Assembly (NCBI GenBank): GCA_049322915.1
Contig: JBMOPW010000014.1
Span: forward strand, 64,001-128,000
Length of the DNA: 64,000 bases
Source: Candidatus Zhuqueibacterota bacterium
Lineage (GTDB): Bacteria; Zhuqueibacterota; Zhuqueibacteria; Thermofontimicrobiales; Thermofontimicrobiaceae
Direction: 5' to 3'
A program made the translations under genes and the position numbers. Shown in pieces: positions 1 to 64,000 of the stretch; the first letter of the stretch is position 1, and each line of letters starts with the position of its first letter. Below the pieces are notes generated by a model that did no database searches, was not told where the DNA came from, and saw nothing but the letters and a program-made list of their open reading frames with translations.

Positions 1-1285
1 CCTTCAGTTGAGGCGTAACCTCCCTGCGTTGGTTCACCTGAATGATGGTCTTCGCAGAAGCGATGTCGGTTTCAAGGGTAGTTGTGACTTTTCGAGTAGA
101 AAAATTGATGGCAACAAGCACCTGCTGGTCCTGTTCATTTGACCGCAGAAAACTGACCACCGCACCTGGCTGGTCATTTTTTATTTTGGCGATATCCCCG
201 TCGACGAGAACCGGGTGCTTCGCTCTCAATCCGATGAGAAATTTATAAAAATTAAAAACATCGTCTCCACCGGGCCGGTTCCAGTCTATCGGTTCTTTCT
301 CAAACAAGCTCGAAAAATTTGGCTCTCCCACTTCTTGTCCGTTGTAGATGAGAGGAATTCCATCGATGGTGAAAATGAATGCAGCAAAGGGTTTGTAGCA
401 CTCGGCTCCGAAAATGTGCATTGCACGTTTTTCATCGTGATTTTCGATGAAACGCAGACGGAGCGAATCCTTTGGAAATTCGGCTTTTCGTTGAAGCAGC
501 AAATCGATGACATGCTCAGCCGGTGCGTTTGATTTGAACACATCGAGATAGGTGTAATATAAAATCCAGTCGTACGTGGAATCGAACGAAAAAACATGCA
601 TCCGTGGGTCTTCCCATTCGGCTAACATGAGCAGGTCAGGATTCTGTTCGTTTAATGCCTTTCGCGCTTCCTGCCAAAAATTTTCCGGAACCATCCCGGC
701 AACATCGCAGCGGTAACCGTCGATATGGAATTCCCTGACCCAATAGAGCAGCGCTTCTTTCATGTGCTTCCAAAGACCGGGATTCGAGTAGTTCAGGTCG
801 GTTGCGTCGCTCCAGTCCCCGATCCTTCGGGTGAATTCTCCATTCTCGTCCTGAGAAAACCAGTCCGGATGGACACCCATGGCGACATGGTCATTTGCCG
901 CGTGATTGGCGACCATGTCAATGATCACGCGCATGCCAGCTTCGTGAATTCCATCCACCACCCGTTTGAAATCTTCTTTTGTACCGTACTCAGGATTGGT
1001 TGAATAATAGTCACTGATGGAATAGGGGCATCCGAGAGTTCCCTTTCGTCCTTTCTTCCCGATGGGAAAAATGGGCATGAACCAGATAATTGTGACTCCC
1101 AATTCTTTCAATTCCGGCAGATGTTCAAGAAAGCCTGAAAAATTTCCCTGAGCACAGAAATCCCGAACGTAAACTTCGTAGATAATTCCGTGTCGTACCC
1201 AGGCGGGAGAGGGTCGGCTCGATAGATGTGATAATGGTTCGCGATAAACGACGCCATACTTTTCAAGTTTTGGAAAATTTTTCAT
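1..1285 (-). CDS. GH13 alpha-amylase family glycosidase (runs off the left edge)
   Basis: Own translation from ATG at 1285: MKNFPKLEKY...IIYEVYVRDF...WFMPIFPIG...IIDMVANH...DGYRCDVA...LAEW...RFIENHD, i.e. GH13 conserved regions I-IV. Missing from the ORF track because it has no stop in the window. Confidence 0.9.
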   Translation of the reverse strand, partial: MKNFPKLEKYGVVYREPLSHLSSRPSPAWVRHGIIYEVYVRDFCAQGNFSGFLEHLPELKELGVTIIWFMPIFPIGKKGRKGTLGCPYSISDYYSTNPEYGTKEDFKRVVDGIHEAGMRVIIDMVANHAANDHVAMGVHPDWFSQDENGEFTRRIGDWSDATDLNYSNPGLWKHMKEALLYWVREFHIDGYRCDVAGMVPENFWQEARKALNEQNPDLLMLAEWEDPRMHVFSFDSTYDWILYYTYLDVFKSNAPAEHVIDLLLQRKAEFPKDSLRLRFIENHDEKRAMHIFGAECYKPFAAFIFTIDGIPLIYNGQEVGEPNFSSLFEKEPIDWNRPGGDDVFNFYKFLIGLRAKHPVLVDGDIAKIKNDQPGAVVSFLRSNEQDQQVLVAINFSTRKVTTTLETDIASAKTIIQVNQRREVTPQLK

Positions 1286-1305
1286 ACCTGATTCGTTCCT
1301 TTATT

Positions 1306-1469
1306 TGGCGGAAGTATTGCCATTTCTTTTTCCTTCGGAGAGCATCCGTCGGGCGCCAGTAACTGATAGAAGATTACAATCGCATCGAGGCCGGAGTGGC
1401 AGCCCGAAAGGCCATTATGGCCTGCCGATGCGGAAGGAGTGCGACAGCAGTTAGCCGGATGTCCCGCCA
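1306..1469. ncRNA. Candidate structured RNA, 6S-like rod with central bubble
   Basis: Nested pairings gcatccg(1342)/cggatgt(1456), taactg(1360)/cagtta(1448), 15+15 nt unpaired bubble, cgcatcg(1381)/cgatgcg(1426), aggcc/ggcct, apical cc-gaaa-gg. Confidence 0.4.
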
Positions 1470-1493
1470 TATCTCGAATCAATGATCCTCACA

Positions 1494-4376
1494 TTATTTC
1501 ATTTTCTTTTTTGCTAGCACTAACGATTCCAGACGATCCTGGGCTTCTTTCAAATTTGGTTTCAGTGTAAGCGCCTGGCGATACATATTCTCAGCCTGAT
1601 CCAGGTTGCCCAGGATTTCAAAATTCAATCCAAGCCCGAAATACGCCGGCACATAATGATCATCGATTTCAAGGACTTTTTTGAAACAGGCGATACACTC
1701 TTCGTAGCTACCTTTTTGAAAGTATACCTTAGCGTTTTCAGCATATTCGGCTAATGTGCTCGGTGAGGTTATGAGCAGCGGATTGAAATGTTGATCCAAA
1801 AACCGAGCGGCGCTCTGATCGGATTTATTTTTTATATAAATAGACCGGTAAATTTGAAGCGCTATATCACGCTCGTTGAGAATTTCATAACTGATCGCCT
1901 CGAGAATGTCCCCTGCATTTCGATAATAACTGTCCAGAACAAATTTAATGGCCTGCCGCTGTTTGAAGGTGGAATCGATGTTTGTCAGAAATGGATACAC
2001 ATATTCCCGGTAACTTTTGAAAATCTGAATTTTCTGGTACCACGTCACCGGATCATCGATCGTCCGTGAGGTTGAAAACTCAAGCACTGGTCTGTTTTCT
2101 CGGTTGATGCGAACGCCGCTGGTGGCTTTTTGAAGCACCTCCGGGCCCATGACAAAACAGTCAAGAATTTCGAAAACATTATCCAGACGCGCCTGGCTCA
2201 GGCTGGTACTGATTTCATGTTGATTGATCCGTTGCTGCATCAGGCTGAAATCAATGAACTGGTCGGTCTTCATGAAGCCAATGAGCACAGCGATTTCACT
2301 TTTCCAATTGTTGTTATACCACAGGGACGTGGCAGGAAAAACAGATTGAAAAGTTCGAATTAAAATTTTAAAATCTTCGATTGAAATTGAATTCAGCGGA
2401 ATCACACTGGCAATGATACCATCCGGTTTCAGCCGGCGATGGCAGGCCTTGAAATAATCCTGTGTGAAAAAGTGAGCCATGCTGGAGTATTTTGGGTGAC
2501 GATAGTCATTGATGATGACTGCAAATCTGGTGTCAGTATGGGAAATAAAATTGTACGCTGGGCTGTGCTTTATAGCGAGTTTTTCGTTTGACCGTTCCCG
2601 ATAGTCAATGTCCTTGAACAGTGCCGCAGTTGCAATGACCTCAGAATGGGATTCCAGGCAATATGTTTTTTTAATGCCATATTGTTTCGATATCTTCGAA
2701 CATTTCCCTGTGCCCAGGCCAACAATAGCGATGGTATCGGGATTGGGGTGGAGCAGAATGGGAAGGTTAATTTGAATTGCATGGTTATTAAGAAATTCGG
2801 GAGAGGTTCCGTCAATATCCACGCCGTTGGTTGCAAGGGTTAAATAGTTAACAAGCGAATCCTGGTGAACAGTGACGGTTGTTGAAGGGCCTTCCATCGT
2901 ATAAACTATTTTGTCGTTCTTCCTGTCGAAGTGATAAAGTCGTAAAATCATGTTCGAAGGAATGAAAAAGGTGGACACGAATAGTACAACGACGAGGACG
3001 AACCAGGATATTGTCTTTGTCAGTTTACCATATTTGAGCGTTGAAAGAAAAAGAATTACCAGTCCGATGAGCGAATTGAAAAGTGCGTTGAAGAGGATGC
3101 TTTTTTGAATGCCCAGATTGGGGATAAAAACGAAAAGCACGAGCAGAATCCCGACGATAGCGCCCAATGAATTAATGGCAAAAATAATTCCGACTTTATA
3201 ACCGCGTCTTTCAAAGTTGGAAATGGATGTTTTTCCAACAATTGGGAAACTGGCGCCAATAAAAAAAGAAGACAGTCCGCATACCAGAACGACGTCGATG
3301 ATATAAATAAAAATGAGCCATGCCCAGGAGTTTGGCTTCTCCGCGAGTCCTGAAAGACTGGAATTCAGGTCTGGCAGTTTGGGCAGAATGAGCACAGATA
3401 ATACAGTGAAAGCACCAATAGCGATTTGAATGATTCCGAACACCGGGAACAGATTTGTCAATGTTCTGAAAATTCGGGGGAAAAGTATAGAGCCGATGGC
3501 CAGACCGATGAGAAAGACCGTGAGCACTATTGAAAAGCTATAGGAATTGCTACCGATGATGTAAACAAGACTTCGATTCCATAATACGAGATTGGCCAAA
3601 GCGATGAAACCGGAAATTCCAAAAGCCAGATTAATCACAAAACCCAATTTTATAGATTGGACTGTGTTAATCGGGTCCAAATGCTTCAATTTCTGATTGT
3701 AGAATTCAGCTTCTAATGACAGGGTCGAACCGAGTTTATTCAGCAATACTTTTACAATGAAGGCATTGAAGAAGAATAGAGTCGCTGCAAATATCAAGCT
3801 TTGCTTGACGCCGAGTATTTGCAGGAGGATAAATGTGGTCAACAGGTAGCCGAATGAAACACCGATTAAATTTAGTCCGAATAGGTTGCCCACAGCCTGA
3901 CCGACACTCATCGATGATCGAATGAAAAACCGACTGAGTATGGGAAATGTCCCACCGATAAAAATGGCAGGAATGACGGAGAAAATAAACACGAAGGTTG
4001 TCTTATAAAACGATAGAATAAATGATTGATCGCCAAAGTTCTGAAATACAGATTTATAGATGAGATTCGAAAGTGGATGAATGAAGAAGAAAAGAATGAT
4101 ATAAATTCCAATGCCTAATTGAAGATAAAGGAATGTCACGATTTCATTGTTCGATGTATCAATTTTCTTCCCGAAGAAATACGCGCCTGCAGCGATGCCA
4201 CAAAAAAACCCGGTCACGATGACAGCGCCGGTGAAGACTGAATCGTAGTATGATAGCGACAGCAACCGGTGAAGGACTAACATCAAAATGGCAGTTCCAA
4301 AGCCGGAAATCCAGTAAAGAATAAAGAGTGTTTGCTTTAAAATTGAGCGGCGAAAATAACCCGAATCCTTAATCAT
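1494..4376 (-). CDS. Fused MFS-like membrane domain / spermidine synthase-like methyltransferase with C-terminal TPRs
   Basis: Two tandem multi-TM blocks (G.TFP.L repeats), then EGPSTTVTV..NG, IVGLGTG, FFTQDYFKACHRRLKPDG and TPR-like AYFGLGLNFE..GNLDQAENMY. Confidence 0.85.
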   Translation of the reverse strand: MIKDSGYFRRSILKQTLFILYWISGFGTAILMLVLHRLLSLSYYDSVFTGAVIVTGFFCGIAAGAYFFGKKIDTSNNEIVTFLYLQLGIGIYIILFFFIHPLSNLIYKSVFQNFGDQSFILSFYKTTFVFIFSVIPAIFIGGTFPILSRFFIRSSMSVGQAVGNLFGLNLIGVSFGYLLTTFILLQILGVKQSLIFAATLFFFNAFIVKVLLNKLGSTLSLEAEFYNQKLKHLDPINTVQSIKLGFVINLAFGISGFIALANLVLWNRSLVYIIGSNSYSFSIVLTVFLIGLAIGSILFPRIFRTLTNLFPVFGIIQIAIGAFTVLSVLILPKLPDLNSSLSGLAEKPNSWAWLIFIYIIDVVLVCGLSSFFIGASFPIVGKTSISNFERRGYKVGIIFAINSLGAIVGILLVLFVFIPNLGIQKSILFNALFNSLIGLVILFLSTLKYGKLTKTISWFVLVVVLFVSTFFIPSNMILRLYHFDRKNDKIVYTMEGPSTTVTVHQDSLVNYLTLATNGVDIDGTSPEFLNNHAIQINLPILLHPNPDTIAIVGLGTGKCSKISKQYGIKKTYCLESHSEVIATAALFKDIDYRERSNEKLAIKHSPAYNFISHTDTRFAVIINDYRHPKYSSMAHFFTQDYFKACHRRLKPDGIIASVIPLNSISIEDFKILIRTFQSVFPATSLWYNNNWKSEIAVLIGFMKTDQFIDFSLMQQRINQHEISTSLSQARLDNVFEILDCFVMGPEVLQKATSGVRINRENRPVLEFSTSRTIDDPVTWYQKIQIFKSYREYVYPFLTNIDSTFKQRQAIKFVLDSYYRNAGDILEAISYEILNERDIALQIYRSIYIKNKSDQSAARFLDQHFNPLLITSPSTLAEYAENAKVYFQKGSYEECIACFKKVLEIDDHYVPAYFGLGLNFEILGNLDQAENMYRQALTLKPNLKEAQDRLESLVLAKKKMK

Positions 4377-4519
4377 AGAAATTTGTAGCCCGCTGAAATG
4401 TGAATAGGTTCTGCCTCTGACGCCTTCGCTTTTAAATCAGAAGGACCCCTCTGGATTTTACACATCCGACCTGAACATGTTTCTGTTTCATGGATGAACA
4501 GTTGAAAAAAAGAAAGTAG

Positions 4520-4547
4520 AATATACAAAACTTAATTAATAATGCAA
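4520..4547 (-). promoter_or_regulatory. Putative sigma70-type promoter
   Basis: Minus strand TTGCAT-N16-TATATT in AT-rich DNA upstream of the 4376 gene. Confidence 0.35.
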
Positions 4548-4670
4548 ATAGTATTTTGAGTGAATCAAATTAAAATCTCAAGTGAAAAAATGGAGAATGG
4601 GAAATGAGCGAGTGATTTTTATGTACGCAGAGAAAGCAGTCAAATCGGCGGAATAAAGCGGAGAAAATAA

Positions 4671-4719
4671 AAATAGCGATGTCTTCAAGTCAGGGCCAGC
4701 AGAGAAAACATCGCTATTT
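4671..4719 (-). terminator. Putative intrinsic terminator
   Basis: aaatagcgatgt/acatcgctattt inverted repeat just past the 4743 stop, followed by a U-rich run on the minus strand; the loop is large. Confidence 0.5.
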
Positions 4720-4742
4720 AACGGGTATATTTAAGAGTGGGA

Positions 4743-5348
4743 TTACTTTAGCAAGCACATCTTACGGAAATTTTTATAATTAATTTTAATCTCTTTTGAC
4801 ATATCGAACCAGCCTGGCAGCAGAATAATACCCTGATGCACTTGCGCTTCTGTTATCTGTCCTCCAAACGGAGTGGATTCATCCAGAGGAAACATATCGG
4901 TGCTTTCAGGATTGTTGCTGGGGGACCAGTGTTTTCCATCCTGTTCAAATACAAGCCATTCCGGGTGGAAATCAACTTCGACAAATGGCATAGTAGAAAC
5001 GGAAAAAACCAGCGGCGTCACCGGGTTGCTGATTATTTGATGTGCCGCATTCACAATTCGTATATCATAAGCGATGAGCATCGTCAAATCTAATTTGCCC
5101 TCAGCATTGGTGCGAATGAACAGAGGTGTTACCTGCGTGGTTCCGGGAATGGTTTTATAAATTTCGGAATTGGCGTTTACATTGAGTACGCGAAGAAAGC
5201 GCATGGTCAATTCATTCTTCGGAGCTGCGATTGCCGACGAGATAAGAACAAACGACAAACACGTCCACATCATCATCCCTTTAAAACTCGACTTCATAGT
5301 TTTCCCTTTCAAAATAATCAATCCATTTTCTTGTCGTTCAGTTTTCAT
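4743..5348 (-). CDS. Hypothetical secreted protein (true start probably MKSSFK near 5297)
   Basis: Signal-peptide-like MKSSFKGMMMWTCLSFVLISSAIA-A; no family recognised. Confidence 0.7.
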   Translation of the reverse strand: MKTERQENGLIILKGKTMKSSFKGMMMWTCLSFVLISSAIAAPKNELTMRFLRVLNVNANSEIYKTIPGTTQVTPLFIRTNAEGKLDLTMLIAYDIRIVNAAHQIISNPVTPLVFSVSTMPFVEVDFHPEWLVFEQDGKHWSPSNNPESTDMFPLDESTPFGGQITEAQVHQGIILLPGWFDMSKEIKINYKNFRKMCLLK

Positions 5349-5362
5349 TTCGACTTACATTT

Positions 5363-5379
5363 ATGCAACTAATATGCCA
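5363..5379 (-). promoter_or_regulatory. sigma54 (-24/-12) promoter
   Basis: Minus strand TGGCAT-ATTAG-TTGCAT with exact GG-N10-GC spacing, preceded by about 300 bp of AT-rich DNA. Confidence 0.7.
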
Positions 5380-5698
5380 TGATTCTGGCTGAGTTTTTAA
5401 TTGATGAAAAATAAAAGAGTTAATCAATTTCTAAGTTCCGATTGTTATCTAAAAAATTCACTAAAAATTAGCTTTGAAAGAGACACTGTATCAGTGATAA
5501 AACACATTGAATAATGAGATCGGAGATCCTGACTGAAATTTCTTCTCTCTAACACGATTTAATATAATGATGTTGAGGAAATTAAAAAGTGTTATGGCTC
5601 ACTTTTTCAGAATGTTATAAAAAGTTGATTATTCTATGTTACACGTGGTATGAATTTGGGACAAAAATGTAGGATGTAGAAAGTATGTTTCAATAAAG

Positions 5699-7012
5699 TT
5701 ATGAGGTTTTATTAAAAGAATGCGACTTTTTATCCGGTACTTTGTTCAGAATGAGAAGCCCTATCAGTATTAATAGACTGAGAGAAAAGATAGCCGCTTT
5801 GTATTTGAATACATCTCCATATTCGCTGAATAAACTCACGATGCCGGCCCAAACCAGAGGGCCGAATATGGCGGCCAATTTTCCTGACAAAGAGTACAGT
5901 CCAAAGAATTCGCCCAACATTTCTTTCGGCACAAGGGAAATAAGCAGCGGTCGCGCGGATGTCCAGGTTGAACCCATGAAAATACCGATTAATCCGCCGA
6001 GAACCCAGAATAGCCATGCTTTCATCGTCAGCACCAGCGCAGTCAGGCACACAATCCAACCGATGAGAACGATCATTAATGTCCGCTTTGGCCCAAAATG
6101 GTCGGTCATAATTCCGAAGAAAGCAGATCCAATGATGGCAGAAGGGATGAGAACTATAAAAAAATTAGTCGTACTGCTGGCTGAAAATCCCATGACTTTC
6201 TGAGTGTAAACGGCCATGAAAATAATGACCGTCTCGATGGCATCTTCATAGAAAAATTTGGCGACTAAAAAGCGGGCAACGCCTGGATATTTTTTAGTGT
6301 TGGAAATTCCATCCAGCACCTTTCTGAATGAATTTTTTATGCCCAACCGTTTGACACTGAGTTGTGATTTAGTTGGCTCATCTTTCACAAAAAAGAAAAT
6401 TGGCAAGGCAAAAATCAAGAACAGCAGGGCGGTTGGAATGAATGCTGCGACGCTTCCTCCCGAGTTGAGAAATGGGATGTTCAGTCCCGAGAAATGGCCA
6501 TTCACAAACGGCCGGACCAACAGCAGGCCGACGATTGAGCCGAGGTATCCCACGGCAACGCCATACCCTGAAACACGTCCAATGCTTTTTTCCGAACTGA
6601 CCTGAGGCAGAAGGGCATTATAAAATACCAGTCCTCCCTGGTACGAGTAATTCGCAATGACGAAGAATACAATGGCCCAGGCTACCATTGTCATTTTACC
6701 TGAGAAAGCATAGCCTGCAATGCCAATGCCGGCTGTGAACACGATACAAATCAGGGTATAGAGAAGCAGGAAGGGCATCTTTCGTCGATACCGATCCGAA
6801 ATCTCTCCCAGAATTGGTAAAGTGAGCGCGACCAGGATCATGGAAAACGAATTGGCGTAGCTGACATAATGATCGCCCAGCGCCAGTTCGACAACGATCC
6901 ATGTGGTAAAATACATGGAAACGACGTTCATGGAATAGATCGTATTGGCAAAGTCGTAAAGGATCCATGATAAAGTGGCGACGAGAGCGGGTTGTCTGTT
7001 TGATTCGTTCAT
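5699..7012 (-). CDS. MFS transporter, UMF1/Atg22-like
   Basis: SWILYDFAN, FYNALLP, GRVSGYG.A.GYLG, GEFFGLY..SGK; about 12 TM. Start moved to MNESNR because the longer start overlaps a terminator. Confidence 0.88.
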   Translation of the reverse strand: MNESNRQPALVATLSWILYDFANTIYSMNVVSMYFTTWIVVELALGDHYVSYANSFSMILVALTLPILGEISDRYRRKMPFLLLYTLICIVFTAGIGIAGYAFSGKMTMVAWAIVFFVIANYSYQGGLVFYNALLPQVSSEKSIGRVSGYGVAVGYLGSIVGLLLVRPFVNGHFSGLNIPFLNSGGSVAAFIPTALLFLIFALPIFFFVKDEPTKSQLSVKRLGIKNSFRKVLDGISNTKKYPGVARFLVAKFFYEDAIETVIIFMAVYTQKVMGFSASSTTNFFIVLIPSAIIGSAFFGIMTDHFGPKRTLMIVLIGWIVCLTALVLTMKAWLFWVLGGLIGIFMGSTWTSARPLLISLVPKEMLGEFFGLYSLSGKLAAIFGPLVWAGIVSLFSEYGDVFKYKAAIFSLSLLILIGLLILNKVPDKKSHSFNKTS

Positions 7013-7045
7013 TCGAAATGAATTGAAATTAGCGATTCGTTCAAT

Positions 7046-7087
7046 AAAAAACCGCATCTCAAAAGCGAAGATTGGATGCGGTTTTTT
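7046..7087. terminator. Intrinsic terminator ending the mgl operon
   Basis: aaaaaaccgcatc/gatgcggtttttt 13-bp inverted repeat with A and T tails. Confidence 0.65.
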
Positions 7088-7109
7088 AAATTTTACATTG
7101 AGTTCATAG

Positions 7110-7481
7110 TTATTCCGATACTTCCTGAATCAATCGGACCAGTCGATTTGTCAATCCGCGATAGGTTTTCTGAGGCGGAATGATCAGAGCAAGGACAACA
7201 GACTGTTCGAACGCATGGAAAAAGCGGAAAATAATCTTTCGCTTATTAAGACCCTCAATCGTTAATTCATGAATTTCAGAGATGCCTCCCATCACGTCAG
7301 CCATCCTCTGGATTTCCTGAAATTGAATGGACAATTCAACAAGTCGATCTTCGGGAACGATTTCATTGCTTTTTGCCTGGGCTAAAGACAGCCCCTCCTG
7401 GGAAAGCAAAAAAGCCATTTCATAATTTCCTGATTTCATGACTTCGTTCATAAAATTTTCTATTTTTTCCTGAGGTCCCAT
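7110..7481 (-). CDS. Roadblock/LC7-like protein (second MglB-like or MglC-like)
   Basis: 123 aa with AFLLSQEGLSLA roadblock-type strand-turn, directly downstream of mglA. Confidence 0.6.
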   Translation of the reverse strand: MGPQEKIENFMNEVMKSGNYEMAFLLSQEGLSLAQAKSNEIVPEDRLVELSIQFQEIQRMADVMGGISEIHELTIEGLNKRKIIFRFFHAFEQSVVLALIIPPQKTYRGLTNRLVRLIQEVSE

Positions 7482-7508
7482 GAATATCTCCGTTTTGGAA
7501 ATTTGAAT

Positions 7509-8093
7509 TTATACCTGTTGATGGATCCTGTTAACTACCTGGTTGATGATAGACTTGAGTGTTTCAAAAACACCAATTCCCTGAGTGGCTACGGTTTCAA
7601 AATAAGGTGCGTTGTGGAAATTTAAGCTTCTTTGAAGGGTTCTCAGGCTTTCACGGTTGGGCAAATCCTGCTTATTGAATTGAATCACACACGGAAAGCT
7701 TTGAATCGTCTGGCCCATGCTGATCAAATTTTGCTCCAAATCCAGCAGGGTATCCAGATTATCATCCATTCTTCCTTTTTGGGAATCAGCGACAAAAACG
7801 ATACCATCGACTCCTGCTAAAATCAGTTTTCTACTGTGTTTATAATACACTTGGCCCGGCACAGTGTACAAATTGAAAATTGGTTTCTTGCCCTGTATTT
7901 TACCCACTTCAATTTGAAGAAAATCAAAGAAAAGAGTACGGTCTTCCTTTGTATTTAAACTGATTAAATCTCCCCTCAGCGCTGGATCTAATTTATTGTG
8001 GATAAAGCGGAGGTTTGTGGTTTTGCCACTTAGTCCCGGTCCATAATAAACTATCTTAATTGTAATTTCTTTCCGAGCCCAATTTATGAACAT
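7509..8093 (-). CDS. mglA: MglA-family small Ras-like GTPase
   Basis: KIVYYGPGLSGKTTNL, DRTLFFDF, LYTVPGQVYY, DGIVFVADSQ, NKQDL. Confidence 0.93.
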   Translation of the reverse strand: MFINWARKEITIKIVYYGPGLSGKTTNLRFIHNKLDPALRGDLISLNTKEDRTLFFDFLQIEVGKIQGKKPIFNLYTVPGQVYYKHSRKLILAGVDGIVFVADSQKGRMDDNLDTLLDLEQNLISMGQTIQSFPCVIQFNKQDLPNRESLRTLQRSLNFHNAPYFETVATQGIGVFETLKSIINQVVNRIHQQV

Positions 8094-8147
8094 AAGAACA
8101 ACAATGAATCGAGGTTGGGAGCATTTTATCTGGTGAACTGTTCACTA

Positions 8148-8657
8148 TTAAAACTTGAAGGCTTTATCTAATTCTTCATTGAGGTATTTATTAAAATCGA
8201 CGTCGACGAATTGAGTGCTTTTTTGTTCATCTGCCTTTACATTGTCCAGAAGCAGGTGGAGAGCGTCAATGGCGCGTTTTGTATAAATTCGGATCATCCC
8301 CAGCGCAGTCTGCGAATCGAAAATGAGAATCAGTAGAAAATTATCTCCGACGTTGGACAGGTAAACGTTATATTTTTCACCTTCGTGATAGATGAATTTG
8401 AACTGCTGCTTTTCACCAATGATTTTTGCAATTTCAGACGTGGCGGAAAAATCGCCGGCAGCCAGGGCTGCCATGTTTGAAATATTCAAATCGGCCGCGT
8501 TACCACGCTGCGTGATGGGATGGCCATTCATGTCAGCGAAAATAATTGTACGGGCTCGGGTTTTGGTTGCCAATTCAGATAAAATCTCTGAAATCGACTT
8601 GTACATTTCTCCCGAAAGTACAATGGACTGTCCATTTCCTCCATGTTCCCAATTCAT
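8148..8657 (-). CDS. mglB: MglB roadblock/LC7 GTPase-activating protein
   Basis: AALAAGDFSATSEIAKIIGE, YHEGEK, LGMIRIY; acidic C-terminal helix; immediately upstream of mglA. Confidence 0.88.
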   Translation of the reverse strand: MNWEHGGNGQSIVLSGEMYKSISEILSELATKTRARTIIFADMNGHPITQRGNAADLNISNMAALAAGDFSATSEIAKIIGEKQQFKFIYHEGEKYNVYLSNVGDNFLLILIFDSQTALGMIRIYTKRAIDALHLLLDNVKADEQKSTQFVDVDFNKYLNEELDKAFKF

Positions 8658-8699
8658 AGTTGTTGTTCTCCATAGATTAAAGCGGTTTCCCCGGGAAGA

Positions 8700-9428
8700 T
8701 CACCTTCCCACGAATATTCTTTCTGCTAAAAATTCTGGCAAACCAAATGACCGCATCGCGTCATAGGTTTTATGTATGTCATAGCTGATTCGCTTGAGCT
8801 GATAACTTCGCGTTTGAGTATCGAATATCCCGAATGCGGATTTAGGATTATTGTCTCTCGGCTGTCCCACGCTCCCCACATTAATTATGTACCGATGACC
8901 CTCCTTGATCTCCAATTCTCTGTCAGTCGTGAAGGAATAGTTGGCGTCCCTGTTCTCGATATAAATAATTGGCTGATGAGAATGCCCAATGAAACATAGT
9001 TGCTCATTGAATTTAGAGAAATTGAAAATCGCATCGTCGATAGATAAAATGTAATCCCAGGAACTCGGTGCATACGGGTTCGAATGGACAAGACAGTAAT
9101 TATCTCCTTTGTGTTCCAGCGGGAGATTGGCAATTTCCCGCAACGTTTCGTCTGATAATTGGGTCACCGTCCATTCAATCGCTTCTTTGGCAAATTGATT
9201 AAAATATAAAAGTTCTGATTTTTCTATACAGGCAAAGTCGTGATTTCCCGTAAGAATGACTTCGCAATTTTGCTTTACGAGATTCAGACATTCATTGGGA
9301 AAAGGCCCATACCCCACAACGTCGCCAAGGCAAAATATTTTATCGATATGCTCTTTTTCGATCAGCTTTAAAACTGTCTCTAACGCTTCGAGATTACTGT
9401 GGATATCAGAAATAATGGCATATCGCAA
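8700..9428 (-). CDS. Calcineurin-like metallophosphoesterase
   Basis: SDIHSN, LGDVVGYG, GNHD, GHSH, INVGSVGQPRD. Confidence 0.92.
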   Translation of the reverse strand: MRYAIISDIHSNLEALETVLKLIEKEHIDKIFCLGDVVGYGPFPNECLNLVKQNCEVILTGNHDFACIEKSELLYFNQFAKEAIEWTVTQLSDETLREIANLPLEHKGDNYCLVHSNPYAPSSWDYILSIDDAIFNFSKFNEQLCFIGHSHQPIIYIENRDANYSFTTDRELEIKEGHRYIINVGSVGQPRDNNPKSAFGIFDTQTRSYQLKRISYDIHKTYDAMRSFGLPEFLAERIFVGR

Positions 9429-9527
9429 TTAGCAACTCCTTATTTACTGGTTCAAAATTTCAATTAAATATAATTGTTAATTTACATTTATGCAAGAATA
9501 ATTTTACATTTTTCAAGAAAGTAACTT

Positions 9528-12008
9528 TCATAAAAGAGAGACCGGATCGATGTCGATTTGTATCTTGATGGTGCGAAACCGGTGTTGGGCTTTGAAACGA
9601 ATGAGGGCGTCATGGAGTTGTTGCCGGAGAAATTTGCCGGAAGCATCTTCGTGTTTGCTGTTTTTGATAATAATCTGCCAACGAAATAGTTTTTGAATTT
9701 TGGAAATGGGTGCAGGAATGGGTCCCATCACCTGACCGATATGCTCGGGAATGTTGATCGATTCTCTAAATTTTTCAGCCGCGGCGATGACCTTTGGTTC
9801 GTCCTCGCCTTTGATGAGAATATAAACCAATCTGCCGAATGGCGGATAGTTCAACTCTCGCCGGCCCGGAAGTTCATCATTGAAAAAGCCTTTAAAATTG
9901 TGGTGCCGGGCGAATTGCAGGCTTTTACTGTCCGGGGAATAGGTTTGAATGAAAACCTGACCGCTCAGTTTTTTTCGGCCAGCACGACCGGCGACCTGGG
10001 TGATCAATTGAAAAGTTCGCTCCGAAGCCCGGAAATCCGGTAAGAGCAGGCTGGTATCGGCTGAAATGACTCCGACGAGCGTTACATTTTCAAAGTCCAA
10101 ACCTTTGGCGACCATCTGTGTCCCCAACAGGATATTGTATTTGCCGCTGCCAAAGTCCTTCAAAATTTTGTTGTGCGCCCATTTCTGGCTGGTCGTATCG
10201 AGATCCATTCGGATGCAGCGGGCGGTTGGAAAAAGTCGGGTAATCTCTTTATCGACTTTCTGCGTGCCAATTCCCTGATATTGGATATTCGAACTGCCAC
10301 ATTGCCGGCATGATTCCGGCGCTTGTTTTGTAAAATTGCAGTAATGGCAGCGAAGCGTTTTATTGGTCAAATGATAGGTCAAGGTGATATTGCAATTTTC
10401 GCACATTTCAATGAAGCCGCAGTCTTTGCACTGGATGAACGTCGAATAGCCGCGTCGATTTTGCAGCAGGATCATTTGCTGCCCCAACTCCAGTCGTTGC
10501 TGAATGGCGATTTGCAATTCTTTGGAGAAAATGGAGACGTCCTGTTTGGGGTAACGGCGCTTTTGGACTTTCATGTCGATCAGTTCCACGGTGGGCATGG
10601 AGATATTCTCGATGCGGCGCGGCAATTCGATCAATTGATATTTCTTCGTTTTGGCGTTGTAATAGGACTCCAACGAAGGAGTGGCCGAGCCGAGAATGAC
10701 GACTGCCTCGTTCCGCATCCCGCGATACACCGCGACGTCTCTGGCATGATACAGGGGCTGGGAGTCATACTGTTTGTACGAGGACTCGTGCTCTTCATCC
10801 ACAACGATTAGGCCGAGATTTTGCAGCGGCGCAAAGATGGCTGAGCGCGGCCCCACCGCAATTTTGAATTCATGGTTGCGGAGCTTCCGCCAGGAGTCGA
10901 AGCGCTCACCCGGGGACATTCGGCTGTGAAGCACGGCAACCAGATTGGGAAAATTTTGTGTGAATCGCGCCACGGTCTGGGGCGTGAGCGAAATTTCCGG
11001 AACCAGCACGATAGCGGTTTTACCCTTCTCCAGCACATGGCGGATGGACTCGATGTACACCTGGGTCTTCCCGCTCCCGGTCACTCCGAAAACAAGAAAG
11101 GTCGAGAATTTGCCTGTGTCGATTTGTTTTTCGATCTGCTGAACCGCCGCCGCCTGATCGCTGTTGAGTTCAAACTTTTCCCCCGGCTGCATCGGCTGGG
11201 AGGGAAAGTAGGAACGGAAGACTTCTTTCTGATATTTAACAAGGTAGCCCTTATCCGCCAGCGTCTTGAGAATGCTGCTGCCGAAGCCGCCGCTTCGCAG
11301 CATTGCAGTCTGGGAAATTTCTTTCTGCCCGAACAGGATTTTTAAACAGGTGATTTGCGACGTCGCCGATTTTGGCAACTGCTCAAGGGCGCGATTGAAA
11401 TCAGTCGGATCGATCAAGCGCTCGGAGAGCCTGAGCCATGTTTCGTACTTAATATTCGCAGTCGCGCGGGTCAGCGAAGTGTCCTGGACAATTAATCCTG
11501 CCTGGACCAGTTTCTGGATGGTTAGCGACAGCGACGGGAATTTGAATTTCTTTCGGATTTGTTGAACCGATATCTGCCGATTCTCCAGCAGCAGACGGAG
11601 TAATTTTTCCTGTCCGGGCGCCCTGTTCGCCTGAAGATAGTCATTCACTTCGTCCTCGGTTTTAATGAGTTTGAGAAGTCGCTGCGATTCCAAATTAATA
11701 CCGCCAGGCAACATGGCTTTTATCACTTCTCCCAGCGGAGCGATGTAATATTCCGAAATCCAGAGGGCGAGCTGGAGCAGTTCCGGCAGCAGTGCGGGCT
11801 GTTCGTCAAGGAGATCGTAAATTGGTTTCAAATCCTCCCGCTCACAATGCTGATTCACGGATACCACATAACCGGTAATCCTCTTTCGCTTTCCCAACGG
11901 AATGAGCACACGCGCTCCGGGAAGAACCAAGTCCTCCAGGGCGGCTGGAATTTCGTAGGTGTAAGTTTGAAAAATGGGCAATGGAATGGCGACGTCAGCG
12001 TATTTCAT
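9528..12008 (-). CDS. priA: Primosomal protein N' (replication restart helicase)
   Basis: GVTGSGKT, VPEISLTPQ, DEEHE, CxxC Zn cluster, QVAGRAGR, YPPF, IDIDP. Confidence 0.97.
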   Translation of the reverse strand: MKYADVAIPLPIFQTYTYEIPAALEDLVLPGARVLIPLGKRKRITGYVVSVNQHCEREDLKPIYDLLDEQPALLPELLQLALWISEYYIAPLGEVIKAMLPGGINLESQRLLKLIKTEDEVNDYLQANRAPGQEKLLRLLLENRQISVQQIRKKFKFPSLSLTIQKLVQAGLIVQDTSLTRATANIKYETWLRLSERLIDPTDFNRALEQLPKSATSQITCLKILFGQKEISQTAMLRSGGFGSSILKTLADKGYLVKYQKEVFRSYFPSQPMQPGEKFELNSDQAAAVQQIEKQIDTGKFSTFLVFGVTGSGKTQVYIESIRHVLEKGKTAIVLVPEISLTPQTVARFTQNFPNLVAVLHSRMSPGERFDSWRKLRNHEFKIAVGPRSAIFAPLQNLGLIVVDEEHESSYKQYDSQPLYHARDVAVYRGMRNEAVVILGSATPSLESYYNAKTKKYQLIELPRRIENISMPTVELIDMKVQKRRYPKQDVSIFSKELQIAIQQRLELGQQMILLQNRRGYSTFIQCKDCGFIEMCENCNITLTYHLTNKTLRCHYCNFTKQAPESCRQCGSSNIQYQGIGTQKVDKEITRLFPTARCIRMDLDTTSQKWAHNKILKDFGSGKYNILLGTQMVAKGLDFENVTLVGVISADTSLLLPDFRASERTFQLITQVAGRAGRKKLSGQVFIQTYSPDSKSLQFARHHNFKGFFNDELPGRRELNYPPFGRLVYILIKGEDEPKVIAAAEKFRESINIPEHIGQVMGPIPAPISKIQKLFRWQIIIKNSKHEDASGKFLRQQLHDALIRFKAQHRFRTIKIQIDIDPVSLL

Positions 12009-12092
12009 GTTTGGATTTTCTCATATTAAAACAGCGACCTTCGGGCGATGAACCTTTCAACTCGTGGGTAAGTTAAAAAAAACAAAACTAAT

Positions 12093-14147
12093 TTGCAATT
12101 GAAAATTATCAAGACAAGAATCATTACTCGATCACTTTTTGGGGTTGCAGAAATGGTGATAAAACGAATCGTAATCATCGCGCTGCTCCTGACAGCATCG
12201 CAGAGTTTGCCGGGACAGGAGAAATATTGGATTTATTTCACGGACAGAGGCGCTGGTAAGTCCCGGTCAGCGCTGTTAAAATCGAATGAGGACAGCCAAT
12301 TGTCCGAACGCGCGCGTCACAGAAGGGCCAGGATGATGCCCGAACACCAAATCATCGAGGAAAACGATCTGCCTCTTCATGCAGCGTACGTCGAACAGAT
12401 AGAGTCAATGGGAGTGAAATCCATAGTGCAGTCGCGCTGGCTCAATGCGATGAGCGCATGGCTGACGGAGTCCCAGCGGACGGAAATTTCCAATCAACAT
12501 TTTGTGAAAAAAGTCACTCCCGTGCTTCGCTTCACCAGAAAGTTGCCGGCGGCGAAGAAACAGGAAACGCTCGAAAAGTCCCGGAGTTACCAACTCGACT
12601 ATGGTGCTTCGCTGGATCAGAATGAACTGATGCGCGTGCCGGAAGTCCATGATTTAGGTCTGGATGGTAGTGACGTGATCGTTGGTATGCTGGATACCGG
12701 ATTTGATTACAAGGATCACGAGGCGTTTGCGCATTTGCAGGTTGCGGCTGAATATGATTTCATCAACAACGACAGCACGACGCAGAATGAAGAGCAGAAT
12801 AATGATTGGTCGAGCCAGATTAACCACGGCACATTGACGCTTTCAGCCATCGGTGGATTCAAATCCGGTGAACTGATTGGCCCGGCGTTCGGCGCGACAT
12901 ATTTTTTAGCCAAGACAGAAGATGTGCGCAGCGAGACTGAAGTCGAAGAGGATTTCTGGGTCGCCGGCATCGAATGGCTGGAGCGGCAGGGCGTCGACGT
13001 GGTGAATAGTTCGCTGGGATACAATAATTGGTATTCCTACCCGGACATGGACGGTACGACGGCAACGACGACCATTGCCGCCGGGATTGCCGTGAGCAAG
13101 GGAGTCGTCGTCGTCAATAGCGCCGGCAACGAGGGCAACGATAGTTGGCGATATGTGATCGCCCCGGCCGATGGCTTCAACGTGATTGCCGTGGGCGCTG
13201 TTTTCAGCACCGGCGACCTGGTGGAATTTAGCTCCCGCGGTCCAACCTATGACGGACGAATCAAACCAGACGTGATGGCGCAGGGCTGGAGCGTGCATTC
13301 CGTGCAGCCCGGCACGCTGGCGGATTACGGCGGGGCAAGCGGCACATCGTTGGCCAGTCCGCTGGTGGCCGGTGTCGCCGCTCTGGTGCTGCAGGCGCAT
13401 CCATATTTAACGCCGAGCCAGGTCCGCGACGCGTTGAGGAACACGGCCAGTCTCGCCAATTCACCGAACAATGATTTCGGCTGGGGAATTGTCGACGCGT
13501 ACGAAGCTATTTTCTACCACGGTTTATTTTTCAGCCGTATGCCGGAGATTTCAACTCAGGAGACTATTGGTCATCCGGTGATCATTCAGGTATTTTCAAA
13601 ACAGGAAATTGACGGAGATTCTGTCGCTTTATTTTATTCCGCAGAAGGAGGCGCATTTCAGAAATTGAAGATGCAGGCTTCAGGTCAACCCCACGAGTTT
13701 GAAGCGGTTATTCCGCTTCAGCCGCGTGGCGCGAAAATCGATTTTTATTTTTATGCCAATGACAGCGAAACTGCAAAATTCAACCCATTCAAAGCGCCGG
13801 ATGCCTTTTTCACATACATCGCTTATGACACCACGGTGATACCGCCATCAGAGCCATTGCCGGAAGCGTTTCAGCTTTATCAGAATTATCCCAATCCATT
13901 TCAGACAATCACGACCATTTCCTATGACATTCTGGAACCGGGAAATGCGTCGTTGACGATTTTTAATATCCTGGGACAGCGGGTTCGAGCCTTCAATGCC
14001 GGATATCATGAGCGAAATAATTATAAAGTGATCTGGGATGGCCTCGATGAACAGGGACGTCGGATTGCTGCCGGAATTTATTTCGTTCAATTGAAAACCG
14101 ATCATTATTCAACTGCGAAGCGAGTGATCTTTCTGGGTTCGAAATGA
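12093..14147 (+). CDS. Secreted S8 subtilisin-like protease with FlgD/T9SS-type C-terminal domain (start may be 12153)
   Basis: LDTG, HGT, SAGN, GTSLASP catalytic motifs; signal peptide; LYQNYPNPF...WDG..GIYF tail. Confidence 0.92.
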   Translation: MQLKIIKTRIITRSLFGVAEMVIKRIVIIALLLTASQSLPGQEKYWIYFTDRGAGKSRSALLKSNEDSQLSERARHRRARMMPEHQIIEENDLPLHAAYVEQIESMGVKSIVQSRWLNAMSAWLTESQRTEISNQHFVKKVTPVLRFTRKLPAAKKQETLEKSRSYQLDYGASLDQNELMRVPEVHDLGLDGSDVIVGMLDTGFDYKDHEAFAHLQVAAEYDFINNDSTTQNEEQNNDWSSQINHGTLTLSAIGGFKSGELIGPAFGATYFLAKTEDVRSETEVEEDFWVAGIEWLERQGVDVVNSSLGYNNWYSYPDMDGTTATTTIAAGIAVSKGVVVVNSAGNEGNDSWRYVIAPADGFNVIAVGAVFSTGDLVEFSSRGPTYDGRIKPDVMAQGWSVHSVQPGTLADYGGASGTSLASPLVAGVAALVLQAHPYLTPSQVRDALRNTASLANSPNNDFGWGIVDAYEAIFYHGLFFSRMPEISTQETIGHPVIIQVFSKQEIDGDSVALFYSAEGGAFQKLKMQASGQPHEFEAVIPLQPRGAKIDFYFYANDSETAKFNPFKAPDAFFTYIAYDTTVIPPSEPLPEAFQLYQNYPNPFQTITTISYDILEPGNASLTIFNILGQRVRAFNAGYHERNNYKVIWDGLDEQGRRIAAGIYFVQLKTDHYSTAKRVIFLGSK

Positions 14148-14260
14148 TTGCCTCAGAATTTCAGGGATTGGCTGTTACGATGGGCTCCGCGCCGGGCCTG
14201 TCTCGCCAGGATATTCGATGTCCTCAATAAATTGACCTGAATACAATTGCATTCAAACGA

Positions 14261-14294
14261 AAAAAGGAATAACACCTTCATGTTATTCCTTTTT
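14261..14294. terminator. Bidirectional intrinsic terminator
   Basis: aaaaaggaataaca/tgttattccttttt perfect 14-bp stem between convergent genes. Confidence 0.75.
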
Positions 14295-14317
14295 CAATTT
14301 CCGAAAGACGCTTCAGA

Positions 14318-15598
14318 TTATTTATACCTGATCCAGGTGAGCACTTCGGGCAATGTCGGCCGCTTGCCGTACATTAAAATGCCGACTCGGAATATTTTAC
14401 CCGCCAGCCAGATGAGAAATAGGATGGTCAGCACCAGGATGATGATTGAAATTAGAATCTCGATAAATGGCGGAGTCAGGACTGAAATTCGTGTGAACAT
14501 CGTTATCGGCGAAAAGAATGGAATGTAGGACAGGATAACGCTCAGATTGGCCGAGGGATTTTTGATGATGTAGAAGGCCGAGAAAAATGCCAACATGATG
14601 ATCATAATGACTGGAAACTGCAGTTGCTGGGCGTCCTGATCCGAGTCAACCATGGCGCCCAATGCGGCGTAGAGCGTCGCAAATAGCAGGTAGCCGAGAA
14701 TGAAATAAATGACAAAATAGACCAGCACGGAAATCGGGATGGTCGGCATCGGTACTTCGGAAGCTGACGGAACCAGCGCCTTGATAATACTGCCGCTGTA
14801 GAAAGTGAGCAGTCCGGCAAAGGCGGCCCAAATCAGATATTGCGTCAGCCCCACCGCGCCAATTCCCATCACTTTTCCTGCCATGAGTTGAAACGGCTTG
14901 CACGAGGAAATAATGACCTCTACCACGCGGGAAAGCTTTTCCTCGTAGACGCTCCGCATCACAAACGCGCCATACATAATCAGCGCCATATACAGAAACA
15001 TCACCATGATGAAGGTGACCGCAAAGGAGAGCCCCACGTCCTCCTTCTCCTCGCCTCCCTTGGCGACTTTGAAGGTTTTCAGATTCACGCGCTTGGTGAG
15101 GTCGTGAATTATTTTCGGATCCAGATTGCTCTGCTTGAGGCGATACTCAGTGATAATTCCGGTAATGGCATTTTGGAACGTCCGGTTTTCATCAAAATTA
15201 CTCACGCTCTTCGCGTAGAATTCGCTGATGTTGTTCTCGATAATGTCCGCCGGGATGATGAAATAACCATCAATTTGATTCAAATCAACAGACTGGCTGA
15301 GTTCGCTTTTAACTGCGGGCAAATTTTCTTCCGACGCCTGAACCTGTGTGAACTCATACAATCGCCGGCCATCCCCGGTTGTGTCACTCAGGGAAGCGAC
15401 CAGTTTCTCGTAAACCAGGCCGCTGAGATCGACCACGGAGACATGTTTTACTTTTTCTGATTTTAAATTCATCAAAAGCCCGGGCCCGATGGAAATGAGA
15501 ATGATGAACAACGGCGTCAATGCGGTTCCGATGATAAAACCTTTCGTCTTCACCCGGGTGAGATATTCGCGTTTGAATATAGTCCAGAATTTATTCAC
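14318..15598 (-). CDS. ABC-2 transporter permease (NatB/YhaP-like)
   Basis: IFKREYLTRVKTKGF, EEKLSRVVEVIISS, MAGKVMG, IPFFSP; GTG start overlapping the ATPase stop. Confidence 0.9.
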   Translation of the reverse strand: MNKFWTIFKREYLTRVKTKGFIIGTALTPLFIILISIGPGLLMNLKSEKVKHVSVVDLSGLVYEKLVASLSDTTGDGRRLYEFTQVQASEENLPAVKSELSQSVDLNQIDGYFIIPADIIENNISEFYAKSVSNFDENRTFQNAITGIITEYRLKQSNLDPKIIHDLTKRVNLKTFKVAKGGEEKEDVGLSFAVTFIMVMFLYMALIMYGAFVMRSVYEEKLSRVVEVIISSCKPFQLMAGKVMGIGAVGLTQYLIWAAFAGLLTFYSGSIIKALVPSASEVPMPTIPISVLVYFVIYFILGYLLFATLYAALGAMVDSDQDAQQLQFPVIMIIMLAFFSAFYIIKNPSANLSVILSYIPFFSPITMFTRISVLTPPFIEILISIIILVLTILFLIWLAGKIFRVGILMYGKRPTLPEVLTWIRYK

Positions 15599-16508
15599 GG
15601 GTTGCCTCCCCTTGTTTCTTGGTGACGGTTTCGATAAATATTTCGTGAAGCGACAATTCCATGATTTCAAACCGGTTGATCGTCACTTCCTGAATAGCGG
15701 CCTTGAGCACCTGCTGAATGGTTGCGGAGTCGGACGGATGAATAACCGTAAATTTTTCATTCTCCTCGAACGCGCTGACAAGTTTCTTGTCGTTCAAAAA
15801 TTTCGCCGATCCCTCAAATTCCATTCGGATGCTGTTTTTCCTGTATCTCTTTTTGATCTCGGACAAGTTCCCGCTCAGCACGACTCGGCCATGATTGATC
15901 AGGCAGATGGAATCGCACAGCTTTTCAACCTGCTCCATGAGATGCGTGGAAAAGATGATGGTGGAACCGCTGTTTTTCTGTTCCAGCATGACGTCTTTGA
16001 TGAGCTCGCTATTCACAGGGTCCAGGCCGGTGAACGGTTCGTCCAGAATTATCAGCCTGGGATTGTGGATGACAGTGGAAATGAACTGGATTTTTTGCTG
16101 CATGCCACGCGACAAAGCTTCCAACTTTTTATCGATCCATTCAGACATCTCAAAACGTTCCAGCCATAATTTAATGCGGGCTTTGGCATCGGATGGTTTT
16201 ACGCCTTTCATCTCGGCTAAAAAAACAATGAGCTCTCCCACTTTCATTTTTTTGTAAAGACCGCGCTCCTCCGGCAGATACCCAACATTGTTCCGTAGTT
16301 CCTGTGAGTTTGGCTTCCCAAATAAGCTGATTTTACCCTTGTCCGGAATAATGATGTCCATAATCATGCGGATGGTCGTGGTTTTCCCTGCGCCGTTGGG
16401 ACCTAACAGGCCGAAGATAACGCCGGGGGGAAGCTCCAGATTGAGATCCTGTACCGCATTGACATCTTTAAAGGATTTGTAGACATGTTCAATACTTAGA
16501 ATAGACAC
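15591..16508 (-). CDS. ABC-2 transporter ATP-binding protein
   Basis: GPNGAGKTT, YLPEERGLY, LSRGMQQK, ILDEPF. Confidence 0.95.
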   Translation of the reverse strand: MSILSIEHVYKSFKDVNAVQDLNLELPPGVIFGLLGPNGAGKTTTIRMIMDIIIPDKGKISLFGKPNSQELRNNVGYLPEERGLYKKMKVGELIVFLAEMKGVKPSDAKARIKLWLERFEMSEWIDKKLEALSRGMQQKIQFISTVIHNPRLIILDEPFTGLDPVNSELIKDVMLEQKNSGSTIIFSTHLMEQVEKLCDSICLINHGRVVLSGNLSEIKKRYRKNSIRMEFEGSAKFLNDKKLVSAFEENEKFTVIHPSDSATIQQVLKAAIQEVTINRFEIMELSLHEIFIETVTKKQGEATRE

Positions 16509-16794
16509 ATTTCCCTCCTGTTTGTAGTTTTGATTTTGATCGTTCGAGCCAGGTTTATGCAGGTAATATTATACTGAAATTATAAAAAAAGTTACACGAT
16601 TCATTGCCGTCGGGTTCACCAAAGAGTATGCAACCGGCGTGCAATCCCGCCCATAGTCAGGCAACGCCGCCCCGCCGTAGAATTGCCGTGCAATGATGTT
16701 CGGGCCTTTTTGATGGAAGCTCACAATTTCGTTTCTGGAAAAGGGCATCCCTTACTCTCTAATACAAAGGGACAAGCGAACCATTTGTCCTGCT

Positions 16795-16874
16795 GCCCGC
16801 CGGTGATTTATTCCATTTTTATCATTCAGCAATTTCAAGAATTCTTTGAAGTCTGGAGGTAGCACCATGGCCAT
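16795..16874 (-). pseudogene. N-terminal remnant of a small nucleotidyltransferase-like gene
   Basis: MAMVLPPDFKEFLKLLNDKN followed by an out-of-frame ITGG, resembling the LPPDFKEFL.LLN...V.YL..GG start of small nucleotidyltransferase-like proteins; similarity ends there. Confidence 0.55.
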
Positions 16875-17023
16875 AATTAATCCTTACTTAAAAATTCTAT
16901 ATGTTGCATTCGTTCAATGGGTGTTCGGGAAAGCCAATAATCTTTATCATTGGATTGATCTGATAACGAGACAACTGAAAAGAAGCGCTTGTCCAATTTT
17001 AAATCATTCAAATTTTTATCCAT
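16822..17023 (-). pseudogene. Frameshifted small protein, partner of the nucleotidyltransferase remnant
   Basis: MDKNLNDLKLDKRFFSVVSLSDQSNDKDYWLSRTPIERMQHIEFL, then after a one-base shift near 16887 RINYGHGATSRLQRILEIAE*. Confidence 0.6.
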
Positions 17024-17073
17024 ACAATTAACTCACGATCTTTTTTTGTTGATGATACATTCAGATTCCAAAT

Positions 17074-17860
17074 TGCGAACGTAACGAATCACTGGCTTTC
17101 AAGATGCGCAGCGAATTGAAAATCCAGTGCATTCGATTGTGTGTGCCTGGCATGGCGCGTGTATGTTTAATCTAATTGAATATACACAAATTATCCAGAG
17201 GGTGCAAGTCTCTTATGAGCGAGTTGGTGAAGCCCATTAGTAAGCCGCAAGGGCGTTCCGGGTGACCGGAAATCTGAAAGCCGAAGGTGCGACTTGGCGT
17301 GAAGCGGGACTGCAAGAATCTGTCCGGACGAATCCGCCTTAGGCGGATAGATGCAGCCGACATAGACTCAACGGATAAGCGTCTTACTCAGGGATATCTA
17401 CTCAATTCAGCCAAGGCGGACTGGACTTAACATACATAGTTCCGGATGGGGCTCAACCGAATACCATGCCCTGGCCTGATCGGTGGCTATTGCCAATCAG
17501 GAGCCTTCGGGATACCACGAACCACAATAGCAATGCATGTTGAGTTTCATAGTCCGTCAGTTGGTGAATGATTGAGTAGAAGTCAGCCGAAGCCATAGTA
17601 GCCAAACGCCAGTGGTAATGCGCTGGACATAGCGAAGCCTAGTCCTGAGCTTGGCGAAGGAGGCTGAACATTAACCCGTTCTGGATTGATTTGGGATGAA
17701 CATGGACGAATGGTAGTTTCCAAGTCCTGTTCAAGCCCAGTTTAAGAAAGAACACAGTCAATACACACTTGACTCATGGTTAATGAACCGTCCCGAAGCG
17801 TCGGGATGGTGCGAGATGCGCACTCCGGTCTATTGGCCGGAGCCTCCTAGTCGATTAGAG
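17074..17860 (-). other. Integron attC site (72 bp: 17074-17140 plus 17856-17860), split by the intron
   Basis: Rejoined minus strand: R'' ctctAAC, 5 nt, L'' aatGcact with an extra base, stem-loop, L' agtgatt, 6 nt, R' GTTcgca. It begins 2 nt after the stop of the 17863 gene. Confidence 0.8.
17141..17855 (+). mobile_element. ORF-less group IIC-attC intron (715 nt)
   Basis: 5' GTGTGCCTGGCATGGCGC; DI motifs (gggtgcaagtc, taagccgcaaggg, gtcttactcagggatatc); DIII aagtcagccgaagccatagtag; short DIV; GAACCG..TGGTGCGAGA DV remnant; DVI ending CTAGTCGAT; exon junction TTGT/TA. Confidence 0.85.
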
Positions 17861-17862
17861 TG

Positions 17863-19014
17863 CTATAAGAACTTGTATCTATAAACTTTTACGCGATTTA
17901 CTCCGAACTCATCAATATGCAAGGCGTATACTTTATTTCTCCTGATATAATATGGCATCACTTTGCTACCATTCCATTTAAAAAAAACCTTTTTGATATA
18001 TATTCCATCACTGTTGAAAATATCATATGTGTATCCCTCTCCCTCATCTTCAAAGGTGAGTACCCAAAAATTGTTCTTATCGTCTGTGAGAAAACGGAAA
18101 TAGGATATTCGAAATGCTGGCTTTTTATCCGGAATTAACTTTTGATCGAAAGGATTGACCGATAATTTCATTTTTTCAGATTCAGTCACCTCTACAGGCC
18201 TCCATTTACGACCGAACAGTAATTTCAAATTCCCATTTTTATCAAAGACTGAAAACTTATACATATCAGATTTGCCAATGATAAGCTCCCCGTTTTGCCT
18301 CAACGCATAATTAACCGATCCGCTTTCGTATCCCGTTCTCCACAGTCCGCCACGTGTCATAGGAGTACCATTCTGTCCTTTTAATTGAGTGATTTGATTT
18401 ATCTTCGAATTGTCCGCATTATATCTTGAGAAAGATATCGTTTCCTCCCCTGTAGAATAATTCCAATTCTCTCTTACCGAATAAAAGTAGACATCGTTCT
18501 CATCAATCCCTATTAATTCGCGACTAAAGCCAATTTGAAAGGAATTAATGAAATCATTGTTGTTTGAAAAGCGACTGATTCTTGATCCATTTCCATATTC
18601 ATGCACTACTATCCTGTTTTGACTTTCGAAGAACACCCTTGCCGGCTCAATGAACTCTCCCGGACCTTGACCTTTCCGGCCAATTATAGAAACAAAAACT
18701 CCTGAACTATCATATATTTTTACCACATTATCTGAATAATCAACTACATAGATATTGCCTGATGGATCAATATTGATATCTTTGATAGTATTAAAGGTAC
18801 TTTCAATTGTTCCATCCTTTTCCCCGATAGAAAGTAATTCTATTAATTCAATTGAACTGGATCTATTTTTAGGATAACTGGGATTAAAAACAGTTTGAAT
18901 ATTCTCCCGTTTTCCAATTTTTACTGGATACTCACTTCTGCCACAATTGAATGCTTGGAAAATAACAATAAAATATAGACCGAGAAAAATCGGTTTATTC
19001 ATCATTATCACCAT
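17863..19014 (-). CDS. 6-bladed beta-propeller (NHL-like) putative lipoprotein; integron cassette gene
   Basis: IDPSGNIYVVD, IGRKGQGPGEF, D.K.NFWV, YDIFNSDG; AT-rich; attC directly after the stop. Confidence 0.85.
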   Translation of the reverse strand: MVIMMNKPIFLGLYFIVIFQAFNCGRSEYPVKIGKRENIQTVFNPSYPKNRSSSIELIELLSIGEKDGTIESTFNTIKDINIDPSGNIYVVDYSDNVVKIYDSSGVFVSIIGRKGQGPGEFIEPARVFFESQNRIVVHEYGNGSRISRFSNNNDFINSFQIGFSRELIGIDENDVYFYSVRENWNYSTGEETISFSRYNADNSKINQITQLKGQNGTPMTRGGLWRTGYESGSVNYALRQNGELIIGKSDMYKFSVFDKNGNLKLLFGRKWRPVEVTESEKMKLSVNPFDQKLIPDKKPAFRISYFRFLTDDKNNFWVLTFEDEGEGYTYDIFNSDGIYIKKVFFKWNGSKVMPYYIRRNKVYALHIDEFGVNRVKVYRYKFL

Positions 19015-19164
19015 TTTTCACCTCATAACAACTAATTCTACAAACCTGTATAACCTCACCATACAATTTAAAATTTCTATTCGAAAAATCAATAAAAATA
19101 TTTGCTTCAGTTGAGCACGGGTAATGGATCAAAATATTTTGGCAGAGCGGAATAATATGAAAAA

Positions 19165-19190
19165 CGGGATGTTGTCAGGAAACATCCGGT
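19165..19190 (-). terminator. Putative terminator after the patatin gene
   Basis: ggatgtt/aacatcc stem followed by a T run on the minus strand. Confidence 0.4.
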
Positions 19191-19237
19191 TCCTATCTAA
19201 AATTGATGAAATGGAAAAAGTTAAATCGATTTAAAAC

Positions 19238-20026
19238 CTATTGTTTTTCAACTCCCCAAACGGCGGTCTCTATTTTTGTCATCGACTTCCGCGCGGCGTC
19301 ATAACCGCGCTGGAACAGGGCGTCGGCCTGACGAAAATCATGGGGATTGAGCCCCTGCAAATCCGGAATAATCGTCACATCGCCGTTTGGCGCATGGAGC
19401 GCAATCTGGTTCAATGCCAGTTGGGACGAAGTGATCAAAACCTGAATGATGCTATCCGGCGCTTTTTTCGTCGAAACAGGCGGAAGCAATTTCACGGCAA
19501 TGACGCACTGAGCGCCCATTTCCCGAACCACGTTCGTCGGGATAAAGTTGAGCACGCCGCCATCGACGAAAATTTTTTTATCGATCACCATCGGGGTGAA
19601 CACGCCGGGAATCGCGCAACTGGCGCGAACCGCCTGGGAGACCGGCCCATACTTGAAAATTTTCTCTGTGCCCGAGGTTAGTTCCACGGCAATGGCTGCA
19701 AATTTTTTGGGAAGCATCGGGATGTCAATCGGTCCCAGTTCTGATTCGATGAATCGCTCCAGCAGGGAACTGTCCAGCAGGCCCAGTTTGGGCAGGGTGA
19801 GTTTGCTGATTTTGGTCCACGAAAGCTGTTTCACAATTTCGAACATGCGCTCGCTGGTGTAGCCGGCGGCTAAAAAGGCGCCGACAGCCGAGCCGGCGCT
19901 GGTTCCGGCAACGATGTCGATGGGGATATTGTTTTCTTCCAGCGCTTTGATCACACCGATGTGGGCGATTCCCAAAACAGCGCCGCCGCTGAGCGCCAAT
20001 CCAATTTTTTTATTCTGTTTTTCCAT
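19238..20026 (-). CDS. Patatin-like phospholipase (RssA/NTE family)
   Basis: LSGGAVLGIAHIG, GTSAG nucleophile elbow, DGG. Confidence 0.93.
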   Translation of the reverse strand: MEKQNKKIGLALSGGAVLGIAHIGVIKALEENNIPIDIVAGTSAGSAVGAFLAAGYTSERMFEIVKQLSWTKISKLTLPKLGLLDSSLLERFIESELGPIDIPMLPKKFAAIAVELTSGTEKIFKYGPVSQAVRASCAIPGVFTPMVIDKKIFVDGGVLNFIPTNVVREMGAQCVIAVKLLPPVSTKKAPDSIIQVLITSSQLALNQIALHAPNGDVTIIPDLQGLNPHDFRQADALFQRGYDAARKSMTKIETAVWGVEKQ

Positions 20027-20198
20027 AGATATTTTTTTTTATTGATTCATTATGCCTTGAAGGATCGAAGACTCTTAGAAAAAAAATGAAAATAGGAGAT
20101 GGGAAGTCATTCCAATTTTTGTATTTGCTTCCAAAGATTTTCTGTTACTGAAAATTTCCGAGACTTTGAGACGTCGCGGCAAGGCAGATTTAAAAATG

Positions 20199-21479
20199 TC
20201 ACCTTGCCAGATAACCGAATTTATTTCGGAACGCTTCCGGTGTCATTTTGGCGACCTTTGCCAGTTTGGAAAGGTCGTCCGGCTCATCGAAATTTGCTTT
20301 CTTCAATTTGATCATGTATTCCTGGGCCACGGCGTAGGAGTCGGTCGTCGTGTCCACGTAGCGCAGTCTCGTCTTCCCTGTCTTCGGGTCGATGAGGGAG
20401 TCGATCGGGATCGGCGCCAGTTTCCCGGCGTCAACGCAGATCAGCGCAGCATTCAGATTGTCGTACTTCTCGTTCAATAAAAACTGCATGGCCGAATAAC
20501 CCAGGTCGCGGACATATTCGCAATCGAAGGGAATGGGTGGCGCGCAGCGCAATTCATAGCCAATATTGATCTCGACGAGGTGAATTTTTTCGTCGCGCCG
20601 GGCGAACCGGCGCTCTAATTCCAGCTTGATGATTTTGCCCAATTCAATTTCAGACATGCGAATGTTGCCATAATCATCATGTTTGATGATCACGCCGGGA
20701 ATGCGGCGCAATTCCTCTTCGGAAAATTTCGTGGCGATTCCCTCTGCGATCAACGCCACACCATCGTTGCGCCCCATGGTCTTTCGCTTCATCATGGCGC
20801 CTTCGATGACATCGCACACGTGCCCGAGGGTGACATGCGGTTCGGGAAACTCCTCTCTGATAATGGCAAGTGTGGCCCCGGCCGCTTTGCAGATTCCTAG
20901 GGTGAGATGTCCGGCCTTCAGACCCATGGTGACGATGATGTACCAGCGGTTGCTGGTGCGGGAATCCTCCATGATATTTTGAACAAGCGTCACCCCGACA
21001 TGCCTGGCTGTCTCGTAGCCAAATGTCGGAATTTTGTTCGGCAAGGGCAGATCATTGTCGATCGTTTTGGGGACATGGGCAATTTTTAATTCATGGCCAA
21101 TTATTTTATTCAATTGATGCACAGCGAAAATCGTGTCATCCCCGCCGATAGTGATGAGATAGTTCAATCCCAACTGCTGAATTGCTTTCACGGTATTCTC
21201 CAGCAAAAGGGAACTCGTGGTTGGATTGGCGCGGGAGGTGCGTAAAATCGAGCCGCCGGTGAAATGAATTCTGGAAACATTGGAGATTTCCAGTTCTGTG
21301 ATGTGCTCGGTATTCCCCTGTTGCAGCCACTCAAAACCGTCCATGATACCGACGACACGTAGCCCGGCATTTTCGGCCTCGATGGTCGCCGCTGCGATGA
21401 CGCCATTGATCCCCGGAGCCGGGCCGCCTCCCACCAGAATTCCCAGTGTGCCTCGAGAGCCCATCGTCGTACTATTCAT
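20199..21479 (-). CDS. pfp: Pyrophosphate-dependent 6-phosphofructokinase
   Basis: GGGPAPGIN, GGDD and PKTIDND (the Asp/Lys pair associated with PPi use), GYELRC. Confidence 0.88.
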   Translation of the reverse strand: MNSTTMGSRGTLGILVGGGPAPGINGVIAAATIEAENAGLRVVGIMDGFEWLQQGNTEHITELEISNVSRIHFTGGSILRTSRANPTTSSLLLENTVKAIQQLGLNYLITIGGDDTIFAVHQLNKIIGHELKIAHVPKTIDNDLPLPNKIPTFGYETARHVGVTLVQNIMEDSRTSNRWYIIVTMGLKAGHLTLGICKAAGATLAIIREEFPEPHVTLGHVCDVIEGAMMKRKTMGRNDGVALIAEGIATKFSEEELRRIPGVIIKHDDYGNIRMSEIELGKIIKLELERRFARRDEKIHLVEINIGYELRCAPPIPFDCEYVRDLGYSAMQFLLNEKYDNLNAALICVDAGKLAPIPIDSLIDPKTGKTRLRYVDTTTDSYAVAQEYMIKLKKANFDEPDDLSKLAKVAKMTPEAFRNKFGYLAR

Positions 21480-21626
21480 GTGGATCGCTCCTTGAAATCA
21501 TAGTGATTGTTCGTTTCGGGTAATGTAATGATAAAGAAATTTTTTTGCAAGTAATATTTAAGTAAAATTCATAAAAATTCTTGACTTTGGTAGTATTTTA
21601 TTGTAATTTAAAACCGCTTAAAAACC

Positions 21627-22190
21627 GTGGTGAGCGACCTAATTCATAGCAATCAGCCAAAGAAAAATTTCAGGAATATGGACAAAACGTATCGTGAATC
21701 ACGCTTGACAATTCTTGGATTGTTATTTTCTCTCTTCGTATTGTTTCTCTTCAGTAAAATTTTTATCGCCTCCATCGAATCGGAGAACGGTCTGTTCATC
21801 CTTTTGATGGCGGTGGTGTGTCTGTTATGGTTGAAGGTCATTTATAACAGCATTCATAATATTTTCAAAAAAATAGTGGTTCGGCCCCAGGGTCTTTTCA
21901 TCTATAACTCCTGGAAATCACACGACATTCGATGGGAACAAATGAGAGAGTTTGGCCGAATTGAAAAGAAGAAATTTTTCAGATCGGTCGAGGATTCCTG
22001 GGAATACTACCTGATAAAAGGGGACGATAAGAAACGACCGATAAAATTGGGCGATTCAGGTTTTAAGGGCATGGATGAAATCGTTGCCGTGATTCTGAAG
22101 AAGGCGAAACATGCGACGTGCGTGACAAAGAAGAATGTCGCTCCAATCCCGTGGATGAAGAAATTCGAGACGATCTCCTGGGAGCAGTAG
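21627..22190 (+). CDS. Hypothetical 2-TM membrane protein (start possibly 21678)
   Basis: Two hydrophobic helices then a soluble beta-rich part (IRWEQM), bacterial PH-like. Confidence 0.6.
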   Translation: MVSDLIHSNQPKKNFRNMDKTYRESRLTILGLLFSLFVLFLFSKIFIASIESENGLFILLMAVVCLLWLKVIYNSIHNIFKKIVVRPQGLFIYNSWKSHDIRWEQMREFGRIEKKKFFRSVEDSWEYYLIKGDDKKRPIKLGDSGFKGMDEIVAVILKKAKHATCVTKKNVAPIPWMKKFETISWEQ

Positions 22191-22403
22191 TCGACCGCAT
22201 TTTACGTGACGGCAAGTTCATTCGATGCGCGAACTGCAGCGGTTGAGTTGAATGACTTTTTGAATTCTGATGCCTGTCCGTTGTTGGCGCTGAATCAGGC
22301 AATTTTTCAGGAACAATTTTTCCATCAGGGAATTTACTCATTTGAATAATGCAGGTGAAAGAAAACCATTTATAAAAATCATCAAAATGCAAAGGAAAAA
22401 ACT

Positions 22404-22886
22404 ATGAACAACGAAGAAAAAACAGGGACCCGGAAAGCTTTTTTGACAGGCTTAATCGTGGGTGGATTGGTTGGCGCCGGGATAGCGCTGTTAACTGCGC
22501 CCAAGAGCGGCAAAGAAATGCGGAAAGATATTAAAAAGGCATCATCGGATCTGAAGCACGATGCGGGAGTTCTTTATGCAGAAACCAAAGAGCGCGCAGC
22601 AGACATTCTGGAAGAGGGTCTGAAGCGAGCTGAAAAATTAAAAAAAGAAGCTGAGGAAAGGCTGGCTGAAGCGAAGCACAAAGCCGCCGAGATTATCGAA
22701 GAGAGCAAACGGCTGGCTGAGGAAGTAAAGCATCGAGCGGAACGCGCCTATGCCGAAACCAAAGAAGCAGTCGAAGAGGGCAAACATTCTGTTCAAAAAG
22801 GGACGAGCAAAATAAAGCAGGTCATTGAGTCCACCAAACAGGCTTTTCATGACGAGTCGGGCAGCGAAAAGACGAAAAAAGCCTAA
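22404..22886 (+). CDS. YtxH-like protein
   Basis: FLTGLIVGGLVGAGIALLTAPKSGKEMR then coiled coil. Confidence 0.9.
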   Translation: MNNEEKTGTRKAFLTGLIVGGLVGAGIALLTAPKSGKEMRKDIKKASSDLKHDAGVLYAETKERAADILEEGLKRAEKLKKEAEERLAEAKHKAAEIIEESKRLAEEVKHRAERAYAETKEAVEEGKHSVQKGTSKIKQVIESTKQAFHDESGSEKTKKA

Positions 22887-22901
22887 GGCGCGGAGGCTAA
22901 A

Positions 22902-23282
22902 ATGATCCTTGAAATTAGTGTCGCCATCATTGCTTTTTTTGTGGTTGTCTTTGTCATCGGATTGCTGATCGTTTTGTTCCAAATACGACGCACTGCCATC
23001 GAAGCGGAGAAACTGCTGGATACAACCCGCCAGCACATTGCGCCGCTGTCCCACGATCTGGCGATTATTTTCAATGACGTGAAAAAGATCGTCGAATCCA
23101 TTAAGGGGCAGGTCGAGAAGGTGGACGAAGGCGTCTCTGATTTGAGAGAGGCGGCGAGACGCATCAGCGAATTCGAAAAAATGCTGCAAGAGAAGCTGGA
23201 GAAGCCGATCGTTGAGTTTTCCGCGTTATTCACTGCCATTGCCAAATTGCTTCGGTCGCTCGTTGATTTCTGGAAACGGTGA
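22902..23282 (+). CDS. DUF948 (YoxC/YtxG-like) membrane protein
   Basis: ILEISVAIIA N-terminal TM plus amphipathic helices, adjacent to YtxH. Confidence 0.75.
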   Translation: MILEISVAIIAFFVVVFVIGLLIVLFQIRRTAIEAEKLLDTTRQHIAPLSHDLAIIFNDVKKIVESIKGQVEKVDEGVSDLREAARRISEFEKMLQEKLEKPIVEFSALFTAIAKLLRSLVDFWKR

Positions 23283-23428
23283 CAGATGGCAATTTTCAGA
23301 ATCGATACTGCCGCGATTCCGATCAGCGGTTTGGTAATGAGGAGACTTTGACCCGGGGCGCAGCATCTTACCGTGGCGGAAGTATATTGGAGTACACGAG
23401 GAAAATCACCAATTGGAGGTTAAAATTC

Positions 23429-24019
23429 ATGATGAAAAACCGAATAATAAAAAGTGCTGAATTGGCTGCAACGATAATCGCCGGTGTCCTGCTGGGATTT
23501 TCATGCAGCGTCAAAGCGCCCGAAGTCAATATTACCGGCGAAAAGACAGCGCTGGAAAACCAGGTCATCGGCACCTACCAGGAAATCGAGGAGGAAGCCT
23601 GGACGTTAACATCGGTGAGGTCGACAAACCCGGGGCAGCAGGCGCCGGTCATGTCGCAGGAGAAGAAGCGCGTTTTCGAGGCGGTGCAGGGCCGGAAGTT
23701 CAACAAAGATGATATCGATGAATTCAAAAAGTCAGAAATTGTAGGTGAAGGCAATGATGGCATGCTGGTCATTCGAAATGAAGAAAAACTGAATGCCGAC
23801 TCCGAGTTGAAAAACCGGGTGACGACCATCGTCGAAAATGAGAATGGTTATCGGAAGATTATTATGGAACGAATTGTCATTTTGAATGAACAGGCCTCGG
23901 AAGCCGGCACGACCAGTGTCGGGAAAATTTTCGCCAGGATGAACCAGGACAATTCCGCAGAGGGAACCTGGGTTCAATTGGACGATGGAAACTGGGTTAA
24001 AAAGGGATCCCAAAAATAG
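23429..24019 (+). CDS. DUF1318/YdbL-like lipoprotein
   Basis: GGAGG RBS, signal peptide ending GFSC, VGEGNDGML, IVENENGYR, GTWVQLDDGNWVKK. Confidence 0.8.
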   Translation: MMKNRIIKSAELAATIIAGVLLGFSCSVKAPEVNITGEKTALENQVIGTYQEIEEEAWTLTSVRSTNPGQQAPVMSQEKKRVFEAVQGRKFNKDDIDEFKKSEIVGEGNDGMLVIRNEEKLNADSELKNRVTTIVENENGYRKIIMERIVILNEQASEAGTTSVGKIFARMNQDNSAEGTWVQLDDGNWVKKGSQK

Positions 24020-24204
24020 AGCGCTCAGATTCGGACCGAAGCGCCGCACTCATGTGAGCTTTCACTGCGCGGTGCAGGAAAATATTTATCCCAACGATTG
24101 TATCCCCGATAAAAGATCATGCCTGGATTTCATGCATGATCTTTATTTTTTCTACTCAAAATTTTTTGTTCTTCAGGCATTCATTTTAAAACGGGCAGGA
24201 TGGC

Positions 24205-27200
24205 ATGTGGGTCAGGAGAATTGTTCTTAGTCTTGTGTTCATAGTGTCCGCTTGTTCCATCAAGGCGGAGTTGAAGCAACCCATTTCCACGGACGAAAAA
24301 ACGACGGCTGCGCCAAGTCAGTTTTTCGATCTTTCCCAGGTGTATCAACAGGTGACCACGCACCCGGAAATGGACGTATTCCCGGCGATCTCGCCAAACG
24401 GCCAGTGGCTGGCGTTCGCTTCGAGACGAAGCGGCAATATGGACATCTGGGTGAAATCAACCACCGGCGGACCGGCTTTTCAAATCAGCACGCATCGTTC
24501 GGATGACGTCATGCCGACCTGGTCGTCCGATGGAAAGAAGCTCGTGTTCGTTTCATTCCGGGAAGATGCGGCCGGCGATTTATGGAGCGTTTCTCTTCGT
24601 GAAAAATACCGCGAATTGGTGGCGAAAGGCTCCCCGAAAAAACTGACTACCTACCTGGGTACGGATGTCTCCCCTAATTTCTCGCCCAATGGAAAATATA
24701 TCGCATTCACCTCCGATCGGGGAGGAGCGAACAATATTCATGTGCTGCACCTGAAACGGAAGAAAATTTTTCAGATTACCCGGAATGGCGCCATTCATCC
24801 CAACTGGTCGCCGGACGGAAAGCGAATTGTGTACGTCTCCTTCTCAGAGAACCCGGAGCGCAATGGTCAGGTCTTTTTCTCCGAATTGAATTTCAAGTCT
24901 GATGAGCCAGTCGTTGTCCGCGAAGTTGCGGTCACGACCGGCGCCTCGAACGACGCTTTTCCCGCATGGAGCTCTGACGGGAAGAGTGTTCTTGTCACGC
25001 GCTATGATCGCGATACCAATCATGACGGCGCTATAAATCCGGATGACCTGCCGAACCTGTGGAAAATAATTGTTGACCAATCCGATGGATCACAAGCCAG
25101 CCTGCTAAATCCAGCCGAAATTGACACCGCCTCGCTTCCGCTTCACGATGCTCGGGTATTTCGGGAGATGCAGTTGCTGCCGTCGCTGCATTATGACTAT
25201 CAACCTGTGTGCAGCCACGATGGAAAAGTGTATTACATTTCCCAGCGCAGCGGCAATGAGGATATCTGGGCTGTGCCGGAAGACGGCCCAATTCCCCGTC
25301 AGAAAGAGGGTTTTTTACAATATCAATTTGCATCGAGCTATTTTCCGCTTCCAGAGACTGATTTGATTTTCGTGAAAAATCATGCGACAGAGACCCGGGA
25401 GCAATTGGAAACCCGATTGATTGCTTTTCAACGGCTGAACGATTTTTTCCCGGAAGAAGATATCTGGGTCGGCTGGTCGCTCTACGAAATAGCGCGGACA
25501 TACGCTGCGCTGGAAATGACGACCATTGCCGGAACGTATCTTGAAGAGATCATCCGGCAGCATCAGGATAATCAGGAACTCGTTGGCCATGCAGAGCTGA
25601 AATTGTACGAGTTGAAGTACAAAGCCGGAAGCGGTCACCTGGAACCGCAGGTACAGGCGCTCGATGGCATCGCTGCGAAATATCACAACGCGCCGGCCAT
25701 CGCCGCGAAGGCGGAATTTTTCAAAGGGGAGACCTATTTTTTGGCCGGCCGGGAGTCGGCTGCTTTACAGGCGTTTAAAAGCCTGGTTGAGAAGTATTCG
25801 GATCAGACTCATTTCTGCGCCCAGGCGCAAATTCTGATTGGGGACATCTATGCCGGTTTCGGCGAACGGGAAGAAGTGGCGAGCGCCTATTTGCACGTCG
25901 TTCAGAATTATCCCCGGGAAGCCCACTGGATCGATGTGGCGCTGGATAAAGTGTTGGCCTTGCAGCGCGTCGAAGATTCATTTTCGAAAATTACCGGCTA
26001 CCGCGCCATTTTAACCCAATACAAACCGTACGACCGGTTGTTAGCGCGGACGCAATTGAAGATAGGCGAGGAGTTTTTTCATCAGCAGCAATTTGATGCA
26101 GCGATTCAGGAATTGACACTGGTGGAAGCGCAGTATCCGCAGCAGCGGGAAGAAATCGCCCGGGCCTCGCTCATCATCGCCCGGGTCTACCGCCGGATGA
26201 GCGAAGAATTAATGGCCATTTCGACCTATAAAAAAGTCATCCAGGATTTTGGCGATGTGCAAAGCGGCCTGTACGTGGTTCAGGCCAAAGAAGAACTGCT
26301 TGAGTTATACCTCCAGAGCGGCGACCGTTATCGCATGGCCGGCGATATGCAGGCTGCAAATTCCCGGTATCGCGGCGCCATTCAAATCATGCCTGGATCT
26401 CTGGATGCCCATCGGGGGCTGGTTGCCACCATGTACAGCCTCGGTGATATTGATGAGGCGGTGAAAAATTATGAAAAAGTCTGCCTGAAAAATCCTGACG
26501 ATGAGACCATGCGGTACATCCTGGGGCTGTGCTATTCCTATCAGGCGACTGAGGCAAGCGACCGAAGCGGCAGTCTCGATGATTTCAAGATCGGGCTGAT
26601 GAAAAAATCGAATGAGGCCATCGAAGATGCGTTGTCTAAAAATTATCGGCTCATTCCGGCCTATTTGACGCTGAGCTTCAATTATGAGGCGATTGAAAAG
26701 TATGAGCGGTATCAGCGGATGAAGCCATCGGGATTTTTCAAATCAATGGCAACGACAACGATTGCCCCGATACAATCGATTTATCGCATGCTGACATTTC
26801 AAAAAGAAAAAACGCCGCAGCGCTGGTTTGAAGAGGCCATTGACGTGCTCATCACAGCGATTTCCCTCAATGATGAAACAGTGCATCCGAATCTTGAGAG
26901 TGAGCTGGCCCTGAACCTGGCTTCCAATTATTACAATTTGCAGGAGTTTGGGTTTGAGCGGGCCTATTATTACTATCACGTGAAAATGCAATACGACGCC
27001 TCGTTTGCGAATCAACGGACCGAGGCGGAGATCTATAAACGTATGGGCCATTGCGCGCTGGTCGTTGAGGATTTTCAAAAAGGGCCGGTCTATCTGAAAA
27101 AGGCCATTGATTTGTACTCCGCGCTGGGGGACGAACAGAATAAGCTGCTCAATATCAAACGATTGGCGCTCCTCTATCAGCTTGCCGGTGAAAACAAAGA

Positions 27201-30200
27201 CAGTGATGACATCGCTGAATCGGTTGAATACGAGAAATCAGTGGACTATTTCAAAATGGCGGCGGCTCTGGATGAAAAAGCCCGGCGGTATAATATGCTC
27301 GAAGTGGGGTATCGGAGCATTGCCTATAATTATCAGGTTTTAAACGACGAGGATGAATCGGTTCGCTATGCAGAAAAAGCGCTGGATCTGATTCGGCAGG
27401 GAAAAGTCACAGAGGTCAAAGCAAAGCCAAACTGGATAAAGATCGGGATTCTGGGCGTCGAATTTCCAGTCTGGAATCTCGGCCAGATTGGAACAGGCGC
27501 GTCCACCGCCGCTGAAGGCTTCACCACGGATGAAGAAGTGGCGCTACTGTACTCAATCATTGGAAACGCCCATTTGACAAAGCGATCCATCGATGGGGCG
27601 CTTCTGTACATGGAAAAGAAGCTGCACATCTACCGGGAGCGGGAGGACAGACTTGCCGAAGCGATCATTTTGAACAACATGGGCTATCTGAACTACATCG
27701 ATTTCAGATATGATTTAGCCTGGCAACATTTTAAAAAATCGCTTCTCCTTTGCAATGAAGAAAAAAATGTTCCCGGCGCCCTGGCCAATATCTACAATCT
27801 GGGTCGGTTGGGCGTATTCATTTCGAATTTCAATGCCCTGCCGACGCAATGGAGGCAGGATACGCTGCAGCAGGACATTGTGCTGAGGACCTCAGAATAT
27901 CAATCGGCAAGCCTCGATTACCTCAGGCAGGGACTTGAACTCATTGAAAAAGAGCAGCTCGGCTACACTCAGGAGAAGATGCAGATTTACAATATCCTTG
28001 GGACTATTCATTTCATTAATAATTCAACCGCGGCAAATGGGTTCGCTGATGATGAATACGAGCGGATCCAGCGTCAGCTCGAACAACTGGATGGCTACTC
28101 TGTAGCCGATAGTTGTTACCGAATCGCGCTGGATCTGGCGCTACAGGAGAATTCCGAGCGGTTCCAGATCACGGTTCGGAATAACCTCGGAAACCTGGCC
28201 TTCGCTGTTGGCGATATAGATGATAGCATCGGGCAATTTACAGTGGCCAGGGAACTGGCCATCAAACAAAATTGGCACTCGCAGCTTTGGAAGATCGATT
28301 TTATTCTGGGACGAATATTCTCGGTTCATGGGGACGCCTCCCCTGTTTCAACGCAACATCATGACGCTTCGTTTTATTTCAATGAAGCGATCGTTTCGCT
28401 TGAACGGGATACCTATCAGTTTCGGGCAGCTAATCTCTCGCCGTTTTATCTGGCCCAGGTGCGGCAGCTTTACGAAGAGGTGGTTGATTTTGAAATTGCC
28501 AATGGGAATTTCATCAGCGGCCTGAGACTGACCGAGCAGTTCCACGGCAAGCAATTTCTCGACGTCGTGAGCGGCCATAAATTACAATTGAAAAAAGAGC
28601 GCCATAAAATATTTTTGGGCAATGCCAAATTCCTCGTTGAAGAGCTGGCATCGCTGGATCAGCGGATAAAAAACGCGGCAAAGAGAGAAGAGCCGAGTCG
28701 GCAGAAATTAGCCCAGTGGATTGACACGAAGAGAAGATATGAACAGGAATATCAGGAACTCCTGAAGGATTTAAAAGAAGAGGATCCGGAATTGGAGGCG
28801 TTCATCCATGTCGAACCGGTCACGTTCAGGCAGGTGCAGGAATGTCTCGGCCCGAAATCGCTCATCGTGGACTATTTCATGACCGACTCCGGCGTTCATA
28901 TCTGGCTCGTCAGCGCCGACTCGGTGAACCATGTTCGCGTGGAAATCTCCCGGGAGAGGCTGGAGCAATCGATCTCGGCTTTTTGCGCTTCACTGGAATC
29001 CTCGGTCGCAGACACAGTGGCCGCCTCCGAGATGTCCCGGGTTTTCATCGACCCGGTGAAACAGCGTTTAGCTCCGTACACGAATATCATCGTCGTGACT
29101 GATGGGCTCATTCGCATGATCCCCTTTTCCTATTTGATCAATTTTACCGGCGATGAAGCATCGCGCCTGAAGACTGTGTCAACCGCGCCGTCGCTGGCGA
29201 ATTATTATTTCGGTTACGGGAAGAGAAAAATCCGGGGATCAAATCTGCTGCTGGTCACAGATCAGCCCAAAGCCGGGCAAGACTTCATCGGCTTTAACGC
29301 CGTCAGGCTGGACGCTTCCACTCCCGCAGACGACAGGAAAGGCCGATTCGTCGAAGCGCTCCAGCAATCGGATATCATCTTTTTCGATGCGGAGCTGGAC
29401 GGGCGAATCGTGGATCCGCTGATGGCGCAGATAGCGCCCCGCTTGCCGGGCAAGCCATTCAGTTTCACGCTGAAAGATTTTTACTCAATGGATCTGGCGG
29501 CGTCCGTCGTCGCCATCAACGGCCATCAGGAATCCGGACAAGTCTCTTCGCTGATTCTTGAGAGGGCATTGATGTATGCCGGAGCGCCCAGTATTGTCCA
29601 ATCGTTGTGGCCCGGCAGTGATGCACGATTCTGGAACCACTTCTTTGAAGCGCTCCAGGATTATCCTCCGGCAAAAGCCCTTGTAAAAGCTCAGGAAACG
29701 CTGAAGAATGAAGGCGCGCCGACCGAAGTCTGGGCCGGCTATCAGGTGGTTGGTTTTGAGGGCATGACCGATGATCAGGAGCAGCAGTTCGCCAGGGACA
29801 GTTTTCAATTGACAGTGAACGATGCATCGGACGATTTTCAAAAGGAAAAATGGGGCGATGCGGTTAAGAAATTTGAACAGGCGCTGATAATGGCCAAAAA
29901 GGAGGGGAATCCCGAGGCGATTGCCGACCTGCAAACCATCATCATTCAAAGCGCGGCGCGGGCGGGAAACTATGACAAAGCCATTCAGTTCCAGCTTGAC
30001 CTGATCGGGAAAGCAGAGAATGAAGGGGCCGTTCAGCAACTCATTGAAGGCTATAACAATTTATTCGTCTTTTACACCAACAGCGGGAACTACGAGCGGG
30101 CGATATTTTTCCAGAATAAATTTTTGGAGTTAGCCAAGGCATACAATCAGCCGACGGAAATCGCCGGGTCCTATTACAAATTGGGACTGGTCCATGAGCG

Positions 30201-32679
30201 GAGCGGCGATTTTGAAAAAGCGCTGGAATATTTCACCAATGCGCTGACGCTGTATCATCAATTGGACGACAGCCTGAACACTGCCCAATGCCACAAAGAC
30301 CTGGGGCGAATTTATCTGCTCAAGCTGGATAATTATTCGAAAGCCATCGAGCACCAGGAATCCGCGCTGAAAATTCTGCAGCAGATGCATCAGACCGAAG
30401 CGATGATTGAGATTTTACAAAACCTGGGCTTCAGCAACGAGCGTCTGGCAAATTACAAAACCTCGCTCAAATACCAGCAGGACGCATTTGAAATAGCCCG
30501 GCAATTTGGAAATAAAAAATGGATAGCGCTGTCCCAACACTATCTGTCCAATCTCAACTGGAAGATGGGAAATTACCAGCAGGCTATCAACTTCCAGCAG
30601 CAGGCGAATGCTATCTTTCAGGAGTTGAATGACGTCAAACTGCAGGTGGCGAGCCTGTCCACGCAAGGGCTGATTTTGATGAGCCTGGCGCAACTGGATG
30701 AAGCGACCGCGGCTGAACATCAGGCGCTGGAATTGGCCAAGTCCATCAACGACGAGCATGACATTGCCACCATTCATAAGAATCTGGGATTGATTTACCG
30801 CGCCAGGGAGAAGTGGGATCTGGCGCTGCAGGAATTCGAGCGGGCGACACAAATTGATGAAGCTATAAATTTCAAGCGGGGCATGAGCTATGATTACCGC
30901 GATCTGGGGAGCATCTACGCTCAGCAGGGTCGGTTTGATCTGGCTCAGGCCTACTTCAGAAAAGGTCTGGTGTTGAGCAAAGAGATTCTGGATGCCCAAA
31001 ATCAGGTTCAATGTTATTATGAAATTGCGCGAACGCACATGCTCACCGGCCGAATGGAAGCCGCGCTGGATACGCTGAGATTGGCCTCGACACTGGCGGA
31101 ACAATTATTCATTCCGGATGTGCAGTGGCGCGCGCAGCGGCTGCTGGGGCAAATCTACGACAGGCAATCCAATCTGCAGGAGAGCATTTCGGCCTATACA
31201 CGCGCGCTGGAAATTATCGAGGTGATGCGTTCACAAATCAAGGTGGAAGATTTTAAATCAGGATTCATCGATGATAAATTGGTTGTGTATCATGAGTTGA
31301 TCACGCTTTATTTGAAAATTGACCAGCCTGAAAAAGCGCTGGAGATTGTCGAGCGAGCCAAGTCCCGCAATTTTATTGATATGCTGGCCAACAAGGACAT
31401 TCATTTCAGCGGAGCGTTCAATGAGCAGCAATTCGCGCAAGGCAAGGGGCTTGAAGATGAACTGCGACGCGTTCAAAACGAGATTGCCGGGTTGCTGATG
31501 AAGGGCGCGACTGTTACAGACCCGGAAAAGGCGAAATTATCCGACCTGGATCAGCAACAAAATGAACTGAAAAGACAATACGAGGCGTTCATCAGTCAGT
31601 TGAAAACTATAAACCCGGAACTGGCCGGCATGGTGCAGGTGGAGCCGCTCCGTGCCGATTCATTGAAGGCGGCATTGCCGGACAGCGCCATGGTGATCGA
31701 ATATTTTTATACAGAGGACCAGCTCTTCATTTTTGGAATGACGCAACGCCGCGTGGTTGCCCACAGCCGTCCGATTGCGGATAAACAGATCATGGCCATG
31801 GTGAGCGAATTTCGGGACGCCATCAGCAGCCAGCGTTCGGTGAATGCCATTGCCGGCGGATTGTACGACTGGCTCATCCTTCCGTTGGAAGGCGAGCTGA
31901 CGAATATCAATCATATTGTGATTGTTCCTCACGGCGTCCTTCACTATCTCCCCTTCGCGGCGTTGATGGATAAAAACCAGGGCTATTTGATTCACAACTA
32001 CGCGCTTTCGCTGGCGCCCAGTTCCATGGTGCTGCAACTATGCCTGGAGAAGGGCGGGCGTTTTGTGAACGCGGATAACTGGATGCCAAAAATCGCAGCG
32101 TTCGGGAATCCGGATTTGAACAATGCCCAGCTCGACCTGCCCTTTGCGGAGAAAGAAGTTGAGAGCGTGGAATTGTTGTATCCCGATGTGACAGCGTATC
32201 TGCGGGGAAAAGCAACGGAGACGCAATTCATACAATCGAGCCGGCAATCGCAGGTCGTTCTGATGTCCTGCCACGGTGAGTTTGACGCGGCAAATCCCTT
32301 ATTCTCTTCCCTGCTCCTGGCTCCGGACCAGACCAATGATGGACGATTGGAAGCGCATGAAATTTTCGGGCTGGAGATGGATAGCTATCTCATTGCCATG
32401 AGCGCCTGTGAAACAGGGATGGCCTCGATTTCGGTGGGCGATGAAGTGATCGGATTGTCGCGCAGTTTCATTTATGCCGGCGCGTCATCGCTGTTATCCA
32501 GTCTGTGGAAGGTCGATGATCTGGCCACCGCCGTGATGGTGAAGCGCTTTTTCCGCTATTTGAAAGAAGGAAAATCGCGGGCCGAATCCCTGAGGCTGGC
32601 CATGAATTTCGTCAGTTCCACCATCAACGCGCATCCGGCGTACTGGGCGGCGTTTAATTTGACCGGCGATTTCAGATAA
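24205..32679 (+). CDS. Giant lipoprotein: PD40/TolB-like propeller, TPRs, degenerate CHAT, TPRs, intact CHAT protease domain
   Basis: Lipobox VSA-C; SPNG/WSSDG/WSPDG repeats; many TPRs; C-terminal IVPHGVLHYLPF, SCHG, SACETG, SLWKVDD, WAAF. Confidence 0.9.
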   Translation: MWVRRIVLSLVFIVSACSIKAELKQPISTDEKTTAAPSQFFDLSQVYQQVTTHPEMDVFPAISPNGQWLAFASRRSGNMDIWVKSTTGGPAFQISTHRSDDVMPTWSSDGKKLVFVSFREDAAGDLWSVSLREKYRELVAKGSPKKLTTYLGTDVSPNFSPNGKYIAFTSDRGGANNIHVLHLKRKKIFQITRNGAIHPNWSPDGKRIVYVSFSENPERNGQVFFSELNFKSDEPVVVREVAVTTGASNDAFPAWSSDGKSVLVTRYDRDTNHDGAINPDDLPNLWKIIVDQSDGSQASLLNPAEIDTASLPLHDARVFREMQLLPSLHYDYQPVCSHDGKVYYISQRSGNEDIWAVPEDGPIPRQKEGFLQYQFASSYFPLPETDLIFVKNHATETREQLETRLIAFQRLNDFFPEEDIWVGWSLYEIARTYAALEMTTIAGTYLEEIIRQHQDNQELVGHAELKLYELKYKAGSGHLEPQVQALDGIAAKYHNAPAIAAKAEFFKGETYFLAGRESAALQAFKSLVEKYSDQTHFCAQAQILIGDIYAGFGEREEVASAYLHVVQNYPREAHWIDVALDKVLALQRVEDSFSKITGYRAILTQYKPYDRLLARTQLKIGEEFFHQQQFDAAIQELTLVEAQYPQQREEIARASLIIARVYRRMSEELMAISTYKKVIQDFGDVQSGLYVVQAKEELLELYLQSGDRYRMAGDMQAANSRYRGAIQIMPGSLDAHRGLVATMYSLGDIDEAVKNYEKVCLKNPDDETMRYILGLCYSYQATEASDRSGSLDDFKIGLMKKSNEAIEDALSKNYRLIPAYLTLSFNYEAIEKYERYQRMKPSGFFKSMATTTIAPIQSIYRMLTFQKEKTPQRWFEEAIDVLITAISLNDETVHPNLESELALNLASNYYNLQEFGFERAYYYYHVKMQYDASFANQRTEAEIYKRMGHCALVVEDFQKGPVYLKKAIDLYSALGDEQNKLLNIKRLALLYQLAGENKDSDDIAESVEYEKSVDYFKMAAALDEKARRYNMLEVGYRSIAYNYQVLNDEDESVRYAEKALDLIRQGKVTEVKAKPNWIKIGILGVEFPVWNLGQIGTGASTAAEGFTTDEEVALLYSIIGNAHLTKRSIDGALLYMEKKLHIYREREDRLAEAIILNNMGYLNYIDFRYDLAWQHFKKSLLLCNEEKNVPGALANIYNLGRLGVFISNFNALPTQWRQDTLQQDIVLRTSEYQSASLDYLRQGLELIEKEQLGYTQEKMQIYNILGTIHFINNSTAANGFADDEYERIQRQLEQLDGYSVADSCYRIALDLALQENSERFQITVRNNLGNLAFAVGDIDDSIGQFTVARELAIKQNWHSQLWKIDFILGRIFSVHGDASPVSTQHHDASFYFNEAIVSLERDTYQFRAANLSPFYLAQVRQLYEEVVDFEIANGNFISGLRLTEQFHGKQFLDVVSGHKLQLKKERHKIFLGNAKFLVEELASLDQRIKNAAKREEPSRQKLAQWIDTKRRYEQEYQELLKDLKEEDPELEAFIHVEPVTFRQVQECLGPKSLIVDYFMTDSGVHIWLVSADSVNHVRVEISRERLEQSISAFCASLESSVADTVAASEMSRVFIDPVKQRLAPYTNIIVVTDGLIRMIPFSYLINFTGDEASRLKTVSTAPSLANYYFGYGKRKIRGSNLLLVTDQPKAGQDFIGFNAVRLDASTPADDRKGRFVEALQQSDIIFFDAELDGRIVDPLMAQIAPRLPGKPFSFTLKDFYSMDLAASVVAINGHQESGQVSSLILERALMYAGAPSIVQSLWPGSDARFWNHFFEALQDYPPAKALVKAQETLKNEGAPTEVWAGYQVVGFEGMTDDQEQQFARDSFQLTVNDASDDFQKEKWGDAVKKFEQALIMAKKEGNPEAIADLQTIIIQSAARAGNYDKAIQFQLDLIGKAENEGAVQQLIEGYNNLFVFYTNSGNYERAIFFQNKFLELAKAYNQPTEIAGSYYKLGLVHERSGDFEKALEYFTNALTLYHQLDDSLNTAQCHKDLGRIYLLKLDNYSKAIEHQESALKILQQMHQTEAMIEILQNLGFSNERLANYKTSLKYQQDAFEIARQFGNKKWIALSQHYLSNLNWKMGNYQQAINFQQQANAIFQELNDVKLQVASLSTQGLILMSLAQLDEATAAEHQALELAKSINDEHDIATIHKNLGLIYRAREKWDLALQEFERATQIDEAINFKRGMSYDYRDLGSIYAQQGRFDLAQAYFRKGLVLSKEILDAQNQVQCYYEIARTHMLTGRMEAALDTLRLASTLAEQLFIPDVQWRAQRLLGQIYDRQSNLQESISAYTRALEIIEVMRSQIKVEDFKSGFIDDKLVVYHELITLYLKIDQPEKALEIVERAKSRNFIDMLANKDIHFSGAFNEQQFAQGKGLEDELRRVQNEIAGLLMKGATVTDPEKAKLSDLDQQQNELKRQYEAFISQLKTINPELAGMVQVEPLRADSLKAALPDSAMVIEYFYTEDQLFIFGMTQRRVVAHSRPIADKQIMAMVSEFRDAISSQRSVNAIAGGLYDWLILPLEGELTNINHIVIVPHGVLHYLPFAALMDKNQGYLIHNYALSLAPSSMVLQLCLEKGGRFVNADNWMPKIAAFGNPDLNNAQLDLPFAEKEVESVELLYPDVTAYLRGKATETQFIQSSRQSQVVLMSCHGEFDAANPLFSSLLLAPDQTNDGRLEAHEIFGLEMDSYLIAMSACETGMASISVGDEVIGLSRSFIYAGASSLLSSLWKVDDLATAVMVKRFFRYLKEGKSRAESLRLAMNFVSSTINAHPAYWAAFNLTGDFR

Positions 32680-33209
32680 ATCGAAGCTGATTCCATCGGC
32701 TCGGTTTCAGCAACGCCCCGGGGAAGCTATTGTATGGATCCCCGGCAACTTAGCCGTAACTGGTACACGGCATGGTGCTAACCGTAATTACACTTTGAAC
32801 GGAAAGAGTTCATCTTTCTGTTTTTCATTTCTGACCATGTGCTTCGTCACGCGATGTTTTGCTGGTCATTCTTCTTATGAATTCCCGCTACAAATTACTT
32901 CAACTCCCTGCACTCTGGCAACATGAAAAAATCTTCCAAATATAAGATTCTATTGCACTGAAATGGTTAACATTTCGCGGCTGCGTGTCGATACATAGAG
33001 GTGAGGTAAATCCCATTGGGAATCGGCCTCGGCGCTAGGGTGTAATTCCACGAATCGCACTATTAGCCGGAGACGATTTCCTGAAACGAAAATTGCCAAG
33101 CCAGGTCAAGGCCGCTATGCATCAATATTCAAAATCATCTTCTGATGTGAAGTATCATTCAGCGTCAAAGACGATATTTGCCACCGGCGGTATTTGGGAC
33201 GATAGTTTT

Positions 33210-34591
33210 GTGAACGACCGCAACGCCTGCGTCGGCATTGAACTGGGCGCCACCGGGATCAAGCTCGCTGCCTTGTGGAAATTGAATACGTGCATAGAAC
33301 TGGTGAATTGGGGAATTTATGAGTTGCCGGATAATACCTACTCCTCAAACATCCAGAGCAATATGGCGGCCCTGGAGACGCTTCTTGATAAGCTGAAAGT
33401 CAAGCGACTCAGGGCGGCCCTCGCATTGAATAATGGCGTGTTTCTCCAGTATGTTGCCATGCCGGTTCTTTCGGATGCCAAATTTATTTCCCGCGTTCCG
33501 GTGTATGTTAGTCCCGGTTACCTCGGCAATGGCGAAAAAGACATCTATTACGCAAAGCCATATAGCATCACGCGGGACAGCGCCGGCACTGTGTTGAAAG
33601 AAGGCCTGGCGATCATCGTCGATGAGAGATATTTCGCGCACACAGTTGAGTCCGCAAAAAAGCATGCGATCAATGTCATTCGGGTGGAGCCATCGTGCCT
33701 GGCGTTCGTGGATCTCTTTGCCGTTCCGCTGAACTATCTGGAGCCGTTTTGTGTGATCGATTTAGGCGCTTCGTCAGTTCGGATCACCATCGTTCAGAAC
33801 AAGAAAATTATCTTTCACAGAACAGCGTATTCGATTGATCGGGCCTCGATAAATTCATTCATCAAAGCATTGGGGCCGATGTTGAAACAGGAAATGTACT
33901 TACGAAAATCAAGCTACATGAATCGGTGGATCAGGCGCAGTTTGTCATGCAGGCAAATCGGCTGGCTTCGGCCATCGGGGCTGCCAGAAATGAATTGCTG
34001 AACGAAGGGAAATGCAACATCAACTTAATTGGTGGAAACATGTCAAAAGAAAAACAGGAGCAAAAAACGTGGAAGGCAGCGGCGATTTTATTGATCATTC
34101 TGCTGACAGGCTTCTTCATCGGACAAAACCTGCGGGCGCGGAATAAGGTGTATAGTGAGAACATCATTGCCGGCAGTCGCATTTTGAACGAATTGCAGAA
34201 TAAAATAGATACCCGATTGGACGCAAAGGCACAAGTCGCTGCGGATGTCCCGGGGGTCAATCGGCCGCAGGCGCTGCGCATGAGTCAAATTCTTCAGCAG
34301 GTCGGCAAGGAAGCCCCCTCATCCCTGTGGTTGGAGAGCATTCAACTGGAAACGGAGAAAGTTGGATCCAGAAGCAATCTGGTTAAAATTTCGACATCGC
34401 CGGACAGGCAGAAGTCCGAGAAAGAAATACTTTATTTCGACGGCCGCGCTGTGGATCGGGAAGCGATCAAAAATTTTCTGCATCAGGTTGAAGGAACCAA
34501 CCAATGGGAGAAAGTGACGCTCTCCCATATTGAGTGGATTGGGTCGAATCAAAATGGAATTTGGGAATTCACTATTCAGCTCATCCGTTGA
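33210..34591 (+). pseudogene. PilM-PilN-like fusion broken by an internal deletion/frameshift near 33835 (ORF track 33093-34001 and 33926-34591)
   Basis: First frame: VGIELGATGIKLA...VIDLGASSVRITI..FHR. Second frame from 33842: GLDKFIHQSIGADVETGNV...RLASAIGAA (PilM-like end), NINLI, TM, PSSLWLESI (PilN-like). The PilN part could restart at ATG 34040. Confidence 0.65.
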
Positions 34592-34652
34592 AATGACTGA
34601 GTGTTCCATAGTCACGGGGAGTTACATTCTGCTCGGAAAAAGGAAAAATGTG

Positions 34653-35153
34653 ATGAGAAAAAAAGTAATACGTTTGAGTGTGTCAATCGTGGGGATTATA
34701 GCTTTCATTGCATGGAGCATAATACCGCAGGCAATAACATTGAGACAACAGAAACAGGAAGTCCTACAATTAGAAGAACAGATAACGGACAAATTTCAGG
34801 AGCTTAAAGCATTGGAACAGGTAAGAATGAAGGTCAATAAAACTGCTGATCTCAAAAGGACGTCACAGGATGACATCGCATCTCTGGAAAAAATATTGAC
34901 AACAAAAGAAAATTTTCCGGATATCAAATTTGAATCGGTTCAAATTTTTGAACCAGGCAATGGCAACAATGTGGTGACTAAAAAATACCCCATTAAGATG
35001 AAGATGAAAGCGCAGTTCAGTAAAATAGGGGAATACCTGGTTTACCTGGAAAGTTCTTTTTCAGCCATACAAATTGACAAGCTGGATGTTTTCCCGGTGG
35101 TCGAGGATAAAAATCTGATTTGCGCGAATTTATCGGGTTGGGTAAGTTTTTAA
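34653..35153 (+). CDS. PilO/GspM-like inner-membrane protein
   Basis: TM, coiled coil, KYPIKMKMKAQFSKIGEYLVYLE..IQIDKLDV; follows the PilN-like region. Confidence 0.75.
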   Translation: MRKKVIRLSVSIVGIIAFIAWSIIPQAITLRQQKQEVLQLEEQITDKFQELKALEQVRMKVNKTADLKRTSQDDIASLEKILTTKENFPDIKFESVQIFEPGNGNNVVTKKYPIKMKMKAQFSKIGEYLVYLESSFSAIQIDKLDVFPVVEDKNLICANLSGWVSF

Positions 35154-35191
35154 CGCACGTGATAAAAACGATGGTATTTTAAAGGTGCTCC

Positions 35192-35680
35192 ATGAAAGGT
35201 AATGCAGGAAAATTAGTTGAATTCATATTGCGGCCAGCCCTGTGTCAGGGCTGGCTGATGATTTTCAGCGTTATGATGCTTATTACGCAAAGTGCGGCGC
35301 AGGATGCAGGGAAAGACAGTGCAGCCACGGCCCCACTCAGCGTGGCTGAGAATGACTCGGATATTGTGCTGTCTGATTTGGAATTTCATGTGCAGGAAAT
35401 CCTGTCGGAGGAGTGCTGGGGACGAAATCCGTTTTTGCCCTATGCCAATCTGCAGGCCGCGCATGTTAGCCGGCTGAATCCTGTCCAGGCCGGAGTGAAT
35501 GATAAGGTGTTCGTGCTGGAAAAAATCCATTGGAATCGAGGCGGACGATCGGCGATTATCAACCATAAAAAATTGGCGACGGGCGATGCGCTCAATGACT
35601 ACACGGTGGTTTACATTGGCGAGGCGGTTGTCATTCTCCAATTGAAAGATGATTATGTTGTGCTTTCGTTGAATGAATAG
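35192..35680 (+). CDS. PilP/GspB/MshK-like periplasmic protein
   Basis: WGRNPF, L..I.W....SAIIN..L..GD....YTV..I...VIL pattern; follows the PilO-like gene. Confidence 0.55.
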   Translation: MKGNAGKLVEFILRPALCQGWLMIFSVMMLITQSAAQDAGKDSAATAPLSVAENDSDIVLSDLEFHVQEILSEECWGRNPFLPYANLQAAHVSRLNPVQAGVNDKVFVLEKIHWNRGGRSAIINHKKLATGDALNDYTVVYIGEAVVILQLKDDYVVLSLNE

Positions 35681-35699
35681 AAAGTGAACGGAAGAACCA

Positions 35700-36782
35700 A
35701 TGGCATCTCAGCATGATAGCGATAAAAGCGCTTCCAGTAAGAAATTCGACTATTTCGAAAAGTTCGAAGACCTCTGCCGGATCTATGAAGTCGGCTGCAA
35801 TTTAATCGACAAAGTGAACGACCAGCAGGGACTGATGGACGCCATACTGGACGAGTACATACACCGATTGAATGAAATTCCCGGGCAGGACATCAATCAG
35901 ATCAACAAGGAAAACAGCGATTCCGAAATGAGAAGCAAGCTGAAATCGCTTGTCATGTTTGCAACTCAGGCAGTAGCGCTCAGGGAAAAGGCCATTCTCT
36001 ACAAAGAGCTCGAATTGAAAAATGATCAATTGATTCGGACGAATCAGCAATTATTGGAGAAAAATGAACAGCTCATTTTGTTGAACGAACACTATCTGAA
36101 TATGCTGTCCTTTGTATCGCATGAGTTGAGAAGTCCGTTGATTTCGGTGCTGGGTTACACGGAATTATTGAATGACAACTTGCTGGGTGAGATAAATAAA
36201 GATCAGAATGATGCGCTACAGGTTATCCGGCGGATTGTCAAAAACCTGCTGAACATGATAAAAAATTATCTTGACCTGTCCAAGATGGAGGTCGGCAAGG
36301 TCAGGCTGCACCGGGAACGATGCAATCTGACGAGCAGTATTATTGAACCTGTTCTTGTGGAGATGAAAGAACAGTTCTCGCAGAAAGAGATGACAATCAT
36401 CTGCGCCTCGGCACAGGCAAAGACCAGCTATCCGATTACCGTGGACCGCGAGATGATGAAAGCAGTCTTCACCAATGTGTTCAGCAATGCGATCAAATAT
36501 GGCACGCGCGGAAGTGAAATTTCATACTCCATCAACGGCGATGATGAATATCATACAATCGAAGTTTTCAATCATGGCCCGGGCGTGTCTCACGACAAGC
36601 TGGATAAACTGTTCGAAAAATTTTCCCGATTCAGCGAATCGTTCGATGCGGAGTCCGGAAGAGGCGCCGGATTGGGCCTGTTTATTTCGAAGACCATTGT
36701 TGAGATGCACCACGGCGAAGTGCACGCTGATTCCAGAAAGGGCGAATGGTTCAAGATTATCATCCAATTGCCAAAGTATTGA
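35700..36782 (+). CDS. Cytoplasmic sensor histidine kinase
   Basis: SHELRSPL H-box, NVFSNAIKY, GAGLGL; no TM. Confidence 0.93.
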   Translation: MASQHDSDKSASSKKFDYFEKFEDLCRIYEVGCNLIDKVNDQQGLMDAILDEYIHRLNEIPGQDINQINKENSDSEMRSKLKSLVMFATQAVALREKAILYKELELKNDQLIRTNQQLLEKNEQLILLNEHYLNMLSFVSHELRSPLISVLGYTELLNDNLLGEINKDQNDALQVIRRIVKNLLNMIKNYLDLSKMEVGKVRLHRERCNLTSSIIEPVLVEMKEQFSQKEMTIICASAQAKTSYPITVDREMMKAVFTNVFSNAIKYGTRGSEISYSINGDDEYHTIEVFNHGPGVSHDKLDKLFEKFSRFSESFDAESGRGAGLGLFISKTIVEMHHGEVHADSRKGEWFKIIIQLPKY

Positions 36783-36874
36783 AATGAAGCTTGTTTTGGG
36801 GACTGCGCCACGGAATTCGCCAATGGTTCCTGGCGGAAAAGCGTGAGACAAGGCCAGGGCTGCAACGACGGGAA

Positions 36875-38383
36875 ATGATGACTCATAAGAGGAACTTTAC
36901 GGTGAAACAGCGACGAGTATTTATCATAGATGATGATACGGCGACATTGGAATTGTTGAAAAATGTATTCGAGGGAGAGAATTATTTTGTCGTCATCGAC
37001 GAGGGCAAAAAAGACGTCTGTGGGCGAATTAAAAAATGCGAGCCGGATATTATTTTGCTCGATCTGCTCATGCCTGAAAATAATGGACTGGAAATTTACA
37101 AGGAATTGCGCCAGGATCCTGCGTGTGTCTCGATTCCAGTCGTGGTACTCACATCGCATCAAAATTTCAATAGCAAAATTGAACTGTTGAGAGAAGGCGT
37201 GCTGGATTATATTTACAAGCCATTTCGAAAACAGGAGTTATTGTATCGCGTCAAAAATTATATTGCCTATTGTTCTCCTGGACAGAAGACGATCACGGAC
37301 GACGAACTCTTATTTAATCAATTGAAGGAAATTCTGTCGCATCGGAACGTGGTGTGGATCGAGCCCAACGTCGACAAGACGAGTCTGAACGGCTATGTTT
37401 ATCCCGACGTTCAGATTGTCATGAACCATTCGGCGCCGAGCAGGGAACGCGAGCTACTGGAAAAGTGGGTGAGTGACGGTAAAATGCAAAAACATCTCGT
37501 TGATGTAATTGAACTGTGTCCTGTATGCTCGCATTATACGGTATCCTTACGCAACGTGTGTCCGCAATGCCATTCCGTGAATTTCAGCCGGAATAATGTT
37601 GGAAAAATGCAACCGGAGCAATCGGACAGGACGCTGAGGGAAGCGCCCTCCTTTGAATGTAATGAATGCAGGACGGCATTTGAGTCCCCTTCAATAGGGT
37701 GTCATTGCCTGAATTGCAATGAAAAATTTGGCCATGAAAAGATCATCGCGCAGAGAATTTACAAATACAAAATAGTCGATAATGCGGCAGATGCTGTTGC
37801 TGAACCTGAGAAAGCGCAGGACGAACAGGTTCTGGCGCAGGGGCTATCTCGCCCCAAACGTGTCGATCAACTGCCGGAGTCCATTGGACTGCAACCTGAA
37901 TGTCTGATTGTGGATTGCATTCCAAAGGCCTTTGCACAGGCTCAGGTCGATTACATCGGGTATCCTCAGTTGAAAGAACATCTATCGAAGCTGATCAAAA
38001 ATGCAGCGCCGGATGGTACGAATATCACAGTTATGTCGTTGGGAATAGAGAAGCTGGAAAGTTATTATCGCCGATACAATGCGGAGATTATGGTGCGGCT
38101 CTTCAAAAATATCATTGCTGTGATTCGCAGCCATGTCCGGAATTTTGATGTTCTGAGTTACAGCGCCGACCAAAAACACATCTTGCTCTTGCTGCCGAAT
38201 ACGCATCTCACACTGGCCAAAATTATAGCAGATAGAATTCAGAGCCGGCTGAGCAGAATTCAATCTACATTTCAACTGGAGATACAGCTTGCCAGCTATC
38301 CTCAGGATGGCCGCAACGCGGACGAAATTCTCACAATGATGGAGATGGGAATTGAAAAAATCAACTCTGATGTCATTGTCTGA
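36875..38383 (+). CDS. Response regulator: REC, Zn-ribbon (TackOD1-like), degenerate GGDEF-like domain
   Basis: IIDDD, PDIILLDLLMP, KPF; CPVC, CPQC, CNEC, CLNC; C-terminal LLLLPNT..ASYPQDG without a GGDEF signature. Start uncertain (36791-36902). Confidence 0.8.
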   Translation: MMTHKRNFTVKQRRVFIIDDDTATLELLKNVFEGENYFVVIDEGKKDVCGRIKKCEPDIILLDLLMPENNGLEIYKELRQDPACVSIPVVVLTSHQNFNSKIELLREGVLDYIYKPFRKQELLYRVKNYIAYCSPGQKTITDDELLFNQLKEILSHRNVVWIEPNVDKTSLNGYVYPDVQIVMNHSAPSRERELLEKWVSDGKMQKHLVDVIELCPVCSHYTVSLRNVCPQCHSVNFSRNNVGKMQPEQSDRTLREAPSFECNECRTAFESPSIGCHCLNCNEKFGHEKIIAQRIYKYKIVDNAADAVAEPEKAQDEQVLAQGLSRPKRVDQLPESIGLQPECLIVDCIPKAFAQAQVDYIGYPQLKEHLSKLIKNAAPDGTNITVMSLGIEKLESYYRRYNAEIMVRLFKNIIAVIRSHVRNFDVLSYSADQKHILLLLPNTHLTLAKIIADRIQSRLSRIQSTFQLEIQLASYPQDGRNADEILTMMEMGIEKINSDVIV

Positions 38384-38739
38384 TCACCTTTCCGGGCCGA
38401 CTCGATGCGCTCCGAGTTGCGTGCACCATTGCGCCGATCAACTGGAGTCGAAAATCCATCCACGCGGTTAACCTGGTCTCACCTCAGTGGAGATTTTTTC
38501 TTTGCACCGGCCAATTCATAAAATCACTGCCAGGTACAAAACCGGCACTTGTTTTCTTATTGAGCTACAGTTAAACCCGCCGTTCACTTCTACGTGTTCA
38601 ATGCCTGCCAGGCTGCAAATATGAACTACTTTTTACTTTGAATTCAACAATAATTTTTGTACATTGTTTCGCCGTTGCCTTGAATGGGATGGTAGCTGTC
38701 AATGCGTGGCAGGATGCTAATATTTTTCAGCGACGATCG

Positions 38740-39642
38740 ATGATGACTTCAACAGAACGAATTGCGGTGATTGGGGCCGGCCGGTTGGGAGCAGCGCTAT
38801 CCAAGGCGCTTGCCCGACTTCCGCATTTTCGCGTTTCGAGCATCATCGACAAAGATATCCAACGCGCCGCCAACTGTGCCCGCCAGGTGAATGCATCACA
38901 TTTTTCAGATACAATATCAGAATTAAAATCCGTTGATCTTATTTTTGTGGCTGTTTCTGATGATGCCATCCCCCTGGTCGCTGACGACCTGGTCACGCTG
39001 GCTCGCGGAACAAAAATTGCCCATTTTGTCTTTCATACGTCCGGCGCTCTGTCGATGGATGTGTTCAATGGATTGCGGCCATTCGATATTGAAATTGGCA
39101 GCCTGCACCCTATCCAGACTTTTGCCGGTCGTTCGGATGAGGCAGCAAAACTTCAGCACATCTATTTTGGCATTGAGGGCACTGAAAAAGGGATTGCCCG
39201 GTTAATCGAAATGGTCACTGCGCTGAACTCGAACTATCTGGTCATTCCAGCCGATGAGAAGCCATTGTACCACGCGGCGTGCCTGTTTGCATCCAATTAT
39301 GTGGTTGCATTGATGAAACCAGTCGTGGCAATTTTCAATCACCTGGGTTTTGATGAAATGGAGAGCCAATCGATTGTCTATCCGCTCGCGTTGAACACAC
39401 TTGAAAACATGAAAGAGAATGGATTGGGGGCGGCGCTGACCGGGCCGTTGTCGCGAGGTGACATAGGCACTATTACCAGGCATATTCAATTAATTAAAAA
39501 ACATTTCCCTGAATACGAAGCTGCTTACAAAGAATTAGGGCGGATTGCCCTGAAATTTAAATCGGTCCAGACGGCGCTTCCGGCAGAGGTCTTCAGGCAA
39601 ATACGACAACTTTTGAGCGACAAGGATGAAGACGATGATTGA
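38740..39642 (+). CDS. Rossmann-like + DUF2520 oxidoreductase (PanG-like)
   Basis: IGAGRLG, HTSGA, LHPIQTF, YHAA..FASN, LTGPLSRGD. Confidence 0.9.
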   Translation: MMTSTERIAVIGAGRLGAALSKALARLPHFRVSSIIDKDIQRAANCARQVNASHFSDTISELKSVDLIFVAVSDDAIPLVADDLVTLARGTKIAHFVFHTSGALSMDVFNGLRPFDIEIGSLHPIQTFAGRSDEAAKLQHIYFGIEGTEKGIARLIEMVTALNSNYLVIPADEKPLYHAACLFASNYVVALMKPVVAIFNHLGFDEMESQSIVYPLALNTLENMKENGLGAALTGPLSRGDIGTITRHIQLIKKHFPEYEAAYKELGRIALKFKSVQTALPAEVFRQIRQLLSDKDEDDD

Positions 39643-40438
39643 GACATTGGCTGACTATCACATTCATACATCATTTTGCAATCATGCATCCGGAACGATG
39701 CGGCAGTATGTCGAATCCGCCATTCAAACGGGCCTGCGTGAAATGGGATTTTCCGATCACAATCCGTTTCTCGATAATTACGTGAGCGCGTATCGCATGC
39801 GTCCCCAGGATTTTGAAATCTACATGAACACGATTGAAGAATTGCAGGAAACCTTCCCGGAGATTGCAATTAAAAAAGGGATCGAACTCGATTTTATCCC
39901 CAGCGCCATGGATTATATCGAGGCTTTTTCCAAAAAGTATCCGTTCGATTATATCATCGGGAGCGTTCATTATCTGGAGTTGAATGGGCTGAAACACGTC
40001 ACCTATCTCAATGATCTGAAAGAAAGGAACTTGCCCGATTTGTTCAGGAAGTATTTTAACTCGATTGCCCGGGCAGCGAGCACGGGTATTTTTAATATCA
40101 TTGCTCATTTCGATTTGCCGCGACGATTTTGGGGCGATCTGCCGGCCGAGAGTTATCGCGATGCAGAAAATGCCCTGCGCGCCATCAAAGAACATGATGT
40201 ATCTGTGGAAATTAACACCTCCGGATTCCGGACAAAACATATCGAAGAGCCGTTTCCGGGCAACCATATTCTGGAAATGGTGAAGCAGATGGAAATCCCG
40301 ATCACCCTGGGTTCGGACTCTCACACCCCGGACGATGTGGCGAGTTATTTTTCTGAGACCGTTATCATGTTGAAAAGTCTCGGTTTTAAATATATCAATA
40401 AATTTTCCAGTCAAAAAAGATCGATTGTTCCTCTTTAA
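39626..40438 (+). CDS. Histidinol-phosphatase, PHP/HisJ family
   Basis: DYHIHT, SDH, IGSVH, AHFDL, EINTSG, GSDSH. Confidence 0.88.
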   Translation: MKTMIETLADYHIHTSFCNHASGTMRQYVESAIQTGLREMGFSDHNPFLDNYVSAYRMRPQDFEIYMNTIEELQETFPEIAIKKGIELDFIPSAMDYIEAFSKKYPFDYIIGSVHYLELNGLKHVTYLNDLKERNLPDLFRKYFNSIARAASTGIFNIIAHFDLPRRFWGDLPAESYRDAENALRAIKEHDVSVEINTSGFRTKHIEEPFPGNHILEMVKQMEIPITLGSDSHTPDDVASYFSETVIMLKSLGFKYINKFSSQKRSIVPL

Positions 40439-40467
40439 CAAGAGTGAATCATCATTTTGGAGGGAGT

Positions 40468-42330
40468 ATGTTTGTACGAAAGATAGTGCCGTTTTTTCTC
40501 ATAGCTTTTATCCTCTTCAGTTGCTCGAAACAGGTGGACACCCTGGTGGATTGGCGTCCATCCCAGCCTAAAGCCGGCGATGCAGTGACAATTCATTTCC
40601 ATCCAAAGAAGTCGGAACATCTCAGCGCCAACACGGATTCACTGTATATTGTGTATCAAATTCAAAATACGCTGCGGGAGCAGATATCCCGTGCGCCGAT
40701 GAGCCTTCGGAATGGTGTATGGACAACCGAAATTCAAACCGGCTCGGAGTTCCTGGTCCTGAATTTCAAGTTTGAAGACAATCAGGGCCGCGCTGAAGAC
40801 AATGCCGGAAAAAGGTGGTCGATTTTTCTTCGCGATTCAGATGGACGCGTTCAAAAAGATAGCCATTACCTGGTTGGCGATTTCCTCAACCGAATGGATC
40901 CCACGCAATACGCATTTAGCAGCGCCTATGCCATGGCAGAGTTCGAAAAAGAACTCGAGCGATACCCCCTGAATTACAGCGTCTGGTTCGATTTCTGGTT
41001 CACCCAATTGATGAATACAGAACAGAAAATGGCGACCCTGGCGCGCATCAGACATCAATTCGATAGTCTCAGGACGACTGCTCAGGATAATCCCGAATTC
41101 CTTCATCTTGGATTCCGGACGAATTCGATGTTGCTCAAAGATATTCCAACAGCCATCGGATTTGGGGAACGGCTCGTGGCAGAGTACAAAGAATATCCTC
41201 AGGCTGAAGAGACAGCGCTTTCGCTCATTTACCTGAAACACGGGGGATCGGTGACTGACGTTGTCGCCGGCCTGAAGAAGTTGGCGGAGTCGGCAAAGGA
41301 CGAGAAAATTTTGAAAAGCCTGAACTATCAATTGGGCAACATTTTTCAGCAGCATCGGGATGTCGACAATGCAATTAAATATTTAAAACGGGTGATTGAA
41401 ATTGATAAAACCGAAATACCGGTTCGGTTGTCCCTTGCCCGGCTTTATCTTCAAAAAAAGGATTTTGATGCAGCGGACAGAATGATCCAACAGGCGGCGG
41501 CCAATTTCACAACGGACAATTTCATTCGATCAAATCCGTGGGAGCATCCCTCACAACGCTTATCATGGCTGAATTTGAATCGCTGCCAGGTTCATTCGAT
41601 GCGGGCCGCACTCGATTTTGAATTGGGTGAATACCACCAAGCCATTGAAAATCGAAAGATCACATTGTCGCTGGGAACGCCGTTCCCGGCATTCGAATGG
41701 ACACAAATCGGCGACGCTTACATGAAGACGAACGAAATGGATAGCGCCATGTTCGCCTATCTGCGGGCCGTGAGCATCAACAATGCCCAGGAAGACGCGA
41801 TTCAGTCTTTGAAAAATATCTATCAGAAAATGAATGGCGCGCCGGATCATTTTGAAGCGTGGATGCTGGAAGAAGTCGAGAAGATAAATAAGGCCGCAGC
41901 GAAGAAAGCGCCGGAGTTTGAACTGACTGATTTGGCAGGTGAGCGAGCTCGATTGGCTGACCAGCGGGGTAAGGTAGTCGTTCTGACCTTCTGGGATAGC
42001 TGGAGCCGGGAGTGTCAATTGGAGTTGCCGCAACTCAACACGCTGACCAATTCTTTCAAAGATGATCAGTCCGTTGTGTTCTGGGCCATCTCAGTGGAAG
42101 CCCCTGTTTCCGTGACGGCATTTATTAAAAAGAATCCCTTCACGTTCAGGTTGTTCCCATCAGGATTAGACGTGAAAAAAATGTACGAAATCATTGGCTA
42201 TCCAACTCATATAATCATCGATAAAAACGGCTCGATCCGATACACCCAAATCGGTTTTTCCGGGGATATCCATAACAAATTGCAACAGGAAATTCAGCGA
42301 TTGTCAGATGAAAATGAGGTCGCGTCCTGA
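40468..42330 (+). CDS. TPR + TlpA-like redoxin lipoprotein
   Basis: Signal peptide ending LFSC, TPR-like helices, APEFELTDL.G..GKVVVLTFWDSWSREC, YPTHIIID. Confidence 0.85.
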   Translation: MFVRKIVPFFLIAFILFSCSKQVDTLVDWRPSQPKAGDAVTIHFHPKKSEHLSANTDSLYIVYQIQNTLREQISRAPMSLRNGVWTTEIQTGSEFLVLNFKFEDNQGRAEDNAGKRWSIFLRDSDGRVQKDSHYLVGDFLNRMDPTQYAFSSAYAMAEFEKELERYPLNYSVWFDFWFTQLMNTEQKMATLARIRHQFDSLRTTAQDNPEFLHLGFRTNSMLLKDIPTAIGFGERLVAEYKEYPQAEETALSLIYLKHGGSVTDVVAGLKKLAESAKDEKILKSLNYQLGNIFQQHRDVDNAIKYLKRVIEIDKTEIPVRLSLARLYLQKKDFDAADRMIQQAAANFTTDNFIRSNPWEHPSQRLSWLNLNRCQVHSMRAALDFELGEYHQAIENRKITLSLGTPFPAFEWTQIGDAYMKTNEMDSAMFAYLRAVSINNAQEDAIQSLKNIYQKMNGAPDHFEAWMLEEVEKINKAAAKKAPEFELTDLAGERARLADQRGKVVVLTFWDSWSRECQLELPQLNTLTNSFKDDQSVVFWAISVEAPVSVTAFIKKNPFTFRLFPSGLDVKKMYEIIGYPTHIIIDKNGSIRYTQIGFSGDIHNKLQQEIQRLSDENEVAS

Positions 42331-42414
42331 GGAATGATTCGTACCCATGAACTGTACGCGGGATGAGCACTGGCCGGATTTTCCCGGCGATTGAACCAAG
42401 AAAAATTGTTTGCG

Positions 42415-43668
42415 ATGAAATTTGAAATCAGAAACCGAGACCATTACGAAGAACTTGAAAATAAAATATTAGCTCCCTTTGCCACAAAAAGCCAGGGAGC
42501 GCATGCCACGCGTATCCACGCAGAGGACGAACATCCCTATCGAACCGCTTTCCAGCGCGACCGCGACCGAATCATCCATTCCCGCGCATTCCGACGACTC
42601 AAGCACAAGCAGCAAGTATTTCTCATCAGCGATGGCGATCATTATCGCACCCGACTAACCCACACGCTGGAAGTGTCGCAATTATCGAGAACATTGGCCA
42701 AGGCGCTGGGATTGAACGAGGAGTTGGTCGAGGCGATTGCGTTGGGCCATGACCTGGGGCATACACCTTTCGGGCACATCGGCGAAGTGGTGCTCAATGC
42801 CATCCTGTCCGGCAAGGATGATCTGAATGGTCTGCTTCCCGGCGAAAATCTGGGCGGCTTCAAGCACAATTACCAGAGCGTGCGGGTGGTTGATTGGATT
42901 GAAAAAAAATATCATTTCGCCGGACTCAATCTGACTTCCTCTGTGCGGGAAGGAATTCTCAAGCATACGCGCTTGTTGCGCGATTTATATTCGTATCCGA
43001 AAATGGAAATGCGAGGTCTGAATTTTCAGATCGATGTCGCTACGACGCTGGAAGGGCAGGTGGTGGCCGTCTGCGATGAGATCGCCCAGCGCACCCATGA
43101 TCTCGAGGATGGGATTATTGCCAAACTGGTCAGCCTCGAACAGGTCAGGCAGGTGGAAATCATCCAAAGGGTTGAGGCGAAAATGGCTGCTGCCGCGGTA
43201 AACACCAATGATGAATTTAGTTATAAAAATTATCTCATCAATGGATTGATCAATCTGCTCATCGATGATGTCATCACGACGACTTTGGACAATATCAGAA
43301 AATTCTATGATCGGACGCAGCGGCTGGAGTATTTTGATGTGGAAATTGTTCGCTTCAGTGAAGATATAGAACCGCTTCAATTTCAATTAGATCGGTTCAT
43401 CCACAAGGAAATTATTTTCAAGCGCAACGCCGATGAGCTCAATGCGCACAATAAAAATATCGTGCGAGAACTTTTCATCCACTTTGTGAAGAATCCGGAA
43501 CGAACTCCCGGTTACATTCGAAAGCAATTTGTGGTGGATCCCGCTCACACGTTATGTTCAGAAGACATCGCCGGGAATCCGATGAATATCCGAACCATTG
43601 CAGATTATGTGGCTGGTATGACCGATCGGTATGCACTGGCGGAATTGAATAACATTGCCAAACGATGA
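42415..43668 (+). CDS. dgt: dGTP triphosphohydrolase-like HD protein
   Basis: FQRDRDRIIHS.AFRRL, RTRLTHTLEV, HDLGHTPFGH, DYVAGMTD. Confidence 0.93.
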   Translation: MKFEIRNRDHYEELENKILAPFATKSQGAHATRIHAEDEHPYRTAFQRDRDRIIHSRAFRRLKHKQQVFLISDGDHYRTRLTHTLEVSQLSRTLAKALGLNEELVEAIALGHDLGHTPFGHIGEVVLNAILSGKDDLNGLLPGENLGGFKHNYQSVRVVDWIEKKYHFAGLNLTSSVREGILKHTRLLRDLYSYPKMEMRGLNFQIDVATTLEGQVVAVCDEIAQRTHDLEDGIIAKLVSLEQVRQVEIIQRVEAKMAAAAVNTNDEFSYKNYLINGLINLLIDDVITTTLDNIRKFYDRTQRLEYFDVEIVRFSEDIEPLQFQLDRFIHKEIIFKRNADELNAHNKNIVRELFIHFVKNPERTPGYIRKQFVVDPAHTLCSEDIAGNPMNIRTIADYVAGMTDRYALAELNNIAKR

Positions 43669-43731
43669 AGCGAGTGGGGCATATCAGCAAAAAATTAAAA
43701 TTGGAATTAGCTCCGTCAGGATTGAAATAAC

Positions 43732-44598
43732 ATGACTATTAAATTTGAGAATATCAGCTACGCATACGATGGTAATTTGCCGCAGAAACGGCACGTATTA
43801 AAAAACATCGATCTGGAAATCAGAGACGGTGAGTTTGTTGGTATCATTGGGCCGACCGGATCGGGAAAGACAACGCTGCTGCAGCATTTCACCGGGTTAT
43901 TGCAACCGGCGTCCGGTAAGATATTTGTGAATGGGGAAGATATCTGGAGCAAGAAATATCCACTGAACGAACTGAGAAAAAAAATCGGGCTTGTGTTTCA
44001 ATTTCCAGAATCACAATTATTCGAAGAGACAGTGGCTGAGGATGTAGCCTTTGGACCGAAATCGCTGGGCTTGAGCGAACAGGAAATTGAACAGCGGGTT
44101 CAACAGGCGCTGGAAATGGTGGGACTGGTCGGTGAAGAGATAAACAACAGGTCCCCCCATCAATTGAGTGAAGGTGAAAAGCGGCGAGTTGCGATAGCGG
44201 GCGTACTGGCCATGGCGCCGGAAGTCTTGATTTTGGATGAACCCACGGCCTGTCTGGACCCGTCCGGTATCAAATCAATTATGAAAATACTGAGGCATCT
44301 TCACAAAGACGGGACGACCATTGTGATGATCACGCACAATATGGATGTGATCACACAACTGGCCGAGCGCATCATCATTCTGAACCTGGGGATGAAGTAC
44401 TTCGATGGTGCAATTTCTGAAATCTACACCGATGAACATATATTCAACGATATCGACCTTGAGATCCCGCGCATCGTGCGATTGAGCCGGTATTTGGCCG
44501 CACAAGGATTAATAGATACAAAAAATATAGGCACTTTGGATGAGTTGAAGGGCAAAATTAAGCAGTTACAGAGCCTGACCGACGTTTGTTCAGGTTGA
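43732..44598 (+). CDS. ECF transporter ATPase (EcfA2/CbiO-like)
   Basis: GPTGSGKTT, VFQFPESQLFEETV..DVAFGP, RRVAIAGVLAM.PEVLILDEPT. Confidence 0.92.
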   Translation: MTIKFENISYAYDGNLPQKRHVLKNIDLEIRDGEFVGIIGPTGSGKTTLLQHFTGLLQPASGKIFVNGEDIWSKKYPLNELRKKIGLVFQFPESQLFEETVAEDVAFGPKSLGLSEQEIEQRVQQALEMVGLVGEEINNRSPHQLSEGEKRRVAIAGVLAMAPEVLILDEPTACLDPSGIKSIMKILRHLHKDGTTIVMITHNMDVITQLAERIIILNLGMKYFDGAISEIYTDEHIFNDIDLEIPRIVRLSRYLAAQGLIDTKNIGTLDELKGKIKQLQSLTDVCSG

Positions 44599-44811
44599 AT
44601 TATTTTCGAACAAGAAGTGATCGAATTATGGTCAACATCATTTTTCGATCAGTAGGGTAATTTTGGACAGTGGCCGGCATTCTTTTCTTGCTAATACTTA
44701 ATAGATGTAATGATAATTATAATAATAATAACATAGTTAAAAAGAATAAATATACTTAGAAAATTCCAAAACAATGAGATAGGATTGTAATAAATTATCT
44801 GAACTAAAAAC

Positions 44812-44827
44812 TGGCATGATTGTTGTT
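44812..44827 (+). promoter_or_regulatory. sigma54-like promoter (-12 variant TTGT)
   Basis: TGGCAT-GATTG-TTGTT after an AT-rich stretch, upstream of the activator gene. Confidence 0.45.
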
Positions 44828-45048
44828 AAGGTTAGCATGAATTTAAACACATACTCTGAATGTTAAAGTAAATTAGCTATTGGCCGATATTTGTTTTAGG
44901 GTAAGCATCTTTGGTCAGGCAACTTAACAGCCCCAACGAAGTTTTGCAGTATAGGCATCATTGGAATCGCAACCTAAACTTGGTTGGGGTTGTCTTTTTT
45001 TAACTGGAGTTTGAAAGAAATTTGAGTTAAAAAGGAAACGGGGCCAGC

Positions 45049-46137
45049 ATGAATAATTTTGCTGAGGAACTTGATCTGAGCTGGGCGGAAACCAGCTTAG
45101 AGGCTCCTGAGGAAATAACGCAGAGTTGGGGTAAAAATTTTGGCTTTGACTATTATTATCCATTGGTTAGCCGAAGTTTGCAAATAAAAGAAATCTTACG
45201 ACTCATTAAAAAGGTCGCCAAGAGCAACGCCAGCATTTTAATACAGGGTGAAACCGGAACCGGAAAGGAATTGATAGCGGGATTAATTCAATTCATAAGT
45301 TTGCGATCAAATAAGCCCTACGTAAAAGTCAATTGTGCCGCCTTACCTGAAAATCTGTTGGAGAGCGAGCTATTCGGACATGAGAAAGGCTCTTTCACCG
45401 GCGCGTATCAGACTCGAATTGGTAAATTTGAGCAGGCCAATAATGGCACGCTATTCCTCGATGAAATTGGCGATATGAATTTTTCCACCCAGGCAAAGAT
45501 ACTCCGGGTTTTGCAGGATCAGGAATTCTCCCGGGTCGGTGGAAATAAAACGATTAGTGTGGATGTGAGAATTATCACCGCCACCAATAAAGACCTCTGG
45601 AAACAAATCGAAATGGGCAATTTTCGGGACGACCTGTATTATCGATTGAATGTCGTTACGATTAATGTGCCGCCGTTGCGCGAACGTAAAGAGGACATCC
45701 CGCTCATTGCGGAGTTTTTTCGGAGAAAATTTAGCAGTGAATTGAGAAAGCACACCCGTGGTTTCACCGAAGATACCATGAAGCTGATCAAGAACCACCA
45801 ATGGCCAGGGAACATCCGCGAGCTCAAAAACATCATCGAACGCGCGGTGCTCGTCGTGGAGGAAGGCGAAATGATCACTGCGGACGATCTCTCTCTCACA
45901 GGTAAAGACTACTTTGCAGCTGGAGGACGTGATCGACGAAAAAATATTGGAGAGAACTGGGGCTTCAATACGTTGAAATTAGAGGAACTCGAACGCGAGG
46001 CAATTCTCCAGGCTTTGGAGATCAGCCATTGGGTTCAGAAAGAAGCGGCAAAATTGCTGGGTGTTTCACCGCGGTCTCTCAACTACAAGGTCAAATTCCA
46101 CGGTATTACGCATACAAGCTGGAAAAAGAATATCTGA
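45049..46137 (+). CDS. sigma54-dependent enhancer-binding protein lacking an N-terminal sensor
   Basis: GETGTGKE, ESELFGHEKGSFTGA, FLDEIG, FRDDLYYRL, WPGNIREL, Fis-type HTH; only about 40 aa precede the AAA+ domain. Confidence 0.93.
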   Translation: MNNFAEELDLSWAETSLEAPEEITQSWGKNFGFDYYYPLVSRSLQIKEILRLIKKVAKSNASILIQGETGTGKELIAGLIQFISLRSNKPYVKVNCAALPENLLESELFGHEKGSFTGAYQTRIGKFEQANNGTLFLDEIGDMNFSTQAKILRVLQDQEFSRVGGNKTISVDVRIITATNKDLWKQIEMGNFRDDLYYRLNVVTINVPPLRERKEDIPLIAEFFRRKFSSELRKHTRGFTEDTMKLIKNHQWPGNIRELKNIIERAVLVVEEGEMITADDLSLTGKDYFAAGGRDRRKNIGENWGFNTLKLEELEREAILQALEISHWVQKEAAKLLGVSPRSLNYKVKFHGITHTSWKKNI

Positions 46138-46158
46138 GAAATTCATATACATACATTG

Positions 46159-46187
46159 AAAAGCCTTCCAACGAGAAGGCTTTTTTT
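46159..46187 (+). terminator. Intrinsic terminator
   Basis: aaaagccttc/gaaggctttt stem plus T run after the activator stop. Confidence 0.8.
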
Positions 46188-46932
46188 ATTTCTCCTTTCA
46201 TCTTCAAACAAACACCACCTGAAATTATTCTGCTATTCTAAAAGTCGTCCGGAACGTTTCCAAACGGGCGACGACTTCAATCAAATCCATCAGCACATAT
46301 TTCGGAGTCGTGGTATTTTTACAACTGGCCGACGACGATTGATACTTCCGTCTGGTAAAAAGTATCGATGTAAAGCAAATGCCTGTTGGCCTTGATTTGA
46401 TGAGCGCCGCGCGTGAGCCCTGTCCGGTGAAATTACGGTTACCCGACCAGCGACTGACTCAGCCGCGTGTTCGTTGTATTTTTACAGGCGAGTGCTACGA
46501 ACAGTCAGCTCCCAGTCGGTCCTTTTTTCTGCATTCGCGGAACTGAGAAAGATACTTTAAATTGGGTGCGTGCACTATTACAACCGCTCCACTACCTCAT
46601 TTTATAATTGTCAGATTTCCTGCCGGGGACAAAACCACTTATTGAAATAATCCAAGTACCAATGTTACTATTTTATTTTATTCACCAGAATCAGGATAAA
46701 ATTTTAATGATTGCCTGCCATTAATAAAAAATATTACATGACGATAATATTAGTAACTGATGTTACAGAATAGAATCATTTCCTGATCTTTTCTCGGGTC
46801 ATGAAAAAGCATAACCCATTATTAAAACGTTTCAATTCTGAATTACTAACATGTAATGAAATGATTAACAAGCAAATAACATTGAATAGATATATTATTT
46901 AAAATAAATCAATTACAAAGACCAAAAATAAA

Positions 46933-46948
46933 TGGCACGCATATTGTG
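46933..46948 (+). promoter_or_regulatory. sigma54-like promoter (-12 variant TTGT)
   Basis: TGGCAC-GCATA-TTGTG about 130 bp before the 47079 start. Confidence 0.5.
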
Positions 46949-47078
46949 AATAACAGGAAACGGGTATAACGCCATTTACATGGATGTTACTTTTTTCTCT
47001 CAAACGATTCGAAATTGATTTCAAGATTTAAACGGGGGAACTGGAATTAATCTGGGTGAAGTTCTAAGGGCTGCTACT

Positions 47079-49694
47079 ATGAGTAAAACGAGACGAGTGG
47101 TGAAATGGCTTCGGGGGATGGTCGTAGTGTTTATTTTTCTGGCGAGAATAACGCACGCCGGGGAATTGACAGTTAGCTGGAATGCCAACACAGAAAGCGA
47201 TTTGAAGGGCTACAAAATTTATTATGGAACCGCCTCGCAGAATTACAATACTGTCGTGGATGTGGGCAACGTCGTGAACTATTCGTTGAATGGTCTTGCT
47301 GAAGGTCAGGTTTACTTTTTTGCGGTGACAGCATACGACACGGCTCATAATGAAAGCGGCTTTTCCGAAGAAGTGAGCGCGCAGGTGCAAGTCAACGATG
47401 TTACGCCGCCCACATTATATGCCGTAGATGTGGTCAATGCCTCTTTATTATATCTCACCTTCAGCGAGGAAGTCGAACGGGCATCGGCGGAAAACGTGAG
47501 CAATTACCAGATCAATAACAATGTGACTATTCTTTCCGTTCGATTGGCGCAGGGCAATCGCATTGTACACATTGAGACTGCTCCGCATCAGGCTGGCGCG
47601 TATTCAATCGTTGTCAATAACATCAGGGACCTGGCGACGAGTCCCAACTCCATCGCAGCCAACAGTTCCCTCAGCTACGAATACATTCCGGATGATTTCA
47701 CGCCGCCGTCAATGACGGAAGTCCGAAGTGTCGATGAAACTCATGTGGATGTCACGTTCAGCGAGGAAATCGAACGATCGACGGCTGAGACTACCGGGAA
47801 TTTCAAGATCAACAATGGGATCACTATTCAGCAGGTCAGTCTGGATCAAAATAACAGAACGGTGCACCTCGTTACCAACGCCCATGAAAATGGAGTGACA
47901 TACATTCTCACGGTCAATAAAGTCCGTGACGTTTCAGTTCAACATAACGAGATACCGGCGAATTCGTCCCTTTCATACACCTATTATGCTGATGACAATG
48001 TCAGACCCTACATCTATTCGGTCACGATCCGAAATGAAAATTTGGTCGATGTTGTATTTTCTGAGAAAATAACTGAGGCGTCGGCTGAGGCAATATCAAA
48101 TTTTCAAATTAATAACAACATAGCTGTCCTCGTGGCAATACTGGACAATGATCAGAAAACGGTTCATCTGTCCACAACCTCACACCTTGCCGGGGGCAAT
48201 TATGTTCTGACGGTCAACAATATCATGGACATGGCGCAGGTACCCAATTCGATTTTGCCGAACAGCATTGTCAGTTACAGCTATAATCCGGATGATACAG
48301 CGCCACCTCAAATCTCCCTGACAGAGTCGGTGGACGCCACGCATTTGCGCCTCACCTTTTCAGAGGCTCTGGACCGCGAGAGCGCTGAACTTGAGAATAA
48401 TTATAAGATCAATAAAGGGGTCAGCGTCATCGAGGCTGTGCTGGATGCGAGCGCTAAAATTATCCAGCTTGTAACCACAGCGCATACCAGTGGAGAGACG
48501 TATGTCCTGACGATTAACAATGTGAAGGATCAGGCGCCGGCGCCCAATGCTATTGCAGCAAATACTACGGCGGAGTATACTTACATCTATCAGGATGTGG
48601 AACCGCCACAGGTGACCAATGTGGATTTGATCGATCTCACCCATCTGGAAATCACATTTAACGAAATCGTGGAAAGAGAGTCGGCGGAGTTGGTGGCAAA
48701 CTATTCCATTTCCGATGATATCCTGATTTTCGGCGCAGTGCTGGATAACGATTTGAAGATTGTCCAGTTGACAACGTCCGCGCATGAAGAAAATAAAACG
48801 TATACATTAACGGTGAATAAGGTGCGGGATCGCTCGGATCATCGGAATGAAATTGTCCCGAATTCTAATTTCATTTACTCGTTGGAATCGGTCACGGAAG
48901 AAAGGGTGGCGTACTTGAATAAAGAATCGTATCAGTTGGCCTATCTCAATGTGGGCGATGCCTATTATATCGACAGGGATTATACCATCACATCCATTCC
49001 GGACGCGATGACCGGGTTCATGTGGATTTCAACAGCCAATGACGATCGGGGGGAAAAGGAAGAGGGCTTCCTGTCTTTCAAGCTGAGTGAGACGTCAAAA
49101 GTCTATGTCGCCTATGACAGCCGGGCGGCGAATTATCCCAACTGGTTAGTCCGTGATTTTCATCGCGTTGGTAAAAGCATCGGCGTCAGTGAATACGCGA
49201 AAAACCTGGACCTGTGGGAGGGGGAATTTGATTCCGGCATGGTTGTGCTGGGCGGAAATATGGCTGAAGGATCCCAGGGAGTGGAGAGCATGTATGTCGT
49301 CCTGATTGAATCGGAAAATTCGCTACGACCGCAGACACCTGAAAATATGAGCGATCCGTCATCGCTGGGACCGGCGGATATGTTTTTGCTCTATCAGAAT
49401 TATCCCAATCCGTTCAATGCCGGAACCGAAATACGATTTCAGCTTCCGAAGAATGTGTATGTTGAGCTGACCATTTATAATATTCTTGGGCAAACGATTC
49501 GCACCCTGGTTCAGGGCCACAAAAACGCTGGCCATCATTTACTGCAATGGGACGGCAAAAACAGCGATGGCTTAATCGTGCCCAGTGGTGTTTACTTTTC
49601 ACGGCTCATCATCAAACGGCAGGAACTTCTCAAGGGACGTAATATCGACAGAATTCTTTATAATAATGTGCGCAAAATGCTGATGGTGAAATAG
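47079..49694 (+). CDS. Secreted FN3 + five Ig-like repeats + FlgD/T9SS-type tail protein
   Basis: Signal peptide; WNANTESDLKGYKIYYG FN3; five about 100-aa D.xPP..TFSE..AE..NY.I repeats starting near 47394, 47691, 47991, 48291, 48591; LYQNYPNPFN tail. Confidence 0.88.
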   Translation: MSKTRRVVKWLRGMVVVFIFLARITHAGELTVSWNANTESDLKGYKIYYGTASQNYNTVVDVGNVVNYSLNGLAEGQVYFFAVTAYDTAHNESGFSEEVSAQVQVNDVTPPTLYAVDVVNASLLYLTFSEEVERASAENVSNYQINNNVTILSVRLAQGNRIVHIETAPHQAGAYSIVVNNIRDLATSPNSIAANSSLSYEYIPDDFTPPSMTEVRSVDETHVDVTFSEEIERSTAETTGNFKINNGITIQQVSLDQNNRTVHLVTNAHENGVTYILTVNKVRDVSVQHNEIPANSSLSYTYYADDNVRPYIYSVTIRNENLVDVVFSEKITEASAEAISNFQINNNIAVLVAILDNDQKTVHLSTTSHLAGGNYVLTVNNIMDMAQVPNSILPNSIVSYSYNPDDTAPPQISLTESVDATHLRLTFSEALDRESAELENNYKINKGVSVIEAVLDASAKIIQLVTTAHTSGETYVLTINNVKDQAPAPNAIAANTTAEYTYIYQDVEPPQVTNVDLIDLTHLEITFNEIVERESAELVANYSISDDILIFGAVLDNDLKIVQLTTSAHEENKTYTLTVNKVRDRSDHRNEIVPNSNFIYSLESVTEERVAYLNKESYQLAYLNVGDAYYIDRDYTITSIPDAMTGFMWISTANDDRGEKEEGFLSFKLSETSKVYVAYDSRAANYPNWLVRDFHRVGKSIGVSEYAKNLDLWEGEFDSGMVVLGGNMAEGSQGVESMYVVLIESENSLRPQTPENMSDPSSLGPADMFLLYQNYPNPFNAGTEIRFQLPKNVYVELTIYNILGQTIRTLVQGHKNAGHHLLQWDGKNSDGLIVPSGVYFSRLIIKRQELLKGRNIDRILYNNVRKMLMVK

Positions 49695-49827
49695 CATGAA
49701 AAATGATTATGTCCATTTGATAATCAATGAATTAACATATTTCACCCGATTAACATATTAAATTTAAATACTGCAAAGTAGGATCGAAACCCTCAACATT
49801 GCAACTCCAATCAATCTCCCAATCATA

Positions 49828-49866
49828 ATAGAAAGACCTGGGGCAGGATGCTCCAGGTTTTTCTAT
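49828..49866 (+). terminator. Hairpin terminator
   Basis: atagaaagacctggggca/tgctccaggtttttctat stem with G-U pairs. Confidence 0.65.
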
Positions 49867-49920
49867 GACCGCAATTAAATTTATTTCACAATAATGTAAT
49901 ATAATTTTGATAAAAAAACG

Positions 49921-49949
49921 TTGACTAATAATATTTTATTTTCTATATT
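49921..49949 (+). promoter_or_regulatory. Putative sigma70 promoter of the polysaccharide locus
   Basis: TTGACT-N17-TATATT. Confidence 0.5.
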
Positions 49950-50137
49950 TTTACACTGTTTTGAAAAAAAATCATCTCTCGGAAAAACCACGTTCAGTGT
50001 GTTGGGCTCAATCAGCTTTTTTGATGAGACATATTTTAATTGCTCCTCAAATTTCAGATGATTGGATCAATGAAAATCGGTGCGAGCCCATTCCCAATAA
50101 AAGAAACAATTAATCGTAATTATCGCAAGAACAAACA

Positions 50138-52108
50138 ATGAAAAAAAATCAATTGAAAATCAGTGTTTTTGTATTGGCCATTATACACCTCGTGTCGTCC
50201 TTGCTTATGATAACCGATGCGCTTTCTCAAGAACCGTCCATTGTTCAGCAGGGCACCATGGAAGCAATTAGCAATCAAATGGCAATCCCCCAGACTCCTG
50301 TTCAGCAGCAGGAGGCGCTTTCAATTTTCGGTTATTCGTTTTTTCATTCGCCCCAGAATATCGATCGAATTCGGGCATTCAGCGGGCGCATGTTCCCGGA
50401 CGATTATCGGCTCGGGCCCGGAGATAGACTGGGCATATATTTGCTGGGAAAGACTCAGTTAAATTTCGACGTTGTCGTCAATGTGGAAGGTAAAATTTTC
50501 ATTCCGACGGTCGGGGTGCTTTTTGTCACCGGACTTTCAATCTCGGAATTTCAGGATGTCCTGAACCGGCACCTGGTAAAATACTATGATAATTTTTCAC
50601 TCAACATCATGCTCATCGAACCGAAGCAAGTCCCGGTCACTGTGGTGGGCGATGTTGAACGACCCGGGAAATACTACTTAAGTTCGTTGAATACAGTCCT
50701 CGATGCGGTGCTTGTGGCCGGTGGGCCGACACGAAGAGGCTCGCTGCGGAATATTCACGTTTACCGACAGGACAGCCTGTTCACAGTGGTGGACCTTTAC
50801 AAATTTTTAATGGAAGGCGAGACCAAGCAGCAGATATTTCTTCAACCTCACGATAAAATTGTCGTGCCGCTCATCGAGGCCATAGTTGCAGTTCGAGGCG
50901 AGGTGAAACGACCCGCCCGGTTCGAACTGAAGTTTGACGGAAAAGAACGACTCTCTGATCTGCTGACCCTGGCTGGAAATTTCACGGACCTGGCGTTCAA
51001 AGATAAAATTGAAATCAGCCGGCTCCTGAACAACGGGGAACGATTGGTGATGTATGTGGACTTTCGGCAGATTCAGGATGATGAGAATAACGCAGCCAAT
51101 ATCATCCTGAAGAATGAGGATCAAATTCAGGTTTTCTCCATTCTCGAACAGAGGTACCCGAAAAGTGTTTACATTCACGGTGAAGTGAAACGGCCGGGAC
51201 ACTATTCGTTTGAAGAAAATCTGCATCTGCTGGATCTGTTGCTCAAAGCCGGAAATTTAACCCGCAGCGCGTACATGCTCCGTTGCGAAGTCGCCAAAGT
51301 GGATCCCAAAGCGCCCACCGATATTCTCGCCATTGATTTACAGCAGGTGATCAATAATCCTTCGTCGCCGCAAAATATTTTACTGGAAGAGGACGACCGC
51401 GTTTTTATTCGGAGAATACCGGAATGGGAAGTAGGGCCAGTCATCGAAATAACCGGCGAAGTGCAGTTTGCCGGCATCTATGCCATTACCGAAGATAGCA
51501 CCACATTGTTCGACGTGATGACGCAAGCCGGCGGCTTCACGGACGAAGCACTGATCAGGGAAGCGAGTCTGATTCGGCGCAGCTCGACAATTAGCATTGA
51601 CAAAGAGTACGAACGCTTGAAGCAACTCCCCCGCGATCAGATGTCCGATACCGAGTACGAGTACCTGGTGATGAAGCAAAATAACCAGGACATCGGTCGC
51701 ATCGTCGTGGACTTTTTTCGATTGTGTATCAGCAAAGACCTGTCCGAAGACGTCCTGCTGGAAGATGGGGATATCATTCATGTGCCGAAAGCGCCCAAAG
51801 TGGTGTACGTGACCGGGAGGGTGTCGCGGCCGGGCGGCGTCGTCTATGTCCCGGGCAAAAATATCAAATATTATATCAAGAAGGCCGGCGGTGTCACCTG
51901 GGACGCCAAACGAAGGAGCACGAAAGTGACAAAAGTGACCGGCGAAATCCTGGACGATGAGGATGTATCCGACCTTCTGGCCGGCGATATCATCTGGGTG
52001 CCGCGCAAACCGGACCGGGATTGGTGGGAATTATTCCGCTACACAATCGCTGTCGTCGCTCAATTGGCCACAGTGTACATCGTGGTGGATAGTGCAGTCA
52101 ATAATTAA
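50138..52108 (+). CDS. Polysaccharide export protein with multiple SLBB domains (Wza/KpsD-like)
   Basis: YRLGPGD poly_export motif; repeated V.G.V.RPG.Y and AGG SLBB units. Confidence 0.92.
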   Translation: MKKNQLKISVFVLAIIHLVSSLLMITDALSQEPSIVQQGTMEAISNQMAIPQTPVQQQEALSIFGYSFFHSPQNIDRIRAFSGRMFPDDYRLGPGDRLGIYLLGKTQLNFDVVVNVEGKIFIPTVGVLFVTGLSISEFQDVLNRHLVKYYDNFSLNIMLIEPKQVPVTVVGDVERPGKYYLSSLNTVLDAVLVAGGPTRRGSLRNIHVYRQDSLFTVVDLYKFLMEGETKQQIFLQPHDKIVVPLIEAIVAVRGEVKRPARFELKFDGKERLSDLLTLAGNFTDLAFKDKIEISRLLNNGERLVMYVDFRQIQDDENNAANIILKNEDQIQVFSILEQRYPKSVYIHGEVKRPGHYSFEENLHLLDLLLKAGNLTRSAYMLRCEVAKVDPKAPTDILAIDLQQVINNPSSPQNILLEEDDRVFIRRIPEWEVGPVIEITGEVQFAGIYAITEDSTTLFDVMTQAGGFTDEALIREASLIRRSSTISIDKEYERLKQLPRDQMSDTEYEYLVMKQNNQDIGRIVVDFFRLCISKDLSEDVLLEDGDIIHVPKAPKVVYVTGRVSRPGGVVYVPGKNIKYYIKKAGGVTWDAKRRSTKVTKVTGEILDDEDVSDLLAGDIIWVPRKPDRDWWELFRYTIAVVAQLATVYIVVDSAVNN

Positions 52109-52123
52109 GAAAACATACGAATT

Positions 52124-53431
52124 ATGGATCATGAACAGAAAAAAGAAGTCGATTTGCTGGATTACCTCAATGTCATTGTGAAGCACAGAAGAGCCATCAT
52201 GAGGAATGTGCTCGTCGTTGCGTTGTTCATTGGTGTTGTGAGTTTTTTGCTGCCATCGACCTACACGGCGCGAACAACCATTTTGCCGCCAGAAGATCTT
52301 CAATCCCCCAGTATTCTGACTGAGCTTTCCAGTTCACCGTCGTTATCGAACCTGCTATTTACCGGCGCTGGAACGACGTCCGACCTCTACGTTGAAATTC
52401 TGAAGAGTCGTAGCGTGCTGGACGCTGTGCTGCAGAAAGAATTCAGTTACAGGAAAAGCAGTAAAAATCCCGGACAGCGGAAGCTCCTTTCCATTTTAAA
52501 ACAAAAGAGCCTGGAAAAAGGGCGGCTGCGACTTGCTTCCCGAATCCATGTGAAGTCATCCGCTGAGGGAATTATCACCCTCGACGTGGAATTAGGCGAT
52601 CGTCATTTAGCATCGGACGTTGCCAATGCGCTGGTAGTGGAATTGGATAAGATCAATAAGGAGAAGAATACCTCTCGCTCGAAAAATTCCAGAATCTATC
52701 TTGAAAACCAATTGAAGGACACGAAAGCCAAACTCAAGGACGCGTCCGAAGCGTTGGTCAAATTTAAAGAGAAATACAAAGCCATTGCCCTGGAAGAGCA
52801 GACGCAGACCGCGATCGAAAGCATCGGTGAGTTGAAAGGTCGCATCGTCGCCAAGAATGTTGAATTGGGAGTGGCGCGGCAGTCGATGAAGTCGGACAAT
52901 GTGGTGGTCGTGAAGATCAGAAAAGAAATCGAAGAACTGGAAAAGCAGTACAGAAATTTGCAGTTCGGCGACGACGATTCAACGACGTCCGAAAGAGAAA
53001 TTTATATTCCCATCGCTGATGTGCCGGCTGTGGGCCTGGAACTGGCCGAATTGGTTCGCGAGGAAAAAGTCCAGGAGACAGTTTGGGAATTGTTGAATCA
53101 ACAATATTATCAGGCAAAGCTGCAGGAAGCGCGGGATACGCCAACGATTCAGGTGCTGGACGAAGCGGTTCCACCGGAGCAGCGCACTAAGCCGAAGCGA
53201 AAAATCCTGGTTCTCGTCGGCAGCTTTCTGGCGTTAATATTGAGCATTTTTGGCGCCTTTGTCGTGGAGTTCGTCCATAACCTGAAGCAGGATGATTCGG
53301 CGCAGGGCAAGGCCATCGGTATTTCCAGCGCGCTCACATCGGATTGGATCCACATGAAGAACTACTCGCGTGCATTCATCCAGAAACTGAAATTCCGAAA
53401 AAAGAGCCGCTTCTCAGGATTGGATAGTTGA
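52124..53431 (+). CDS. Polysaccharide co-polymerase (Wzz/Wzc-like, no kinase domain)
   Basis: EVDLLDYL, P.TY.A.TTILPP, coiled coil, IQVLDEAVPPE..KPKR and second TM. Confidence 0.9.
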   Translation: MDHEQKKEVDLLDYLNVIVKHRRAIMRNVLVVALFIGVVSFLLPSTYTARTTILPPEDLQSPSILTELSSSPSLSNLLFTGAGTTSDLYVEILKSRSVLDAVLQKEFSYRKSSKNPGQRKLLSILKQKSLEKGRLRLASRIHVKSSAEGIITLDVELGDRHLASDVANALVVELDKINKEKNTSRSKNSRIYLENQLKDTKAKLKDASEALVKFKEKYKAIALEEQTQTAIESIGELKGRIVAKNVELGVARQSMKSDNVVVVKIRKEIEELEKQYRNLQFGDDDSTTSEREIYIPIADVPAVGLELAELVREEKVQETVWELLNQQYYQAKLQEARDTPTIQVLDEAVPPEQRTKPKRKILVLVGSFLALILSIFGAFVVEFVHNLKQDDSAQGKAIGISSALTSDWIHMKNYSRAFIQKLKFRKKSRFSGLDS

Positions 53432-53591
53432 ACCCCGGCAGGCCGGCGCAGTCAGTCCTGACAGTAAAAACCATTTGACCGATCCAATGGTTCGGGCGGA
53501 TGAATTGATGTGTCGAGCTTAAAATTAAGTCGGAAGAAGATTCCGGCTCAGATTGATTGTTACTTAAATTTCTAAAATGGATTTCTATAAT

Positions 53592-53743
53592 AGTATCAGC
53601 TCAATAAAAGATGGAAATGTCATTGCGAGGAACGTTTTTTGTGACGAAGCAATCCCTGGTTTACCCCGGGAGATTGCTTCGTCCCGATAAATCGGGACTT
53701 CGCAATGACACGTTTTCTTACCATAACTTATTGAGCAGATACT
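53592..53743. mobile_element. MITE-like element 1
   Basis: TIRs agtatcagctcaataa/ttattgagcagatact (15 of 16), flanked by TATAAT; internal tgtcattgcga..gaagcaatc/gattgcttc..tcgcaatgaca palindrome. Confidence 0.7.
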
Positions 53744-53749
53744 TATAAT

Positions 53750-53906
53750 AGTATCCACTCAATAAAATATGGTGGAATCCGTCTTGCCCGAATGCTTTTA
53801 TCGGGCATCCATTGAATCAGCGTGGATTCCCGCTAAGAGCATGCGGGAAAGACAACTATCACGTTATTTGTAACTTATAATTGCCCGAAAATATTGAGCA
53901 GATACT
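53750..53906. mobile_element. MITE-like element 2 (same TIR family, different interior)
   Basis: agtatccactcaata/tattgagcagatact, flanked by TATAAT; internal gcccga/tcgggc and cccgc/gcggg hairpins. Confidence 0.65.
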
Positions 53907-53925
53907 TATAATAAAATTTAGCTAT

Positions 53926-54033
53926 TTAACCCTACAACGTCACTTAGAATTATTAGTACAATATATCGTATTTTCTGACAACATAACATACAATATATTG
54001 TGCAGAACTTTCTAAATGACGTAGTAGGGTTAA
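53926..54033. repeat. Third MITE-like inverted repeat
   Basis: ttaaccctacaacgtcacttagaa vs ttctaaatgacgtagtagggttaa (22 of 24 complementary). Confidence 0.6.
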
Positions 54034-54206
54034 TTTCTAAAGACATATGGAGTGAAGCATCGACACAGTCGATGCACTCCATACTAAAATAATTCGTTAC
54101 ACGCTCATTTGACATTTCATTATTGAAATTCAGGTGTTAAATAATTCCGTAAAAACAGGCTTTGCCTGTAAATACTATTTTACCTTGACAATGGAATCGA
54201 TGTTTT

Positions 54207-54959
54207 ATGAAAGATCAGTTCATTGACAGTACCGTTAAAATTGGCTCGGAGACTACACTTGGCCACTTTGTCGTGATTGAGAAACAAGTTGAAATTGGAA
54301 AAAGCTGTACAATCGGCAGTCATGTTGTCATCCATGAAGGCACAGTGATTGGGGACAATGTCCGCATTGATGACAACACCGTAATAGGCAAGCAACCGAT
54401 GCGGGCGAAGCGGAGCATTTTCAAATCGGAGCCTGTTCCCCCTGCGAAAATCGGAAATCAATGCCTCATCGGCGCCCAGGCGGTCATTTACGCCGGGTGC
54501 GACATTGGTGATTTCGTGCTGGTGGCGGACACAGCCGCCATCCGCGAGAACGTGACGATCGGCGAATCGACCATCATTGGCCGGGGCGCCACAGTGGAGA
54601 ATGTGTGCAAAGTCGGTAAAAAATGCAAGCTGGAAACCGGCAGTTACATCACCGCCTACTCGGAGATTGGCGATTACTGCTTCATTGCTCCCTACGTGGT
54701 GACGACCAATGACAATTATCTGGGACGAAGCGAGGAGAGGTTCAAGCATTTTAAGGGCGTCACAGTGAAAAAAGGCGGCAGAATTGGCGGCGGCGCTGTT
54801 ATTCTGCCCGGTCGGGTGATTGGCGAAGATGCCGTGGTCGGCGCCGGATCCGTGGTGACGCGCGATGTGCCAGCGGGGCAAATATTTGTCGGCGCGCCGG
54901 CGAAATATTTCGGCGATACGCCGGAAGAGCAATTGTTGAAAAACCAGGGATGGGAGTGA
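54207..54959 (+). CDS. Hexapeptide-repeat N-acetyltransferase (WbpD/WlbB-like)
   Basis: Left-handed beta-helix repeats; FIAP.VVTTND; VGAGSVVTRDV..VGAPA. Confidence 0.88.
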   Translation: MKDQFIDSTVKIGSETTLGHFVVIEKQVEIGKSCTIGSHVVIHEGTVIGDNVRIDDNTVIGKQPMRAKRSIFKSEPVPPAKIGNQCLIGAQAVIYAGCDIGDFVLVADTAAIRENVTIGESTIIGRGATVENVCKVGKKCKLETGSYITAYSEIGDYCFIAPYVVTTNDNYLGRSEERFKHFKGVTVKKGGRIGGGAVILPGRVIGEDAVVGAGSVVTRDVPAGQIFVGAPAKYFGDTPEEQLLKNQGWE

Positions 54960-54960
54960 C

Positions 54961-56031
54961 ATGAAAATTGTGACCATCGTGGGCGCGCGACCGCAGTTCG
55001 TCAAGGCGGCGCCGGTATCTCAGGCCCTGCGCCGGCAATTCACCGAACTGATTTTGCACACGGGCCAGCATTATGATGAAAATATGTCCCGCGTGTTTTT
55101 CGATGAATTGGGAATTCCCCGGCCGGATAAAAATCTGGAAATTGGTTCGGATAGCCATGCGCGACAGACAGCAGCCATACTGGTTGGCGTGGAGCAATAT
55201 CTCGTGCAGGAAATGCCGGACCTCGTCATCGTGTACGGCGATACCAATTCCACACTGGCTGGCGCCGTGGCCGCAAGCAAGATGGGCGTCAGGATTGCGC
55301 ACATCGAAGCCGGGCTGCGGAGCTTCAACCGCGTCATGCCCGAAGAGATCAACAGAATTGTGGCCGATCGACTGGCCGATCTGCTTTTCTGTCCCACTCA
55401 GACTTCAGTGGAAAATCTGAGACACGAGGGCATGGTCACGGGCGTGCACAATGTCGGCGATGTGATGTTCGACGCGGCGCTGAAATTTTCTCCGCTCGCA
55501 GAATCGCGAAGCGCGATTCTCACCCGGCTGGAACTCAGTTCCAAACAATACTCGCTGTTGACGCTGCATCGGGCGGAAAATACCGACTCCCAAGAGCGAC
55601 TGACGGCCATTGTCTCCGCCATCCTTGCAGCAGAAGAAACCACTGTTTTTCCAGTCCACCCACGGACTGTCAAATATTTGAAACAGTATCAGTTGTATCA
55701 AAAACTGGAACAGTCGGATAATGTGCTGCTGACAGAGCCGGTAAGTTTTCTGGATATGATTTGCCTCGAGAAAAATGCCCGGCAGATACTGACCGATTCC
55801 GGGGGAGTGCAGAAAGAGGCGTATTTTTACCAGGTCCCCTGCATCACGCTGCGGGAGGAGACCGAATGGGTCGAAACCGTGACCGATGGCTGGAACTGCC
55901 TGGTAGGCGCAGATGCACAAAAGATCATTTCGGCGATTCAGAGCTTTTCCCCGAATACACCCCAAAAGGGACATTACGGCGATGGAACAGCAAGCGATAA
56001 AATTGTGGCTACGTTGAACTCCTGCGCTTAA
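54961..56031 (+). CDS. Non-hydrolysing UDP-GlcNAc 2-epimerase (WecB/WbpI-like)
   Basis: GARPQFVK, HTGQHYD, YGDTNST, HIEAGLRS, TDSGGVQKEA, ETEW. Confidence 0.93.
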   Translation: MKIVTIVGARPQFVKAAPVSQALRRQFTELILHTGQHYDENMSRVFFDELGIPRPDKNLEIGSDSHARQTAAILVGVEQYLVQEMPDLVIVYGDTNSTLAGAVAASKMGVRIAHIEAGLRSFNRVMPEEINRIVADRLADLLFCPTQTSVENLRHEGMVTGVHNVGDVMFDAALKFSPLAESRSAILTRLELSSKQYSLLTLHRAENTDSQERLTAIVSAILAAEETTVFPVHPRTVKYLKQYQLYQKLEQSDNVLLTEPVSFLDMICLEKNARQILTDSGGVQKEAYFYQVPCITLREETEWVETVTDGWNCLVGADAQKIISAIQSFSPNTPQKGHYGDGTASDKIVATLNSCA

Positions 56032-56401
56032 TTCATGATGTTGTTGATAAATCCCATTTCTCGAAAATTTATAATGTGTAAGGCCAATATTTAAGTTATG
56101 AAAATTGTAAAAAAGGGACTAAATCAACTACATCATTCACGTGTGGTTCACAAAATACCTGACTTGAATTTGAGAAAGTTTGCCTGACAGATTGATTGTG
56201 AAATGAATCCGGCGCGTGATGCTTTTATGCATCGCACGGCAGCCAAAACGTGGATAAAGGCGATGCGCTCCATAATTAACAATTTATTATGGCCAATAAA
56301 TTTTTGTTGTTTTGATAACTAACTATCACGGCACATCAATTAATACATCACATCAGAGATCATGCAAACCGATGTCCATTATTAAAATTGATGGAGGATG
56401 T

Positions 56402-57511
56402 ATGGCAACACACATTCCATTTTTGGACTTGAAGGCGCAATATCAAAAAATCAAACATGAGGTCGATGAAGAAATTCAAAAGGTGGTCGAGAGCTGTGCC
56501 TTCATCAAGGGCCCGGCCACGCACGAATTTGTAAAAAACTTTGCCGCCTTTTGTCACGTCAACCACGGCGTTGGAGTGGGTAACGGGACAGACGCCATTT
56601 TCCTCGCCCTGCGGGCGCTGGACATTGGCCCGGGGCACGAAGTCATTACATCCCCGAACACGTTCATCGCCACGACCGAAGCGATTTCCCTCACCGGAGC
56701 GCGACCGGTATTTGTCGATATTCACCCGACCACCTACAATATCGATGTGTCCAAAATTGAAGAGAAAATTACAGAAAAAACCCGGGCTATTGTTGCCGTC
56801 CATCTGTTCGGACAGCCGGCCGATATGTCCCCAATCCTGGATATCGCCAAACGCCATAACCTGAAGGTGATCGAAGACTCAGCTCAGGCTCACGGCGCAA
56901 CTTACAAGGGAAGGCCCGTCGGCTGCTTTGGTCATGTCGCCTGCTTCAGCTTTTACCCTGGCAAAAATTTGGGCGCTTACGGCGATGGCGGCGCCGTGTT
57001 GACCAACGACGAGAATGTGGCGCGGAAAGTCGCCATGCTGGCCGATCATGGCAGCAGCAACAAATACGAACATGTCTTCGAAGGCGTCAACTCACGGCTG
57101 GATACCATTCAGGCGGCTGTGCTGAATGTGAAACTGAAGTATATCAACGAATGGAATGAACAGCGCCGGCAGAATGCCTATACCTACAACAAAATGTTGA
57201 GAGACGTGCCGGGCGTGGTCATCCCATCGGAATTGAAAGAGACAAAGCCTGTGTATCACCTCTACGTGATTCAGGTGGAACAGCGCGATAAAATGAGGGA
57301 ATTGCTGGCTGCGGACGGCGTCGCCACCGGCATTCACTATCCCACAGCGCTGCACCAACAGCCAGCGTATGCGCATCTGAAAAATCCGGAGGGAAGTTAC
57401 CCGGTGGCTGAAGCGGCGGTGGCCAGATACATCAGCCTGCCCATGTACCCGGAACTGACCGAATCGATGATTGACCATGTTTGTACGAGCATCAAAAAAC
57501 ATGTTGGATGA
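56402..57511 (+). CDS. DegT/DnrJ/EryC1/StrS sugar aminotransferase
   Basis: GGAGG RBS; NGTDA, EDSAQAHG, SFYPGKNLGAYGDGG, NSRLD. Confidence 0.95.
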   Translation: MATHIPFLDLKAQYQKIKHEVDEEIQKVVESCAFIKGPATHEFVKNFAAFCHVNHGVGVGNGTDAIFLALRALDIGPGHEVITSPNTFIATTEAISLTGARPVFVDIHPTTYNIDVSKIEEKITEKTRAIVAVHLFGQPADMSPILDIAKRHNLKVIEDSAQAHGATYKGRPVGCFGHVACFSFYPGKNLGAYGDGGAVLTNDENVARKVAMLADHGSSNKYEHVFEGVNSRLDTIQAAVLNVKLKYINEWNEQRRQNAYTYNKMLRDVPGVVIPSELKETKPVYHLYVIQVEQRDKMRELLAADGVATGIHYPTALHQQPAYAHLKNPEGSYPVAEAAVARYISLPMYPELTESMIDHVCTSIKKHVG

Positions 57512-59219
57512 GCGACAGGCCCGGCGATTCATTTTCGCGGCGCTGGTCGGCTGTTTCCTGATTGGCAATTCCGCAACGCTGTTTTCGCAGACGACGTTTG
57601 CGCCGCTCAATCACCGGGTGTACCATTTTCTGGAGCGACAGGAGTCAAAGCATGTATTTCGCCACGGCCTGTTGGGAACGAGGCCGCTCACGCGGATGCA
57701 GGTGGCCGGCTACCTGGCTGAAATTCATCAATGGCTGGAACGCGGGCATCAGCTTCATCCGGTCGAACAGAAACAATTAAATTTTCTCAACAATGAGTTT
57801 CAAGAGGAACTCAGTAAATTTTTGATTCATTCAATTGAATGCGAATCGAAAATAGGCAACCTTTTTAAAAACAGATATATTAAAAAATTTACACCCGATT
57901 TCGTCTATAGAAATCAAAGAAATATGCTGAGCTGGCGCGAGGAACACGTCCAGGTCTGGCTTGATCCCATTCTTGGACGTAGCGCGCGCTTCAGCACATC
58001 CGACACGTCGCAGGAGCAGCAACGAAATTTTTCAGCCACCAATGGCGCGCGACTGCGGGGTAGCATCGGCGAGCATGTGGGATTTTGGGTTGATGTCCGC
58101 GATACAAAGGAGTGGGGCACAACCGATTACCCGTTGGGCAATTACACGCTGCCCGGCCTGGGATTCGTTCGGGCCACGTCGCCGGAATACGTGTATCACG
58201 ATGAAACCGAAGCCTACGTGGCTTTCAATTATAAATATGTTGGACTGGTCTTTGGAAAATTCAAAAACGACTGGGGGCCGGCCTGTCGCGCCGGCCTGAT
58301 ACTTTCGGACAATGCCACTTCGTACGATCAGTTGCGGCTGGAATTGAACTTCGCCAGATTTCGTTTCACCAGCGTGTACGCGTTTCTGATTGATTACCAC
58401 AAAAACGAAATGGATATTTTGCAGGAGAAAAAATATCTCGCGGCGCACCGTCTCGAACTCGCGCCGTGGCGCTGGCTCAATGTGGGCCTGTCCGAAACAG
58501 TGATTTTCAAAGGCCGCAGTTACGAGCCGGCCTATCTCAATCCGATCATGTTCTTTCGAAGCGCCGAGCATTATCTGGGCAGCCCGGATAACATGATGCT
58601 GGGCCTGGACGCAACGCTGAACGTCATCCCGGCGCTCAAGCTGTACGGCGAGTTGCTGATTGATGACGTCACGACCACCCGGCTGGGAACCGAATGGTAC
58701 GGCAATAAATTGGCGTACATCGCCGGCATGTATCTTGTTGATCCTCTCCGGCTGCCCAATTCGGAATTCAGGATGGAGTACGCCCGGCTCCGGCCGTATC
58801 TGTACACGCACGATGGCGGGATCAACTATTCCCACTACGGCACCCAACTGGGCCACTGGCTCAGCCCCAATTCGGACGACCTGTATGTGGAATGGGGCTG
58901 GCAGGCCACGGCCTCGGCGCGGTACAGCGTGTTTGCGGATTTCCAGCGGCATGGCGCAAATCCGCAGGGCAGGAATGTCGGCGGAGACAGCGAGCAGAAT
59001 CACAGTGAGTCCGATGCGATTGATGCCGGGTTTTTGGATGGGGAGCTGGAAAAAAGTATCTGTTATGGTGTGACTCTTTCCTATGAAATAATTCAGGAAA
59101 TGATATTTCAGATAGCATTAGAAAATACAAGACATGATACAAGGGTTTCGAAAAAGCAAAATGTCAATGAAATTTTGGTAGCTTTGTCATTTAATTTTTC
59201 GGACGTTAAGTTTCGATGA
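57501..59219 (+). CDS. Outer-membrane capsule assembly Wzi-like protein
   Basis: Signal peptide; RPLTR; WGP...GLILSDNA; KYLAAHRLE; YLNPI; DNMMLGLD; YGELLIDD. Confidence 0.75.
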   Translation: MLDERQARRFIFAALVGCFLIGNSATLFSQTTFAPLNHRVYHFLERQESKHVFRHGLLGTRPLTRMQVAGYLAEIHQWLERGHQLHPVEQKQLNFLNNEFQEELSKFLIHSIECESKIGNLFKNRYIKKFTPDFVYRNQRNMLSWREEHVQVWLDPILGRSARFSTSDTSQEQQRNFSATNGARLRGSIGEHVGFWVDVRDTKEWGTTDYPLGNYTLPGLGFVRATSPEYVYHDETEAYVAFNYKYVGLVFGKFKNDWGPACRAGLILSDNATSYDQLRLELNFARFRFTSVYAFLIDYHKNEMDILQEKKYLAAHRLELAPWRWLNVGLSETVIFKGRSYEPAYLNPIMFFRSAEHYLGSPDNMMLGLDATLNVIPALKLYGELLIDDVTTTRLGTEWYGNKLAYIAGMYLVDPLRLPNSEFRMEYARLRPYLYTHDGGINYSHYGTQLGHWLSPNSDDLYVEWGWQATASARYSVFADFQRHGANPQGRNVGGDSEQNHSESDAIDAGFLDGELEKSICYGVTLSYEIIQEMIFQIALENTRHDTRVSKKQNVNEILVALSFNFSDVKFR

Positions 59220-59240
59220 ACGCAGAGTTAATTTTGACTT

Positions 59241-60728
59241 TTGCCTATTGAATTTAGGTCGTTTATGTCAGCATCGTGGCGGAGAATAAAAAGTTCTTTT
59301 ACATCAAAAGAACTGTACTTTAGCTTGATAATGTTATTAACATTAGTAGCGGTCGTGCTTAATTATTATGGTATATCATTTATCATAACGATAGGATTAC
59401 TATTAGTCCTTGCAATCATTTTGCTCGTTTTTAGATACCCCAAGTTAGGCCTGTATTTGTTAATATTTAACCTCCCGCTAAATAGATATATTCCAATATT
59501 CGGTGTAGATGGAGATAACTTTTCAGTCTCAGTGAATGAGTTATTATTGCTCTTGCTTCTTTCGTCTTTAATCTTAAATAAGCTTCTGATTGGAAAGCTT
59601 ACGTTTCCAAATTCTCGCTTGAATCGGCCAATCTTTCTGTTAATAGTTTTTAATGCATTAGGCTTAATGAGGGCATTTGCTGACCTGTCACAGTTTGACT
59701 ATTTAAAATGTTGGCTTTATTTCTTTTTGTGGGTCGAATATTTTTTAATTTATTTTTTAATTCTCGATTTAGTAAGCAAGAAACAGGAAGTGAAAACAAT
59801 ATTATTCCTGATGGTTTTCTCCGGGATAATAACCGTGATCTCTTCTCTGAATCAGCAGATTGAAGGAACCGCTTTGAGATCCATCGGCTACATTTCAGAA
59901 AGCGGAAAAACGAGCTATCGGTTGATTTCAGCATTCGGTTTTTTCTCGAATGATTATGGAGCTTATCTACAAATTATACTATCGATATTAATAAATTTAT
60001 ATTTCTATGTTCAACGAAAGAGAAGAAAATATATTTTGCTCCTGATTTTACCGACATTGTACACGCTGTTCTTTACCTTTTCGAGAAGCGCTACGATGGG
60101 AATACTGGTAATGATCATATTTCTGGCGCTGGTTCGAAAGGATCATGGAAAGACAATTTTCATTTCTTCGTTAACCGTTATCCTTGTCTCCTTTTTAATT
60201 TTGAATCCGGTATTTAAGCGGTGGAAAACCGATTCGTATGTAAAAAAAGGAGGTAAACTCGTTTTGATAAAAAATATCAGTGAACGGTTGGCGCAATGGG
60301 AAGCAGGAGTAGATGAGTTCATAAAACATCCTCTGATTGGAAGAGGTTTTCACACGTATCATTTCCGAGAAGTGGATTTCGAATCACACTTCGGCATACT
60401 CAAATATATTGGGCATGCACATAATGTGTATTTGAGATTATCGATAGAATCCGGGGTTTTCGGTTTAGCTTCCTTCATTGCACTGATTTATCTTGTTTAT
60501 AAGTATGGTTTTCAACTATTGAAATACAGGACTAACAAAGATTTCGAGTTGATAGTTTATATAGCACTCAGTTCATTTAGCGCTTTTCTGGTAGTGGCCA
60601 TGACTGAGAGCATTTTAACAGTTGGAAGAGTGACTGGACCTATCTTCACTCTCATTGGTCTTTTGGTTGTCATGTCAAGAATAGAGATTTCTCAGAATGA
60701 AAAATTGATCCACATGAAAACTATTTAG
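59241..60728 (+). CDS. O-antigen polymerase/ligase family (Wzy/WaaL)
   Basis: Multi-TM; TFSRS, ER...W......HPLIGRG, HAHNVYL....ESG.FG. Confidence 0.88.
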   Translation: MPIEFRSFMSASWRRIKSSFTSKELYFSLIMLLTLVAVVLNYYGISFIITIGLLLVLAIILLVFRYPKLGLYLLIFNLPLNRYIPIFGVDGDNFSVSVNELLLLLLLSSLILNKLLIGKLTFPNSRLNRPIFLLIVFNALGLMRAFADLSQFDYLKCWLYFFLWVEYFLIYFLILDLVSKKQEVKTILFLMVFSGIITVISSLNQQIEGTALRSIGYISESGKTSYRLISAFGFFSNDYGAYLQIILSILINLYFYVQRKRRKYILLLILPTLYTLFFTFSRSATMGILVMIIFLALVRKDHGKTIFISSLTVILVSFLILNPVFKRWKTDSYVKKGGKLVLIKNISERLAQWEAGVDEFIKHPLIGRGFHTYHFREVDFESHFGILKYIGHAHNVYLRLSIESGVFGLASFIALIYLVYKYGFQLLKYRTNKDFELIVYIALSSFSAFLVVAMTESILTVGRVTGPIFTLIGLLVVMSRIEISQNEKLIHMKTI

Positions 60729-60783
60729 AACCGCATCGGCGATGGCGAATTATTATAATGGTAGAATTCGAAATTATTAAAGG

Positions 60784-62316
60784 GTGGACCAGGTAGTGTC
60801 TCTTGCAGTTAGCGTTTCAAGAGCTTTTTTTTGGAATCATGCAAATAAAGTCGTGGGGTTCTTTCTCGATTTTGTTTTGTCGATTGTTCTTGCTCGAGGT
60901 TTGGGGACTCATGTCTATGGCGTTTATTCAGAGATTATCAATGTGACTGTTTTTTTTTCACTCATCTGCTCACTCGGCCTTGATACAGCATTAAATGTTT
61001 TTATACCGAAATACAGAGACAACCACGCAGAGTTATCCGCTCTGATAAAGAAGACGCTAGTTGCTTTTGCATTGATCGCCGTGTTGGTATGTTTGAGCAT
61101 CTATTTTTTTGGTCAGTTTATAAGCGATGTTATAAATTCTCCTGAAATCAAGAATCATCTTATTTTTGTTTCATCGTACATATTTTTCTACACTTTCGTT
61201 ATCATCGCTCAGTCAATTTTGTTGAGCATGTTTGATACGAAGTTCCTGTTTTATGCTAATACGCTCTATAAGTTATTTATCATCTTGGCGTCGTTTTTAT
61301 TAATTCGATATGGCTTAAATATCAGAGAGATTTTTATCGCTTTTATTTTATTGAGCGTTTTGGTAAGCATTGCTTATTTGATTAATTTCCAGAGATTCAT
61401 TCAGGCGAAGACTGCAATCATTGATGCTTACAATTATTTTAAATTTGGGATAATCATTCTATTCACGAAGTTCCTGAATTATGTATTAGGAAGATATTTC
61501 GACATTTTTTTACTTGGCTATTTCAGCGTGGAGAAGGAGCAGATAGGATTCTATAATATTGCTTTTTCCAATATATTAGCATTGTCTTTTATGTTTACTT
61601 CTGGGTTTACGGGAATTGCGCTATCGGCTTTTTCGGATCTTGCCATCAAGAAAAATTATTCAGGTGTTTCAAAAGGATGGATAACTTTAACCAAGATTTC
61701 AATTTTTTTCTGTCTGCCGATATTCCTGTTTGTATTGATTAATGCCAAAGCAATATTAGCCCTGGCATATTCGAATGCATTTGTCGGTTCGACTATTTTG
61801 CTCCAGGTTTTCGGAAGCTTGTTCTTGGTTTCAATCTTGTTAGGTAGTGGCGCAAATTCCACAGTTCTTTATTCGCTCAACAAAGAGAAAGTTGTTCTAA
61901 CGTTAAGAGCGATAATGGGAAGCGTAAATATTGTCCTGGATATTATTCTGATACCACATTATGAAGCTCTCGGGGCGGTCATTGCAACGGGTGTTTCCAC
62001 GGTGCTCATCATATTATCCGAGTACATTTTTTTAAAAAGAGAAATTAACTTAAACTACCCCAGGACATTCTTGATAAAAATGTTTGGCGCTTCTCTATTG
62101 GCAATGGGTGCAATAATTTTTGTACCGATTGCCGGTTTATTGGGATTGATGGCTAAGCTGGTCATTTCTTCGATAGTATTTATGGTTATCATTTATGTGC
62201 TAAAACCATTCTCTTACGAGGACTATGGAATCGCTGAAAAGGTGTTTGGAACCAATGCAAAATATTTAAAACCATTCATTATGCACGATGCAGAAGATTA
62301 TCATTTAGGCGATTGA
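60784..62316 (+). CDS. Polysaccharide flippase (Wzx)
   Basis: LARGLG..YGVY, D..LLG....IGFY..A, NIVLDIILIP.Y...GA.IAT; 12-14 TM. Confidence 0.88.
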   Translation: MDQVVSLAVSVSRAFFWNHANKVVGFFLDFVLSIVLARGLGTHVYGVYSEIINVTVFFSLICSLGLDTALNVFIPKYRDNHAELSALIKKTLVAFALIAVLVCLSIYFFGQFISDVINSPEIKNHLIFVSSYIFFYTFVIIAQSILLSMFDTKFLFYANTLYKLFIILASFLLIRYGLNIREIFIAFILLSVLVSIAYLINFQRFIQAKTAIIDAYNYFKFGIIILFTKFLNYVLGRYFDIFLLGYFSVEKEQIGFYNIAFSNILALSFMFTSGFTGIALSAFSDLAIKKNYSGVSKGWITLTKISIFFCLPIFLFVLINAKAILALAYSNAFVGSTILLQVFGSLFLVSILLGSGANSTVLYSLNKEKVVLTLRAIMGSVNIVLDIILIPHYEALGAVIATGVSTVLIILSEYIFLKREINLNYPRTFLIKMFGASLLAMGAIIFVPIAGLLGLMAKLVISSIVFMVIIYVLKPFSYEDYGIAEKVFGTNAKYLKPFIMHDAEDYHLGD

Positions 62317-62383
62317 ATGAAATGAACAAATTTTGATTCCTTCCCGGTCTTTCCAATAAGATTCAGAAATGGGTGTTTAAAAT

Positions 62384-63280
62384 ATGAATGCGAAGAAATT
62401 TGATATTGCTATTGCATATAGAGTGTATCCAAAGGTATCAAAAAGAACGTATGTTTTCCAATATGATAAATTCAAATTGGTAAAACTGTGTTTAAAGTCC
62501 TTTAAAAAATCTCTTGGTGATTTGAAAGTAAAATTATTCGTGTTATTGGATGGTTGCCCGGATGAATACGAAACACTGTTTCGATCACTCTTTAGTGAAG
62601 ATGAAATTAAGATATACAGATTTGATGGGATTGGTAATAAAGCGACTTTCGAAAAACAGATTGATATTCTTTTGAATCAAAATTTTTCAGATACAATTTA
62701 TTTTGCTGAAGATGATTATTTTTATCTTCCCGGTCAATTTAAAAATTTGCTCGAGTTTTTAAAAGGCTTGCCCGGAGGAGCTTTTATTTCTCCTTATGAT
62801 CATCCGGATTATTATTCTTTACTTTTTCATAGAAATAAACACAAAGTGCATGTAATAGAAAATCGTCATTGGAGAACGGCGAATTCGACATGCCTGACTT
62901 TTTTGACGACAAAAGATGTCTTATTAAAAACACAAAGCGTCTTTAGAACCTATGCACATAACAACTTCGATTCGAGTTTATGGTTGAGTCTTACAAAAAA
63001 TAACCTGTATAATCCCGTATTGATGGTGAGGTTTTTGGCGAGCGAGCCATTCTATTTGAAATCGATATATAAATCGTGGTTACACTGTTGGAGACAAATT
63101 CTCTTCGGTAGAAAATGGGATTTGTGGATTCCAATCCCGACAATTGCGACGCACATGGATGAAGTTTATTTATCGAATGGAATTAATTGGAAAACCATCA
63201 TCGATCCTGAAGTTGAAAAAATCGAAGCTGAGTATAAAAAATTATCATCAAACTTGAGTATTGGTGACTATTTATCATAA
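62384..63280 (+). CDS. GT-A fold glycosyltransferase-like protein
   Basis: LLDG, IGN..TF, IYFAEDDY (DxD-like), inside the polysaccharide locus. Confidence 0.65.
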   Translation: MNAKKFDIAIAYRVYPKVSKRTYVFQYDKFKLVKLCLKSFKKSLGDLKVKLFVLLDGCPDEYETLFRSLFSEDEIKIYRFDGIGNKATFEKQIDILLNQNFSDTIYFAEDDYFYLPGQFKNLLEFLKGLPGGAFISPYDHPDYYSLLFHRNKHKVHVIENRHWRTANSTCLTFLTTKDVLLKTQSVFRTYAHNNFDSSLWLSLTKNNLYNPVLMVRFLASEPFYLKSIYKSWLHCWRQILFGRKWDLWIPIPTIATHMDEVYLSNGINWKTIIDPEVEKIEAEYKKLSSNLSIGDYLS

Positions 63281-63456
63281 GACTGAAACATAAAATTTGT
63301 CCGTGATGCGCCGGTATTGGCAGTGCGTTTGAGTTTGAACGCCTTTTTCCAATGGTCTCTGGTTTCGTTATTCTCTACAGGCATGAAAATAGATGTGCCT
63401 GAAGCGAACCCGTCGAGTGGCCGAACAAGCGGCACTGACTTGAATGGATTTCTGAT

Positions 63457-64000
63457 ATGAACGAAATGGCTTCGCCCTCGGTAGCGATCATTATTTTGAA
63501 CTGGAACAACTGGCAGGATACAGTCGAATGCCTGGAATCGATTTCCCTGAACGATTATCTCAATTACCGGATCATCGTCGTCGATAACGGCTCTGCCGAC
63601 GATTCGGTGGCGCAGATTGGGCAGCGATTCAAATCCATTCAACTGCTGGAGACTGGAAAAAATCTTGGTTTTAGCGGCGGGGTCAATTTTGGCATCGAGC
63701 GGGCTAAGGCCACTGATTTGATTCTGCTTTTGAATAACGACACGCTGGTTGACCGCAGTTTTCTGACAGAACTGGTGCGGAAGATAGCCAGCGATCCGGC
63801 CATCGGTTTGGTCGGCGGAAAGATTTATCATTACGACAGCGAGCAGTGCCACGCCGGTTTTTCACGTTCGAACCAATGTAAAATCTGGTCCGCCGGCGGC
63901 GGCATTCATCAATTTACCAAGCGGACATTCCAGTACGGTGAGGGCAAAATCGACCGCGGCCAATGGGACAGGGAACGCGAGGTCGACTTCCTGTCCGGCT
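63457..64000 (+). CDS. GT2 glycosyltransferase (runs off the right edge)
   Basis: Own translation: MNEMASPSVAIIILNWN...VVDNGSADDS...NLGFSGGVNFG...LLLNNDT...VDFLSG. Confidence 0.9.
   Translation, partial: MNEMASPSVAIIILNWNNWQDTVECLESISLNDYLNYRIIVVDNGSADDSVAQIGQRFKSIQLLETGKNLGFSGGVNFGIERAKATDLILLLNNDTLVDRSFLTELVRKIASDPAIGLVGGKIYHYDSEQCHAGFSRSNQCKIWSAGGGIHQFTKRTFQYGEGKIDRGQWDREREVDFLSG

What the first reader, a model, noticed from the sequence alone, without database searches (positions are those of the whole stretch)
17141..17855. ORF-less group IIC intron inserted exactly into an attC site
Seen: all six intron domains in 715 nt; DIV is only about 115 nt (cattaacc 17669 / ggttaatg 17785) with no reverse transcriptase; removing it restores TTGT/TA in the attC R'' box on the bottom strand, antisense to the cassette gene. 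Known: IIC-attC introns target this junction and normally encode an RT/maturase. Inference: a non-autonomous derivative moved in trans (or deleted after insertion) that also blocks excision of the cassette.
Basis: partly seen in the sequence, partly recalled or inferred. Interest (0 to 1): 0.78.

Follow-up and report, generated by a model that had tools for sequence, protein, structure and literature searches.

The report
Decayed ORF-less intron in attC site
This is a real but worn-out copy of a gene-less "jumping" self-splicing intron sitting backwards inside an integron-type recombination hairpin; it belongs to a small gene-less lineage found in three related uncultured bacteria, and this copy has lost parts that the RNA needs to work.

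Summary
Window 17141-17855 (+) is a 715-nt derivative of a class C group II intron with no reverse transcriptase. It is inserted at TTGT|T in the R'' half of an attC-like hairpin, antisense to the neighbouring gene.

"All six domains" does not hold:
- about 66 nt of a domain I arm are missing;
- domain V is cut down to its lower helix, with no bulge;
- three pairs of domain VI are broken.

Rfam finds neither the domain I model RF02001 nor the domain V/VI model RF00029 here. Intact relatives score 85-135 and 39-49 bits.

RT-encoding parents of 1921 nt occur in metagenome contigs. The ORF is replaced by a 9-12-nt filler that closes a hairpin. The same junction is found in 3 of 167 genomes of the phylum (KSB1), at three different sites, so ORF loss came before this insertion.

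The assembled genome has no intron RT. Contigs of the best-holding public run show sibling copies, one of which runs on into what reads like the start of the RT gene.

Verdict: a non-autonomous IIC-attC-type lineage; this copy is most likely inert. The scan had already noted ORF-less introns at attC sites in other genomes. Moderate interest.

The parts
17082..17140 (+). Main body of the attC-like hairpin, read on the bottom strand of the cassette: an R'-type box ACGTAAC, L-type arms CACTGG/CCAGTG, a central palindrome, and the first two bases (GT) of the split R'' complement. The 5' exon ends TTGT.
   Evidence: sequence. (inverted repeat I11); the empty-site model folds at -13.5 kcal/mol, z -3.5; an uninterrupted homologue in G001:C11 folds as R box, unpaired spacer and L box, with extrahelical bases on the 3' arm.
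17141..17855 (+). ORF-less, decayed group IIC-type intron, 715 nt.
17141..17397 (+). Domain I remnant: the 5' GTGTG and the first hairpins are conserved with the family, but the domain is damaged.
   Evidence: alignment; one A.C mispair at 17218 in the ATGGGC/GCCCAT hairpin. (no RF02001 match).
17279..17300 (+). Insertion of 21-22 nt in D1, absent from the five other aligned family members. The 5' fragment of the same-genus genome (L039, G001:C87) has a related insertion at this place.
17333..17347 (+). Short hairpin TCCGCCTTAGGCGGA that stands where relatives have a 79-nt D1 arm. That arm holds the conserved loop CCAAYAAAC (candidate EBS1) and a receptor-like internal loop.
   Evidence: alignment; contigs of runs X1 and X3 carry 66 extra letters between 17330 and 17331.
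17398..17579 (+). Expanded domain II (closing helix CTACTCAAT/ATTGAGTAG). It is 83% identical to the same part of an RT-encoding intron in G024:C148. Other family members have 15-110 nt here.
17580..17668 (+). J2/3 and domain III, with a copy-specific 24-nt insertion at about 17634-17657.
   Evidence: RF01998, 31.9 bits, at 17550-17662.. (84% identity to enterobacterial integron introns over intron positions 424-480).
17669..17785 (+). Domain IV without an ORF. It consists of the parent's DIV leader (to 17758), the filler CAATACACACTT (17759-17770), which makes the hairpin AGTCAA/TTGACT, and the parent's DIV 3' strand.
   Evidence: parent. (same junction in G045 and G084). (fold).
17786..17810 (+). 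Truncated domain V: a 10-bp helix capped by a 4-nt loop. The bulge, the upper helix and the loop of the canonical 34-nt DV are missing.
17811..17855 (+). Domain VI remnant. The distal stem CTCCGG/CCGGAG is kept. Three pairs in the lower half of the domain (the two helices on either side of the bulged A) are non-standard. Ends ...GTCGAT.
17856..17862 (+). The 3' exon start TAGAGTG. Together with GT at 17139-17140 it reads GTTAGAG, the complement of an R''-type box CTCTAAC lying 2 nt after the stop codon of the - strand gene.
17863..19014 (-). Cassette-like gene: a 383-aa beta-propeller protein (DUF5128/NHL-like). It is absent from the syntenic locus of the same-genus genome.

Best explanation
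Window 17141-17855 is a dead or nearly dead copy of a non-autonomous (ORF-less) sublineage of a class C group II intron family. The family lives in the attC recombination sites of KSB1 (Zhuqueibacterota) bacteria.

The RT-encoding parent is 1921 nt long with a 424-aa class C IEP that has no endonuclease domain. It inserts into the folded bottom strand of attC hairpins at TTGT|T, antisense to the cassette. Shown: the layout of many copies. Inferred: the mechanism, which is reverse splicing into single-stranded DNA guided by a short EBS1-IBS1 pairing plus the hairpin, followed by reverse transcription.

In one ancestor the 1.27-kb ORF was replaced by a 9-12-nt filler that closes DIV with a small hairpin. 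The roughly 100-nt DIV leader, the usual IEP binding region, was kept. This ORF-less form then reached at least three different sites in three families of the class. Most likely it was mobilised by the IEP of a sibling intron in trans.

The window copy landed in a lone attC-like site next to a variable beta-propeller gene. After that it lost a D1 arm with the candidate EBS1. It now carries a DV cut down to its lower helix and three broken DVI pairs.

It therefore most likely neither splices nor moves now. What it does today is passive: it splits the R'' box from the rest of the attC. Sub-claim odds:
- group II intron derivative: 0.97
- attC-type target: 0.8
- ORF loss before insertion: 0.75
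- spread by retromobility in trans rather than DNA-level copying: 0.55
- ribozyme now inactive: 0.8
For: Family and ends:
- blastn finds relatives in 12 of 61 related genomes.
- 10 of 17 distinct 5' exons end TTGT and 16 of 17 end GT.
- 11 of 11 distinct 3' exons start with T and 7 of 11 with TAG.

Parent:
- In metagenome loci L062, L063 and L065, intron positions up to 621 and from 630 on are separated by about 1272 nt.
- L065 is a complete 1921-nt intron with a 424-aa IEP.
- Its best solved relatives are GsI-IIC RT (364.6 bits) and another class C RT.
- It is 41% identical to the IEP of an intron that sits between aadA1 and its attC in an E. coli plasmid integron.

Shared ORF-less junction:
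- G045 has the same end points with the filler CAAGCAATT.
- G084 has the filler CAAAACACACTT.
- Matches spanning the junction occur in 3 of 167 genomes of the phylum.
- The three 3' exons differ.
- DIV folds closed in the window copy and in G045, z -4.0 and -6.0.
- The 585-nt G045 copy passes all three Rfam models: 114.1, 41.9 and 42 bits.

attC:
- The uninterrupted homologous site in G001:C11 folds as an attC bottom strand.
- Integron integrases above the TIGR02249 cut-off are present in 25 of 61 related genomes.
- G024:C23 has copies in three successive small-gene cassettes.

Decay:
- No RF02001 or RF00029 match in the window copy, against 85-135 bits and 39-49 bits in relatives.
- D1 arm loss.
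- Canonical DV and DVI of the family are supported by pairs changed on both sides (8 of 30 pairs).
- The window's DV aligns only to the lower helix, and its DVI has 3 non-standard pairs.

Siblings in the sample:
- In run X1 the flanks have depth about 80 and intron pieces 84-184 each.
- One contig carries the 66 missing letters.
- A 1094-nt contig leaves the window sequence at 17758, where the parent's ORF begins.
Against: - No intron-type RT is in the assembled genome (96% complete). The two RVT_1 genes are a Cas6-linked RT-TPR-primase fusion and a 357-aa RT without a maturase domain. The only family IEP remnant is a frameshifted tail at C36:218572-218933.
- The RT-bearing sibling is seen only as unitig-like contigs of a metagenome run. 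It cannot be assigned to this genome.
- In G024:C23 one ribozyme-dead deletion form (D1 joined to the maturase tail) sits at three attC sites. A shared deletion can therefore spread without retromobility, for example by gene conversion.
- The window copy is a mosaic. It has the ORF-less DIV of G045/G084, which have a canonical DV, but the short DV of same-genus copies, which keep a maturase tail. That needs recombination in any scenario.
- The attC call rests on structure, box motifs and homology. No attC covariance model was available. This genome and its congener have no integron integrase. Only one such site lies at this locus, among housekeeping-like genes.
- The EBS1 assignment to the lost arm is inferred from complementarity, not from covariation.
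- Whether the parent IEP belongs to the IIC-attC clade was not tested with a tree.
Confidence: 0.6

Rival explanations
1. The copy entered as, or beside, an autonomous RT-encoding intron. It got its ORF-less state later, at the DNA level, by gene conversion or homologous recombination with another ORF-less copy. No RNA-level movement of an ORF-less element took place.
For: - G024:C23 holds three copies of one ribozyme-dead deletion form at three attC sites, so DNA-level copying of deletion forms occurs in these arrays.
- The window copy is a mosaic of parts whose nearest relatives lie in different copies.
- The attC arms next to copies resemble one another, which favours recombination.
Against: - The three carriers of the junction belong to three families of the class and sit at unrelated sites. 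Conversion would need an ORF-less donor and a resident full-length copy together in each genome.
- The G084 copy is cut at its 5' end inside DIV, as expected from incomplete reverse transcription of an ORF-less RNA.
- The ORF-less DIV keeps a stable closed fold, with a GCAA loop on the junction hairpin in G045.
Confidence: 0.25
2. The element is still a working non-autonomous intron. Its compact DV (lower helix only) is a functional variant, perhaps helped by a sibling's IEP or RNA.
For: - The short DV is found at four different sites in the genus (2 in G000, 2 in G001), and a similar hairpin in 2 copies in G066.
- In run X1 the DV-DVI bin sums to depth 466 against about 80 in the flanks.
- The lower helix keeps 10 pairs through changes on both strands relative to the family consensus.
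Against: - All six copies with a short DV are ORF-less, internally deleted or cut at the 5' end.
- No RT-encoding copy with this DV was seen.
- The two-base bulge of DV is part of the catalytic metal site in every group II intron studied (established knowledge, recalled).
- The window copy also lacks a D1 arm and has three broken DVI pairs.
- No RF00029 match at E<=10.
Confidence: 0.07
3. The target is not an attC. It is just one of the hairpins, such as a terminator-like stem-loop, that class C introns use in general.
For: - There is no integron integrase in this genome or in G001.
- The locus is flanked by ordinary genes: an ABC transporter, patatin and PFK.
- The R box of the window site has only 4 pairs and is not part of the minimum-energy fold.
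Against: - No run of T follows the hairpin.
- RYYYAAC/GTTRRRY-like boxes lie at both ends about 64 nt apart, with the extra bases on the 3' arm.
- The homologous G001:C11 site has a 6-bp R box GCTAAC/GTTAGC, an unpaired spacer and extrahelical bases.
- The family's 3' exons read TAGAC, TAGCC and the like, i.e. GTCTAAC/GGCTAAC-type cores.
- The gene next to the site is variable between congeners.
Confidence: 0.15

Closest known systems
Group IIC-attC introns (S.ma.I2 type). The copy in E. coli plasmid NZ_MN256759, between aadA1 and its attC, served as control here. Literature seen: passages of PMC3001079 and PMC7923331.
   Same: - Class C ribozyme family, and an IEP without an endonuclease domain in the parent.
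- Insertion in the bottom strand of attC, in the R'' box at TTGT|T, antisense to the cassette.
- The control's 5' exon ends ...GAATTGT and its 3' exon starts TAGAC.
- The D3 region is 84% identical over 57 nt.
   Different: - No IEP gene.
- DV truncated, a D1 arm missing and DVI mispaired.
- Host is an uncultured KSB1 bacterium with no integron integrase in the assembly.
- The parent IEP is only 41% identical to the control's IEP, and its place in the IIC-attC clade was not tested.
- No outward promoter above chance was found.
ORF-less bacterial group II introns that depend on the IEP of related introns in trans (review PMC4424553, passages read).
   Same: - The ORF is lost while the DIV stub is kept.
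- Related RT-encoding introns exist in the same community.
- The same ORF-less form is found at several sites.
   Different: - The review says such introns nearly always sit in genomes that hold a related IEP-encoding intron. None is in this assembly.
- This copy is not an intact ribozyme.
- The target is an attC rather than a homing site.
UHB.F1, a truncated IIC-attC intron in a soda-lake cassette array (PMC7923331, passages read).
   Same: A degenerate IIC-attC-type copy, antisense in a cassette context, among toxin-antitoxin cassettes. The related loci G000:C36 and G024:C23 look the same way.
   Different: UHB.F1 is cut at the 5' end and keeps its IEP gene (with frameshifts) and typical DV and DVI. 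The window copy has both ends, no IEP gene and a truncated DV.
Earlier finding of this scan, e1-3971084 (a 635-base ORF-less group IIC intron at an attC site in another genome).
   Same: The same kind of element: a class C intron without an RT in an attC of a cassette array.
   Different: It lies on other DNA. Sequence relatedness to the window copy was not seen in the look-up by sequence. Its note describes an intact lineage, whereas the window copy is decayed.

Membership tests
Group II intron (ribozyme) | Conserved 5' GUGYG and 3' AY ends, and domain I-III architecture recognised by the Rfam D1-D4 models. | tested here: inconclusive
   The ends GTGTG...GAT are present. RF01998 scores 31.9 bits, under its gathering score of 35, and there is no RF02001 match. 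Homology to intact introns that score 85-135 bits on RF02001 is unambiguous.
Group II intron (ribozyme) | Domain V: a hairpin of about 34 nt with a two-base bulge and a terminal loop (RF00029). | tested here: not met
   No RF00029 match at E<=10. A family-specific model aligns only the 10-bp lower helix; 13 model positions are replaced by 4 nt. The minimum-energy fold has no bulge.
Group II intron (ribozyme) | Domain VI with a basal helix and a bulged adenosine 7-8 nt from the 3' end. | tested here: not met
   Three of 17 DVI pairs are non-standard. The basal helix is not formed in the minimum-energy fold, unlike in G045 and L065.
Group IIC-attC introns | Inserted in the bottom strand of an attC site at R'', consensus TTGT/T, opposite to cassette transcription. 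| tested here: met
   5' exon ...GATTGT, 3' exon TAGAG, and the neighbouring gene on the opposite strand ending 2 nt from the box. The attC nature is supported by the uninterrupted homologue in G001:C11. No attC model was run.
Group IIC-attC introns | IEP of bacterial class C, in the monophyletic attC subclade. | not tested
   The window copy has no IEP. The parent-type IEP (L065) is class C-like by its best solved relatives and is 41% identical to an integron-borne IEP. No tree with labelled references was built.
Group IIC-attC introns | Internal outward-facing promoter (Pout) near the 5' end, as described for several members. | tested here: not met
   The consensus scan gives 2 promoter-like sites in 16400-18000 against 3.0 +/- 1.5 in shuffles, and none lies inside the intron on the - strand. 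The promoter type of this phylum is unknown, so this is weak evidence.
Non-autonomous (ORF-less) group II introns mobilised in trans | No IEP gene, but a DIV stub is kept. | tested here: met
Non-autonomous (ORF-less) group II introns mobilised in trans | The same ORF-less form at several independent sites. | tested here: met
   The junction with a homologous filler occurs in G000, G045 and G084, i.e. 3 of 167 genomes, with different flanks.
Non-autonomous (ORF-less) group II introns mobilised in trans | A related IEP-encoding intron in the same genome. | tested here: not met
   None in the assembly. A candidate is seen only in contigs of run X1. One copy is cut by the end of contig C36 after 123 nt.
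Non-autonomous (ORF-less) group II introns mobilised in trans | An intact ribozyme able to reverse-splice. | tested here: not met
   See the lesions in D1, DV and DVI. It is met by the G045 copy.

The most novel reading that the evidence does not exclude
The bulge-less, 25-nt 'compact' domain V is not damage. It would be a working variant, and introns carrying it kept inserting into attC sites. Four sites are known in this genus, a similar hairpin occurs in G066, and the DV-DVI region is about six-fold over-represented in the source-like sample. That would mean a group II intron lineage that is mobile without the canonical DV metal-binding bulge, or with DV function supplied in trans by a sibling.
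Probability: 0.07. Interest if true: 0.8.

Novelty: new member of a known kind. Interest (0 to 1): 0.38.

Why it matters

This locus and its relatives show that in an uncultured phylum rich in integrons the same intron type has produced several derivatives:
- a gene-less sublineage with a neatly re-closed domain IV;
- several other deletion forms that pile up in attC sites.

This bears on three questions: how cassette arrays are frozen or reshaped, how non-autonomous retroelements arise in bacteria, and how many such elements RT-based or DV-based surveys miss.

The window copy itself is a fossil and matters mostly as a marker of that history.

Tried and rejected
- Rfam at gathering thresholds on the whole window: nothing.
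- Promoter and terminator scan: nothing above shuffles.
- Search of the own genome for further copies of the window's attC sequence by blastn-short: only chance-level 12-16-nt hits.
- Pattern scan of genome contigs: 6 loci, of which only 1 is a family member, the same contig as G045:C32.
- Pattern scan of metagenome contigs: 12 loci. Six have only 22-34-nt local matches.
- Sequencing runs: no RNA holder listed. Only Logan contigs could be laid, so no starts, ends, strand or splicing could be read. Parts without cover in X2-X4 say nothing.
- RNAalifold on the first 175 nt pairs the 5' GUGUG with a downstream stretch. I take this as an artefact of the cut sequence and did not use it.
- Tyrosine recombinase fragment beside the C36 intron fragment: it matches only the N-terminal SAM-like domain and weakly XerC/D, not the integron integrase model.
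- Papers not held: PMC2525955, PMC2714756 and PMC2747902. What they say on ORF-less or EBS1 details of IIC-attC introns could not be checked. Three full-text searches listed no paper that describes an ORF-less IIC-attC intron among those I opened. Quiroga & Centron 2009 is not in the library.
- I considered a tree of IEPs to test clade membership. I dropped it because labelled reference sequences (attC-targeting against terminator-targeting) were not at hand.

Full report
**What is at the coordinates.** The stretch 17141-17855 on the + strand begins GTGTGCC and ends GTCGAT.
- The same ends recur in related copies from other genomes. Of 17 distinct 5' junctions, 10 have a 5' exon ending TTGT and 16 end GT. 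All 11 distinct 3' junctions are followed by T, and 7 of the 11 by TAG.
- In the window the 5' exon ends GATTGT and the 3' exon starts TAGAG. The insertion therefore splits a GTTAGAG box.
- The neighbouring 383-aa gene (17863-19014) lies on the - strand and stops 2 nt from that box. Read on the gene's strand, the box is an R''-type CTCTAAC, and the intron lies on the bottom strand, antisense.
- No ORF longer than 63 aa lies inside. Six-frame searches of the whole genome with RVT_1 and GIIM hit nothing here.

**Is it a complete intron? No.**
- Rfam at curated thresholds finds nothing in the 64-kb window.
- With permissive settings on 1.2 kb, only RF01998 (D2-D3) appears, at 31.9 bits against a gathering score of 35. 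A weak RF02003 match also appears. Neither RF02001 nor RF00029 appears at E<=10.
- Two RT-encoding controls were scanned the same way. An intron between aadA1 and its attC in an E. coli plasmid integron, and one in an Adhaeribacter plasmid, give RF02001 131.7 and 115 bits, RF01998 62.2 and 38.5, and RF00029 48.6 and 39.4.
- Family members from related genomes and metagenomes give RF02001 64-135 bits. For RF00029, G045 and L065 give 42 and 40.9 bits, and L063 gave no match at E<=0.1.
- An alignment of the window copy with five family members shows what is missing. A 79-nt arm of domain I is replaced by the 15-nt hairpin at 17333-17347. There is a 21-22-nt insertion at 17279-17300, a related form of which is also in the 5' fragment of the same-genus genome G001:C87 (L039). 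A 24-nt insertion lies in D3. One hairpin has an A.C mispair.
- Contigs of two public runs carry 66 extra letters exactly between 17330 and 17331. The arm loss is therefore particular to this copy.
- The lost arm holds the conserved loop CCAAYAAAC, which is complementary to the family's TTTGT exon ends. In the Adhaeribacter intron the loop ACCAACAAAC matches its TTGGT exon end. I take this as the candidate EBS1. That is inference, not covariation.

**Domains V and VI.**
- Ten canonical family members give a consensus with a 34-35-nt DV with a two-base bulge, and a DVI with a bulged A. In 8 of the 30 pairs at least one sequence has changed on both sides and kept the pair.
- A covariance model built from them aligns the window's DV only to the 10-bp lower helix. 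The 13 positions of bulge, upper helix and loop are replaced by 4 nt. Three DVI pairs are non-standard (52.3 bits, against 75-80 for three untrained family copies, two of them with an insert in the DV loop).
- The minimum-energy fold shows the same: no bulge, and no basal DVI helix.

**Where it came from.**
- A pattern from the DIV leader found RT-encoding relatives in metagenome contigs. In L062, L063 and L065, intron positions up to 621 and from 630 on are about 1272 nt apart.
- L065 is a complete 1921-nt intron with a 424-aa IEP. Its best solved relatives are class C RTs. It is 41% identical to the integron-borne E. coli IEP and 66% identical to the Adhaeribacter one.
- The window's DIV equals the parent's DIV leader up to 17758, then a 12-nt filler, then the parent's last 14 nt of DIV. 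Filler and flanks form the hairpin AGTCAA/TTGACT.
- The 585-nt copy in G045 has the same end points with the filler CAAGCAATT, which gives a GCAA loop. That contig is titled as a KSB1 MAG.
- A 5'-cut copy in G084 has the filler CAAAACACACTT.
- Matches that span the junction occur in 3 of 167 genomes of the phylum, in three families, with unrelated 3' exons. One deletion event followed by spread is the simplest reading.

**How it spread is less certain.**
- For retromobility in trans: the DIV leader is kept, the ribozyme of the G045 copy is intact, and the G084 copy is 5'-truncated.
- Against taking that for granted: G024:C23 holds three copies of one ribozyme-dead form (D1 joined to the maturase tail) in three successive attC sites. 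A deletion form can therefore be copied at the DNA level in these arrays.
- The window copy is itself a mosaic. Its D2 is 83% identical to that of an RT-encoding intron in G024:C148. Its DIV is that of G045/G084. Its short DV is shared with three differently truncated copies in the genus (G000:C36, G001:C87, G001:C8) that keep a maturase tail.

**Helper.**
- The assembly (96% complete) has no intron IEP. The two RVT_1 genes are a Cas6-linked RT-TPR-primase fusion and a 357-aa RT. The only family IEP remnant is a frameshifted tail.
- A second copy, 94% identical over 123 nt, is cut off by the end of contig C36.
- In contigs of the best-holding run, the flanks have depth about 80 while intron pieces have 84-184 each. 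There are two other 5' junctions.
- One 1094-nt contig leaves the window sequence at 17758, where the parent's ORF starts. This hints at an RT-encoding sibling in the same community. It does not place that sibling in this genome.

**The target.**
- The hairpin 17082-17140 plus the 3' exon start has RYYYAAC- and GTTRRRY-like boxes about 64 nt apart, with the extra bases on the 3' arm.
- Its central part is 86% identical to an uninterrupted site in G001:C11. That site folds as R box (6 bp), unpaired spacer and L box with extrahelical bases, and reads TTTGT|TAGCC at the equivalent place.
- The region 16534-19269 is not shared with the congener, whereas the ABC transporter, patatin and PFK genes around it are. 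The beta-propeller gene therefore looks acquired.
- Integron integrases are common in the class (25 of 61 genomes over the cut-off). None was found in G000, G001, G024 or G045.
- I therefore call it a lone attC-type site without a local integrase. That the insertion blocks excision is a reasonable inference from the split R box. It is untested, and moot without an integrase.

**Comparison with what is known.**
- The layout is that of IIC-attC introns (passages of PMC3001079 and PMC7923331).
- ORF-less bacterial group II introns are described as rare and as nearly always accompanied by a related IEP-encoding intron (passages of PMC4424553).
- I found no description of an ORF-less IIC-attC intron in three searches. 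Three key papers are not held.
- This scan had already noted ORF-less introns at attC sites in at least 15 other genomes, one of them of class C.

**Verdict.** This is a genuine but decayed member of a non-autonomous sublineage of a known kind of element. The one thing no explanation accounts for well is the short DV at four sites.

Noticed in passing
G000:C36 about 229690-230549 (L097), G000:C19 about 88040-88890 (L098), G000:C32 about 241265-242115 (L099), all on the - strand: A second, unrelated ORF-less group II intron family: three copies of about 850 nt with strong DV (RF00029 68-69 bits) and RF02012 at 80-83 bits. Each begins right after a GTTRRR core at the end of a long imperfect hairpin. 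The genome has no intron-type RT. The family resembles the ORF-less attC-targeting introns noted earlier by this scan in other genomes.
   Followed up: partly
G000:C36:230560-230789 (L002): One attC-like hairpin is invaded twice. The 850-nt intron sits after its GTTATA core on one strand. A copy of the window's family sits at TTGT on the other strand, cut by the contig end after 123 nt.
   Followed up: partly
G024:C23 (L030) 2803-3252, 5504-5758, 7070-7408: Three mini-derivatives with one and the same D1-to-maturase-tail junction lie in three successive cassette attC sites, among toxin-antitoxin-like small genes. They cannot be ribozymes, so the form was copied at the DNA level.
   Followed up: partly
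G000:C36:218252-219008 (L006 1172-1930): The N-terminal SAM-like domain of a tyrosine recombinase runs straight into a frameshifted maturase tail and the 3' end (short DV, DVI) of a family copy. HicA/HicB and DUF4160/DUF2442 pairs lie around it.
   Followed up: partly
G066:C230 (L105) and G066:C370 (L108): Another ORF-less class C derivative and a 5'-cut copy of it, with a compact DV hairpin similar to the window's (3 mismatches in 27 nt).
   Followed up: no
L089 1446-1549, L078 1458-1561, L028 1501-1603: Family copies whose DV terminal loop carries an inserted hairpin of about 25 nt, while the rest of DV and DVI stay canonical (62-80 bits on the family model).
   Followed up: no
G000:C34 about 429500-432900 (L004): A reverse transcriptase fused to TPR repeats and an archaeo-eukaryotic primase (TOTE) domain, next to a Cas6 gene.
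   Followed up: no
window 17279-17300 and 17634-17657; L087 (G106): Small hairpin modules of the type GCCGAAGG...GGCGAAG are inserted at different places in the ribozyme, in the window copy and in the G106 copy.
   Followed up: no
window 24205-32679 (+): A single 2824-aa open reading frame. Not examined.
   Followed up: no
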